From Callorhinchus milii (Eukaryota), in contig NW_024704743.1 in NCBI RefSeq assembly GCF_018977255.1, forward strand, positions 14,262,001 to 14,326,000: 64,000 nucleotides of DNA, given 5' to 3'. The translations under genes were made by a program, and so were the position numbers. The first letter of the stretch is position 1. Each line of letters starts with the position of its first letter. Positions 1-64,000 of the stretch are shown one piece after another. A model generated the notes under the pieces. That model was not told the origin of the DNA. It did not search any database and worked only from the letters and a program-made list of their open reading frames with translations.

Positions 1-639
1 CCTTATAGGCTTACAAGATCAACAATTGTGTCAGCACCTGATGAGTGGAACTATTTGTCTGTTTGTGCCTAGAAATAATCTTTATTTTTATTTACAAAAG
101 CACAGCAATTACTTTGAGTGCCGCATTTCAAATTTAAGTACTCTCCACCTGCCATGTTGCACTCAGCCTGTGTATGGATTGAAAAACAAATTATTTCCAT
201 AGTAATTCCTTAATAAGTCTGCGCGTTTAAATTATTACAACTCAATTCAGTGCAATCATCAACTCAATTGAATCCTTAATTTTCTGCTGACAAAAATGAT
301 GTAAATGGCACATGACACTTTTCCTGAAACCTATTCAAACATCAATCTGCATTAGTTTTCCATTCACAATATGACGATTCCCCTGGATTTGACCGAATGA
401 GACATGACAGGAAAGAATGACAGCCTTTAGTCAATCAGTTATACCACCAATAATGTGTTAAGTGCTCCAGGACACCACCCTGTGTGAAGGTGCTATATAA
501 ATGCAAGTTGTTATTGTTTTAAAATAAACACATTAAGGAATAAAAGGAGAAATCCAGTCAATCAGCAATCTGATAAAGAAAAATAGGTCAATTGTTTGAG
601 TGTCATACTTAGTTAGAACCTTTAATCAACCATTTGGAG

Positions 640-1000
640 TATAATAATCCTGGCATTTGATCTAGGCTTTATCAGGTCATCACAATTACTCAGAGTGCTT
701 CACAGGATTTACTGTAAAGTATAGTCATTGTATTTTCTGGGTGAATGCAGAAACAATTTGCACATAACAATGTCCCACAAACAGCCATGAGGTGACTGCC
801 CAATTTTATTTGGAGGATTGTTGACCAGGACCCCAGTAGAAAGTTTCTTCTCTTTTTGAATAGTGCCATGGAATCTTTAATGACCAACTGTACAGGCAGA
901 CGGGACCCTGGTTTAACATTTAATCAAAGGACAGCATCTTCTTCAATACAGCATACCCTCAGCACCGCATTGGAGTGTCGATCTTGCCCATGAAATCAAA
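640..1000 (-). mobile_element. Deu-domain SINE (old)
   Basis: Reverse complement has ttaaacc...ccgtctgcctgt...ttaaagattccatggcactattc...tgtgggacattg, typical of DeuSINEs. Confidence 0.75.
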
Positions 1001-1564
1001 TTTACCAGGACTAAAAATTCTATATCGAAATCCGTAATTCTGTAATCATTTAGTAGTACAGTATTCGCTTTTTGAGTACACATTTGTTGCAATCCTTTCA
1101 CAAAGGTTTAAGAAGGAAGACAACTAGGAGAAATTGCTTTGTGTTCTGTGGTTCAATGTCAGCCTTTAGAGGATATGGAATTAGTAGCCATAGAAACCCA
1201 CTGCTCTGAGTGCTAATAAATACAATTTGTAAACAGAGCACCAAGGGCTCTGGCAATTCATTGATATGATTTTACATGAGATCACAGCTTCATGGATGAC
1301 CATTATAATAAAACATGTTATCAATGGCCTTTCATAAAATCCTAATTTTACTTATTTATGCCAAACTTTTGAAACCTAGAAATATGTTATGAAAAGTCAC
1401 CATAGAGAACCTGGTGCCAATACTGGCTGCAATGTATAGTGAAAACAGGATCACACAGACAATTGAGTTAGCAAACCAACAGCTTCACCAGGGAGAAGGT
1501 TAGCTGGTAAGAGCTCAGTGGTGATGTTCTTCTGCTTAACTGAATTGTGCCACAGTTATACATT

Positions 1565-1830
1565 GATAATAATAATAATCCTTGGCATTTCCCTAGTGCC
1601 TTAGGCACTAGAGGTTAAGACGTCTCAGCACTTCACAGGATTTTTCTGCAAAGTGTAGTGACACTTTATGTTTGTAGGCAAATGCCACAGACAATTTGCG
1701 CACAACATTGTCCCACAAACAACTTGCACTGGAACAGCCATGAAGGTCCATGTTGCCCAGCATTGTGGAAGAAATTCTGTTCTCTTTTCAAGTACTGCCA
1801 TGGGATCTTTAACATTGTAAGTTCTTTCCT
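1565..1830 (-). mobile_element. Deu-domain SINE 3' part with (TAT)n tail
   Basis: aaagatcccatggcag... motif and tail. Confidence 0.7.
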
Positions 1831-3220
1831 GACCACCTTCTGTGACGTAATTATTTGCATCTGCTCCTGTGTCCCTTTCCAATTCTGCCTCGGCTCCCTG
1901 ATCTCTTTTAATTTTTATCTGTTTGTACTCATTCTTTCTCTTCCCTCCCCCTGAAAGCTTTGTAAGTCTTCCTCTTTCTTCACCTCCTGTTCAATTTTCC
2001 TGCAGCATCCATTTGCAGCAATTCTAATTTCTACACTGGGATACTCAGTCCACATTCCCCTGAATTTTGTAATACTGTAGAATGGGATTCTGAATCTTTT
2101 ACATGGGTGGAACGATCTTAAGGGCTCGGTACCCAACCCTTTTCCCATAGTTCATATCTGTAAGATTACAATGTAATACATTAGAATGATGTATTTCAAA
2201 AAAAAGTATTGCACAGATTGCAATGCAACTCGTTAGTCCAGAAATTGTGAAGCAATGCCTGGTTACTGTTATGGTTATTGAAGAGCCCTGGCTCTGTTGG
2301 GTGCTTAGTAATTTAACTGTGATTGTATTATTCTGGGCACTGACGTCCTTCCTCTAATTCAGCCTGAGCTCAGAGAGATCACTGTCAGATGATGAGCTTC
2401 TAATTGCCCACACTTTCCCCACTTGCTCAGAAATCTCTCAGCTTTAACGTAAGACCATGCAATTTAAGATTGCATACAATTTTGGAAAAGTTGTAAATTC
2501 AGTCTTGTTTAGGAAGCTCATTTTCCACAGGTTTTTTTTTGCCCGCTAGAGAAATCATTTTCTAAGTTATTACTGAACTTAAGACTAATTTCTAAAATTT
2601 AGCAACCTTAATTTAAGAGATTCAGAAGACTGGCTTCCAAATTTAAATATATCCAGCGAAATACTTTGAGGCATCTAATTACTTGATAAAGTCGTATATC
2701 AAATGCTAGAATTATATTATTAAAGTATATTCTTTGTTGCTGGCAAATTAATTGTAACTAGAGGCTGCACTTCACTGAATATAATACAGAAGAGCCTAAC
2801 CACAACTGCAACTGGCCCCATTCCATTGTAGATGTGAAAACAGTGTGGATATCAGGTCTTTGTGGTTTTGTGTGTATATCTCCCTCTGTCTCTAATCCTG
2901 TACTTAATCCGTGGATCAAATCTCTCCACCTCGTGCTGCTTGGATGAACTTCCAAACCTGGCGACCTCGGTGTATGTGTGCAAATTAAAATTTTTCCTAA
3001 CATTGCACGTAATTTCACTTAAGTGAACAAGAAGGTAATTGACATGTAGTTACGCAGCATTCGATTGTATTGGTAACACACTCTGAAATGGCAACATTTT
3101 CTTAATACAGTTCTAAGAGTGAACAGATTGAGAAAGAAACACCTGAAACAATCACTACACTTGACAGTAATTATGGTTTCCAAATGATTATGTGTTTGAT
3201 AGTTAACAAATTTGTAGGTT

Positions 3221-3865
3221 GTCAGCCTGCCTTAGTTGATAGTACTCGGAGTCAGAAGGTTGTGGGTTTAAGCCCCATGTTGGTACTTTGATCTAATAGT
3301 CTTCACTGACAATGGAGTGCTGGGGAAGTGCTACATTGCTGGAGGTGCTATCCTTCAGATGAGATGTTAAACTGAGGTCCCGTCTGGCTGTTCAGGTGGA
3401 TGTTAAAGATCTCATGGCATTATTCAAAAAGGGACCTTTGCCAACAATCCTCGAAAGAAAATTGTTCATTTACTGTTTGATAGACATTGCTTTGTGCAAA
3501 TTGACTGCTGGTTTCACCTACAAAACAGTCACTACACTTTATAGTAAATCCTGTGAACTGATTTGAGACATCCTGAGCCCTGTAGCATAGTGGTTAGAGC
3601 ACTTGCCTCAAAGGCAAGAGTACCTGAGTTTGATTCCCGGGCAGAGTGAAACGTTGGGCAAGTTTCCTTACACCACATGCCGCGTTTCGCCCACAAAATA
3701 TACAATCAATTAACTTCACGGTATATTCTGTGAAGCGCCTTGAGACATCACAAAGACGTGATAAGGCATACTATCAAATGCAACGATTATTATTATTACC
3801 CTCTGGATGTGAAAGGCACTATATTAAATGCAATGAATATTATTATTATTATTGTTGTTGTTATT
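3221..3865 (+). mobile_element. DeuSINE with an internally deleted tRNA-Ala SINE (3575-3797) inserted in its tail
   Basis: Deu body 3221-3574; second tRNA head tagcatagtggttagagc at ~3582; host tail resumes at 3798. Confidence 0.75.
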
Positions 3866-4274
3866 GCATTTTGTATCCCATCAACATCCTGTTATGTGAA
3901 TTTTGGTACTTAGTTAGGCTCAAGAAGCTTAAAAAAAGCACAGGAATTCCCCAGAATGGATGAGCTGTGCTCCAGGGTACTCTGAGAACCAAATAACTGG
4001 AAAGTAACCAAGAACAGGAACTCTGGCTGATCTTCGCCTCCAGGCCCAGGAGTACTGACACCTTGTTGAGACATCTTTAAGCACTCTGGGACGCGGGGCG
4101 CTATATAAGTGCAAGTTGTTGTTGTCGACACCAATTATATGAACCCTACTGCAGGATGAATGAGGTTAACTAACTCAGCATAGACCAGAGATTAAACCAG
4201 GCACCTGGGGGTCTGTATGACTTCATTTACGATAGCCATGCCTTTCGCAGGGGAAGTTATCACCGTTTCCACTG

Positions 4275-5389
4275 TGTTGCCTCTAATGGTTTCTCTTCCA
4301 GCCCCCACACTGTCACGTCTGGCATCTCCCAGGGCTCTGTCCTTGGCCCTCTCCTCTTTTAATATCTACATGCTCCCTCTTGGTGACATCATCCGCAGAC
4401 ATGGGGTCAACTTCCACATGTATGCGGATGACACCCAACATCTTTCTGCCTCCACCCTCAACTCCAGGACCACTGCTGTCCTGACAGACTGCCTGTCAGA
4501 CATCAAGTCCTGGATGAGGGCAAATTTCCTACAGTTGAATGTGAACAAAACTGAGGCCCTTAATTGGCTCGCGCCAGCGCCCAGCAGCTCAGGCTCTGGC
4601 AACATCAACCTCCATGGTTGCACACTTCAACTCACCAAGCCAGTTAGGAACCTGGGTGTCTTGTTCGACCTTCAACTGTCTTTTCTTCCCCACATCCAAG
4701 CCATGACCCGCTCTGCCTTCCCTCACCTCCGTAACATCGCCCGACTCCGCCACTACCTCACCCCTCAGGCCGCTGAAACTCTTGTTGATGCCTTCATCAC
4801 CTCCAGGCTCGACTATGCAAATGCTCTGCTTGTCGGCCTTCCCAACTCCTCCCTCCACAGGCTGCAGATAATCCAGAACTCTGCAGCCCGTGTCCTCTCC
4901 CGCACCAAACTCCGTGACCCCATCTCCCCCATTCTCGCCCAACTCCATTGGCTCCCTATCCTTCAGAGAATCCAGTTCAAAATCCAGGTCCTCACCTACA
5001 AAGCCCTCCATGGCCTCACCCCACCCTATCTCTGCGACCCCCTAACCCCCTACCAACCCGCCCGCTCACTCCGCTCAGCCGGCTCTGGCCTGCTCCGTGT
5101 CCCCCGACCCACCCGCCCCACCATTGGCGGGAGAGCCTTCAGCCACTCTGCCCCCAATCTTTGGAATTCCATCTCTCAATCACTCCGCCTCGCACCCTTC
5201 TTAGCCTCTTTCAAGTCCCGCCTCAAAATCCTCCTCTTCAACCATGCCATCAGTCACCCCCCTTCCCCTCCCCACTCTTCGCCCTCCCTGACCACAGCTC
5301 GGGTCTGAAATGCTGTACACTGTCCAGCGCCTTGGGACGTCCTCCCGACGTGAAAGGCGCTATACAAATGTAACCTTGTTGTTGTTGTT
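4275..5389 (+). mobile_element. 5'-truncated L2 LINE (RT C-terminal half, subfamily A)
   Basis: ORF 4217-5308 with [23 protein letters not shown]...RIQFK; 3' stem-loop and (GTT)n tail. Confidence 0.93.
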
Positions 5390-5729
5390 ATCAAACCTAC
5401 TTTTTGGGCGCTGTTGCAGCTGTGCCTGAGAGACATTGTTTATAAATACATGACTTGATGGCAGAAATCAAATTGAAACACTTTATTATATTGTCACTGA
5501 GGCTAAAAGAAGGGCTGATGTTTTAAAAGGCTTGTTACAATTTTATTTGTGAATGCCATGACTCTATAAATGCTCCACTGATGGTCTGATATATTCAAAG
5601 ATTGTGTCTTGGAAACAAAGATAGCGACAAAGAACAAGACTTTATTATTTTCTTTTATTGTGCTTTTATACCAGTGGGATATAGCTCCTTACCAATTGAG
5701 CTGGATCTGTTTGGTGTAGTCAGAGACAA

Positions 5730-6670
5730 TATTATAATAATAATAATAATCCTTGCATTTGATATAGCACATTATCATGTCTTCGAGACGGCGCAAAGTG
5801 CTTCACAGAATATACTGTAAAGTGAATTGACTGTATATTTTGTGGGATGAAACACAGCAGTCAATTGCTCACAGAAATGTCCCACAAACAGTTGTTTACA
5901 TTACTTGCATCACAATATGCATCACTTCTGCACCTACGTCAATGCAGTCAGGGACAAATTTGATATTGCGCTTTTCACTTCTATACGTCGCAAAGCGCTT
6001 CACAGAATATACTGTAAAGTGAAGTCACTGTATATTTGTGGGCAAAACATGGCAGCCATTTGCTTACAGCAAACAGTTGTGGATTGAAGTGAACAATTTA
6101 TTATTGTTTTTCTTGTTTTTTCTTGAGGGGTTATTATCGGGGTGTGGAGTAAGGAAACTTGTCCAAGATTTTGCCTGCTGGGAATTGCACACAGGTCTCT
6201 TGCTTGCAAGGCGAGTGCTCTAACCACTGAGCTACAGGACTCCTAGATCATAGCTCTAAACTGCAAGATATTTGGTGACAATTTTGAAAATGATATTCTT
6301 TCCTTATGCATGAGTAAAGAATAGAAATATCTGCCTCCTGAGTGATAGAATCTTTGTAGATTCTAAGAACATCCAAACAAGTTTCTGTAGCTTTTAACAC
6401 ACAAGCCTAAGAAAAGTTGGTTTGCAGTTCAACAGCACTTGTGGTGAGCTCTGCCACCTGTGACTATAATGATAATAAATAATAATAATAATCCTTGCAT
6501 TTGATATACTGCCTTATCACATTGTTGAGAATATACTGTAAAGTGAATTGACTGTATATTTTGTGGGCGAAACACGGCAGCCAATTGCACACAGCAGTGT
6601 CCCATAAATAGTTGTGGAATGAGTGACCAATTTTGAGGCGAGTGCTCCAACTAATACCCTACAAAACTCT
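5730..6670 (-). mobile_element. Cluster of three tRNA-Ala SINE copies/fragments
   Basis: (TAT)n tails at ~5730 and ~6465, a further 3' end at ~5960; tRNA head ending at 6243. Confidence 0.8.
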
Positions 6671-7190
6671 ACCTGCAGGTTAGAGGACTTGCACTGCCAG
6701 TGGCCCTTGAATCGTGCAGTTTGTGCTGATGGAGAGAAATTGTGGCAGGTGGTGGCAGCACGTCAATGACAGAAAGAATCTCTCAACCACAGCAGGAGTA
6801 GCAAACCAAGACTTGCACAACAGAGAACACGCAAGCCACAGGGCGAACAGCATACATAAATCCTACTACTAGAATGGTTGTTGCATATTGCTTTAATGAC
6901 TTAATTGGCAATTGGGCATTGACAATGAGAAGCAAGCAAGCATAAAAGGATTCTAGGAAAGTGACTTGGGCAGATTGTGGGAGAGAGTGAAAGTGTAAGG
7001 TTTAAATAAAGGAACTAGTGAATTGAAACTGTGTTTTGGATTAACAAACATTACAAGAGTAATCGTCATGTTTGTTTCACGAGAAGAAAGGGAAAATATC
7101 ACTTTAAACCTAGCATGATCTGTTGACAATATCTATAATGTGTTGTACTGTGAGATCAGTAGGAGCAGTTTGGATTGTTATTATTGTTAA

Positions 7191-8088
7191 TTCACAGATG
7201 ACACTAAACTAGGAGGGAGGGTGAACACCGAGGATGACATTAAAAAAATGCAACGAGATATAGATAGGCTAGGTGAGTGGGCAAATAGGTGGCAGATGAA
7301 GTATAATGCAGGGAAGTGTGAAGTCATCCACCTAGGTGGCAAAAACAGTAGAGCAGATTATTTTTTAGAAGGGGAGAGACTGGATAGTGTTAGCGTTCAA
7401 AGGGTCTTGGGTGTCCTTGTACGCCAGTCACAAAAAGTTAGTTTGCAGGTACAGCAAGCAATTAGGAAGGCTAATGGTATGTTGGCATTTGTTACAAAAG
7501 GGTTAGAATATAGGAGTAGGGAAGTCTTGCTGCAACTATATAGGGCCCTGGTGAGACTGTACCTAGAGTATTGTTTGCAGTTTTGGTCTCCTTATTTAAG
7601 AAAGCCTTGGAGGGGGTACAACGTAGATTCACTAGGTTGGTACCTGGGTTGACCAATTTAGGCCTATATTCTCTAGACTATAGAAGAATGAGACGTGATC
7701 TTATAGAAACCTATAAGATTATAAATGGGCATGACAGAATAGATAGTGGGAGATTTTTTCCCCTGGTTGGAGAAACTATAACCAGGGGGTCACAGTCTTA
7801 AAATTAGGGGTAAGCTCTTTTGCACTGAGTTGAGGAAAAATTCTTCACTCAGAGGATAGTGAATTTATAGAATTCTCTACCCCAAAGGGCTGCAGATGCT
7901 CAGTCCTTGAACATATTCAAGACTAAGATTGATAAATTTCTTGTGGATAAAGGGATTAAGGGATATGGGGATAAGGCAAGTAGGTGGAGTTAGAATAGAT
8001 CAGCCATGATCTTATTGAATGGCGGGGCGGGCTAGAGGGGCCGAATGGCCTCCTCCTGCTCCTATTTCTTATGTTCTTATGTTCTATG
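7191..8088 (+). mobile_element. 5'-truncated CR1 LINE
   Basis: FTDDTKLGG, WQMKYNAGKCEVIHLG, LYRALVRLYLEYC; (TTCTTATG)n tail. Confidence 0.93.
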
Positions 8089-8224
8089 TGTCCTGAAACT
8101 AAAACAGTGTCCTGAAGAATTATGGTACTCGTGTGTGTTTGTGCCTAAAGCATGTGGCTGACTGGAAACTGACTAGAGGGAATTTCAGGGTAGAATTTGC
8201 ATTCAAACAATTTCAACTGCAGCT

Positions 8225-8400
8225 TTTGTCAGCCTTGCTCAGTTGGTAGCACTCACTTCTGATGCTGAAGGTCCAGAAGAAATGTATGCTTGCAGTCTAG
8301 GCTGACACTTTAATTTAGTGCTGGGAGAATGAACGCTGCATATTAGGAGGTGCTACCCTGAGATGAGATGTTAAACAAAGTATCCGTCTGTCCAGGAGGA
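8225..8400 (+). mobile_element. DeuSINE 5' piece (continues at 13451-13555 and 14843-14960)
   Basis: tRNA-like head then ggaggtgctaccc...gagatgttaaac...ccgtctg; collinear later pieces. Confidence 0.7.
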
Positions 8401-8803
8401 GTCAGGAGAGCGCGGGGTGGAGCCGAGGCCTAGCAGCGGATATTAAAACCCAGCGAGGTGAGGAGCCATTCATTCAGGAGCGGAGTCAGGAGGTGAGGAG
8501 GGGGCGCTGATTTACAAAAGTGACGTCGGCGTGACGTGATAAATAAAAAAATGTCCTGGCAGCCCCTGGTCACTGCCATCCCAGCCATGACCACACAGCC
8601 TGAGGGCTGATGCCTTCCCGCTGATCACTCGCTCCCGGTCTCTGCGTGCGGGTTTTGGCTTCCGCCCTGACCCGAGCCTCCCCCTCCACTCTAAATGTCT
8701 CTCCTCCCACCCACTCTATCCACTACTCCCCCTCTGTCCTCTGTTCTACTCTCCCACCCTCCCCACCACCCCCCACCCCACCACACAACCCTCACCACAC
8801 CCT

Positions 8804-8824
8804 CCCCCCCCCCCCCCCCCCCCC
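8804..8824 (+). repeat. C21 homopolymer in the C-rich L2 leader (G-quadruplex-prone on the minus strand)
   Basis: Direct count. Confidence 0.85.
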
Positions 8825-10624
8825 ACCGCCGTCTCGTCTCTGTCTCCCCGGCACTGGCTGTCCCAGAGCAACAATCCCATGTGTCCCATCATTCACTCCC
8901 TCCGCTCAAACTGTCTCCTCAAGGCAAACCCAACTTCCCCCTCCCTCATTTGTACCCTCCCCAACTATCCACTCCCACCACACTCCACAGCCATCTCTCC
9001 TATATACCCTAAAATCCTCTCCGCATCACTTCTCCCTCTCAAACAAAGCCCTCACCATCCATGACCTCATCTGGACGAGGACCTCGACATTCTTGGGCTC
9101 ACAGAAACCTGGCTCCCCCCAATGACCCCATCCCCCGAGTTGAAGCCTCCCTTCCAGGCTACTCTTTCCACCACACCCCCTGTCCAAACCAATGTGGTGG
9201 CACGGTGGCCCTCATCTCCAAAGCCTCCTTTGGTCTTTCCCCCTACTCCTCTGGCTGCTTCCACTCCTTCAAACACCTCACCCTCTTCCATCCCTCTCTT
9301 CCACTGAAAATCTTCCTGGTCTACCACGCCCTAACCCCCGGCATCTTCCTCTCTGACATCTCTACTCTCCTCTCTTCCCTGTCCTTCTGCTCCGAACGCC
9401 TGCTCATAATGGGCGATTTCAACCTCCACCTAAATTCCCCTTGCACCACTTTTTCTGACTTCACTGCCCTCCTTTCCTCCCTAAACCTCACCCTTCACAT
9501 TAATTCACTGACCCACAACTGTGGCCATGCCCTCGACCTCGTCATCACTCACGGCCTTGACATTTCGACCTTAACATAATGGACAAGGCCATCTTGGACC
9601 ACTTCCTCTCACATCCCTCTCTCTTCCACAAGCACTCAACCATACTCTACCACCCATCGAAAAGGCTACCCCCTGAGACCCTCACAAAGGCCCTCACATC
9701 CGCCAATATCCTATCCGTCTGGCCTTCCACCCACGGAGATCCTGAAGCTGCCGTGCAGCTGCTCCATGATCGCCTTGCCTCCACCTTCAACTCCCTCGCC
9801 CCCTGAAATCCAGGACCATCTCCAAACCCACCCGATATAACAATCATTTCCGCTCCCTAAAAACCCAAACCCGGCTGCTCAAGTGCAGATGGCAGAAAAC
9901 TGGCCTGACAGTTCACCACCAACTGTGGCTCGAGCATCTCCATAGCTACCTCCATTCTTTGATGAGCGCAAAAGTGCCCTTCTACTCCAACATCATCTTG
10001 GAGGCAAAAAACAATCCCAAAGTTCTTTTTTCCACCACCCACTACCTCCTCCGTGTGCTCCCTCAGGCCTCCCCAATCTTCACATCCAATGCCAAATGCG
10101 AGGAGGTCATGGACTTCTTTTCATCCAAAATACATAACATCCGCCAGACAGCCTCATCCTCCTGCCTCTTGTCACCCACCACCACACGCTCTCCATTTCC
10201 CCTCACCCTCCCCATCACCAGCTCCTACCACGATCCCCATCCTACATTCCTTCCTCCCATCTCTCCCTCCTCCCTCTCACCCACCATCACCTCAATGAAA
10301 CCCACCACCTGCTGCCTCGACTCCCTCCCCACCAACTTGATGATCACCCAGCTCCCCCTCCCCTGCCCACTAATGGCTGATGTCATCAACCAGTCCCTCT
10401 CCTCTGGATCAGTCCCTGACCCCTCAAAACTGCTGTCAACACCACCCTCCTCAAAAAACCTTCCCTAGATCCCTCAAACCCCAGCCACTACCACGATACC
10501 TCTAATCTGCCCTTCCTCACAAAAGTCCTAGAACGCATTGTTGCCAATCAACTTTGCGCACCTCTTTCCTCCCACTCCCTCTTCGAACCCCTCCAGTCCG
10601 TTTTCCGCCCTGCTCACAGTACAG

Positions 10625-12291
10625 CAACAACAACAACAAGATTCCATTTATTGAGCGCCTTTCACGTCGGGAGGACGTCCCAAGGCGCTGTACAGTTGGG
10701 TCAGGACCCAAGCAGGGGGGAAATGGTCAGGGTGAGGGAAGGGAGGGAGCGAGGAGGGGGTAGAGAGTCGAGAGGGGAGCTGAAGGCACGGTCAAAGAGA
10801 AAGGTCTTGAGACCGGCCTTGAAGGAGGAAAGGGAGGAGGCGGCGAAGGCACTGGGGGATGGAGTTCCAGAGCCTAGGACCTGAGAGGCTGAAGGCCCGG
10901 CCACCGATGGTAGGGCGGTTGGGGCGGGGGATGTGGAGCAGACCGGAGCCAGAGGAATGGAGGGTACGGGCAGGTAGGTAGCGGGATAGTAGGTCGGAGA
11001 GGTAGGAGGGAGCAAGGCCGTGAATGGCCTTGTAGGTGAGGATGAGGATCTTGAATTCGATCTTCTGGGGGATGGGGAGCCAGTGGAGGCGAGCGAGGGT
11101 GGGAGTGATGTGGTCGCAAAGCCTGGTGCGGGACAGTACATGAGCTGCAGAGTTCTGAATGACCTGCAGCTTGTGGAGGGAGGTGACGGGAAGGCCGGCG
11201 AGGAGAGAGTTCCCATAGTCCAGCCTTGAGGTGATAAAGGCGTGGACCAGAGTTTCAGCCGCGTGAGGGGTGAGGTAGTGCCGTAGTCTGGCGATGTTCC
11301 GGAGGTGATGGAAGGCGGTGCCAGTTGTGGCGCGGATATGGGGGAGAAAGGACAGCTCAGGGTCGAACAGAACCCCAAGGTTTCTGACTGACTTTGAGAG
11401 GTGGAGAGTGCAGCCTTGGATGCTGATGCTGTCAGCGCCTGAGGTGCGGAGGCGCTGACGTGAGCCAATCAGGAGGGCCTCAGTTTTGCGCACGTTGAGC
11501 TGAAGAAAGTTATCTCTCGTCCAGGACTCGATGTCGGACAGGCAGCTGTCAGGACATCGGTGGTCGTGGAGTTGAGGGTAGAGGAGGAAAGGTAGAGTTG
11601 GGTGTCATCTGCATACATGTGGAAGTTGACCCCATGTCTGCGGATGATGTCACCGAGGGGGAGCATATAGAGGGTGAAGAGGAGGGGACCGAGGACAGAG
11701 CCTTGAGGGACACCGCACGAGACAGTGCGGGGGCCGGAGGAAAAACCATTCGTGGAGACAAAGTGAAGACGGTGGGAGAGGTACGACCTAAACCACTCAA
11801 GGACAGGGCCTTGAAGGTTGAGGTGGGAGGACAAGCGGTGGAGGAGGATAGCATGGTCGACCGTATCGAATGCTGCCGATAGGTCGAGGAGGACGAGGAG
11901 GCAGAGGGAGCCCTGGTCACAGATGGTCAGGATGTCATTGGTGACCTTGACCAGGGCAGTTTCTGTGCTATGGGCAGCACGGAAACCCGACTGAAGGGGT
12001 TCGAATAGTGAATGGTTGGAGAGGAAAGAGCGCAGCTGGGAGGCGACAACTCATTCCAGGACCTTGGACAGGAAGGGGAGGTTGGAGATGGGCCGATAGC
12101 TTGATAGCTGCGACGCATCGAGGGAGGGTTTTTTTAAGGTGGGAGTGATGGTGGCAGTTTTTAAGGGAATGGGAATAGAGCCAGAGGAGAGGTTGACGAT
12201 GTCTGTGATATGTGATATGTGGGGCGAGGAGGTGGAGCTGGGAGATAAGGAGTGGAGTGGGGATGGGGTCAAGGGAGCAGGTGGTGGGTTT
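10625..12291 (-). mobile_element. Younger 5'-truncated L2 (subfamily A) nested in the long L2
   Basis: [41 protein letters not shown]; CpG-rich; host sequence cacagtacag|cagagactg is continuous across it. Confidence 0.93.
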
Positions 12292-13599
12292 CAGAGACTG
12301 CGCTTGTGAAAGTTTCAAATGACATCTTCTCTATCTGTGACCCGGGCTCCCTCTGCCTCCTTGTCCTCCTGGACTTCTCCACCGCGTTCGACACAGTCGA
12401 TCACGCCATCCTCCTCCACTGCCTTTCCTCCGTCATCCACCTCAGTGGGACCGCACTCGCCTGGTTCGAGCCCTACCTCACAAACCACCAGCAGTACATC
12501 TGCACAAACGGCTTTTCCGCCCGCTCTCACCCGGTTACCTATGGGGTACCCCAAGAATCCATCCTTGGCCCCCTCCTCTTTCTGATCTATGTGCCTCCCT
12601 GTTGGAGATGTGGACGACACCCAACTCGATTTTTTCACCTCACATTGTGTTCCCCAGTCCCCTGATGTTCTGTCAGCCTGCCTGTCAGACATCAGGAGCT
12701 GGATGAGCGCAAATTTCCTTCAGCTGAATGTTGACAAGACGGAAGCCATACTCTTTGGCTCTCATCAACATCTAAAATCACATGGTTCTCACCTCCTCCA
12801 ACTACCCGACCTCCCTCTAAAACTCTCTGAACCGGTACACAACCTAGGCGTCAGGTTCGACCCCCAATTATCCTTCCTTTCCCACATCCGGTCCCTCACC
12901 AGCACTGCTTTCTTCTACCTCCGACGCATCGTCCGTCTCTGCCAATACCTCACTCCAAAAGCCGCTGAAATCCTGGTCCATGCCTTTGTCACCTCTCGGC
13001 TGGACTATTCAAATGCCCTCCTCACCGGTCTCCCCTCCACTGCCATTCACAATATTCAGGTCATCCAAAACTCTGCCACCCGCATTCTTACCCGTACGTA
13101 GCTCCACTCCCCGATTACCCCAGTCCTTGCCAGACTACACTGGCTGCCTGTCCCAGAGAGGATCGACTTCAAGATCCTCACCCTTGTCTTCAAATCCCTC
13201 CACTCCCCTGCACCCCCCTACCACCCTGACATCCTCTCTCCTCACAATAGTGCCTGTTGCCTTCGTTCCACCAGGTCTAGCCTCCTCCTTGTCCCCGGAA
13301 TCCTCCACTCCACCATCGGTGGTCATGCCTTTCCTTTCGACCGCGCTTTTGGTCACCTTCCTCCCCTTCCCCTGGCTTGGCCCTGGGATCTGTTACTGTG
13401 GAGCGCTCTGAGATGCCGTCCGGCGTTATATAAATCCAAGTTGTTGTTGTAAAGATCCCATGGTTCTATTCACAAAAAGGAGGGAATTTCTCCTGATGTC
13501 CTAGATACACTCCGAAAGATAAAATTGGTCATAATTTTTGAGCCATGGTTGTTTGTTACAACCATATTCATTACAACTACCCTTCCAAGCTTTCCCTCA

Positions 13600-14020
13600 A
13601 AATCCTCCTTGTTTACTGTTCCCCCCAAGTCTTCCCCCACCTCTCTCTCGGACATCTCCACCCTCCTATCTTCCCTCTCCCTCTGCTCTGAATGTCTCCT
13701 AATCGTAAGCAGCTTCAACCTCTATGACACCCCCTCCTGCTCTATCTCTACTGACTTCTCCTCCCTCCTCTCTTCCTTTAACATCTCCCTCCTCATTCAC
13801 TCCCCAACCCACGATCGTGGCCACCCCCTTGATCTGGTGATCACCCGGGGCCTCACCGTCTCGGACATCACCATCATCGACAAAGCCATCTCGGACCACT
13901 ACTTCATCTCCCTCCATTCTGGACTCCCTCGCCCCCCTCACCTCCCAAACTGTCTCATACTCCCGTAAATGCCCCTGGTACACCAGCCATCTCCGTTCTC
14001 TCAAGGCACAAGTGCGAGCT
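13600..14020 (+). mobile_element. L2 endonuclease-region fragment
   Basis: PTHDRGHPLDLVITRG...ISDHY motifs. Confidence 0.8.
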
Positions 14021-14065
14021 GCCGACCAAATCCAAATTAACGGTCAATCGGCAGATTTGGCTTCA

Positions 14066-14842
14066 AGACTGAGGCCCTCCTGATTGGCTCACGCCAGTGC
14101 CTCTGCAGCTCAGGCTCTGGCAACATCATCGTCCGTGGTTGCACACTTCAACTCACCAAGCCAGTCAGCAACCTAGGGGTCTTGTTCAACCCTCAACTGT
14201 CTTTTCTTCCCCACATCCAAGCCATGACCCGCTCTGCCTTCCCTCACCTCCGTACCATCACCCCACTCCACCACTACCTCACCCCTCAGGCCGCTGAAAC
14301 TCTTTTTCACGCCTTCATCACCTCCAGGCTCGACTTTGCAAATGCCCTTCTTGTCGGCCTTCTCAACTCCTCTCTCCACAGGCTGCAGATAATCCAGAAC
14401 TCTGCAGCCCGTGTCCTCTCCCGCACCAAACTCTGTGACCCCATCTCCCCCATTCTCACCCGACTCCATTGGCTCCCTATCCTTCAGAGGATCCAGTTTA
14501 AAATCCTGGTCCTCACCTACAAAATACTCCATGGCCTCCCCCCACCCTACCTCTGCGACCTTCTAACCCCTTACCAACCCGCCCACTCCCTCCGCTCAGC
14601 CATTGGCGGTAGAGCCTTCAGCCACTCTGCCCCCAACCTCTGGAATTCCATCCCCCAATCACTCCGCCTCGCCCCCTCCTTGGCCTCCTTGAAGTCCCGC
14701 CTCAAAACCCTCCTCTTCAACCATGCCATTGGCCACTCCCCTTCCCCTCCCTTCTCCCCCCCCCTGACCCCAGCTTGGGTCTGAAATGCTATACACTGTC
14801 CAGCGCCTTGGGATTCCTCCCGATGTGAAAGGTGCTATACAA
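14066..14842 (+). mobile_element. 5'-truncated L2 (subfamily A, close to 4275-5389)
   Basis: ORF 14182-14784 highly similar to the 4217-5308 peptide; (GTT)n tail. Confidence 0.92.
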
Positions 14843-15996
14843 ATGTAATCTTGTTGTTGTTTGGCATTGCTGTCTGCAAATTGGTTGACCTATTCGTCTA
14901 CAAATACACAGTCACTACACTTCACAATAAATCCCGAGAACCGTTTGAAACATTTCTCATACCAATGACATATGCACTAGAGTGATGCTATTGTCTGTGT
15001 GTGATTCCGCAGCAGGAAGAAGCATTTGTAATAACTTATGGGGACTTTATTTATAAAGCTTCATTAAATGAATAGTGAAATAGGTAGTCAGATTGAGGGA
15101 ATGAATCCCTTGCACTTGAGAATAATGCAATGATATTTGGCAAATCACTCTATCAGAGTCAGTAAAGAATTGTATTCTTCTTCTGCAGAAATGACATGAC
15201 TGGATATAATGAGTTTCTAAACTGTTCAACAACAGTTACAATCCCCTTTTCGCTTGCTCAGTGTCCAACTGTGCAGTGCTCAGAGACTTGATCCTATGTG
15301 AAAGGCGCTATATAATTGTCAGTTGTTACTGACACCGCAGGTCACCCATTTGAACACAGGTATAACAGGACACATCCCAGAATACAAAATCATATATATA
15401 CTCTATAATGATATTCTCTATCCACGGAAGGAAGCACAGACTTGATGATTTTTTGTTGCAATGTTCATTCTCAAAATGAATAATGTTTTCCCTCAGGTAA
15501 TGTGACAGCCAAAGCCAGTTATATGGAGGAGAAAGTCGTTACTGACTGGCAGCCCTGTGACATTTCAGGCAACAAGCAGTATGTTTCTTATTTACAAAGA
15601 CAACAAAGTACAGTGGGGCTTTGTCATTTTTAATTCCTCACACCAGCAGTGCATTACAATTGTTCGTGCATTTTCAGTGCGGGTGTACCCACCCTCTGGA
15701 ACTCCATCCCACATTCCCTTCCCTCCCTTGCCTCCTTCAGGGCATGACTCAAGTCCCTCCTCTTTGACCATGCCTTTGGTCACCCTCTCTGCTCTCCACC
15801 CTCCCTGATCCCAACCCACCCCCAACACACCCGGTCGAGTCCCAATTCCTAATCCCAATTCCTAAGACAAACCGGTCTTAGAAATGTAGAAAGGAATGTA
15901 GAAACGTGGTTCTGACTATGCGGCAATCCCATTCTAACATTCCCTGGTATGACATGGCTGTGCACAAATTCGCTGCCACGTTCGCCCTACAATTAC

Positions 15997-16787
15997 ACAA
16001 CAACAACAACAAAATTACATTTGTATAGCGCCTTTCACATCAGGAGGACATCCCAAGGCCCTGAACAATCAGTGTTTCAAATCCGAGCTGGGGATTAGGA
16101 TCAGGGAGGGTGGAGGGCAGGGGGCGAAGGAGGGTGATCGAAGTAACGGACGAAGAGGAGGGTCTTGAGATGGGTTTTAAAGGAGGCACGGGAGGAGGTG
16201 AGGCTGAGGGACTATGGAATGGAGCTCCAGAGGGTGGGACAGAGTGGCTGAAGGCCAGCCCCCCAATGGTGGGGTGGACGAGGTGGGGAACGTGAAGCAG
16301 GCTGGAGCCCGCTGAGCTGAGGGAGCAGGCAGGTGGGTAGGGGGTTAGGAGGTCGCAAAGGTGATGGAGGGCTTTGAAGGTGAGGACCAGTATCTCTGTG
16401 TGATGGGAAGCCAGTGAAGTCGGGCGAGGATGGGAGTGATAGGGTCATGGAGCCTGCTTGGGAAACGACACGTGCTGCAGAGTTCTGGATGATCTGCAGC
16501 CTATAGAAGGAGGAGATGGGGAGGCCGACAAGCAAGGAGTTTGCATAGTCAAGCCTGGATGTTATGAATGCGTGTACAAGGGTCTTGGCGGTCTGTGGTG
16601 TGAGACATTGGCGGAGCCAGATGATATTGTGGAGGTGGGGGAAAGCAGAGTGGGTCATGGTGTAGATGCGGTGTAGAAAGGATAGTTGGGAGTCAAACAA
16701 GATGCTAAGGTTCCAGACTGGCTTAGTAAGGTGAAGTGTGCATCCTTCAATGGTGATGCTGCCAGCACTGAGATGAGGAGGCGCTAC
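15997..16787 (-). mobile_element. 5'-truncated L2 inserted in a SINE 3' end (SINE pieces ~15955-15996 and ~16788-16867)
   Basis: SRLDYANSLL peptide, (CAA)n at left end; SINE body/tail collinear on both sides. Confidence 0.85.
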
Positions 16788-17339
16788 TCTTTACATTATA
16801 TTCTGTAAAGAGCTTTCTGACATGACATGATTAGGCACTGTATCAAAAGCAAGGATTATTATTATTACAGCACTGGTGTTCTGTGGAGCCCAGGTAACCA
16901 TATATATACATATACCCAATTTCCAGCACTGAGCAGCTGGCATCTCGCATTAAAAAAAAAGGCCAGCTTTGGGATCATCACTGGCATCACACACAGATAT
17001 TTGTGAGTTTGTGCACTAAGTGCAGGGAGGGCAGTGAGACATGTGCACGATGCTCGAAAGAACGTTGCTTACATCACTTCCTGCACATTGTAGGTTAAGC
17101 CCTGTTCAGCACCACTGATGGCACTTTTCACAAGTACGGACATCAGCAGCACTTCTTTCACATAACGCACAGGAATAGAATTAACATCAGTGACGACCCA
17201 ACAACCTGGAATTTGGCCATTTTTTCTTACTTCACTTGTGACCCACCTGCTTAGATATCGGACTCAGCTGAATATGTTATAACAGGGTTGTTTTGTATTT
17301 ATAATAATAATAAATACTGATCCGAACACTCTATCCAAT

Positions 17340-17595
17340 CAACAAACATGTCCCCCTCCCTATTCACTCACCGTCAGTGGGCAGGCCTTCAACCATTTTG
17401 CCCCCAACTCGCTGGATTCCCCCCGAAACTCCTTCCTCTCTTTCAAGGCAAATCTCAAAACATACCTCTTTGATCGTGCTTTCTGGCATCTTTCCCCTCC
17501 TTAGACCCTCAGCTCCCACTCCCAGCTCGGCCAGCCAGCATTGTCAAGACATTGAGACATTCTCCAGCTATGAAAAGTGCAATATAAATGTTGCA
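17340..17595 (+). mobile_element. Old L2 3' fragment
   Basis: ggcaggccttcaacc...ctctttcaaggc...catacctctttgatcg and degraded tail. Confidence 0.7.
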
Positions 17596-18277
17596 TTGCA
17601 TTTAAAGCATAAATCTTTTGTGTGTTGAATCCGTAGGTTTCATCAGGGATTGTTGTTTGTTATCTTCTCTCTGCTCACTCAGTCCAAGTCTGACAGCCTT
17701 GGTCCCACATGCTGTGTTTGACATTTTACTTTCAGGCCAATTTGCACCCAAGTTTTATGACAACCAGTCAGCGTTGACATATGACATATGGAGCTTATTA
17801 TGTTCCCTTTTTCTTTCAGAAATTCCTCATTGAAACATTGAGTCCCAGCTTCTGAAAGGCTGATTTATCTCCTTGAAGATGTTTTTTGCACCATTTATTT
17901 TGTCCCCAGCAGATGAAAGAACCACTGGAGGAATTTGAAAAGGTCAAGCTGCTCATTTTAGATTATTAACTTGATTCATGTGCGTGATTTCAGCTCACAT
18001 CTGTAAGCGTGACTTGCCTCACCACTGGGTGGTATTACTGCACTCACTGAAGTGCTTAAATCATGTGTAATTGCTTTTAGGATAACTGTGTGGTGCTGGC
18101 ACATATTTAGCGCATAATAAGTTTAACACCCACACAGGGAAAAGCAGTTTAATAGATCAACACTGAAACATAGCAAACTTTGCCAGTAGGAATGTCTCCT
18201 TGGTTGGTAGGAGTTTGTTGTTAAAACTTCTCAACTGTGTATCATTTATGCTCATTTGTGTTATTAATAATGCAACG

Positions 18278-19380
18278 CAGAGTTCCTCAGGGCTCTGGCC
18301 TCGGTCCTCTCCTCTTCAACGTGCACATGCTCCCCCTTTGTGGCATCATCCACGGACATTGTGTCAACTTCCACGTGTATGTGGATGACACCCAACTCTA
18401 TTTCTTTGCCTCCACCCTTAACCCCAGGACCACTGCTGTCCTGACAGACTGCCAGTCAGACATCAAGTCCTGAATGAAGGCCAACTTTCTAAAGTTGAAC
18501 ATCAGCAAGACCGAGGCTCTCCTGACTGGCTTTAACCAGTGGCTTGCATCAGCGTCTCCGGACCTCAGGCACTGGCAGCATCAGTATCCATGGATGCACA
18601 CTCCACCTCACCGAGCCAATCAACAGCATCAGCGTCTTACTCAACCTCAACTGTCCTTTGTTCCCCACATCCATGCCACGATCGCTCTGCCTTCCCCCAC
18701 CTCCGCAACAATGCCCGACTCTGCCACTGCCTCACCCCTCAGGCCACTGAAACCATCCTACATGCCTTCATTATATCTAGGCTTGACTATAACTCACTGC
18801 TTGTCGGCCTTCTCAACTCTTCCCTCCACAAGCTGCAGGTTATCCAGAACTCTGCAGGTCGTGTCCCACACTAGGCTCCGTGATCCCATAACACCCACCC
18901 TTGCCCGGCTCCACTGGCTTCCCATCCCTCAGAGAATCGAGTTCAAAATCCTCGTCCTCATCTTCAAGGCCCTTCGTGGCCTTGCCCCCTCCTACCTCTC
19001 CAACCTGCTCCCCTTTATCAGTCTGGCTGCTCCCTCCGCTCAGCAGGCTCTGACCTGCTCCATGTCCCCCGCCCACTCCACCCCACCATAAGCATTCGGG
19101 CCTTCAGCCTCTCTGCCTCCACCCTCTGGAAATCCATCCCACATGCCCTTCGCCTCACTCCCTCCCTTGCCTCCTTCAAGGCACATCTCAAGACCCTCCT
19201 CTTCGACCATGTCTTCGGCCACCCTCCTACTCTCTCTGTCCTCCACCCCTCCTGATCCCAACACCACCCCATTCCCCCCACTCAGGTCCTAATCCCTAAT
19301 TCCTGACTGATCAGTGCCTTGGGATGTTCTCCTGACGTGAAAGGCGCTTTACAAATATAATTTTGTATTGTATTGTGTAT
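18278..19380 (+). mobile_element. 5'-truncated L2
   Basis: [33 protein letters not shown]; (TTGTA)n-like tail. Confidence 0.9.
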
Positions 19381-19896
19381 TGGTACAGTGGTCATCATGT
19401 CAGCTTGTGTGTCTACCAACAAGCACGATTTAACATCTGAATACAATCAGACTTCGAGATCTGTGGTCATTGAAGTTAAGGGTTAAATTATTTAGCTTGA
19501 GTTGTGGGTTGTGCTTTGTCTCTATGTCGGCTGACCCATTAACCTAAGAATAATAGCATATTATTTGGCCTTGTCATTCCATTCCTTTTTTCCATTGCCC
19601 TTATATTTTTTTCAGGTCATGAACTTTAAGAATGATAGAAATTACAGCACCAGAAAAGGTCATTTGGTCCATCTAGCTTATGCTGGTGCTAGCTAACTGG
19701 AGCTGTCCACTATGATTCCAATTCCATGTGCCTGTTTGTTCCTTGTCACATATACGTCCAGATCTTTTAAATGTTATCCCATTCTCTTAAGAAGTATTGC
19801 AGGTACTGTATACACGATCGGTCATCTCCTACTGTTTATGTGACGCTGTTGCATCTTTGACAGAATGCCTCCTATACAAAATAAAGCTGCTTCTCT

Positions 19897-20300
19897 TATA
19901 ATAATAACAATAATCCTTGCATTTGATATAGCACCTTATTATGCCTTCAAGACATCTCAAAATGCTTTACAGAATATACTGTGAAGTGAATTGACTGTAT
20001 ATTTTATGGGTAAAACGCGGCAACCAATTGCGCACAGCAGTGTCCCACAAAGAGTCTTGGATTGAGTGACCAAATTACCATTTTTATTAATAATTTTTAT
20101 TTTGAAGGGATTATTACCCCATGAAAAGTGATCTGCCATTGCCTAACAACCAGGTTCCTAGTTACTGCTAGGTAAATAAAGGCTTGTGAAGTAAGAAAAT
20201 TTGCCAAAAGATTCACCGAGAATCTAACCAGATTGCCCGAGAATCTAACCAGGTCCTCTCGCTTGCGAGGCGAGTGCTCTAATCAATATGCTACTCCACA
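19897..20300 (-). mobile_element. Full-length tRNA-Ala composite SINE (long form)
   Basis: Head, middle segment, Deu 3' part, (TAT)n tail; local duplication ccgagaatctaaccag. Confidence 0.85.
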
Positions 20301-20518
20301 GTACTTCTCTTGCACTTCTGCATTGATTAGAGCTGTCAGAACATTAGGTAAACCACACCGTTTACCACAGATGTGTTCTCTACCATTGAATGAGCCCAGA
20401 CCTTGTCTTAAATGCTCATTCACCATCCAATTTAAGCATTACAGCATATCCTCCTTGGTTGGCTCGTTATCTATCTCTATATGTAATGAATTGTTTTGCA
20501 GTTGAACGAACTCCGTTA

Positions 20519-21490
20519 CATAGAATCATAGCATCATAGGATTATGCAGCACAGAAGAAGGCCATTCGGACTGTCGTGTCTGTGCTGGCTCTTTGAAAAG
20601 AGTTACCCAAATCAATCCCACTCCCCCACCCTCTCTCCATAGCCCTGCAAACTTGTCCTCCCCAAATAGTTATCTACTTCAATCTTAAAAGTTGTTATTG
20701 AATCAGCTTCCACCACCCTTTCAGGCAATGCATTCCACATACGAACAACTCGTTGTGTGAAAAAATTCTTCTCACCTCTCCTGTTTCTTTTAACAACTAT
20801 TTTAAATCTGTGCCCTCGGGTTACTGACCCACCCGCCCGTGGAAATAGTTTCTCCTTGTTCACCTTTCCGAATCCCCTCATAATTTTGAAAACTTCTATT
20901 AAGTCTCCTCTTAACCTTCTCTGCTCCAAGGAGAATAATCCCAGTTTCTCTAGCCTCTCCTGATAACTGAAGTCCCTCATTCCTGGTACCATCCCGGTAA
21001 ATCTCCTTTGCACCCTCTCCAATGCCTTGACATCCTTCCTAAAGTGTGGTGCCCAGAACTGAACACAGTCTCTAGCTGAGGCCCAAGCAGTGTTTTATAA
21101 AACTGTTCAACTGTTATAAAAGTGTTCATCATAACTTCCTGACTTTTGTATTTTATGCCGCTATTTATAAAGCCTAGTATCTCGTATGCTTTTTTAACAG
21201 CTTTATCTACCTGTCCTGCTACCTTCAAAGATTTACTTGTGTGAACCTCCAGGTCTCTCTGTTCCTTCACCCGCTTTAAGATTGTACCATCAGCTTATAT
21301 TGCCTCTCCTCATTCTTTCTTCCAAAATGAATGACTTTGCATTTCTTCACATTAAACTTCATCTGCCACGTGTCTACCCATTTGACCAGTCTGTCTATGT
21401 CCTCCTGCAGTCTGCTACTATCCTCCTCACTGTGTACTACTTTTCCTAGCTTAGTATCATCTACAAACTTGGAAATTGTACTCTCTAACC
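20519..21490 (-). mobile_element. 5'-truncated CR1 LINE
   Basis: ISKFVDDTKLG, LGLFSLEQRRLRGDLIEVFKIM, FFTQRVVRMWNALP; (TTCTATGA)-like tail. Confidence 0.93.
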
Positions 21491-22149
21491 CAAATCGACT
21501 ATACATGTTGCTGATATATATTTACACATTCTTATATTTGACAGCGGAAGAAAAAGACCTATTTTGCAAAGTAGGATTAAAAGTATCAGATTGAACAGAG
21601 CTTCAAACTCCACCACATCTATTGATGTTAACTCTCTGATCTTTCAGCCTTGTTTGCCAATGAAGATCATTTGAGAATATCCCTTTTTCCAGAAAAAAAT
21701 AAACATAAGTGATCTGAGGATGCTGTAGCAGTCCAGCGATTGCCTTATTATTTTCATAAATCACAACATATTCCTTTTCAAACACATGTTACACATCTTA
21801 ATTTATATTCAGTCTACATCAAAGTCCGATAGAAATATCAAGTTATTTTGGGACATTGGCCTTATATTAATCATGTACTTTTATATCCTCTCAGATAGTG
21901 TAGCTGATGTGTTGGACAATTTTAGCGGCTGTCCTGCTTTTCTTTTTTGTAGTAGCTGACAGTAAGCAGCCAGCCAAATTCAGACTGTCAAACTGCTCCT
22001 ATACCTTCTAGCTTTTGAAAATACCATAAGATACTGATTCCACATTTCCTCTTTAAAGTAAATGTTTGACATAGTCCATCTAATTCAATCAAACAAAGGA
22101 TTTATATTGTAAAACATGCATAAAAATGCACACGGTACCTGCTGGGATA

Positions 22150-22700
22150 AAGATATCCCAAGAGTTTCAAACCAAGCAGGCCCATTGATCTCATCCTTCC
22201 AGAATACTCACGCTATCATTACAGCTGTTTCTTCATCCAGTGACCTAGCATCAGTCATCCTCCTAGGAACTAAAAATAATGCTTCCTGGTATCTGTCCTA
22301 AACTTGGGCAGCTGGAATTGTTCTTCTGGGTTTATTTTCTCTATTCTGTTAAACATCATTGCATATATTCCCTAATTGGGCCTCCTCTGAGATATCTCTT
22401 TCAAGGCTAAAGAGATTATCTAGTTGTTCCTCAAAACCTATTTCTCCAAAACGGAATCTGCTGAGCTGATCTCCTCTATATTGTCTCTAAGGCCTGAGTA
22501 AATTCCTAATGTTGAAATCTTTTCTTGTGCTCTGTTGTCCAGGTATGCCCTGACCAGCACGCTGTACAGCTTGACGTCTGGGGATCTGTAGAGCTCAACA
22601 GGTTTCATTTGGCAAAATAGCCCAGCATCTGTTCTGTGTTTATTACTGCCTCGCACTATTTGGACATGGTAACCGATGAGCGAACCAACATCCTCAGGTC
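22150..22700 (-). mobile_element. Ancient, highly diverged CR1 3' fragment
   Basis: Traces KLYSVLVRAYLD, LFSLER, KFRTDTRKHYF across frames. Confidence 0.6.
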
Positions 22701-22960
22701 TCTTTCAATTTGTTCCGTAGTAAGTTTGATCCCAACCAGAGAGTGAATGTACATCTCATGTTTACTTCCTATATACTTTTCCAGCATGGACTAATCGGCC
22801 AGAATGACTTGTTTCCTTACCATATCATTCTATATCATTCTCTGGAGTGGTTCTTAATACACAGACGCTCCATTTTACAATATATTCTGTGAAGTGCTTT
22901 GAGACATCTTAACGTGATAAAGCGCTATATCAAATGCAAGGATAATTATTGTTAGTGTTT

Positions 22961-24010
22961 AGAAACATAGAAACAGGAGTGGGCCAATCAGCCCCTCGAA
23001 CCTGTTCTGCCATTCAATAAGGTCATGGATGATCTGTTCCTCAAGTCCAATTACCTGCCCTTGCTCCATATCCCTTAAGGCCCTGACCTAACAAATATAG
23101 TCTTGAAAATGTGAATTGATCCAGCATCCATAGCCCTTTGGGGGAAGAGAGTTCCAGATTTCCACTACCCTTTGGGTGGAAAATTGCTTCCTGATTTCAC
23201 TCCTAAATGGCCTAGCTCCAAATCCCTTTGCTCTTCCACAGTTCTTAGTTTCTTACCATTTAGAAAATATTCTGTTTTGCTATTTTTGGATCCATAGTGG
23301 GTGACCACCCACTTCCCCACATTAAATTCCATCTATCAGAGTTTTTCCCACTCACTTAATCAATCTAAATCTCTTTGTAACTTCCTGCTCCCATCTGAAA
23401 AGCTGAGGGCCCAGTACAGGCCCCTGGGGAACACCACTTGTCATGTCCTGCCAATCAGAGAACATTCCTTTTATCCCTACTCTTTGCTTCCCTCCTCTCA
23501 ACCAATTACCAAGCCATGTCGTAAGGTTACCTCTGATTCCATGTGCTTTTATTTTTGCTAATAACCTTTTGTGTGCAACCTTATCACATGCTTCTTGAAG
23601 TCCATGTAGGTGACATCCATAGACACTCTCTTATCCACCATGTTAGTGACTACCTCAAAAAATTCAATTAGGTTCGTCAGACGTGACGTACCCTTCACAA
23701 ATCCATGCCGACTCTCTTTGATTAGCTCATACTTGTCCAAGTGCTCAGTCACACTATTCCTGATGAGAGATTCTAGTAACTTCCCCACAACTGAAGTTAA
23801 GCTGACAGGTCTGTAATTACCTGCTTTCTCCTCCTTTCCTAAATAATGGAGTGGCATTTGCAATTTTCCAATCCAAAGATATAATTTCCAAATATAGGGA
23901 GCCTTGGAAAATTATGAGTAATGCATCTGCAATTTCCTTGCCTACTTCTTTTAATACCATGAGGTGGAATCTATCAGGTCCTGGAGATTTGTCTATCGTT
24001 AGTCCCACTA
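22961..24010 (-). mobile_element. CR1 LINE with internal deletions
   Basis: KSPGPD, GNYRPVSLTSVVGKLLES, YMDFKK motifs plus CR1 3' end. Confidence 0.9.
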
Positions 24011-24239
24011 TTTTCTCATTCACCATATTTTTATTTCTGTTAAATTTATCTGGAATGAACTTACTAGTGATCATCCCATGTGAATACTCTGTGTAATAGC
24101 TTGGCTGCCTTCTATAATTCCTCAGCATCCCAAAGATTGACGTTTGAAAATGTGAAAATTTACCATTCAGTCTGCAACAAACAAAAATCCATCTCTAATT
24201 CTCTCCATTTAATTGATTTAGCAATGGTAGCAAACTATT

Positions 24240-24905
24240 GTCTGCAGATGATGTCACTAAGGGGGAGTATGTAGAGGTTGAAGAGGTGGGGGACCAAGGA
24301 TAGAACCCTGAGGAACACCGCACAAGACATGAGGCGGTGGAGGAGGATGGAGTGGTTCACAGTGTCAAAAGCAGCAGAGAGGTTGAGGAGGACGAAGAGA
24401 CAGAGGAAACTCTGGTCACAGATGGACAGGATGTTGTTTGTAACCTTGACCAGAGCAGTTTCTGTGCTGTGAGCAGAATGGAAACCCAATTGGAGGAACG
24501 TGTGAAGGGAATGGTAGGAGAGGAAGGAGTGAACAACAGCAACAACAAGATTACATTTGTATAGCGCCTTTCATGTTGGGAGGACATCCCAAGGCGCTGG
24601 ACAATGCACAGCATTTCAGGCGCTGTGAGTTGCAACATAAAACATCTCCAAACCTCAGTGTCCCAGATGGGCCCACTTGTGTCTGAAGTGAAGAAGCATT
24701 ACCCAGAAATGATGAATGATTCACAGAGTTCAAGACAAAAGGACAAAAGGACAAAAGGACAATTTAAGATCATGAAGCTGGGAAGCAACAACTCTTTCAA
24801 GGACCTTGGAAAGGAAAGGGAGGTTGTAGATGGGGTGGCAGTTAGTGAGCAGGGATGTGTCCAGAGAAGATTTTTTAGGATAGGGGTGATGAGAGTTGTT
24901 TTGCT
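24240..24905 (-). mobile_element. Old L2 fragment interrupted by an L2 tail plus templated insert (24534-24775)
   Basis: [20 protein letters not shown] motifs; host continuous across tgaa duplication. Confidence 0.85.
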
Positions 24906-25217
24906 ATAATAGATGATCCACTGAAAGCTCTTGAATACGGCTTGGATAGATTGAAATCCTTCCACTTTATCGATTCAATTCAGAGCTCATGCTGAAACAT
25001 TCTTCAGGATCATCACTTTTGCTAATAAAATACATCCTTGAGAATAAACTGTGTGAACTCCAAAATTTTAGTGGAATCTCGTGATCTTAAATTGTCCTTT
25101 TGTCTTGAACTCGGTGAATCATTCATCATTTCTGGGTAATGGTTCTTCACTTCAGACACACATTGGCCCATCTGGGACATTGAGGTTTGGAGATGTTTTA
25201 CATTGCAGCTCACAGTG
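24621..25217. repeat. Inverted repeat, arms 24621-24775 and 25079-25217
   Basis: Hand alignment: about 11 substitutions over 139 bp plus two extra gacaaaag units in the left arm. Confidence 0.93.
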
Positions 25218-25774
25218 GATAAATTGCTTGTCATATCTAGCTGGAATTTATAGATTTCTTCAAGGATGACTGTCTCTAATGGAAACTTGTTACTCGCTGT
25301 CTGTCAGCCGCAGCTGGTTGCTGTTGAGTTCATTTTTGGAACAGAGCGAAGCTCAGGGGAAATCGCTGTGGTCAGGGCACTTATAGCTGGCTCTGGTTTG
25401 GGGAAAAAGTTCCTTTGCTATAATCAGATTTCATTTCAGAGTTAAAAACATATTTCCCGTGAGTGGTTAACAACTCAGTGATGTGAATAGTTTATTGCTC
25501 AGGCAGCATTGTTGGTTTTCATTTATGTTAAGCAAATGAATAGGGTTTTAATTTGCACGATTTCTTACCAGGATTACTTATTAGAGAGTTGGAAGAGAAT
25601 CCTACTCATTCAGTTGGGGTCCCCATACAACAAAGGGAAGTAGGTCACATTCACTCGTGGGAGTGTGCACTCTGATGAAATCTACTTCTGAATGGAGTTT
25701 TATAGATGAAGAAATACTTCAATATTATTTTGGCAAAGAAATCTAATGGAGGAAGACATTTAATAATAACAATT

Positions 25775-26170
25775 GTTGCATTTTGATGTAGCATCTTATT
25801 ACATTCTCAAAAGATCTTAAATTACTTCATGGCATTTAATTGTAAAATGTAGTGACTGTGTATTTATAGGGGAATGCAAAATCAAATTTGAGCACATACA
25901 TTTTCCACAAAAAGAGATGAAGTGAATGACCAATTTGATCTATTCACCAGGACCCAGGAGAAACTTCCTTCTCTTTTTCAGGTAGTGACATGGGATCTTT
26001 AAGGTACATCTGAACAGGTGGCGAGTCTTCAATTTACTACGTCATCCAAAGGATGTCACCTGCACTGGTGTGTCAGCCTCTAGACTATGAACTCAAAGTC
26101 CCGATGTGGGGATTGAATCCACAGTTTTAGCTCAGAGGTGAGAGGGCTACCAACTGAACCAGGCTGAGAC
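25775..26170 (-). mobile_element. Full-length old DeuSINE
   Basis: tRNA-like head near 26165, Deu motifs taaagatcccatgtcact, tail near 25780. Confidence 0.75.
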
Positions 26171-26667
26171 TTGTATTCTTGTGTTAAGAATACATCCATT
26201 CCTCTCTGATGGGAATTCTGCCTCTTAATGTGGTTCCTTCATTCCAATGGATATGAAAATACAACTTTGTGGGAGGTTTATCTCTGTCTACTTGAATCGT
26301 CCCCATCTACACTATTTAATTCTCACCTCGGATGGCAGAGACTGAAGGTCCAGTATTCCTGTGTTCCTTGGTATAAATGAAAACCTTCTATGAGGATGGT
26401 GCTCTTGCAGTGGTACATGTATAGTACCTTGTGCATTAAAAGAAATCATATTAACATTACGTATTGTCAAAGTGTGCTAAACATATAGCTATGTGAATTG
26501 GCCAGACACAGTGGTTGAAAAAGGAATTCTAGTTCTCCACTCTGCTCGTGGCTTCAGTTAGTGGGACTGAAGATCTAGAGATAACTCCGTACCACATTAG
26601 AATAGGTTTGTGCTGCATCCACACAATTTACTAGCAACTGAATTTGGACGTCCTAAAATTAATTTCA

Positions 26668-27035
26668 TAATAATAAACCTTACATTTGATATAACACTTT
26701 ATCGTGTCTTCGAGACATCTCAAAGCGCTTCACAGAATATACTGCGAGGGGAATTGACCTTATATTTTATGGGCGAAATGCGGTAGCCAATTACTCGCAG
26801 TAGGATCCCACAAACAGTCGTGGATTGAGTGACCAATTTATTATTTTTTTTGATGGAATTATTATCCTCAGAAAAGCATTCCGCCAATCGACTAACAACT
26901 GGGTTCCTACTTACTGCTAAGTAAATAGAAGCGTGTGGAATAAGGACATTTGCCCAATGTTTCGCTCTGTCGGGAATTGAACCCAGGTCTCTCGCTTGCG
27001 AGGCAAGTGCTATAACTACTGAGCTATAGGACTTC
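26668..27035 (-). mobile_element. Full-length tRNA-Ala composite SINE (long form)
   Basis: A box tagctcagtag, anticodon-like loop ctCGCaa, B box ggttcaattcc, (TAT)n tail. Confidence 0.88.
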
Positions 27036-28280
27036 ATGGAGGATCCCACATCCAGCAGAGAGAAGAGACCTTCAGTATGGGAAGGATTTGAACCCACAAG
27101 CTACCCAGTGCTCCGGTAATGTGGCTTTTTAAAGCAATATCAATTTCAGTTGTGTGAGATGATGAGACAATTTATTAACTGTTTCTTTTAAGTAAACAAT
27201 ATATCTGTCATGAAAAACACACAAAGGTCACCAGGAATAACATAAAAATCTGATAATTCTCAGAGCTAAGATTTGCTTTTATTGTTTAATGCAACTTTGC
27301 ATTAATTCACTGCAATATTAGGAATTCTATTCATTGTGTCAATCTTGGTAGAGACAGCTGCCTGAGCAGCTATTTAACAGCAGAGAGTTTAAATGCTGTT
27401 ATTTATCTTCTGGGCTTCACAGTCAGTGCTGTGGGGCATTTCTAATTGATGGTCTGCCCTTGTGTTCCTGCATCAAACCCATAATGATTAATGAGATTAC
27501 TGTGCTCATATTATGACTTTAGAACACATGACATTTATCTAAAGTGGCTGAACCAGACATTTATAACAATTCCCTTGCGTAGACAAAATGAATACAGGTT
27601 TATCTGCACGTAGAAGGAATGTTAATCATTCCCCACTGTCTCCCATTATTGGCTGAATGTCAGTAAAACAATGGTCACCCTTGACCCTGGACCAGCTCTG
27701 CATTGGATAGAATGAAATGCAGGCGTGAAATGTGCAGGTTTTCATGAATGTATTCAGTGTGATAATTCCCAGATAGAATGCAAGAATGAGACAAGGGAAA
27801 TTTCGCCCTACAATCTGTGCAGCAGTGAAACAAGCTGAATATTTGCCGGTCATTAAGTCACCAATGCTTTTCCCTGCTTTTCAACACGTCCTCCCGATGT
27901 AAAAAGCGCTATATCAAATGCAAGGATTATTATTAAGATCTCAGTACAATGTACTGGAGACATTTCCATGAGGATGGTTCTTCTTGGCACTTGAGGATTA
28001 AGCAACTAAACTAAATCCTGCATGGATTGGCTTGCTGTGAAAGTGGCTGCTTTTTGAAGCAATCACGTATTGTAGCTCACCTGATTGAGTGTACATTTCC
28101 GTGCTATTCATCAGCAGAGATCTGTAGGGCATCAGAATCAGATTACATTTCTCACACAGCAGTAAAGCTAAGCGTCAGTGTGAAATGACACTCTTCCATT
28201 ACCTTTGGCACAAAGCAATGGAGATTATGCGGCAGAATCTATTGTTCATTTCTGAGTTTTGAGCTAGGGGGTCCAGCTTC

Positions 28281-28410
28281 GAATCTGACAAAGGGTCATG
28301 GACCCAAAACGTTGACTCACTTTCGTTTCTCCATAGATGCTGCCTGACCTTCTGAGTGTTCCAGCGACTTCTGTTTTTGTTTCAGATTTCCAGTATCTTC
28401 AGTATTTTGC
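28281..28410 (+). mobile_element. Partial copy of the same hammerhead-bearing element, core decayed
   Basis: CTGACAA-A-GGGTC-atg-GACCC-AAAACGTT followed by tctccatagatgctgcctgacct...tttgtttcagattt, shared with 38.5-38.9 kb. Confidence 0.7.
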
Positions 28411-29134
28411 GTTATGTCAAGCTTGGATCAGTTGGCCATCTGTCTCTTATCACAATTCTATCTGTAATTTAATCCTGAAATGCATCACAGCAGCATTTTC
28501 ACATGCTGCTGTCAGTGGCCTTCATTAAGCATGGACTTTGAGCAAACTAAAATATTCAGACATGTTGAAAAATGCCAGTTGGAAATCCTGCTGTTGACAG
28601 ATCTCAAGAGTCATAATGAGGTCAAGGCCTGAAACAGTGTCCAAAATGTAATACGTTTTAGCTTCACAGTAAATACTGTTAAATATAATTAGTTTATTTG
28701 TATACAAATACAAAGGCTAATTTGTACATAGCAATGACCAACACAACAACCAAGAGGTGATGATCAATCAACAAAATGTGTTGGCCAGGAAGGCTGTCTC
28801 GGTTTAAATAGTATCTCGAGTTCCTTAAGGTCCACCTAAGCAAGTGCTGGTACTTAAGACCACTAGTATATAAGTGGCCCAACATTAAACTGAAATCAAG
28901 CTATGAAGTTTGTCGCAGTTGGTAGCCCTCTCTCACTTATGGTGTTAGAGCATTGTGGGTTCAAGCAGCATGCCAGGACCTGGAGTCATTACCTACATTG
29001 ACACAGACATGCCATCATTTAAGTGAGATACGCATCAATCAGAAGATGTCAGCCTCATTTAGTTGGTAGGCTTCTCACTTAGTTGGAGAGGTTCAACTCT
29101 CTAATCCTGGATAAGAGCCAATTTTCTACAGCTA

Positions 29135-29970
29135 AATATCAGCAAGACCAAAGCTCTCCTGATTGGCTCACGCCAGTGCCTCCGCACCTCAAGCGCTTGC
29201 AGCATCAGGCATGGATAATGGGGGAGAAAGGACAGTTAAATGCACATTCCACCTCACCAAGCCAGTCAGGAACCTGGGCATCTTGTTCGACCCTCAACTG
29301 TCCTTTCTCCTCCATATCCGTGCCATGATCTACTCTGCCTTGTCCCACCTCCGCAACATTGCCTGACTCCACCACCGCCTCACCCCTCAGGCCACCGAAA
29401 CCCTCATTCACGCATTTGTCACCTCAACTACGGAAACTCCCTCCTTGTTGGCCTCCCCAACACCACAAGCTGCAAATCATCCAGAACTCTGCAGCCCAAG
29501 TCCTGTCCCTCACCAAGCTCCTGACCCCATCATCCCCACGCTTGCCCAGCTCCACTGGCTCTCCATGTCTCAGAGGATAGAATCAAAATCCTCGTCCTCA
29601 CTTTCAAGGCTCTCCCCGGGTTTGCCCCTCCTACCTCTCTAACCTACTGACCCCCTATCAATCTGTCCGCTCCCTCCGTTCAGCAGGCTCCAGCCTGCTC
29701 CAGGTCTCCTGCCCGACCCACCCTATCATCAGCGGCTGGGCTTGCAGCCTCTCTGCCCCCATCCTTTGGAACTCCATCCCACAGTCCCTTCACCTTGCTC
29801 CCTCCCTTGCCTCCTTCAAGGCACAACCCAAGACGCTCCTTTTCGACCGCGCCATCAGCCACCCTCCTACCTCTCTGTCCTCCCTCATCCCAACCTTGCA
29901 CCCCCACGCTCGGGTCCTGATCCCCGACTGTTCAGCGCCTTGGGACATCTGTTGTTGTTGTTGTTGTTGT
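29135..29970 (+). mobile_element. 5'-truncated L2
   Basis: [19 protein letters not shown] peptide; (GTT)n tail. Confidence 0.88.
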
Positions 29971-30084
29971 TCTAGCTCCACGGGACTTTGAACTGATAAC
30001 TTCCCCTGGCACACCAATGCAGTCCTTCAGATGAGGCATTAAACCTAGGTCTTGTCTCACTGTTGAAAATCCCATTTTATTTGG

Positions 30085-30310
30085 AAAGAGGAGGTTTGCA
30101 GAGGAGATTTAGGGGAATAATTCCAGAGATAAAGGGCTACAGTTATGAGGAAAGAATCGAGAAGCACAGTTTGTTTTCAATGGAGCAGAGAAGGTTGAGG
30201 GGAGACCCGATGAAGGTGTACAAAATCATGAGGGGTTTTAACAGGGTAAATAGGGAGTTATTTCCAATGATAGGGGAGTCAGTGACTAGGGGACATAATT
30301 CTAAGATAGC
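30085..30310 (+). mobile_element. CR1 fragment
   Basis: YSYEERIEKHSLFSMEQRRLRGD. Confidence 0.8.
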
Positions 30311-30671
30311 CACAATTGGCTGCTGTGTTGTTTGCACAGGAGCTTTGAGAGATTATAACCTTCTGAGTGCTTTATCAAATGCAACGATTATTATTAATTA
30401 TTGTTAAAATTAAAAGCCTTCACACTCATATTAAACAAACATAAATGTTCAGTTCACAATAAATGGCAACAAATAATTCTAATTTGTATCAGGTAGTCTG
30501 CTGTTTTAGTAGAAGAGGAGTTCCAGTTTATAAACCAGGTGGAAAATAATCTTCTCTAGAAAGCATGTGTGCGTAGCTAAGAGAAAACATAGTGAAAATG
30601 CAAAGCTTCGGATTAGATTTATGTGGTAGAATGTTTAAATGTTTGAAAAGTAATTGTGATGAGAAACGATG

Positions 30672-33600
30672 ATAACAACAACAAGAAATTACATTTGTAT
30701 AGCGCCTTTCATGTCAGGAGGACGTCCCAAGGAGCTGGACAGTCAGGGATCCGACTCAAGCTGGTGGTTGGGATCAGGAGGGGTGGAGGGTGGGGAGGGG
30801 TGGGGTAGGAGGGTGGCCGAAGGCGCAGCTGAAGATGAGGGTTTTGAGACTGGTTTTGAAGGAAGCAAGGGAGAGGGTGAAGCTGAAGGACTGTGGGATG
30901 GAGTTCCGTAGTGTGGGGGCAGAGATGCTGAAAGCCCGCCTGCAAATGATGAGGCGCGCAAGGCGAGCGACGTGCAAGGAGGGGGACATGTAAGACGGGG
31001 GACGTGAAGCAGGCCAGAGTCCACTGAGTGGAGGGAGCGGACAGATTGGTAGGAGGTCACAGAGGTAGGGGGGAGCAAGCCTGTGGAAGGCTTTGAAGGT
31101 GAGAACCAGGATCTTGAACTTCATCGTGACGGGGAACCAATGGAGCTGGGCAGGGATGGGGGTGATTAGGAAGCGGAGCCTGGTGTGGGAGAGGAAACGG
31201 GTTGCAGAGATCTGGATGAGCTGCAGCCTGTGGAGGGAGGAGTTGGGGAGGCTGTCAAGAGATTGCGTAGTCGATCCTAGATGTGATGAATGTTTGGATG
31301 AGGGTCTCGGCGGCCTGCGATGAAAGACAATGGCAGAGCTGGGCAATGTTGCGGAGGTGGGTAAAGGCAAAACGGGTCATGGCGCGAATGTGGGCGATGA
31401 AGGACAATTGAGAGTTGAACAGGATGCCAAGATTATCTCTTGACTCTGTGAGGTGTAGAGGGCATCCACGAAGGCTGATGCTGTCCATGCCCGAGGTATG
31501 CAGGCACTAACGGGAGCCAAGCAGGAGGGCCTTGGGTTTGTTCAACAGCGTCTCAGAGCGCTTCACAGTAACGGATCCCGGGGCCGAGCCAGGGGGAGGG
31601 GGAGGAAGGTGATCAAAGGCTCAGTCAAAAAGGTCTTCAGCAAGACCTGAAAATAGGAAGAGAGAGTGCGAGGCGAAGGGAGTGAGAAAGGGAGTTCCAG
31701 AGCCTCGGGGTGTAATGGCTGAAGGTAGAGAACTCGAGGGACAAGGAGGAGGCCAGACTCGGTGGAACGAAGGCAACGGGCACTGTTTTGAGGAAAGAGG
31801 AGGTCAGAGAGGTAGAGGGTTGCAGAGGAGTGGAGGAATTTGAATACAAGGGTGAGGATCTTGAAGTTAATCCTCTCTGGGACAGGCAGCCAGTGCAGTC
31901 TGGCAAGGACTGGGGTAATCAGGGAGCGGAGTTTGGTGCGGGTAAGAATGCGGGCGGCAGAGTTTTGTATGACCTGGATTTTATGGATGGTAGTAGAGGG
32001 GAGACCGACGAGGAGGGCATCTGAATAGTCCAGCCGAGAGGTGACAAAGGCATGGACCAGGGTTTCAGTGGATTTTGGAGCAAGGTATTGGCAGAGATGG
32101 GTGATGCGTCGGAGGTGGAAGAAAGTGGTCCTGGTGAGGGACTGGATGTGAGGAAGGAAGGATAATTGGGGGTCGAACCTGACATCCCCAAGAGGGAGCA
32201 TATAGATCAGAAAGAGGAGGGGGCCAATGGATCCTTGGGGTATCCTGCAGGGATGAGAGTGGGAGGAGAAGCCGTTTGTGCAGGTGTACTGCTGGCGGTT
32301 CATGAGGTAGGACCAAAACCAAACGAGAGCGGTCCCACTGAGGTGGATGACGGAGGAAAGGCGGTGGAGGAGGATGGCGTGATCGACTGTGTCGAAAACG
32401 GCAGAGAGATCCAGGAGGACAAGGAGACAGAGGGAGCCCTGGTCACAGATAGAGAGGACGTTGTTTGTGACTTTCACAAACGCAGTCTCTGTACTGTGGG
32501 TAGGGCGGAAACTGGACTGGAAGGATTCGAAGAGGGAATGGGAGGAGAGGTGTGCGCAGAGTTGATTGGCAATAACGCATTCTAGGACTTTTGTGAGGAA
32601 GGGCAGATTAGAGGTAGGGTGGTAGTGGCTGGGGTTTGAGGGATCTAGGGAAGGTTTTTTGAGGAGGGGGGTGATGACAGCAGTTTTGAGAGGGGCAGGG
32701 ACTGGGACTGATCCTGAGAAGAGGGACTGGTTGATGACATCAGCCATTAGTGGGCAGAGGAGAGGGAGTTGGGTGACCATCAAGTTGGTGGGGAGGGGGT
32801 CAAGGCTGAAGGTGGTGGGTTTCATTGAGGTGATGGTGGGTGAGAGGGAGGAGGGAGAGATGGGGAGGAAGGAATGTAGGATGGGGATCGTGGTAGGAGC
32901 TGATGATGGGGAGGGTGAGGGGGAACGGAGAGAGGGTGGTGGTGGGTGACAACAGGCAGGAGGATGAGGCTGCCAGGCAGAGGTTATATATTTTGGAGGA
33001 AAAGAAGTCCATGACCTCCTCACACTTGGCATTGGATGTGAAGATTGAGGAGGCCTGAGGGCCGCACGGAGAAGGTAGTGGATGGTGGAAAAAAGGATTT
33101 TAGGATTGTTTTTATCCTCCAAGATGATGTTGGAGCAGAAGGCCGTTTTTGCTCGCATCAACGAACAGCGGTAACTGTGGAAATGCTCGAGCCACAGTTG
33201 GCGGTGAACTGTCAGGCCAATTTTCCACCATCTGCACTCAAGCAGCCGGGTTTGGAGATGGTTGTTGTACCAGGGGTATCGGGTGTTTGGTAATGGTCCT
33301 GGATTTCAGGGGGACGAGGGAGTTAAGGTGGAGGAGAGGCGATCATGGAGCAGCTGGACGGCTGCTTCAGGATCTCCGCGAGTGGAAGACCAGAGGGATA
33401 TTTGATGATGTGAGGGCATTTGTGAGGGTCTCAGGGGGTAGCCTTTTCTATGGGTGGTAGAGGATGGTTGAGGGTTTGGTGGAGGAGAATGTGAGTGGAG
33501 AAGGAGATGAGGAAGTGATCTTGTCCACTATGCTAAGGTTGGAAATGTCAAGGCCGTGGGTGATGACGAGATCGAGGGCATGGCCACGGTTGTGGGTCAG

Positions 33601-34516
33601 TGAATTAATGTGAAGGGTGAGGTTTAGGGAGGAGAGGAGGGCAGTGAAGTCAGAAGAAGTGGTGCAAGGGGAGTTTAGGTGGAGGTTGAAATCGCCCATT
33701 ATGAGCAGGCTTTCGGAGCAGAGGGACAGGGAAGAGAGGAGAGTAGAGATTTCAGAGAGGACGAAGACAGGGGGCTTAGGGCGCGATAGACCAGGAGGAT
33801 TTTCTGTGGGAGAGAGGGATGTAAGAGGGTGAGGTGCTCGAAGAAGGGGAAGCAGCCAAAGGAATAGGGGGTAAGGCCAAGGGAGGCTTTGGAGAGCAGG
33901 GCCACCCTGCCGCCACGTTCATATTCAACTGGGGGAGCAGTGGTCCTGGAGTCGAGGGTGGAGGCGGAGAGGTAGAGTTGGGTGTCATCCACATCCATCT
34001 GGAAGTTGACCCCATGTCTACGGATGATGTCACCAAGAGGGAGAATGTAGATTTTGAAGAGAGGAGAAAGGACAGAGCCTTGAGGGATGCCACACGTGAT
34101 GATGCAGGGATGGAGGAGAAGCTGTTAATGGAGACAAAGTGGAGATTGTGGGAGAAGTAGGATTTGAACCAGGCACGGGCAGGTCCGTGAAGGTTGAGCT
34201 GAGCGGAGAGGCGGTGGAGGAGGATAAGTCGGTCGACAGTATCAAAGGCAGCAGAGGTCGAGGAGAACAAGGAGGCAGAGAGAGCCCTGGTCGTAGATGT
34301 TCAGAATGTCATTAGTGACTTTCACCAGGGCTGTTTCTGTTCTGTGGGCAGCACGGAAATCCGATTGGAGGGGTTCAAAGAGGGAATTGCAAGAGAGGAA
34401 AGAGCGAAGCTGGGGCACGCCAATTCGTTCCAGGGCCTTGGAGAAGAAAGGGAGGTTGGAGATGGGGCGATAGCTGGAGACTAGTGATGGGTCCAGGGAA
34501 GGTTTTTTGAAGACCA
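30672..34516 (-). mobile_element. L2 subfamily A (30672-31544 + 33917-34516) interrupted by long L2 subfamily B
   Basis: Outer pieces collinear; gttca duplicated at 31540-31544 and 33917-33921. Confidence 0.82.
31545..33916 (-). mobile_element. Long L2 subfamily B (APE part + RT with YADD region deleted)
   Basis: 532-aa chimeric ORF 31563-33161; strongly similar to 9200-10620 and 12292-13450. Confidence 0.92.
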
Positions 34517-34789
34517 AGGGGACATAATTAGACTGCTTGTCAAGAATTCACCACTATAAACCTAGACTATAATGCAATGGATTACACATAAATCAAAACA
34601 GTTGATGTTGTGTTAATTAATTTCATCAAAAAGAATTGATAAATTGTGTCTAATTTGCAGGTGTGTTAATCATATGAAAATTCAATGTTTTCACGTGCCT
34701 GTAATTGTATAATTAACAACCAATGTGATCGTTTCATTGATTGTTAACTTTTATTCATATATGATGTGCTGAACCTATGCCCATTTAAG

Positions 34790-35065
34790 GGCAGACCTAA
34801 TAAAAGTTTTTACTGGTTGGGAATCTAAAAGGGTACTTAGGAGGAACTACTTCATGCAGAGATTTGTGAGATTGTGAAGCTCACTGCCTGAAGCTCTGGT
34901 TGAATGCATTCAAGAGTAAGCTAGACCTTCACATGAGGGAGAGGGGAATGGAATAGAAGGGTAGAGGAGGGAGTAAGGAATGGAGTCTCGTGTGGAGGAC
35001 AAACACCGGCACGGACTGATGGGGTCCTGTTTCTGTACTTTACATTCTTTGTAAATCTTTGTAAA
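34790..35065 (+). mobile_element. CR1 3' end
   Basis: aggaggaactacttcatgcagag..., aaacaccggcacggactgatggg. Confidence 0.7.
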
Positions 35066-35574
35066 CATATCTAAGTAGTATTAGTGTTAATTAAAGTAGT
35101 GTTTTCCCAGCCTGCCTTTAATAATCCTTGGTATTTGGTCTAGCGCCTTTCACATCTGGAGTCCAGCCCAAAGTGCTTCATAGAATCTACTGTTAAGTGC
35201 AGTGAATATTTGTTTGGTGGGTGAATGGACACAGAATGGGCTTCTTTGGACAAGAGGGCACAGTTTTATGTTGGAAAAGATAGCTTTAGGGCAGACATTT
35301 TGGTAGTAGAAGCCAACCCTCTGGCCTACAAGCAACAACTGCAATGCTGTAATGGAAAGATCTCGTAGTATCAGACCATAAGTGCAGAAATACCTTCATT
35401 TGAACCTCTCTTGTGATCTTGTGAAGCCTCTCGTTTTCATAAAAATAATAATTCTGCATTTGATATAATGCCTTATCATGTCTTCGAGACGTCGCAAAGC
35501 ACTTCACATAATATACTGTAAAGTATATAAAGTCGGCGAAATGCGCCGACAAAATATACTCCTTATGGAACAAA

Positions 35575-35990
35575 GGGAATAAAGTGCTTCATAGGATTTA
35601 CTGCAAAGTGTATATGTGTATTTTGTAGGCAAACACAGCAACCAAATTGCACACAGCAAATAACCATTAAGTGAATGATCAATTTCATCTGGGGGAGTGT
35701 TGGCCAGGACACCAGGAGAAACTCCTATCTTTTTTCGAAAAGTGCCATGGGAACTTTAACTTCCAACTGAACAGGCAAGACGAGAGCACCGTTTAATGCC
35801 TCGTCTGAAGTACGGCACCTCCAACGATGCTACGTTACCCCAGCACTGCAATAGAGAATCAGCCTCATCTGTAAGCTCAAAGTCCTGTCGTGGCAATGTC
35901 CCACAAACAGCCAGGAAGCGAATGATTACTTTTATCTGGGCCAGGATTGATGGTCAGACATTGGGAGAAACTCCCTTCTCCAGGTTTTAC
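35575..35990 (-). mobile_element. DeuSINE body (with SINE tails at ~35120 and ~35385)
   Basis: Deu motifs on the reverse strand. Confidence 0.7.
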
Positions 35991-36310
35991 AAATGGCTTT
36001 GAAGTTCTTTTGTCCTCACTTGTAATATCATTTTATACATAAGGCTCCAGTTACACCTACACTTATTTTTTCATAGTTCAATTGATTGGTTTAAGCTGAA
36101 CTAACCATATTAAGAGGTGCAGGATCTTTAAACAATGACAAAAATAATATACATTTTAGGAAACCCTGGAATTTGATACTTGTCCGCATTTGTAAATACA
36201 TGTGAGGTCTTTGTTATCAATCTCTCATGCAAAGATGCAGTTTTTTGACGAGGTCTACCTTACTTCTACATAAAAGGACTGAATGTTATTAGAAATGTGG
36301 ATTCAAATCA

Positions 36311-36316
36311 TTTATT
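36311..36316 (-). promoter_or_regulatory. Candidate STAC polyadenylation signal AATAAA (3' UTR ~850 nt)
   Basis: AATAAA on the minus strand ~850 nt past the stop, in repeat-free sequence. Confidence 0.45.
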
Positions 36317-37160
36317 TTATAACAGTTAAAAAAATGCAAACCACTATGAACGACAGACACACCTGCATTTCTCTTTACCATAAAACGCTTCAATGAAAGA
36401 AAAGTTAAAAGATACAGTGATAATGATATAAAATATAATTCAAACAGAACACTGAGACCAGTCATAGCATCCAAGAACTCAGAATTGTATGAAGAGCAGG
36501 TGAGCTTGTTCTGTTTTTGTAGATTGAAATTGACAACTATTGTGTTGCTTAGTTGGATATTTTGGACCACGTAGGAAGCAGATGAACTCAGACAGGTCCT
36601 GGTTCCAGATACAGTCCAGACACTGAGAAGGCAAACAATTTCAGTTAATCTACGGCACGCTCCAGTCCACACACTGCATGATATTCACACGTTAACACAA
36701 GCAGCAAACGTGCTACAGTAACAGCTGCCATTTGAAAACACATGGTGTAGCGCATAATCTATGATAACACGCAAACTGTTTTTAAATCCTTCTGTTTAGA
36801 GAGGCTTCCTAGCGGATGATGACCAGTAAAATGCAAATGGACGGCATAGTGATTGAAATCACCATTCTTGCCTTTTGGTAGACTTTATAGGGTTGGGATA
36901 TTGCCGAACCCTACATGAAACGATATGGATTACTGATCCATCTCACCAATCTGGGAGAGGCGTTAGAAGGTTTCCAGCATTTCCCCCAGATTTGTGTTTT
37001 CTGGAGAAGTTGTGAAACTCCTCAGTTGCTTTGAAGTTCACTTTTGGCACAATCCGACTGTCCGCATTGGTGCAAAAGACAGTTCATCTTTGTTGACAAC
37101 GTGAGACAAGGATGGCAAGCACCACGACCAGTACCTTCACTGCACACATCAGCTGTAATA

Positions 37161-37259
37161 TCAGATATCAACAAGAATATCAAGTGGCACAAAGCCTTTC
37201 TTCTTCCCACTGCACACCTTGATGAAGCCATTAATCTCCTCACCCTTGTCCACGCAGAT
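37161..37259 (-). CDS. STAC: STAC terminal coding exon, ICVDKGEEINGFIKVCSGKKKGFVPLDILVDI-stop
   Basis: 99 nt, poly-T/gcag acceptor, TGA at 37163-37161; matches STAC1 C-terminus pattern GFIRVLSGKKKGLIPLDVLENI. Confidence 0.96.
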   Translation of the reverse strand: MCVDKGEEINGFIKVCSGKKKGFVPLDILVDI

Positions 37260-37417
37260 CTGCAAAAAAAATAGAAACATGTAAAAGGCTGCATCATGGT
37301 TAGTCTTGTTTTAACAATATCCCAGCATCAAACAATCAGTGAGTTGATTTTCAAGAATTGCGACAGTGAAAAAATACATATGACAATTTTTTACATTGCC
37401 ACGTCACCAAATTAAGT

Positions 37418-37690
37418 TAACAACAACTTGCATTTATATAAATTCAATCAGCGTCTCGGAGCTCTTAACAGTGGCGGAGTCTGATGCCGGCAGTAGGTGA
37501 CCATAAGGTCGTTACGAAGAGGAAGGTCTTTAGTCGTGATCTAAAAGAGGGGAAGGGGAGGCAAGATGGAGAAATTGAGGGAGAGGTTTCCAACTCTTCA
37601 GGGTTAGTGGCTGAAAGTGTGGCCGCCGATGGTTGAATGGAGGGAACGAGGGACTATCAGGAGGCTAGAGTTAGCCGAGGGGAGGCAGGA
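37418..37690 (-). mobile_element. Old L2 3' end
   Basis: caacaacttgcatttata tail; G-rich L2 antisense body. Confidence 0.7.
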
Positions 37691-38490
37691 TTAATAAATT
37701 AAACGATTAATTACGAGTAACTCTGGGCCAGCATCAGACAGTCGAACACACACTGATCTTGGGTTTTGTGCTGGTACAGCCAATTTATATCTTGGAGATG
37801 TAGTATAGTCGATACATTTTTCTGAAGTGACCCAATATCTTATTTCCTATGTCTTGCAGTGTGAAGGCCATGTACAGTTTAGGCCTTGTACGATTTATCC
37901 AATATCAAATTTATTGCAGTTCACAGATAACCAAATACCATTTCTTTCCCGGAATGGGAAGTTCTATTTATGCAATAGGTGTGGCCTTAGAAATGGTTTT
38001 AAAAGGATGTCTATGGCTACATTGTGAGAAAAATGGGCTCCTCTCAGCCCCTACCATAATAGTAGTGTGCATTAAGAAACTTCTTGTCCTTCCTGAAAGC
38101 TAAACCCAATATGTCTCTTTAGAAGAGATATGTTTCTATATCAAGTGCAAACATTTTTATTATTATTATTTTAAAATCTTTACATTTAGAGAAAATTCCA
38201 TCTCTCTTTTCTGTAATTTTTCATTTTATGGATAGTGACATTTAAAACTACACTAATGTTATAGGAATAAAGATACAAATTCTAAGCATCGTAAGGCTGA
38301 GATTATAAAATATTTTACAAGAGATTGAATAAATATTTGAACAAGAACAATTGAAAAAGGTTACAGTGGGGAGAGCAGGGAATTGGGATTATGTACAATT
38401 AGGATTGAGATTGGAGTTAGAGCAGATTGAACTGGGATTAGAGTAGGTAGAATTAGGATTCAAGTAAATAACTCCAGTGGATAAAATAGC

Positions 38491-38889
38491 ACTGGTTTAG
38501 ACCTGCTGAATGTTCCCAGCGATCTCTGTTTTTGTTTCAGATTTCAGGCATCTGCAGTATTTTGCATTTTATTTATGTTTAATTCACTGCCACTTCCCTT
38601 CTAGGAATGCCTACCTTGAAGAAGTTTTGCTCTTCTCTCCGATGTGACTTTTGTTCTTCCCTTTTTACCCTGGTCACCTTCTTTGCTCCTGTCCTTCACC
38701 CCATTTTCTGCTTTGATTTTCTTGCCCCGCCTGCTCTCTCCATTAGGCCTTAAAACCTCTTCCTCCCAACTTCCCCCAGTTCTGACGAAGGGTCGTGGAC
38801 CCGAAACGTTGACCCACTTTCCCTTCTCCATAGATGCTGCCTGACCTGCTGAGTGTTCCCAGCAATCTCTGATTTGTACCAGTTTAGAC
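38491..38889 (+). mobile_element. Small non-coding Penelope/retrozyme-like element with hammerhead core, 29-bp terminal redundancy and ~12-bp TSD
   Basis: Direct repeats 38500-38528 and 38843-38871; flanks actggtttagac / accagtttagac; hammerhead core inside. Confidence 0.75.
38778..38813 (+). ncRNA. Minimal type-I hammerhead ribozyme motif
   Basis: CTGACGA-A-GGGTC-gtg-GACCC-GAAAC-GTT: catalytic core boxes, perfect 5-bp stem II, palindromic AACGTT in place of stem III. Confidence 0.7.
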
Positions 38890-39556
38890 TGGATAGACTA
38901 AGTGTGATCCATGTGTAGTTGTATGATTCTCTGAGAAATCTTTATGTCTCTAGTACTATCTGTAGTATTCTAATATTAACTAGCTAAAACCAATGTTTAA
39001 TGCAAATACCTAAAATAATAAAAATTAAAACATAATTTCCCTTCTCTTCACTGCTCTTCTCTTGGGATATCCTCCTGATGTGAAAGGCTCCATACAAATA
39101 TAATTTGTTGTTGTTCTTCTTCTTCTTCCCTTCTCTTCTCTGATCTCTTGTTTTTAGTATAAAGTTTACCTTTTACCTATTTCCTAACAGCATAGCAGGA
39201 TAAAACATTGGTTTTGTTCACTGAATAAATGTATGAATCACTTCTAACAAAATATAAAACAACAACTTGCATTTATTTAGCTCCCTTTGTCTTGGAGCTT
39301 TTAATGTAATAATAATTACTTTTCATCCAGGACCTTTCATATATGGAGGATGTCTCAAAGCGCTTTGCAGGAATTACTGTGAAGTATAGGGACTATAATT
39401 TTTAAGTGAAATATTTTGGTTGCATTAATTCAAAAATATGNTTTTTTTAAAGAAGGTGTTTGTGCCATTGTTTGAAGAATAGAATCACTTGTGCAGATTT
39501 TAATTTTCATCGACATTTAAATTCAATAACAAATAGGACCTAGGAAAGGTACATAC

Positions 39557-39694
39557 TTGATTTTCCTTTACATTTATCTCTCCTTGTTCTTTACAGCCTG
39601 TGAATAGTTTGGTGCATCTGAAGATCCTTTCACCCAGCATCACCCTTTGGACAAAGGTGGCAGGAAAATATCCCACTCGGTCTTCAATTTTACC
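39557..39694 (-). CDS. STAC: STAC coding exon (10), [46 protein letters not shown]
   Basis: 138 nt, tttcag acceptor, GTATGT donor; end of SH3-1 and start of SH3-2. Confidence 0.96.
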
Positions 39695-39789
39695 CTGAAA
39701 AATGCAGGGAAAGAAAATATTTAGCAAAGGTAACATAGTGCAATATCCATAACATTCTAGCTTTTCTCAAAACAAAATTGCAGCACAAT

Positions 39790-40080
39790 AGTCTGGCCCA
39801 GTTGGTAGACTCTTGCCTCGAATTCAGAAGGTTGTGGGTTCAAGCCCCACGTCAGAACTCAAACTTGCATAGTCAAAACTGACACTTCAATGCAGTGCAG
39901 GGGTGTGCTGTATAGTATGCAATACAGTCCTTCAAAGAAGACATTAAACCCAGGTCCCGTCTGCCTGTTCAGGTGGATGTTAAAAATCCCACGGCACTAT
40001 TCAAAACAGAAGGGAGTTTCTCCTGATGTCGTGACCAACAAGCCCTCAAATAAAATTAATTAGTCATTCAGTTCATAACT
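39790..40080 (+). mobile_element. DeuSINE (5' two thirds)
   Basis: tRNA-like head with ggttcaagccc, ccgtctgcctgttcaggtggatgttaaaaatcccacggcactattc. Confidence 0.8.
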
Positions 40081-41324
40081 GGATCGTAGTGTGGATATTC
40101 TGAAAAGACGAGATCAAATGGCAGATGATGGGACATCCTATTGTGAAGCACTTAACACTGCAGAGTCGAGGAGGAATGAAGGTCTTCCATCGGCCTTCTC
40201 TTTCACACAGATTTCAGATACACTGAGGCAAGGTCAGTGAGCACACAAGAATTAGGTGCAATACACACCGATAGAGATATATACATTTCCCCTTTATTTG
40301 TGAAAAAAAACACATTTTTCTGTGGGAATAGTGCATGGTGTTGCAAGGAGCTGCTGTTTATGCCCTTCTGAAAAATAACACAATTTCGGATGTCTAAACA
40401 AGCACTGAAAAGGTGTAGATACTTCAATCCCTTTGCACGAGTTGGATGCAGCTACTATATCACAAAAAACATGTTAGCTCCTCATCGGAATATCTGATAT
40501 TATTTAACAATCACCATTCGATTTTACTTCAAATTATATAGTATATCTTAATAGGTGCAGTTGGTGTACTAAGAAAGTTTTACTCTCCAATTCCTCTTTC
40601 AAGATGTGCAATCTATAAACACATCTTAATATCCTCCAATCATTTTTCACCTTTTTTCATTTTGCAAATCACTCTCGTATTTATGTTTCAGATGAATCTT
40701 AACATAAATCAGGCCTTGTATATTTTGTTTAAATAGTCTACCCACACTACTTGTTCTGTTACCATAGCAAATGGTAACACATCCATTACAAAATGTACTT
40801 GTACATTCCAGTGAAGCCTTTCCTGTGAAATAGACAACTGCACAGAAGCAACAATGTATATTTCACTTATCCATCAATCATACAACATTTTGGAAAGTTC
40901 AGTACGTTACTCATAGAAATTGCATGAAGTTGCTCAACTGATTTCTCCTCATAGCTTATTCTGACAGGCGTGTGTTCACTAGATACAGTGTATAACACGT
41001 GCTCTTCACCAATCAATCCGTACTGTAAGCAGATATGAAGCAAATGGCCAATTTATTTTGGGGGAATTGTTGATGAGGAGATTGGGAGAAACCCCTATGT
41101 TAATTACCCTCTAGGTACAGAAATAGCATAAGAATCTACTCAACAATTTATTTTTTACATGCTACAAATCTCCTGTCATGTTATGGGGGAGATACAAGCA
41201 ATCACATTTGTGCTATATTGCCTATGACTATGTCTATGGCATATTGTTTAAAAATATATATTCTTGTTCTCTTTGTTCCCTATAGCTGGACCTGGGAGAG
41301 CTGTGTTATAATCTCCACTTTTGT

Positions 41325-41690
41325 AGAGTCCGGTAGTGTATTGGTTAGAGCACTTACCTCGCAAACGAGAGGACCCAGGGTTAATTGCTTGGTGAGGTTA
41401 AACCTTAGGCAGGTTTTGTAACTCCACAAGCCTCTATTTACCCAGCAGTAAGTAGGAACCTAGTTATTAGTTGATTGGAGGATTGCTTTCCATGAGTAAT
41501 AATCCTTCCCGATAAAAAAAATTATTTAATCACTCAATCCACAATTGTTTGTGGGACACTGTTGTGTACAATTGGTTGCCGTGTTTTGCCCACAAAATAT
41601 AGTCAATTCACATTACTGTATATTCTGAGAAGCACTTTGAGGCATTTCAATGACATGATAAGGTCCTATAACAAATGCAAGGATTATTGT
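41325..41690 (+). mobile_element. Full-length tRNA-Ala composite SINE (long form)
   Basis: Same architecture as 26668-27035. Confidence 0.85.
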
Positions 41691-42377
41691 TCTTATAGTT
41701 TTATCAGCAAAAGTAGAATTGGACAGCATTTCTTTGCAACACACGCATATTTCATCACATTTGTCATGAAGTGCGTTCCCATCTACAATACTACACATGG
41801 GAACTCTCAACTGTGCTTTGTGATCAGGGGGTGGCAGAGCATGTACGTCCCAAAAGAGAAAAACAAATTATTCTAATGCAAGGAGTTTAGCAAAGGGTAA
41901 ATAAATAAATAAAAAAATATTAATAAAGGTCAAATAATATTTGCTACTGAGCACAAAGATTGACACGATAACAAATGATAACTGACTGTTGTCTCCACAG
42001 GTGGTTTCTACAAAGAAACAACATAAAGGTTATGGTGGAATGTAGAGTTCATCCTCGTCTGTCATGCCTTAGGCAAAACATTATTTATTATATCCTACTT
42101 GTCACAATAGAGTTATTTATAATAAGCTCATGCTGTAAAATTAAAATAAGTAGGAATTCCATGTAGGCAGTATAACAACAATAACATTAATAATGACAGC
42201 AACTTGCATTTATACAGTGCCTTCAAGCGGATTTAGTGTTTTGGAGTGCTTAACAGTGGTGGAGCTTGGCACTGAGTTGAGATGACTGTAGGCACAGTCA
42301 AAGACAACCTCAAGTGCGAACTGAAGATGAGCAAGGTGGAAGCAAGGCAGAGGGATTGAGGCAGAGAGTTCCAGAGT

Positions 42378-42916
42378 TTCTGGGTGTTGTTCTGGTCATC
42401 GCAATATAAAAAGGATATTGCAGCGATTGAGAGGATACAGAGGAGGGCAACCAAAATGATTGAGGGAATGGAGGGACTGGACAATTAAGAGCAATTATAT
42501 AAACTAGGCATGTTCACACTGGAGAAGAGAAGGTTGAGGGGCGATATGATTGCAGTCTTTAAGATTTTGAAGGGAAGAAAATGTAGACTATGATAAGCTG
42601 TTTTATCTTGTACTGAACAGTAGAACCAGAGGACGTGGCCTGCAATTGAAGGAGGGTAAATTCAGAACAAATCTGCGGTAACATTACTTCAATGAGCGAG
42701 TAGTAAACTTATGGAACAGGCTCCCTAGGGAGACAGTGGAAGCAGAAAATGTTATTTGTTTCAAGAACAAATTAGACAGATTTCTGATAGAAAATAATAT
42801 CTCAGGATACAGTATATAGTTTAGCACATGACATGTCAAGCAATCGCCAGGTAGGCAAACTAGATGGGCCTTGTTCTTCTTTCATCTAGCAAATTCTTAT
42901 GTTCTCATGTTCTATG
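42378..42916 (+). mobile_element. CR1 3' end nested in an old L2 3' fragment (~42195-42377 and ~42917-43010, minus)
   Basis: CR1 motifs and (TTCTTATG)-like tail; L2 collinear on both sides. Confidence 0.82.
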
Positions 42917-43499
42917 TGTAGTGGCTGAAGGCTGCTGACAATGGAGTGGAGGGGACGAGGGACGTGTAGGAGGCCGCAGCTGGCTGAGCGGAGGTGGCTG
43001 ATAGAAGACTGGGTTATAAGCAGGTTGAAGAAATAGAGAGGTGCCAGTAACAAATATAACTAGCTCTGTATGGAAAACATATACACTGTTGTATATATTA
43101 AACATATACAGTATATATAGTAAAAGCACTTCAGTTTGACTGACTCTTCCATTTAAAGATTTGGCTACGTCAGTAAACCAGCTGTCCATAATTTAGGAAT
43201 CACAGATGCTGTGTAAAGTTAACACCAAGAATGAGGAGGTGGGAGATACTCATTAGTCAGTCAAAGCAACAGCAGAAACCATGTGAGTTCTTTCCAGAAT
43301 TATCTTATTCTCTGTGTTTGAGAACCTTGCTACCCAATGCAGTCGGCATGTGTTTGAATGATCTAAAGATGTTCTGGGTTGAGGAGGCAGCAATAAAAAT
43401 CCTGCACGAGCACATCCTTCTGTGAGCAACTCCACTAACAGGTGCAATACTTATTCAATCAAAGAAGGGAAGAAGCAAAACTCAAATAACAGAATTCAT

Positions 43500-44330
43500 T
43501 AGACATGGCTGGGCCATAGATATCTGCCCCCTTCCCTCATCTACTTCAAGGACAGCCTCAAGTCCTTCCTCTTTGACTGCACTTTTGGTCACTCTACCCC
43601 TTTAACTCCCAGCTCATATACCAACCTTAGACTGTCCAGTGGCTTGGGATGTCCTCCTGATGCAAAAAGCGCTGTATAAATGAAAATTAGTATTGTATTG
43701 TATAAATGACTACAACAACAATTTACATTTGTACAGCACTTTTCATGTTGGGAGGATGTCTCAAAACGTTTCACAGAGCCAACTGAAAGCCCGAGCTGTG
43801 AGTGGGGGAGCTGAGGAAGACGAAGAAGGGGAAGGGTGACCAAAAGCACGATCAAAGAGGAAGGTCTTAAGGCAGACTTTAAAAATGGGGAGGAAGAGAG
43901 CGAGGAGTTCCAGAGAATGGTGGCAGATAGTGAGGCAGAACAGGCGGAGGACATGAAGCAACGTTCAACAACAACAACAAATTGCATTTATATAGCGCCT
44001 TTCACATTGGGAGGACATCCCAATCTGCTGGATCCTAAAGGATTTGCACTTGAGCTGCAGGCAGAAGTCAAGAGGGGTGGAGGGCAAGGGGGATGGGGTA
44101 GGAAGATGACCAAAGACTTGATCAAAGAGGAAGGTCCTGAGATGGGCCTTGAAGGCGGCAAGGGAGGGTGCAAGGCAGAAGGGCTCTGGAATGGAGTTAC
44201 AGAGGGTGGGGGCAGAAAGGCTGAAGGCCCGACCACTGATGGTGGAGCGGGCAGGGCTGGAGACATGGAGCTGGCCAGTGCCCGCCGAGCGGAGGGTACA
44301 GCGGAGTGGTGGGATTACAGAAGGTTGCAG
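43500..44330. mobile_element. Three adjacent L2 3' ends (one plus, two minus)
   Basis: Tails at ~43690 (+), ~43710 (-) and ~43966 (-). Confidence 0.8.
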
Positions 44331-45057
44331 AAAGAAGAACATAAATCATGTACAAACACAATATTTCTAGGTGATTTTAGTGCTCATCTTGATATATCTT
44401 TTTTATTTCATTGAGAAACCCTTTCAGTTCATACTTTTTAGAGTGACAGTTGATGATGATCAGAAGAGTGAAACAAGGTGATACAGTGAAATGGGAGCTG
44501 TTGCTGTCTACCTGGGTCTTGCGTTCTGAATAAATCTGGTCTAAGTGAAAGAGATAAACAGCTGTTCCAATAAGGGTCTCAGTCCAGCTTTTAGTGAACA
44601 CGTAAATTACTTAGAATTCAGGTCTGATTTGGACAGTTTCCTACAGACAGTGACTGAGGAAGATTGATTGCGAGCTGGTGCAATAGACATCACTATCTTT
44701 GGGGCTCACTCAGAATAATTCTGGATTTTCTATGTCTGGTATTGTTTCTTGAACTAGACCTTACATGTCGCTACCACCAGTTGCAAAGAGGAAACATTTT
44801 CCACTCCCACTTAAATGATCATTCTATACCTTGAAGAGCACGAATGATTGAAATCATTATGGAAATTAAGTTGCTACAGCAATCTATTAAAGTGCATCTA
44901 ATTTGAGATAGCCATGTTTAATCAGGAGATATGAATAACAAAAAATTGCTAGTAAAAACATGGTCTTTCTGAATTGTGATATTACACTACTCAGGGTTCA
45001 TGAGCTACTTTGCCATCTGATAGATTATGCTGATTTCTCACATTCTCCTCAAAGGGG

Positions 45058-45350
45058 AATTGTATATAGCGCCTTCCACTTTAAAGGACATCCCAAAAAC
45101 ATTCACAGAACAGGGTGGGCACTCAAAATGGAGACAGTAGCCAAGGTGGGGAGGGGTAAAGATGATCAAAAGTGCAGCCAAAGAGCTATGTTTTGAGATG
45201 TGTCTTGAAAGAGGAGAGGGAGGGAGCGAGTTAGAGGGATTCCAGGATGGAGTTCCAGAGAGCAGGGTAGATTGTCTGAAAGCCTACCTGCTGACGAAGG
45301 GGTGGACAGGATAGAGAACATGAAGCAAGCCAGTGCTCGCTGAGCGAAGG
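45058..45350 (-). mobile_element. Old L2 3' fragment
   Basis: tatatagcgccttcc...ggacatccc tail and G-rich body. Confidence 0.7.
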
Positions 45351-45794
45351 GAGCTATCTTACTATCTGATTTTTTTCCACTCACCTAATCTGTTGAGGGT
45401 GGACTAGTACTTTTCCTTCTGCTGGGTACAGTTCTACAGACACCCTCTGGTACCTCATCTAAACTGTCGTTATTCATGTGCAAGTATTGACAATTATTGT
45501 AAGATGGCTATTGAATGTATCCTACACTGGCATTATAAGTGTGTGTCAGCCAGATGAGAAGCTGACACATGAACAATGATTACATGTCCACCCCAGCATG
45601 GGGCGATGGGGCAATGGGAAGAAAATTAGAATGCTGTAATTTTGAAAAAGTAGGCAAGTGTTTAGCCACCTGTGACCATATAATAATTTCCCCTTTTAAT
45701 AACTTGCTCTGGATATCCTGGCTATCTAGATCTTTGCATGCTGGTAGAATAATCTTTCTATTACAGCAGAGAATAGAAATTTAGGAAATCTTAC

Positions 45795-45846
45795 CTTCCA
45801 CCACTCTTCATTAGAATCATCTAGCAGAGTAACCCTGTCTCCAGCC
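45795..45846 (-). CDS. STAC: STAC coding exon (9), (Q)AGDRVTLLDDSNEEWWK
   Basis: 52 nt, ttacag acceptor, GTAAGA donor; SH3 WW motif; phase 2 to 0 fits both neighbours. Confidence 0.95.
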
Positions 45847-46074
45847 CTGTAAGTTCAAACAAAAATATGTTGACAGTGTTCAATCAAATCATCTCGATCT
45901 TGGACATGAAGGAAGTTCAAGTTAAGGATTAAAGGCTATTTCATGGAGTGTTCTTCATACTTCAATTCTATTACCTTGCTCATTCTCAATGTACATTCAT
46001 ACCATAACTTTTCCCCCTTTGAAATATCCCAATTGATTTCTGTATCTTTAAAATACAAAAAAAAATGTATTTTG

Positions 46075-47050
46075 CCAAGGCGAAACCTTGGGCAAGTTTC
46101 CTTACTCCACACGTCTAATAATAATCCCTCAAGAAAAAATAAATAAATTGGTCACTTCAATCCACTACTGTTTGGGGCACTGCTGTGCGCAATTGTCTGC
46201 CGAGTTTCGCCCACAAATATACGGTCAATTGACTTTACAGTATATTCTGTGAAGCGCTTTGAGACATCTAGAAGATGTGAAAAGCGCTATATTAAATGCA
46301 AGGATTATTATTATTATTATTATTATTAATATTATTATTATCTATGGCCTTCTCGGACTGTGAATTCCACATTCGCAGAAGAAATGTTTAATCGGTTTAG
46401 CTATAATTTTAAGATTATTTCCTCCTTTTGCCTACTAGAGGAGTCATACCATATCTATCTTGTCAATTTTCTTCATTAGCTTAAATACCTCAAACAGATC
46501 ACTCTTCTCACGCTTAACCTTCTTAATGCTGGGACTATAACCCATTTATCCAGTGCCTCATCAAAATTAAATCCCACTTTCATCACTTGTAAAATCGCTT
46601 TCAATAATTTATAAAACTCGACACCTAAATCCGTTTGTTCCCTCCCATCTTTCTTATGATTCCTCATTTAGAATGTAATACATTCCCACCTGCCGCTGTG
46701 ACATCCTCGTGGATTAACACAAGCTTTATTCAACTGCGCCTTATCACCTCTTTGAGACGTCTCAAAGCGCTTCACAGAATATACTGTATATTTTGTGGGC
46801 GAAACGTGGCAGCCAATTGCGCACAGCAGTGTCCCACAAACAGTCGTGGGTTGAAGTGACTAATTTTTTCTTCTAAGGCATTATTACCCCTGGAAAAGCG
46901 ATCCTTCAATTGACTAACAACTGTGTTCTACTTACGTTTAGGTAAACAGAGCCATGTGGAGTAAGGAAACTTACGCAAAGTTTCGCCCTGCAGAGAATCG
47001 AACCCAGATCTCTCGCTTGCTTGGCGAGTTCTGTAACCCTGAGGTACAGG
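46075..47050. mobile_element. Two tRNA-Ala SINEs (46075-46340 +, short form; 46735-47050 -, long form) with an old CR1 fragment between
   Basis: Shared SINE motifs; CR1 cttaaccttcttaatgct...tataaccc in between. Confidence 0.8.
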
Positions 47051-48619
47051 ACGACAATGGACTAGTTGGACCTCTTGATCTGTTTCAGTGCTCACTTGCT
47101 TAATCTGGATATGTCCTCTACAATCTTCAGCTCTCTTCATAATTTACTATACCATCCACATAAAAAGTTGGATATACCCCCCTCTATTCCTAAATCATTT
47201 GTTGATAGCTTAAAAAATGGAGACTCCAATCGGTCACTGCTTGCCACTGCCTGCTAACCAGACGGTTCCTTTTATCCTAACATTCTGCTTCCCCCTCCTG
47301 ATTTTTCTTGATGAAGTGCTCCAAGTGCTCAATTACTCTGTCCTGAGTGATAGATTCTGGTAATTTCTCCACCCCTGTAACATTGTAACATCATAGAGAT
47401 CTAATGGAATTTAATTTGCTTCTTCCTCTCTTCTTCAATAATGCCATTACATTTGCTATTTTGGCCGACAAATACATAGTCGTTGCCCTGAAATCATGTG
47501 AAGTGCTTTGAGATGTTTCAACTATGTGATAAAGCATTATATATCAAAGGATTATTATTATTTTGCAGTCCTCAGGTACCTTTCCTGAATCCATAGTGCT
47601 TTGAAAGATTATAACTAATGCATGTCCAATTTCCTTGCCTATTTATTTTCATACCCCTAGGATGGAAACCTAGGCAGTAGAGATTTATGTCTTCAGTCAT
47701 AATAGTTTACCCATTAGAAATGTCTTGTTTATATTAATCTTTGTCATTTTCTCCCCTTCACTAATCTGCACTCTTCCCTATACCCCTGGTATCATATTCT
47801 TTTCTCATAGTGAAAACTAAAGGAAAATATTCATTTGCTGGTTCTCTATTATTATGAATCATTTTTTAATGATCTTCTCCAACTGCTTTACCAATCTCCT
47901 CTTCTTGAATCACTTAGAAACCATTTGCTGCTGCTCAATACAATCTGAATTGCATGTTGTTTTCACACTTGTAATTTGTGATCCTTATATTCTTGCTCTT
48001 ATTATTTTAATTCTTTCAGCTTTATGAAAAAAAATCCTCCCACCCAGCCCTCCTTCTTGCTAATTTCCCTAGTTTTGTACATTTGAAAAGGTACAAAAAA
48101 AAGTACATGCCTTAAGGTTAATTCTTTTCACATTGGGGGAAAGTACAGTATTGTACATGCGAGTGCTTTCATGTTTGATTGGATGTAATGTGAGGACTAC
48201 ATTTGCTGAGAAGCCTGTCATTATTTGGGTTAACAAAGTGCTTCCCAGGAAAGCGTTAGTGTAAATGCTATCTCGGGTTGTAAGGTGCTCGTCTTCCAAG
48301 GAATCAAACATAAATCACCCCAACTCACGAGAATTTGGAGCTGAGGTGACCCCAGGTTGATCAATTACTTTCTGATCGAGTTCAATATCTGGAGCTTGAA
48401 ATTCCTCATATTAGCAGGTTTAACAATTGTCTTAAAATGTAAGATTGTAGAGTTTCGGGAAATAACTTTTTATATTCAATCTTAATTTAAAAGCCTATTT
48501 TCCATAGTATCCAAAAGTGTAAAAAGATCAGCTTTCAGACTAAGACTGAATTTAAGCCTGTTTTAGAAAGTTCCTCAATAATCTTGAATTTTAATACAAT
48601 GTTTAAGACAGTTGACTTA

Positions 48620-49155
48620 TCAGCCTAGCTCAGTTGGTAGTACTCTCTTCTTTGGTGTCAGAAATTTATGGTTCAAACCCCACCTCAGGGCTATGAGTTC
48701 ATAACTGACACTCTACTGCAATGCTGGGGATGTGCTGCATTGTTGGAGATACTATCAACATAAGAACAAAATAATTTGCTAGGCAAAAGAAGACCAAGTC
48801 CATCCAGTTTGCCTTCCACCATCCTTGCGGGTGCTTGACATGCCGTGTCCCAAACTATATATTGTATCCCAAGATATTATTTTTTAACAGAAATTTATTT
48901 ATGTCCTTCAGATGAGATATTAAACTGAGGTCTTACTTGCCTGTTTGAATTGGACCCTAAAGGGCCCATAACATTTATCAAAAGGGCCAACAATTCTCCA
49001 GAAATAAAATGGTCATACACTTCATGGCTGTCTGTGGGACAATGCTGTGTGCAAACTGGTTGCCATATTTTGCTTACGAATACATAGTCACTACACTTTG
49101 CAGAAAATGCTTTGAGGCGTTTCGACATAAGGCACCATATCAAATGCAAGTATTA
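48620..49155 (+). mobile_element. DeuSINE split by a CR1 3' tail (~48758-48895, minus)
   Basis: Deu sequence resumes at gtccttcagatgagatattaaactgaggtc; insert resembles 42780-42905. Confidence 0.75.
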
Positions 49156-49872
49156 TTCGAAAAGAACATGAGAACTTTCAGGTTCCTGAAACTATCTGAA
49201 GCCTGAAACAAATCGGCACTTTCTAGTGTTTTGGCTTAAACCTAAGTGGTAAAGTGGAGAGCATTACACTGGTGGTTTTCATCTGTCTACTCAGATCTCT
49301 GTTTGTTTGGTATTTCTTGCTGCTGAGCAATGGAAAATTCACAGTTGTCAGTAAGGTTTCCATTATAAATCAAAACAGGAAAGTAAGCCATTTGGATCAC
49401 AGGACTGTCTGCGATGAGAATACATCTTATATTTAAAGCCATGTAAACACTGAACTACACAGAATGATAGAATCAAAGAAATGACAGCATAGGAAGAGCC
49501 TTTCGAACCTAGCCTGGTGTTAAGTCATCTATGGACGTTAGCTACTATAATCGCAATTATTTATACTTTCCCTTCATCCTTTTATATTCCTATGAATAAA
49601 AATACTTACCCAATTCCCTTTGAGATGTTTTTATAATCTTAGAATAGCCATTTATTCTGATAACACTGCATGAAAAGGTTCCTTTTAATCTCTCATTTAA
49701 TTCTAATCGTACAACCCCTGTATATCTTTTGCCTTTAATCTACATGGATGAAAAAGCATTATTGCAAGGTACACTTTGCATGTGCCTGTTGCAGTTACTG
49801 ACTTTCGGAGTAAAAGTCAAATTGAATCCTGCATTGCAGAAAATATTTGTATATATATAGTCAGCCTCCCAT

Positions 49873-50943
49873 TATTTCATATTTTGGTATAGCATGGGTC
49901 CATTTAAAATGCAGGTGTACCAGAAATGGATATACTTCTGGCTTCCAGAGGTGACTAGCTGGCTGTCTGCACATAGCATGCAGAGGTAGACGTTCTCCTG
50001 GTGTCTGGTATCCCAGCAACTGTTGGAAACACTTGTGAGAGTGGTTGCTGGTTTACTGTGTGCTGCACTCGGTGCAGTTTACTAACATCGGTGGCGACAT
50101 GCGATCCAGAAGTGTTGACCGTTTGTATAGAATGACTCATTACAACATGGATCTAACTTTATGGCCCCAAACCTCCATATGCTTCATTTACACAGCCCCA
50201 TTGGTGGTAACGCTCAAAAATCACAAAAGCTTTGGCGATGGACCTTTCCCCAGTCTAGGAATGACTCAAAGAGGACATTGATCCGAAAACTAAAATATAT
50301 GCCTTTATAAATGTAAACTTCTCCTACCCACAGTCAAAAATGGTCAATTTATGTGCTGAACAAAGTGAGGCATGTCGGTGTTAGAGAATGAACTTGTGTT
50401 CACATAATCAGCATTAAGCATTCTCAAGCCAAATTTAGAATGTGCCAAGTGCAATACAAAACTCCTTTTATCCTTCACCAAGAATGAGCTGCAACCAAAA
50501 TCTCAAAGGAACACTTTTTACTTCATATTTTTTCCATCAGATATCCTTAACACAGAAAAAATGTTCAATGCATTTAGCCAATCCACAGGGCACACATAAA
50601 CCAGGCTCTCTATTTCTCAATTAGGTTAGTGTTATTTTTTAGTTAGTTTAATAATAAGACCAGAAACCAGATAAGACTAAGCCCTTCCCTGGTCCTAATG
50701 ACTTACCTAGTATGATTTTAATCTCAAAATTAGTTAATCGAAATACAGTAAATCAGCAACTACTCTCACAAGTGTTTCCAGCAGTTGCTGAGATACCAGA
50801 CACTAGGAGAACGTCTGCATCTGTGTGCTATATGCTGACAGCCAACTAGTCACCTCTGGAAGCCAGAAGTGTATCCGTTTCTGGTACATCTAAGGTACAC
50901 CTGCATTTTAAATGGACCCGTGCTATACCAAAATATAAAAATA
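49873..50943. repeat. Long inverted repeat, arms ~49873-50060 and ~50744-50943
   Basis: Hand alignment: 16 substitutions over ~180 bp plus an 11-nt insertion in the right arm. Confidence 0.93.
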
Positions 50944-51529
50944 TCAAATTTGACACACTGGGGTCTAATATGCTGGAACTTGTGAGAAAATTTGTAAATA
51001 TCAAATCTTTCATGAACCAATTTGAGTCTCAGGCCAAACTGCTGGAATTTGAAACCAATGTCAATTTTAGCTGTTCTTTTGCTGGGTGTTGAGTATCTCC
51101 TCCAGCTTCAATCCAACTTCAAACAAGTTGAAATTCAGACTGGCTGAGTGAAGTTCCTGTGGATTTTGTGAGACAAATCTGGTCACCTGCAGAATTAAAT
51201 ATTTAGACTCTAACCAGCTGAAACCGCATAGCTTGCCATTGATATCGCTGTCTGGCAAGCTTTCCCACTGCTTGTCCAGCTTGGACCACCCTACCCGTTA
51301 GGGCTTTGGCTTGCAGGGTTAACAGGAGCTGAGTGGGAGGATTCCCTGGCCCCAGTGACTGGTCTGCACTTTCAGGTCCTGCCGATGAGCTGGGCTATCA
51401 TGAGCAGTGCCCTGGAATACTGCAGACTCGCCTGGCTAAGGAATTCCGTCATTCCATTGCCAAGCATCTCCCGCTTACCACCCCCTCCCCCCAGGAGGAT
51501 AGTTAATAGTTGGTCATTCAACATCCAAC

Positions 51530-51795
51530 AATAATAATAATAATAATAATAATCCTTGCATTTGATATAGCGCTTTTCACGTCTTCTAGATGTCTCAAAG
51601 CGCTTCACAGAATATAATGTAAAGTGAATTGACCATATATTTGTGGGTGAAATGCGGCAGCCAATTGCGCACAGCAGTGTCCCACAAACAGTCGTGGATT
51701 GAAATTGACCAATTTATTATTGTTTTGTTTTTTGGAGGGATTATTACGAGGCGTGTGGAGTAAGGAAACTTGCGCAAGGTTTCGCCCAAGCAGAG
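51530..51795 (-). mobile_element. tRNA-Ala SINE, short form, head truncated
   Basis: Long (TAT)n tail, near-consensus 3' body. Confidence 0.85.
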
Positions 51796-53604
51796 GTTTG
51801 AGCCAAATATTTAGAAATCCATTTACAAATCACCCCAAAATGGGCCTGAACCATAATCAACCCTCAATAACTTCATGCAAATATGCTCATTGTAGATTTT
51901 CTGATTGTACTTGATTGCCTTTTTAAACAAAGCTTATTTTGCACTGGAAAAATTAAATGGTATTGTAATCATAAGGCATTTTGCATAATCATTGTAAATA
52001 GTCTCAGAGTATTCAAATGGAATTCTTATTATAAGTTTAAAACGTAATTGTGCATTTGCTAATGATAATGGCTGTGGTCCTATCATTTAGAGATGATCAC
52101 TTTTTTTTGTTATTCACTGAATAACAGTTTGTGATATTAACTGAAAATTAACCTGTGGTTTTTACTCTCAGAGATGCCTTCTCATTTAACCTATTTCATG
52201 AACTAATTTCCAGTTGATATGTAGTCGGATCAAAGTGCTGGTTAAGATCATAGTAATTAGTGTAAATGGTCCAAATTCAATTGAAGTCTCACTCCCTAAG
52301 TCTTCAAATGCTGTTCTGGATTCATAATCAATCATTTCCACTGAATTGTGTCTGTAATTGGGGTGATATTTAGGAAAGCTGATTAAAGATAACTACAGGC
52401 CTTCAGATTCGTGCCAAGAATGAAACATGGCACATAGTTGGTTTCTGAAGTGCTTTATTTTTGTGACGTAACAGACAAGTTTCTGGAATACTGAATCCAA
52501 TTATGGTTATATATTTCTGACAGATGAGAGCCCAAATGAAAGGCTCTTTGTCGTCAGGAGTTTGTTTTCTTCAAACATTAAATTGGCAAATGCTGCGGCA
52601 CATTGGGTCTCACGGTCCTGAATACATCAAAATGTTGGACCATTCGCTGAATAAATATCAATATTCTTCACAACACTTTTAAAGGGGCAAAATCTTTATC
52701 AAAAATTATAGTTGCATTATTTGCTGCTTTTGTTGCATTCTCCTCAAGACTGGTGAGGCCAGACATAGATTGGGCTGATCATATCTTTGTTGATCATGTC
52801 CATCCTGTCTGCAAAGATTTAATTAGATACTAATTAAAGATCCCAACATGATCCTAATGTCCCTGTAACTTCCATTCCCAATCTAACCTCTCTATGATAG
52901 ACCTCCAAAACCTTTTAATTAAGCCCAACGCAATCTTAGGAGCCACATCTTTATCTTGCTGAAGCATTGATTACAACATCATCAAACTGCTTCTGTCTCC
53001 TCCACTTTCCCATTCCTTAAGCTTTCTTGGTCACTTCTATTTTCTCACTGTACCATTCAAAGAGGCTGACACTCCAATGCAATGCTAGAGGAGATAACAA
53101 ATTGGTCATTCACTTCATGGTTGTTTGTGAGACAGTGCCCTAAGCTCTACAACTTCTTCTGTCTCACCCCCTCTCTATCTATTTTCAAGTGCTGCTTTAA
53201 AACCTATCTCTTGAACTGCACCTATGGCCATCTCTTCCTTTCTCTCTCACTTGCTCAGCGTTTGACTCCACCTTTGTACAGTGCTCCAAGATGTTACCCT
53301 GATGTTACTTGAAGGGTTCTATTATAAATGCAACTGTTGTAGCATTTGCCTATAAATACATAGTAACTCCATTTTGCAGAAAGCTCTGTGAAGCATTTTG
53401 ACATGTTTTGACATGATAAGGTGTTATATCAAGTGCAACGATTATTATTTACAAGAATGTACAAGAAGGAAACAGGCCTCTTGGCCCAAAAAGTCTGTAT
53501 TGTGTTTATATCTCTAATGAGTCTCTACCCATTCCCTACTCCCTCCCATAGCCTTCTATTCTCCTTTCGCTGCTGTGAAAATCCAGGTTCCTCATGAATC
53601 CAAC

Positions 53605-53740
53605 TACACAACAACAACAACTTGGATTTATATCGCGCCCTCCACGCCGGACAGCATCTCAGAGCGCTTCATAATAATGGATTCCGGGGCTGAGCCAGGA
53701 GAAGGTGACCAAAGGCGAGGTCGAAAAGAAAGGTCTTTAG
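53605..53740 (-). mobile_element. L2 subfamily B tail within old CR1 fragments
   Basis: caacaacttggatttatatcgcgccctccacgccggacagcatctcagagcgc. Confidence 0.75.
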
Positions 53741-55406
53741 CCGATCTACGCTTTCTGATTCAACTACCACTTCAGGCAGCGAGTTCCACAATCTCACTAC
53801 ACTCAGCATGAAATAGTTCCTCCTAAATTCTCGTTTAGATCCCATGTCGCTATTTTATACTTGTAAAGTACACTTGTGCTTTTTTTTACTGAAATATTCA
53901 TTCCATCCGATTCTCACAGCTGTTGTTGTGTCTTTCCTTGCATTGCACTTCAGAGTATTCCAATCAGTTCATGACCCATCAGCTCTTTGTACAAATAATC
54001 TTATTAACCACTTCCTGACAGCTTTTTTCAGCAGCCTCTTTGTTGACATGTATTTTTACTCTTTATCCTAATGGAGTTAGAAAAAACATTCAAACGTGAA
54101 AACCGAAACAACAACATGAAAATGGCACAAAAAAAATGACCAGAAAAAATGCCTCAGGATATACAATTCGATGTATGAGATGGATTGTAAGTTGAGGCAT
54201 TTTTGACCATTCAAGAGACCTCTGCTCTGAAGCAATCTAGTTCCCAGAATATGCTGTCAACAGATTGTTATCCATTCAAAGTGGAATTGGGTAAACAATC
54301 AAGGGATGTGGAAAAACAGATGGAATGTAGGATTAGTGTTTTTTAAAAAAAGGGCGATTTAGCGATTCAGAAAACACAGATGTAGCACTGAAACAGACTT
54401 GATGATCTGATTATCTCCTGTGCTCATAGAAAATATCTATGTTACTTAGTTCCATATCCACCCTATGTTTTCACTGTTTCATCATTGTAATTCAAGCATT
54501 GTTAACTAAAACTGAGGATAATAAGAAAAAAATAAAAAGGTTAAATAAAGCAAACAGAACTCTAAACTTTGAGATTTTCTTCTCTTTCCACGAGATTCTC
54601 AAGCCATCTAATATATGGCAATAGGTAGGAACCGAGTCCCCAATGGACAACGTTTATTGTTCAGAGTAATACTGTCATTGTTCCAGACTGTCCAATGAAC
54701 TGAACTGTCATTTAATTCTGAAATCCTGTGAGATAGCATCTAGTATCCATCATCTCTCCCAATTTCTTCCAGGTCTCCCAGTTCATATGCCTTACACAAG
54801 GCTCCAACTCATAAAGGACTCGGCAGCTGATATAGTCTCCCACACCAGGCTCCACAAGGCCATTAGCCATATTCTTTCCAAGCTCAACTAGCTCCAAGAA
54901 CCAAGGGGATGCACTTTATAATCCTCACCTTGACCTTCAATTCCCATCATGATGTTACCTAACCCTGAAAGTACAACCATCTCCAGTTCTATTCTTTTTC
55001 CTTGTACCCTCTGCACTTCTGATCCTGTCTAATATTCAAAACCCTCTTAATGACCTCTTCTCGTTAAATTATTTTCAGTTCATTGTGTCACAAAAAATAG
55101 TCACAAAATAATTTTATGCCCACAAAATATACAATTAAATTTACTTTACAGTATATTCTGTGAAGCGTTTTGAGACATCTCAAGGTGGTAAGGTATTAAA
55201 TTCAAGGATTATTATTATTAAATTGCTATGCTTTGAAACTTTCCATATTTGTTCTTTTACAAACTATTCTTATTTTGAATATGTGGATACTGTCTTTTAA
55301 ATTTAATTGATGAGTGTTTATTTTTAAAATAAAGTGCTAAGACATTTTATTATGTTCTCTCTTTCCTTATGTGGTGGCTCCATATAATTCAACAATCCTT
55401 AATGGA

Positions 55407-56712
55407 AACAACAACAACAAAATTACATTTATATAGCGCCTTTCATGTCAAGAGGACGTCCCAAGGTGCTGGACAGAGTTACGGAGCCGAGCTGAGGGTC
55501 GGGGTGGGGCAGGGGGGAGGGTAGGGCAGGAGGCAGGGAGATCAAAAGCACAGTCGGAGAGGAGGGTCTTGAGGTGGGTCTTGAAGGTGATGAGGAAGAG
55601 GGAGAGGAGGGACTGTGGGATGGAGTTCCAGAGGGTGGGTGCAGAGTGGCGGAAGGCCCGCCTGCCAATAGTGGGGCGAGCAAGGCGGGGGTCGTGAAGC
55701 AGGCAGGAGCCCGCTGAGCGGAGGAAGCGAAGCGGAGCCTCGACGTAATGAATGCGTGTATGAGGGTTTCGGCGGCCTGCTGTGTGAGACAGTGTTGGAG
55801 CCGGACGACGTTGCGGAGGTGGGGGAAGGCAGAGCGGCTCATGGTGCAGATGTGGGGTAGAAAGGATAGTTGAGGGTCAAACAAGACCTTAAGGTTCCGG
55901 ACTGGCTTAGTGGGGTAGAGTGTGCAACCATGGATGGTGATACTGTCAGCGCCTGAGGTGTGGAGGTGCTGACGGGAGCCAATCAGGACAGCCTCAGTCT
56001 TGTTGACGTTCAACTGAAGAAAGTTAGCTCTCATCCAGCACTTGATGTCTGACAGACATTCTGTCAGCACAACAGTGCTCCTGGTGTCAAGGGTGGAGGC
56101 AGAGAGGTAGAGTTGGGTATCATCCGCATACGTGTGGAAGTTGACCCCATGTCTGTGGATGATGTCACCAAGAGGGTGCATATAGATATTGAAGAGGAGG
56201 GGACCAAGGACAGAGCCCTGAGGAACGGTGCACGAGACGGTCCGGAGCTAGAAGAGAAGCTATTTGAGGAGATGAAGTGCAGGCGGTGTGAGAGGTACAA
56301 TCTGAACCAATGAAGGACAGCGCCGTGGTGGTTGATGTGAGAGGAGGGGCAGTGGATGAGGATAGAGTGGTCTACGCTGTCAAAAGCAGCAGAGAGGTCA
56401 AGAAGGACGAAGAGGCAAAGGGAGCCCTGATCGCAGATGGACAGAATGTCATTTGTCACTTTGACCAGGGCTGTTTCTGTGCTGTGGGTGGCATGGAAGC
56501 CCGATTGAAGGGGTTCGAGAAGGGAATGGTGGGAGAGGAAGGAGCGAAGCTGAGAAGCAACAACTCATTCCAGGACCTTGGAGAGGAAGGGGAGGTTGGA
56601 GATGGGGTGGTAGTTAGGGAGTAGAGGAGGGTCCAGGGAGGGNTTTTTAAAGATAGGAGTGATGACAGCGGTTTTTAAAGGGGTGGGAACAGTACCAGAG
56701 GACAGGGAGAAA
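55407..56712 (-). mobile_element. 5'-truncated L2 (subfamily A)
   Basis: [38 protein letters not shown]; (GTT)n tail. Confidence 0.92.
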
Positions 56713-58104
56713 GTTGTCATTTGACTTGCTCTCAGGTATCTGCCAATGCCACTTGATAACTGACCAACATGAAGTCCACAGAGTGATTTGATATACTGTA
56801 TCACGTGATTTCATCTCCTGTTCAGCATTACCAACTCATCATTGGGAGATTCCACAGGTGTAGGCCATTCAGCCTAAAGTGTCAATGCTGGCTCTTTTAA
56901 AGAGCAATCTTTTCAGTCCAATTTCCCCATAACCATGAGGTTTTCGCCTTTTAAAATATCTACTTAGTTCCCCTTTAAAAGCTAATATGGATTCTGCCTC
57001 AAACATCGATCTCAGTAGGGCATTTAGAACTGGGTCTAAAGTTGCTCTATTTTCTTAATATTTCAGAGCATCTAGAATTTTGCAAATACTTAAATATAGC
57101 CTTAATTTTTGTAGCTTCTTTTTAATAAGTTCTTTTATGTTAAGACTGAATTCAACAATTTGCCAAATTCTGGATGCTCTAAAATAGAGGAAATGGAAAC
57201 CTAGTAGGACCCTAATAAGGAATTTCTGCCCATATGTTGGGAATCATGAGCACATCCAATTTTCCATTCTGTTCCATTGAATGCCTTCCCAGAATTTTGC
57301 ATCAGTATGTTTATGAGATTTGTTGAAGGCAGCCTTCTGATGGCAAAGATAAACACAGTTCATAAGACTGAGCTTTTTTTTGAGTGTGTATCCCATTTGC
57401 AGGGAGTAGATGCAGAATAGTTAGATTAAATGAATTATGAAACCCATCTAATGCGACATAAACATCAATCTCACTTCATTCTGTTGAATGTCAGACACAG
57501 AGAAAGAAAGACTTTGACAAAAATAAATTCAGAAAGATAAAGGAAACAAAACTCTTCTTGATCTTTTGTTCGTTTCTATCGAGCAGCATCTTTACACTTT
57601 ATGATACGTCCGCTCATCTCTTTCTTGCTTTTACTTTGATAACTCAAGGAGCAAAATCATAAAATGAAATAAGATTGTGAAAGGCCCTTCAGGACCTCAG
57701 GACCTAACTTGCCTGATTACTCATACTATTAGACAATTGAGTAATTACATAAATTTATGGTTTAATTTCAAAGTATATCTACAGGGCTGTAATAGATGCA
57801 CACCTTCTTAATCTACGGTACATTGAATAATTCAAAGCAGCAAATTAATGCAGTGCAAATAGTATTGCTGAACCCAGACAAAGGCTTAAATGAGTGATTT
57901 GAAAGGGCATAGTTTCTAACACAGACACTGAAATCAGTTTACACTGATTTACACCACAACTCCCTTTAATCATTTCTCAAGTAGTGGATAAATTGCAAGA
58001 TTCCTACTTCACATATTTTGCTGGATGAGTTGAGGAAGGAAGAGAGGGAAACAAGATGGTAAAATTATTTTACATGCTTAAATTCTTTTAGAAGTTCTAC
58101 TTAC

Positions 58105-58199
58105 TGCATTTCCAGATCTTCATTTTCTTGTGGTACAAACTTATACAAGGCTACATAGCTGTAGAGCTGTAATGTATCTTTATGTTCTAATCCTTTCAG
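58105..58199 (-). CDS. STAC: STAC coding exon (8), LKGLEHKDTLQLYSYVALYKFVPQENEDLEM, start of SH3-1
   Basis: 95 nt, ttacag acceptor, GTAAGT donor; YVALYKFVPQENEDLEM matches STAC1. Confidence 0.96.
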
Positions 58200-58296
58200 C
58201 TGTAAGAAAATAAAACATATATAAAAAAACTGCAAGAAGAGATTATCTAGTCTGGACCACCTACAGTTGGACATCGTTATCCCACACTTTGGTATA

Positions 58297-58645
58297 TTAT
58301 AATAATCCTTTCATTTGATATAGAACTTTATCATGTCTTCGAGACGTCTCAAAGCGCTTCACAGAATATATTGTAGAATGAATTGAATGCACATAACAGT
58401 GTCCCACAAACAATCATGGATTGAAGTGACCAATTTATTATTTTTTACATTTTTTCATTTTTTAGAAGCAATTATTACCCTGGAAAAGCGATTCACCAAT
58501 CAACTAACAACTGGTTTCCTACTCACTGCTAGGTAAACAGAGGTGTGTGGAGTGGGGAAGCTTGCCCCAAATTTCGCCCTGGCTGGAATCGAACCCAAAT
58601 CTCTCACTTGAGAGGTGAGTCCTCTAACCACTGAGCTACAGAAGT
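58297..58645 (-). mobile_element. Full-length tRNA-derived composite SINE (long form)
   Basis: A box TAGCTCAGTGG and B box GGTTCGATTCC intact; (TAT)n tail. Confidence 0.88.
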
Positions 58646-59569
58646 CCATGATTCATATATAATGCAGGTGGCCATGCACCAGCAGAATACCCAAAGTGTA
58701 ATATATGTCCTACTTGCAGTCCTGCCAGGCCAGCATTCTGGACATCAGTAGCATCTCAGCAATCCCTGGAAATAGCGAGAGTGGTCGTGGCTGACCGGTC
58801 TGCTTTGTGTGTGCTGCGGAAATGTGCTATTCAGTTAGGTGACATCATCAGCAATCTGATGACAAAAAGCACTGATGAGTCTCTGCTCTACAGTATTATC
58901 TTTATTGTATAAAGTTTGATTTTATGGAGCCAAAGCACTACATTCTAAAGGGTACATCTCTAGTTCACTACACTTTACTCAAAATAGCTTCCTCATTATT
59001 GGGGCCTACAAATACAGTACAGTCATTACATTTGATACAATTAACTGAATAATTCAACATTGTAGGCCCATATGAAATAATCCTACAACAGTGTAGGATT
59101 ATTAATTCACTTGGGGATCATTAAAATATTGTTGTGTTTTTGTTACTATTTTATGATTATTATTGATCTTTTGGCCATGTCTTTTGTAACATAATAACAT
59201 TAACTCAGTTTTAGGCAGAAGTGGGCCATTGGTCTATCTAGCTTTACCCACCCAAAACTTCCCCAAAGATTCCTTTGACACATTTATCTAATTATAACAT
59301 GGACTACTTTTAATTCACAGGACATGTCTAGTTTCTTTCTGCAACCTTTTATATAGTTCCTTCTTCCATCACCTGTACTAATCATTAGCCTTTTACTGAA
59401 AAAAATTTAGTTTGAAAAGTCTCAATTTTATTGCAGCTATGGTTGTCCTTTTTTTTTGTTCAAAATAAATAAATTATGGAAGATTAAATACTGTCTGTGT
59501 GTATATGGTGTGATTCCATGAAATCCCTGAAATTATTTTAACCAAGGATTTTGCGAAATCCCTGAAATT

Positions 59570-60315
59570 TGCTTTGAAGCATTTACAACGGTTGGTCTGA
59601 CATTTCTTCTGACCTCAGTTACACTTCGTAAAGTTTTGTCCACCACAAACAGACTGTGCAATGACAGCTTCACGGAGTGACACTGACTTCTCCGGGTTGA
59701 CACAGGACTCTGTTAACAATCGTTGTGGGCAGAGGTCAAATTGGTGATTGCTCTTGCACTGGTCAGTGTCTAAATTTCTATTAATGATAACACCAAGGAT
59801 GTTCCTGCGATCCCCTCTACCCCTGTCCGCTGGTGGGATGGGGACAGCCATATTGTCTCCAGGTATAGCAGCTTGGAGATCCAGTTGACTCCGCTTTGCC
59901 ATCCTCTCTGCCTGGGATACTTGTGCCATTTGTGGAGCAGCTCTTCTCTTTCTGATCTGGGTCATGTGATCTTCCAGGGCCTGTGAAATAGTAGTCTGTA
60001 CAGAAGGATCACTAGAAATCTCTATCATCGAGAACAGAGCTAAGATGTGCTGGGTCTGTGGCACTGGAGACTGGGAAAACAGATGCACTATTAGTGGGTG
60101 TCTCGATGACCTCGATTGGACTGGGTTGTCCTGCAGAAGTGCCAGCTGACAAAGGGGTGGGTTCGGCAGTGTGTGTAGCCCCATCGCTGTCACTCAGTGG
60201 TGGGATCGAAGCTTCTGTGGCGGGGTTACTTGAGGTAGAGTAGTTGTCAGACGGTACTTCTTCTGGTGCATTACCAGCAAGAACAGCCAGGAGATCAAGC
60301 TCACTTTCCAGAGTG
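59570..60315 (-). mobile_element. Ginger2/TDD-like (KRBA2/SCAND3-related) DNA transposon relic, C-terminal part of integrase-type transposase
   Basis: GDNMAVPIPPADRGRGDRRNILGVI...QFDLCPQRLL...SLREAV...CGGQNFTKCN and Cys-rich KKCQTNRCKCFKA; frameshifted, DDE core absent. Confidence 0.75.
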
Positions 60316-60322
60316 GAAATCA

Positions 60323-60690
60323 CCCTCAACTATCCTTCCTATCCCACATTTGTGCCATGACCTGCTCTGCCTTTCCCAACCTCCGCAACATCGCCCGGCT
60401 CCGCCATGCTTCGGATTGGGTGTTAAACTGAGGTCCTGTCTGCCAGTTTAGGTTCCATGGCACTATTTGAAAACAGTAGGGAGTTTCTCCTGATATACTG
60501 ACCAGCAATCTTCCAGATGAATTTGATGATTTGCTTAATTGCTGTTTGTAGGACATTGCTGTGCGCAATTGGGTAGATGTGTTTGCCTACAAATACAGTG
60601 ACTCCACTTCACAGTAAATCCTGTGAAGCACTTTGAGATGTCCTTCCAACATGAAAGGTGCCATATCAAATGCAAGGATTATTATTATTG
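60323..60690 (+). mobile_element. Short L2 piece followed by DeuSINE 3' half
   Basis: ccctcaactatccttcctatcccacatt; gttaaactgaggtcctgtctg...; (TAT)n tail. Confidence 0.75.
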
Positions 60691-60739
60691 TCTATTATAA
60701 GAGATAAATAAAAACAAAGCGCAAAGATTTACATCTTAC

Positions 60740-60807
60740 CGGGGAATGGAGAGCTTTTTTTTCTTCGTTGCATATGTTTTCCAACCCATTTTCCACTGAC
60801 CCAAATA
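60740..60807 (-). CDS. STAC: STAC coding exon (7), VFGSVENGLENICNEEKKALHSP
   Basis: 68 nt, ttctctgtag acceptor, GTAAGA donor, open in phase 1 to 0, resembles STAC1 VFTYPENG linker. Confidence 0.85.
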
Positions 60808-61231
60808 CTACAGAGAAGAAAAACATGAACTGTTTCTGAAAACTAAGACTAAGACACATTTCCATTGCAGATTACTTGTTTCACTTCAGTGCTGAGTGTA
60901 ATATTGTTGCACTCTTTCTCTTTTTAATTAGAGAAAAAAAGACTTTGCATTGCGTTCAGTTAATCACTATAATTTTTAAAAGCAAAATATTCAACATGCC
61001 AATAATGTAAGTCAAATAATTGATTAACTACAAAGAATAGTATTGACGTATTTTATAGATCAAGTTGAGCTACCTGTGTGATTTAAATGTTACTTAAAAT
61101 AGCAAAACATTATAACATAAGAGCAGAAGCACACTGTGAAGCAGTAAATATTGAAACTACATTTTAACACCACTTCTGTAGGTGCTTTGCTGTATGAATA
61201 ATTGAGAGAAAGGTTTGCATTTCATGCTTAC

Positions 61232-61315
61232 CGCTATCACTGAGCTTTCTGCTTAAACTCAACAGTCCAAATGGACCATCAGCACCTTCTCTGGAACTTC
61301 AGCAAGATCAGAAGC
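61232..61315 (-). CDS. STAC: STAC coding exon (6), ASDLAEVPE / EGADGPFGLLSLSRKLSDS, apparent 1-nt deletion
   Basis: 84 nt, ctttag acceptor, GTAAGC donor; resembles STAC1 TSDLVEVPEE...RKRSNS; phase 0 to 1 needs 3n+1 nt, so frameshifted as assembled. Confidence 0.85.
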
Positions 61316-61924
61316 CTAAAGTATAACAGCAGGAAGTGGAAAGCAAACCTGGGATTAACTTGGTTTTCTGTATGCTGTTATTTGGTAATCAGTGAAAATT
61401 TTCAATGTTTTCATTTCAACTAGTTCTAAAACACAATATAGGGATAATTGTCTGCACTAATCTGGACTGGTCCCTTCAAGGAGAAGCAAACTGGACAGCA
61501 AGCAAAACATAAATTGACTTTCGTGCTAAAAAACTGAACAATTGTTCCTTCAGGAATTATAATGTCACTGTAGTGCCATATTGTACCAGCTCTTCCCTCT
61601 CTGAAACTTTTTCTCTCTTTCTCTGACTTTTCTCTCATTTACTCCATGTTTTTCTCTCGCTCCCTGTTTTTTTCTCTCTGTTTCCGAGTTTCTAACTTTC
61701 TAACTTCTAACAGTGTGATATCAATGGTGCTTCCTGCAACTAGTTCCATGACCAGTGTGCAGGAACTGTTGTTAGTGGTGCTTCCTGCCCACTGGCTGGA
61801 AGTTGGGTGTAATGCAGTGTGTACCTCTGGAGACCTGTGGTCTCACATTCAAATGGGTGCTTTCTAATGGGGTCTGAATTTTCTTTAACAATTTTATTTG
61901 CACTAGTGACACAGGTAAAATAGC

Positions 61925-62092
61925 CCATTTACTTCATGGCTGCATGTGAGACATTGCTGCGCTCAAATTGGCCACCCTGTTCACCCACAAAATACACAGT
62001 CACTCCACTTTACAGTTTATACTTTGTGACATCCCCCTGACGTGAAAGGTGCTATATCGTAATTAAGAAATATTTTAACTATTATTATTATT
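61925..62092 (+). mobile_element. SINE 3' part
   Basis: gacattgctgcgctcaaattggcc...cgtgaaaggtgctatatc. Confidence 0.7.
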
Positions 62093-62589
62093 TTGTCAAA
62101 GATTCTTCAATTCCTTGTCTTCAGAATAAAAACCTTCTGTTTTAACACACAACCCAAAACAAAGTTTCGAAGATGGAATTAGATTAGAAAACAATGCTGT
62201 CATAAAGTGTGATTAATATCTTCAGATCTATTACTTTGATATTACCATTCCACAGCTCAACTACCCTTCTGAAGTTTTAGAGAATTGCCACTACAAAATG
62301 ACCCCATGTACATTTATTAACAGAAACGTTCAGGAGCTAAAAGTATATTTATTTTAAAATGGTGAATCGCAAAATGATCCAGTGACTTAAATTGACTGAG
62401 CAAATAACTACAAGTTTGTATACCAATGAAGATCTATTTCCAGCTGCGACAACTTTTTAATTAACAGAAATAAATATCAAATGTAAGAGCGGCATGCTGA
62501 TCTGACTCTTTCTAGCCTAAACAAAACATGAAATAGGGAATTTGTTGGTTGGGTTCAAGAAGAGATTTGCAGACAAAAGCATTATTTAC

Positions 62590-62705
62590 AGAGTTATGCT
62601 GAGGTGACTCAGATCCACTGCCTGAACCAGACTTCTTGGTTCGTTGAGCCAGGGATGTCCCAAACCGGAGTGCTTCATACACTGGGTCAACTTTACTTCG
62701 GCAAG
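62590..62705 (-). CDS. STAC: STAC coding exon (5), ACRSKVDPVYEALRFGTSLAQRTKKSGSGSGSESPQHNS
   Basis: 116 nt, cctaag acceptor, GTAAAT donor; STAC family KVDPVYExLRFGTSLA motif; phase 1 to 0; 102-nt upstream intron. Confidence 0.95.
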
Positions 62706-62807
62706 CTTAGGAAATAAACAGAAAGAGATACATGAGCTGCGGGAGCTGGCAGCAAATGAGACACAACACTCATTTGGGCTGGAAGCAAGAAACAAATCAA
62801 TACTTAC

Positions 62808-62889
62808 CAATAGGCATGACTTCCTTGATGCACCCATACTGTTCATGTATTAAAAGCGGAGAGCTGTAGTAGCGTCGAAATCCCTTCGG
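62808..62889 (-). CDS. STAC: STAC coding exon (exon 4 by analogy with mammals), PKGFRRYYSSPLLIHEQYGCIKEVMPI
   Basis: 82 nt, ttaatag acceptor and GTAAGT donor; peptide matches recalled STAC1 segment PKGFRRYYSSPLLIHEQFGCIKEVMPI; phase 0 to 1. Confidence 0.95.
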
Positions 62890-64000
62890 CTATTAAGAGG
62901 GAAAAATACGTCAAACTGTTGATCAATACAACTGGACACTGACAACTGAGAATTGACTAGGAATATGTTCCAGTCCTTTAGTCATGCATTTGTTCTTTTA
63001 GGAAAAGCTAAGGAAGCGAGCAGCTTTTTGAAACTTCAGTCCTACTGCTTTTCTCCGTTTACTTCCAATGATAAGTACGAATAAATCCATAATTTAAAAA
63101 ATGAAATCCTCTGGAGAGTGAGGTAAATTCCCAAGAATAAACTGGAGTTGCAAAGTCATGCTTGTCTGAAACCAGGCAGGTACGGAGTACCCAAGGCTTT
63201 GTTGATAATTGACCAGCTTCTCTACCTTAATAATGAGTTTTAGAGATAAGACAAAGCCCTAATGAAGAGCAGGACAAGTACTATAGATCAGCAACTAATA
63301 ATTGTCAGTGGTATCTCAGGAAGACTCACTTACCAGTGATTTGTACTGGTAAACCCTGAAGTAAGCATCATTATTTGTACAAAATTGCAGTGCATTCATT
63401 TTTAGGAACAATAATCGAATAGCAGTGCTAAGAATTCACCATAATCCTGGAGATAAAGCTAACAGCCTAATCTGCAGTGTGTAAACTTGTGCATTACTTT
63501 GTTGCATAGAAATAAAGTGCTTGGTGTTTATTCAATGATCCAGTATTTTTCTTCTGTTTTTTAAGTAAAATACAACTGTTCCGTGCGATTTCAAGAACCT
63601 ATCTGCCAAGGTTTGTGAGTTTCAATAACATGAAACTCATGACTGAACCAGAATTGAGGGTAACATTTAATAAATACCACAGCATTAAAGCAAATATTTG
63701 TCAGTTTTCCAAAACTGTTGAAATTTAGTGTGGTTTGAATGACTTTCCAGTGGGAGGCTCATTGTGATGGTGAAGTAGATTTTGATACTCACTGAAAAAT
63801 AAAATAATTCTCAAAACTATACATTTGTTAAGTGGACCAGAAAATCCACCTCACTTCACTCAAAATACTTCCGTTTTGAAATTTAGGCTTAGTATGGCAT
63901 TAAACTTTCTGCTCACACACTTTGCCTCAATGTCCCGTGAGTGTGGATTTTTCTGAGTTGTCCAGGATTGGGTGCTGAGAGCATCGTAGAGCAATGGGAC

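Follow-up and report, generated by a model that had tools for sequence, protein, structure and literature searches.

An internally deleted Penelope-like element as the probable source of a terminally redundant 343-bp hammerhead unit in a STAC intron of Callorhinchus milii

A 343-bp unit that carries a minimal hammerhead motif and repeats its own beginning at its end lies at 38491-38889 of a 64,000-nucleotide stretch of Callorhinchus milii DNA (the window, whose first letter is position 1 of all coordinates here). The locus is probably a Penelope-like element (PLE) that inserted as a partial tandem and lost its body, an old and dead copy of the endonuclease type. As part of the same reading, and held with the same confidence, the 33-bp overlap of the two ends would be the usual PLE pseudo-LTR, and the occurrence of 3′ ends about 38 nt apart matches the PLE 'tail'.

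The terminal redundancy is clear. The direct repeat 38500-38528 and 38843-38871, with a spacing of 343, is identical at 27 of 29 positions and extends to 33 nt at 91%, while among 60 shuffles of the 600-nt region no 29-mer repeat did better than 21/29; in this respect the original prediction holds. It also holds for a target-site duplication (TSD) of about 12 bp: 38491-38502 and 38878-38889 agree at 10 of 12 positions, a score equalled by 21 of 5000 random flank pairs, and the two mismatches, as read from the letters, are compatible with CpG decay on opposite strands. The trinucleotide GAC at 38500-38502 is common to the left TSD, of which it is the end, and to the start of the element (5′ microhomology).

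Read 5′ to 3′ on the + strand, the unit has the following parts. The left terminal repeat (38500-38532) corresponds to the last ~33 nt before the tail-less pseudo-LTR end and would come from a strongly 5′-truncated upstream copy. It is followed by a ~38-nt tail (38533-38570), whose last position is the common 3′ end of the family, and then by what contig alignments indicate to be the head of a longer element (38571-38687, with an ATG at 38607), which comes after the tail in a small fraction of the relatives. After an internal junction at 38687|38688, either a deletion or a template jump, comes a pyrimidine-rich stretch (38688-38777, 78% C+T), taken to be the long element's 3′ non-coding end, then the hammerhead (38778-38814), and finally the right terminal repeat (38843-38875), which ends the element without a tail. 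This right end is ~38 nt short of the common 3′ end, as expected of a tail-less start. The halves on either side of the junction, 38500-38687 and 38688-38875, are 188 nt each, which is probably a coincidence because each outer end is placed only to within 2-3 nt.

A second copy in the window, at 28284-28413 (+), shows the abundant form of the repeat on its own. It is a solo ~130-bp pseudo-LTR with tail, bracketed by its own TSD (28271-28282 and 28416-28427, 10/12), and its order is hammerhead, repeat, and then the 38 nt that are found after the left repeat of the 343-bp unit, with its end at the position that corresponds to 38570. Nothing of the middle of the 343-bp unit is present in it. Its hammerhead core, again as read from the letters, has lost G8 and G12, and it begins 1-2 nt before the CUGA of the core and so is without most of the stem I 5′ strand. 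Read directly from these two loci, the two 3′ ends are ~36-38 nt apart. Several traits of the PLE type are thus found: the part order of a partial tandem of direct pseudo-LTRs, 10/12 TSDs at both window copies, an optional tail of 30-40 bp at one end (the two window loci), and many 5′-truncated copies with a common 3′ end (contig alignments and the solo copy).

The relatives were sought in contigs from 4 of 24 public runs of C. milii (X1, X2, X5 and X9), aligned to 38200-39200 at 80% likeness; the figures rest on 32 of 22,288 pieces, 15 of 67 joints and 24 of 865 loose ends, those listed, and summed contig depth does not equal copy number. In X1 the depth is 1.2e5-5.1e5 over 38778-38879 and 0.8-1.2e5 over 38506-38573, then 1119 in the next bin, a drop of ~100-fold across 38570, and it is 76-154 over 38642-38743 versus 3-9 over the unique right flank. 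The gap between the ~130-bp piece (hammerhead to 38570) and the middle is ~1000-fold, and is seen in all four runs. Among the loose ends listed, peaks stand at 38570 (109 contigs in X1 and 122 in X2) and at 38779 (95 and 106), and both coincide with ends of the solo copy. The depth profile and these peaks together lead to the deduction that the abundant element is the ~130-bp piece with its fixed 3′ end rather than a 343-bp unit in permuted form. (Loose ends at 38825, 38862, 38863 and 38875 were considered as element ends and rejected, as the consensus there runs on in family sequence.) Many relatives lose their match at 38779, the 5′ edge of the hammerhead, and not at the predicted cut (38811). 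This would fit the copying of uncut RNA, diverged subfamilies being another possible cause.

The junction has a signature of its own in the relatives. Among the 32 pieces listed, none bridges 38687|38688, six start exactly at 38688 (X1 r4, r5 and r6; X2 r13 and r14; X9 r27) with 21-822 unlike letters upstream, and three stop close by, X1 r2 at 38688 with 321 unlike letters beyond, r3 at 38687 and X2 r11 at 38684. From the counts of differences the six starters represent about four distinct loci. The starts and stops at the seam imply that in relatives the right half is the end, and the left half the start, of something longer. Alignment starts also pile up at private mismatches (4 pieces at 38762 and 3 at 38752), so clustering alone is no proof of a junction. 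The window's own letter at 38716 has a depth of ~4 in X1 and 11 in X2, near the level of the flank contigs (3.3 and 7.3), which gives no sign of young identical sisters; however, the contig of the locus itself is missing over part of the middle, the window-type letter being absent at 38735, 38742 and 38747 in X1 and X2, and the alignment filter could hide sister copies as well. The copy is 12-18% diverged from its relatives. Two long contigs, X5 record 17 (1080 nt) and X9 record 25 (1676 nt), carry the left half to 38640 with the same private letters and may represent one sister locus in a transcript, X5 and X9 being RNA runs by guess only. Among the joints listed, other loci connect the head to the pseudo-LTR at different breakpoints (38646>38831 and 38657>38779), and there are opposite-strand joints, as in inverted PLE insertions.

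These features agree with what the PLE literature describes. The pseudo-LTRs of PLEs contain minimal hammerheads, mostly in truncated copies that stand alone (Cervera and De la Pena 2014, PMC4209133). Insertion takes place as a partial tandem, with or without a tail of 30-40 bp (Craig et al. 2021, PMC8557442), and TSDs of 8-10 bp, microhomology on the 5′ side and internal deletions are described as well (Arkhipova et al. 2013, PMC3846280). As in vitro work shows, two internal start sites of reverse transcription flank the tail, and uncut RNA is the main template (PMC11167929). The locus resembles EN+ PLEs (clades Penelope/Poseidon and Neptune) both in the organization of its copies (mostly solo and truncated, partial tandem, tail, TSD and internal deletions) and in its hammerhead, and differs from them in that the coding body is missing here. 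In Poseidon of Anolis (PMC11167929) the ORF starts inside the hammerhead, in contrast to the present candidate ATG, which comes after the tail. The shark repeat itself is not described in the literature that was searched: a 19-nt stretch gave 0 matches and one supplementary file of PMC8557442 no match, while the supplements of a 2026 preprint (Li, Clavereau and Pollet, bioRxiv 10.64898/2026.07.22.740005) may list a related chondrichthyan family. DNA pattern scans of viral contigs, prokaryote genomes and metagenomes yielded 0 matches, as expected for a vertebrate repeat.

On the preferred reading, insertion of a PLE, an RT/GIY-YIG protein would have nicked the target, with reverse transcription primed at the tail-less start site, 38875. 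The hammerhead-bearing pseudo-LTR and the 3′ non-coding end would then have been copied, with a stop 33 nt into the upstream pseudo-LTR, and joining via the 3-nt microhomology would have left the 12-bp TSD. The body may have been skipped by a template jump at insertion or deleted afterwards, two routes that are indistinguishable here. Provided that the 986-nt record represents a single uninterrupted copy, the missing body probably exceeds ~0.7 kb.

The predicted intact hammerhead core with a perfect stem II is present at 38782-38810 (CTGACGA-A-GGGTC(GTG)GACCC-GAAAC-GTT), where 5/5 stem II pairs are Watson-Crick. In order, the motif comprises the stem I 5′ strand (38778-38781), the core (38782-38788), an unpaired A (38789), stem II (38790-38802), GAAAC-GUU (38803-38810, with the predicted cut after 38810) and the stem I 3′ strand (38811-38814), whose last position is mutated in this copy. 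A minimal-hammerhead descriptor finds this one match in the window, versus a mean of 0.27 per shuffled window in 100 shuffles (~0.0014 per 343 bp), and none on the strand of STAC. An Rfam hammerhead search, proposed earlier as a check, gave no match up to E 10. The features listed for minimal PLE hammerheads in PMC4209133 are present, namely the unpaired nucleotide 9/10.1 before stem II, the G10.1-C11.1 pair and the palindromic 15.2-16.2. A canonical type-I hammerhead, with helix III and loop-loop contacts, is not what the unit holds, a looped stem III being absent from it.

Stem I pairing is as weak as had been foreseen, being 3 bp in this copy with an A-C mismatch at 38778/38814. The letter at 38814 is unlike that carried by 96% of the X1 depth, and the change both leaves stem I with 3 bp and gives rise to a competing helix, which wins the predicted fold over 38760-38850. 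With the majority letter stem I is 4 bp, and the predicted pairing rises from 0.66 to 0.99 for stem II and from ~0.2 to 0.6-0.8 for stem I. A minimal hammerhead from a PLE did not cleave as a monomer, and cleaved little as a dimer (PMC4209133). The copy in the STAC intron is most likely inert.

The element lies on the + strand and STAC on the − strand. The exon at 39557-39694(−) has STAC as its best match (6b25, E 2.5e-17) and the last coding exon of the gene is 37161-37259(−), so the element is antisense within the last coding intron (37260-39556), as originally placed. The hammerhead should be a passenger there, and should not cut STAC pre-mRNA because it is on the opposite strand to STAC, single, and has a stem I of 3 bp. 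The 'old CR1 3′ end' of the original prediction finds no confirmation for the flank, which matches none of the window's own repeats and may resemble a CR1 tail. In the left flank, within the old repeat used as target, there is a 21-bp two-copy tandem duplication (38417-38460). The same intron also holds a LINE stub at 39061-39118. RT-encoding LINE copies, presumably L2, are numerous elsewhere in the window (4200-5390, 9190-14860, 15990-16790, 18280-19380, 29100-33920 and 55400-56700), with a 580-aa frame at 31566-33305(−) among them; most end in (TTG)n, and they account for 8 RVT_1 hits. A dispersed short repeat at 39817-40066, which we assume to be SINE-like, has relatives at 802-995, 3245-3429 and 35672-35813.

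The original prediction had seen in this locus a retrozyme, a circular or concatemeric RNA of ~343 nt copied once around. Of that reading, retro-insertion with a TSD and a Penelope-type minimal hammerhead stand, and the 343-nt circular or concatemeric family is not supported. In its best form, the proposal is a small, non-autonomous, PLE-derived retrozyme family in which the deleted 343-bp unit gave a dimer that was cut by its hammerheads and circularized, and the circle was then reverse transcribed once round plus 33 nt. The length and the GC content (~46%) of the unit do fit non-LTR retrozymes, which are 150-450 bp and below 50% GC, and the preprint reports such families in one chondrichthyan with a mean of 363 bp. 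The majority letter at 38814 gives back a stem I of 4 bp, ACGU (38806-38809) could pair between two copies, and the gap in the own-locus contig means that sisters may be hidden. However, with no listed piece crossing the junction, a fixed 3′ end at 38570 and the ~1000-fold difference in depth inside the unit, 343 bp is not the size in which the family repeats, and the sharing of fixed ends, which had been named in advance as evidence against a circle, is largely what is found, with the 3′ end at 38570 and the internal junction. The right end, moreover, is at the tail-less site and not at a random point. There is a single hammerhead and no array of two or more tandem units, each with its hammerhead, at this locus, the only one examined for it. 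Self-pairing of the unit, in this decayed copy, is unremarkable (z −1.43, with 10 of 100 shuffles equally stable), and stem II is lost in its predicted circular fold. The retrozyme proposal is on balance unlikely, and a cartilaginous-fish retrozyme would have a precedent even if it held.

Comparison with described retrozymes points the same way on classification. The metazoan non-LTR kind consists of tandem units of 150-450 bp that are expressed as self-paired circles (Cervera and de la Pena 2020, PMC7229834), and the preprint of Li, Clavereau and Pollet, which traces them to PLE pseudo-LTRs, asks for two hammerhead units in succession and also accepts minimal motifs. The locus is like them in unit length, GC, a type-I hammerhead, a long TSD and a proposed PLE origin, and unlike them in having a single hammerhead, 1.1 units where they have tandem ones, a minimal instead of a canonical motif, a unit that is not whole in relatives among the pieces listed, and weak self-pairing in this copy. 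The locus does not qualify as a retrozyme, although one could arise from the parts that it has.

The next alternative concerns what the parent was, and turns on coding potential. The frame led by the ATG at 38607 begins 37 nt beyond the tail; it may be a candidate ORF start, and presumably resembles the ORF starts of shark PLEs. Protein searches with this frame gave nothing (HMMER 0 hits, and the Atlas no usable hit), though it offers 27 informative residues from a diverged copy; a 98-aa antisense frame also matched nothing, a weak blank. Such blanks neither support nor refute an ORF. Pfam, run on 59 of 101 long window frames and the STAC exon, hit 9 of the 60 (8 RVT_1 and 1 Exo_endo_phos), with no GIY-YIG match among the 59 frames scanned. 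Within 38588-38609, a pyrimidine tract that ends in TAG 2 nt upstream of the ATG looks like a splice acceptor; introns near the pseudo-LTR are known in PLEs (PMC4209133). If the middle is taken as non-coding, in keeping with the blank searches, the copy would be a deletion of a longer, non-autonomous element that shares the PLE pseudo-LTR, and not of a coding PLE. Non-autonomous PLE derivatives with pseudo-LTRs are described for Chlamys (PMC8557442), as are unrelated sequences carried between pseudo-LTRs (PMC3846280). Against such a parent, which is improbable, the blanks count for little at 27 informative residues and 12-18% divergence. The position of the ATG-led frame so soon after the tail, and its presumed likeness to shark PLEs, also speak for a coding one. 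That two independent truncated insertions, or recombination between copies, placed the halves side by side is very improbable, since, for all the abundance of the family and the inverted or compound joints in relatives, one TSD encloses the complete unit, the halves run collinear with each other and the sequences of the middle seldom occur in relatives.

Read as an internally deleted PLE, the locus is one degenerate copy of a repeat that is very abundant and of a kind already described, and matters little in itself. It does carry a warning: 'one unit plus a short overlap', on which the case for a circle had leaned, is not diagnostic of a circular intermediate, because a PLE partial tandem followed by deletion gives the same shape, partial tandems being the standard form of PLE insertions (PMC8557442 and PMC3846280).

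A further possibility, which we consider quite unlikely, is that the locus is a snapshot of the birth of a retrozyme. The PLE reverse transcriptase would repeatedly jump, on its own RNA, from the 3′ end onto the head and so create mini-units, each of which would keep every cis signal (the hammerhead, both priming sites and the head), and some, perhaps the 343-bp one, would go on to arrays and circular RNAs. Cited for this are joints in other loci, among those listed, where the head is joined to the pseudo-LTR at other breakpoints (38646>38831 and 38657>38779). If such mini-units recur and seed arrays, they would lead directly from autonomous PLEs to animal retrozymes, a descent that the 2026 preprint infers only from co-occurrence and pseudo-LTR trees.
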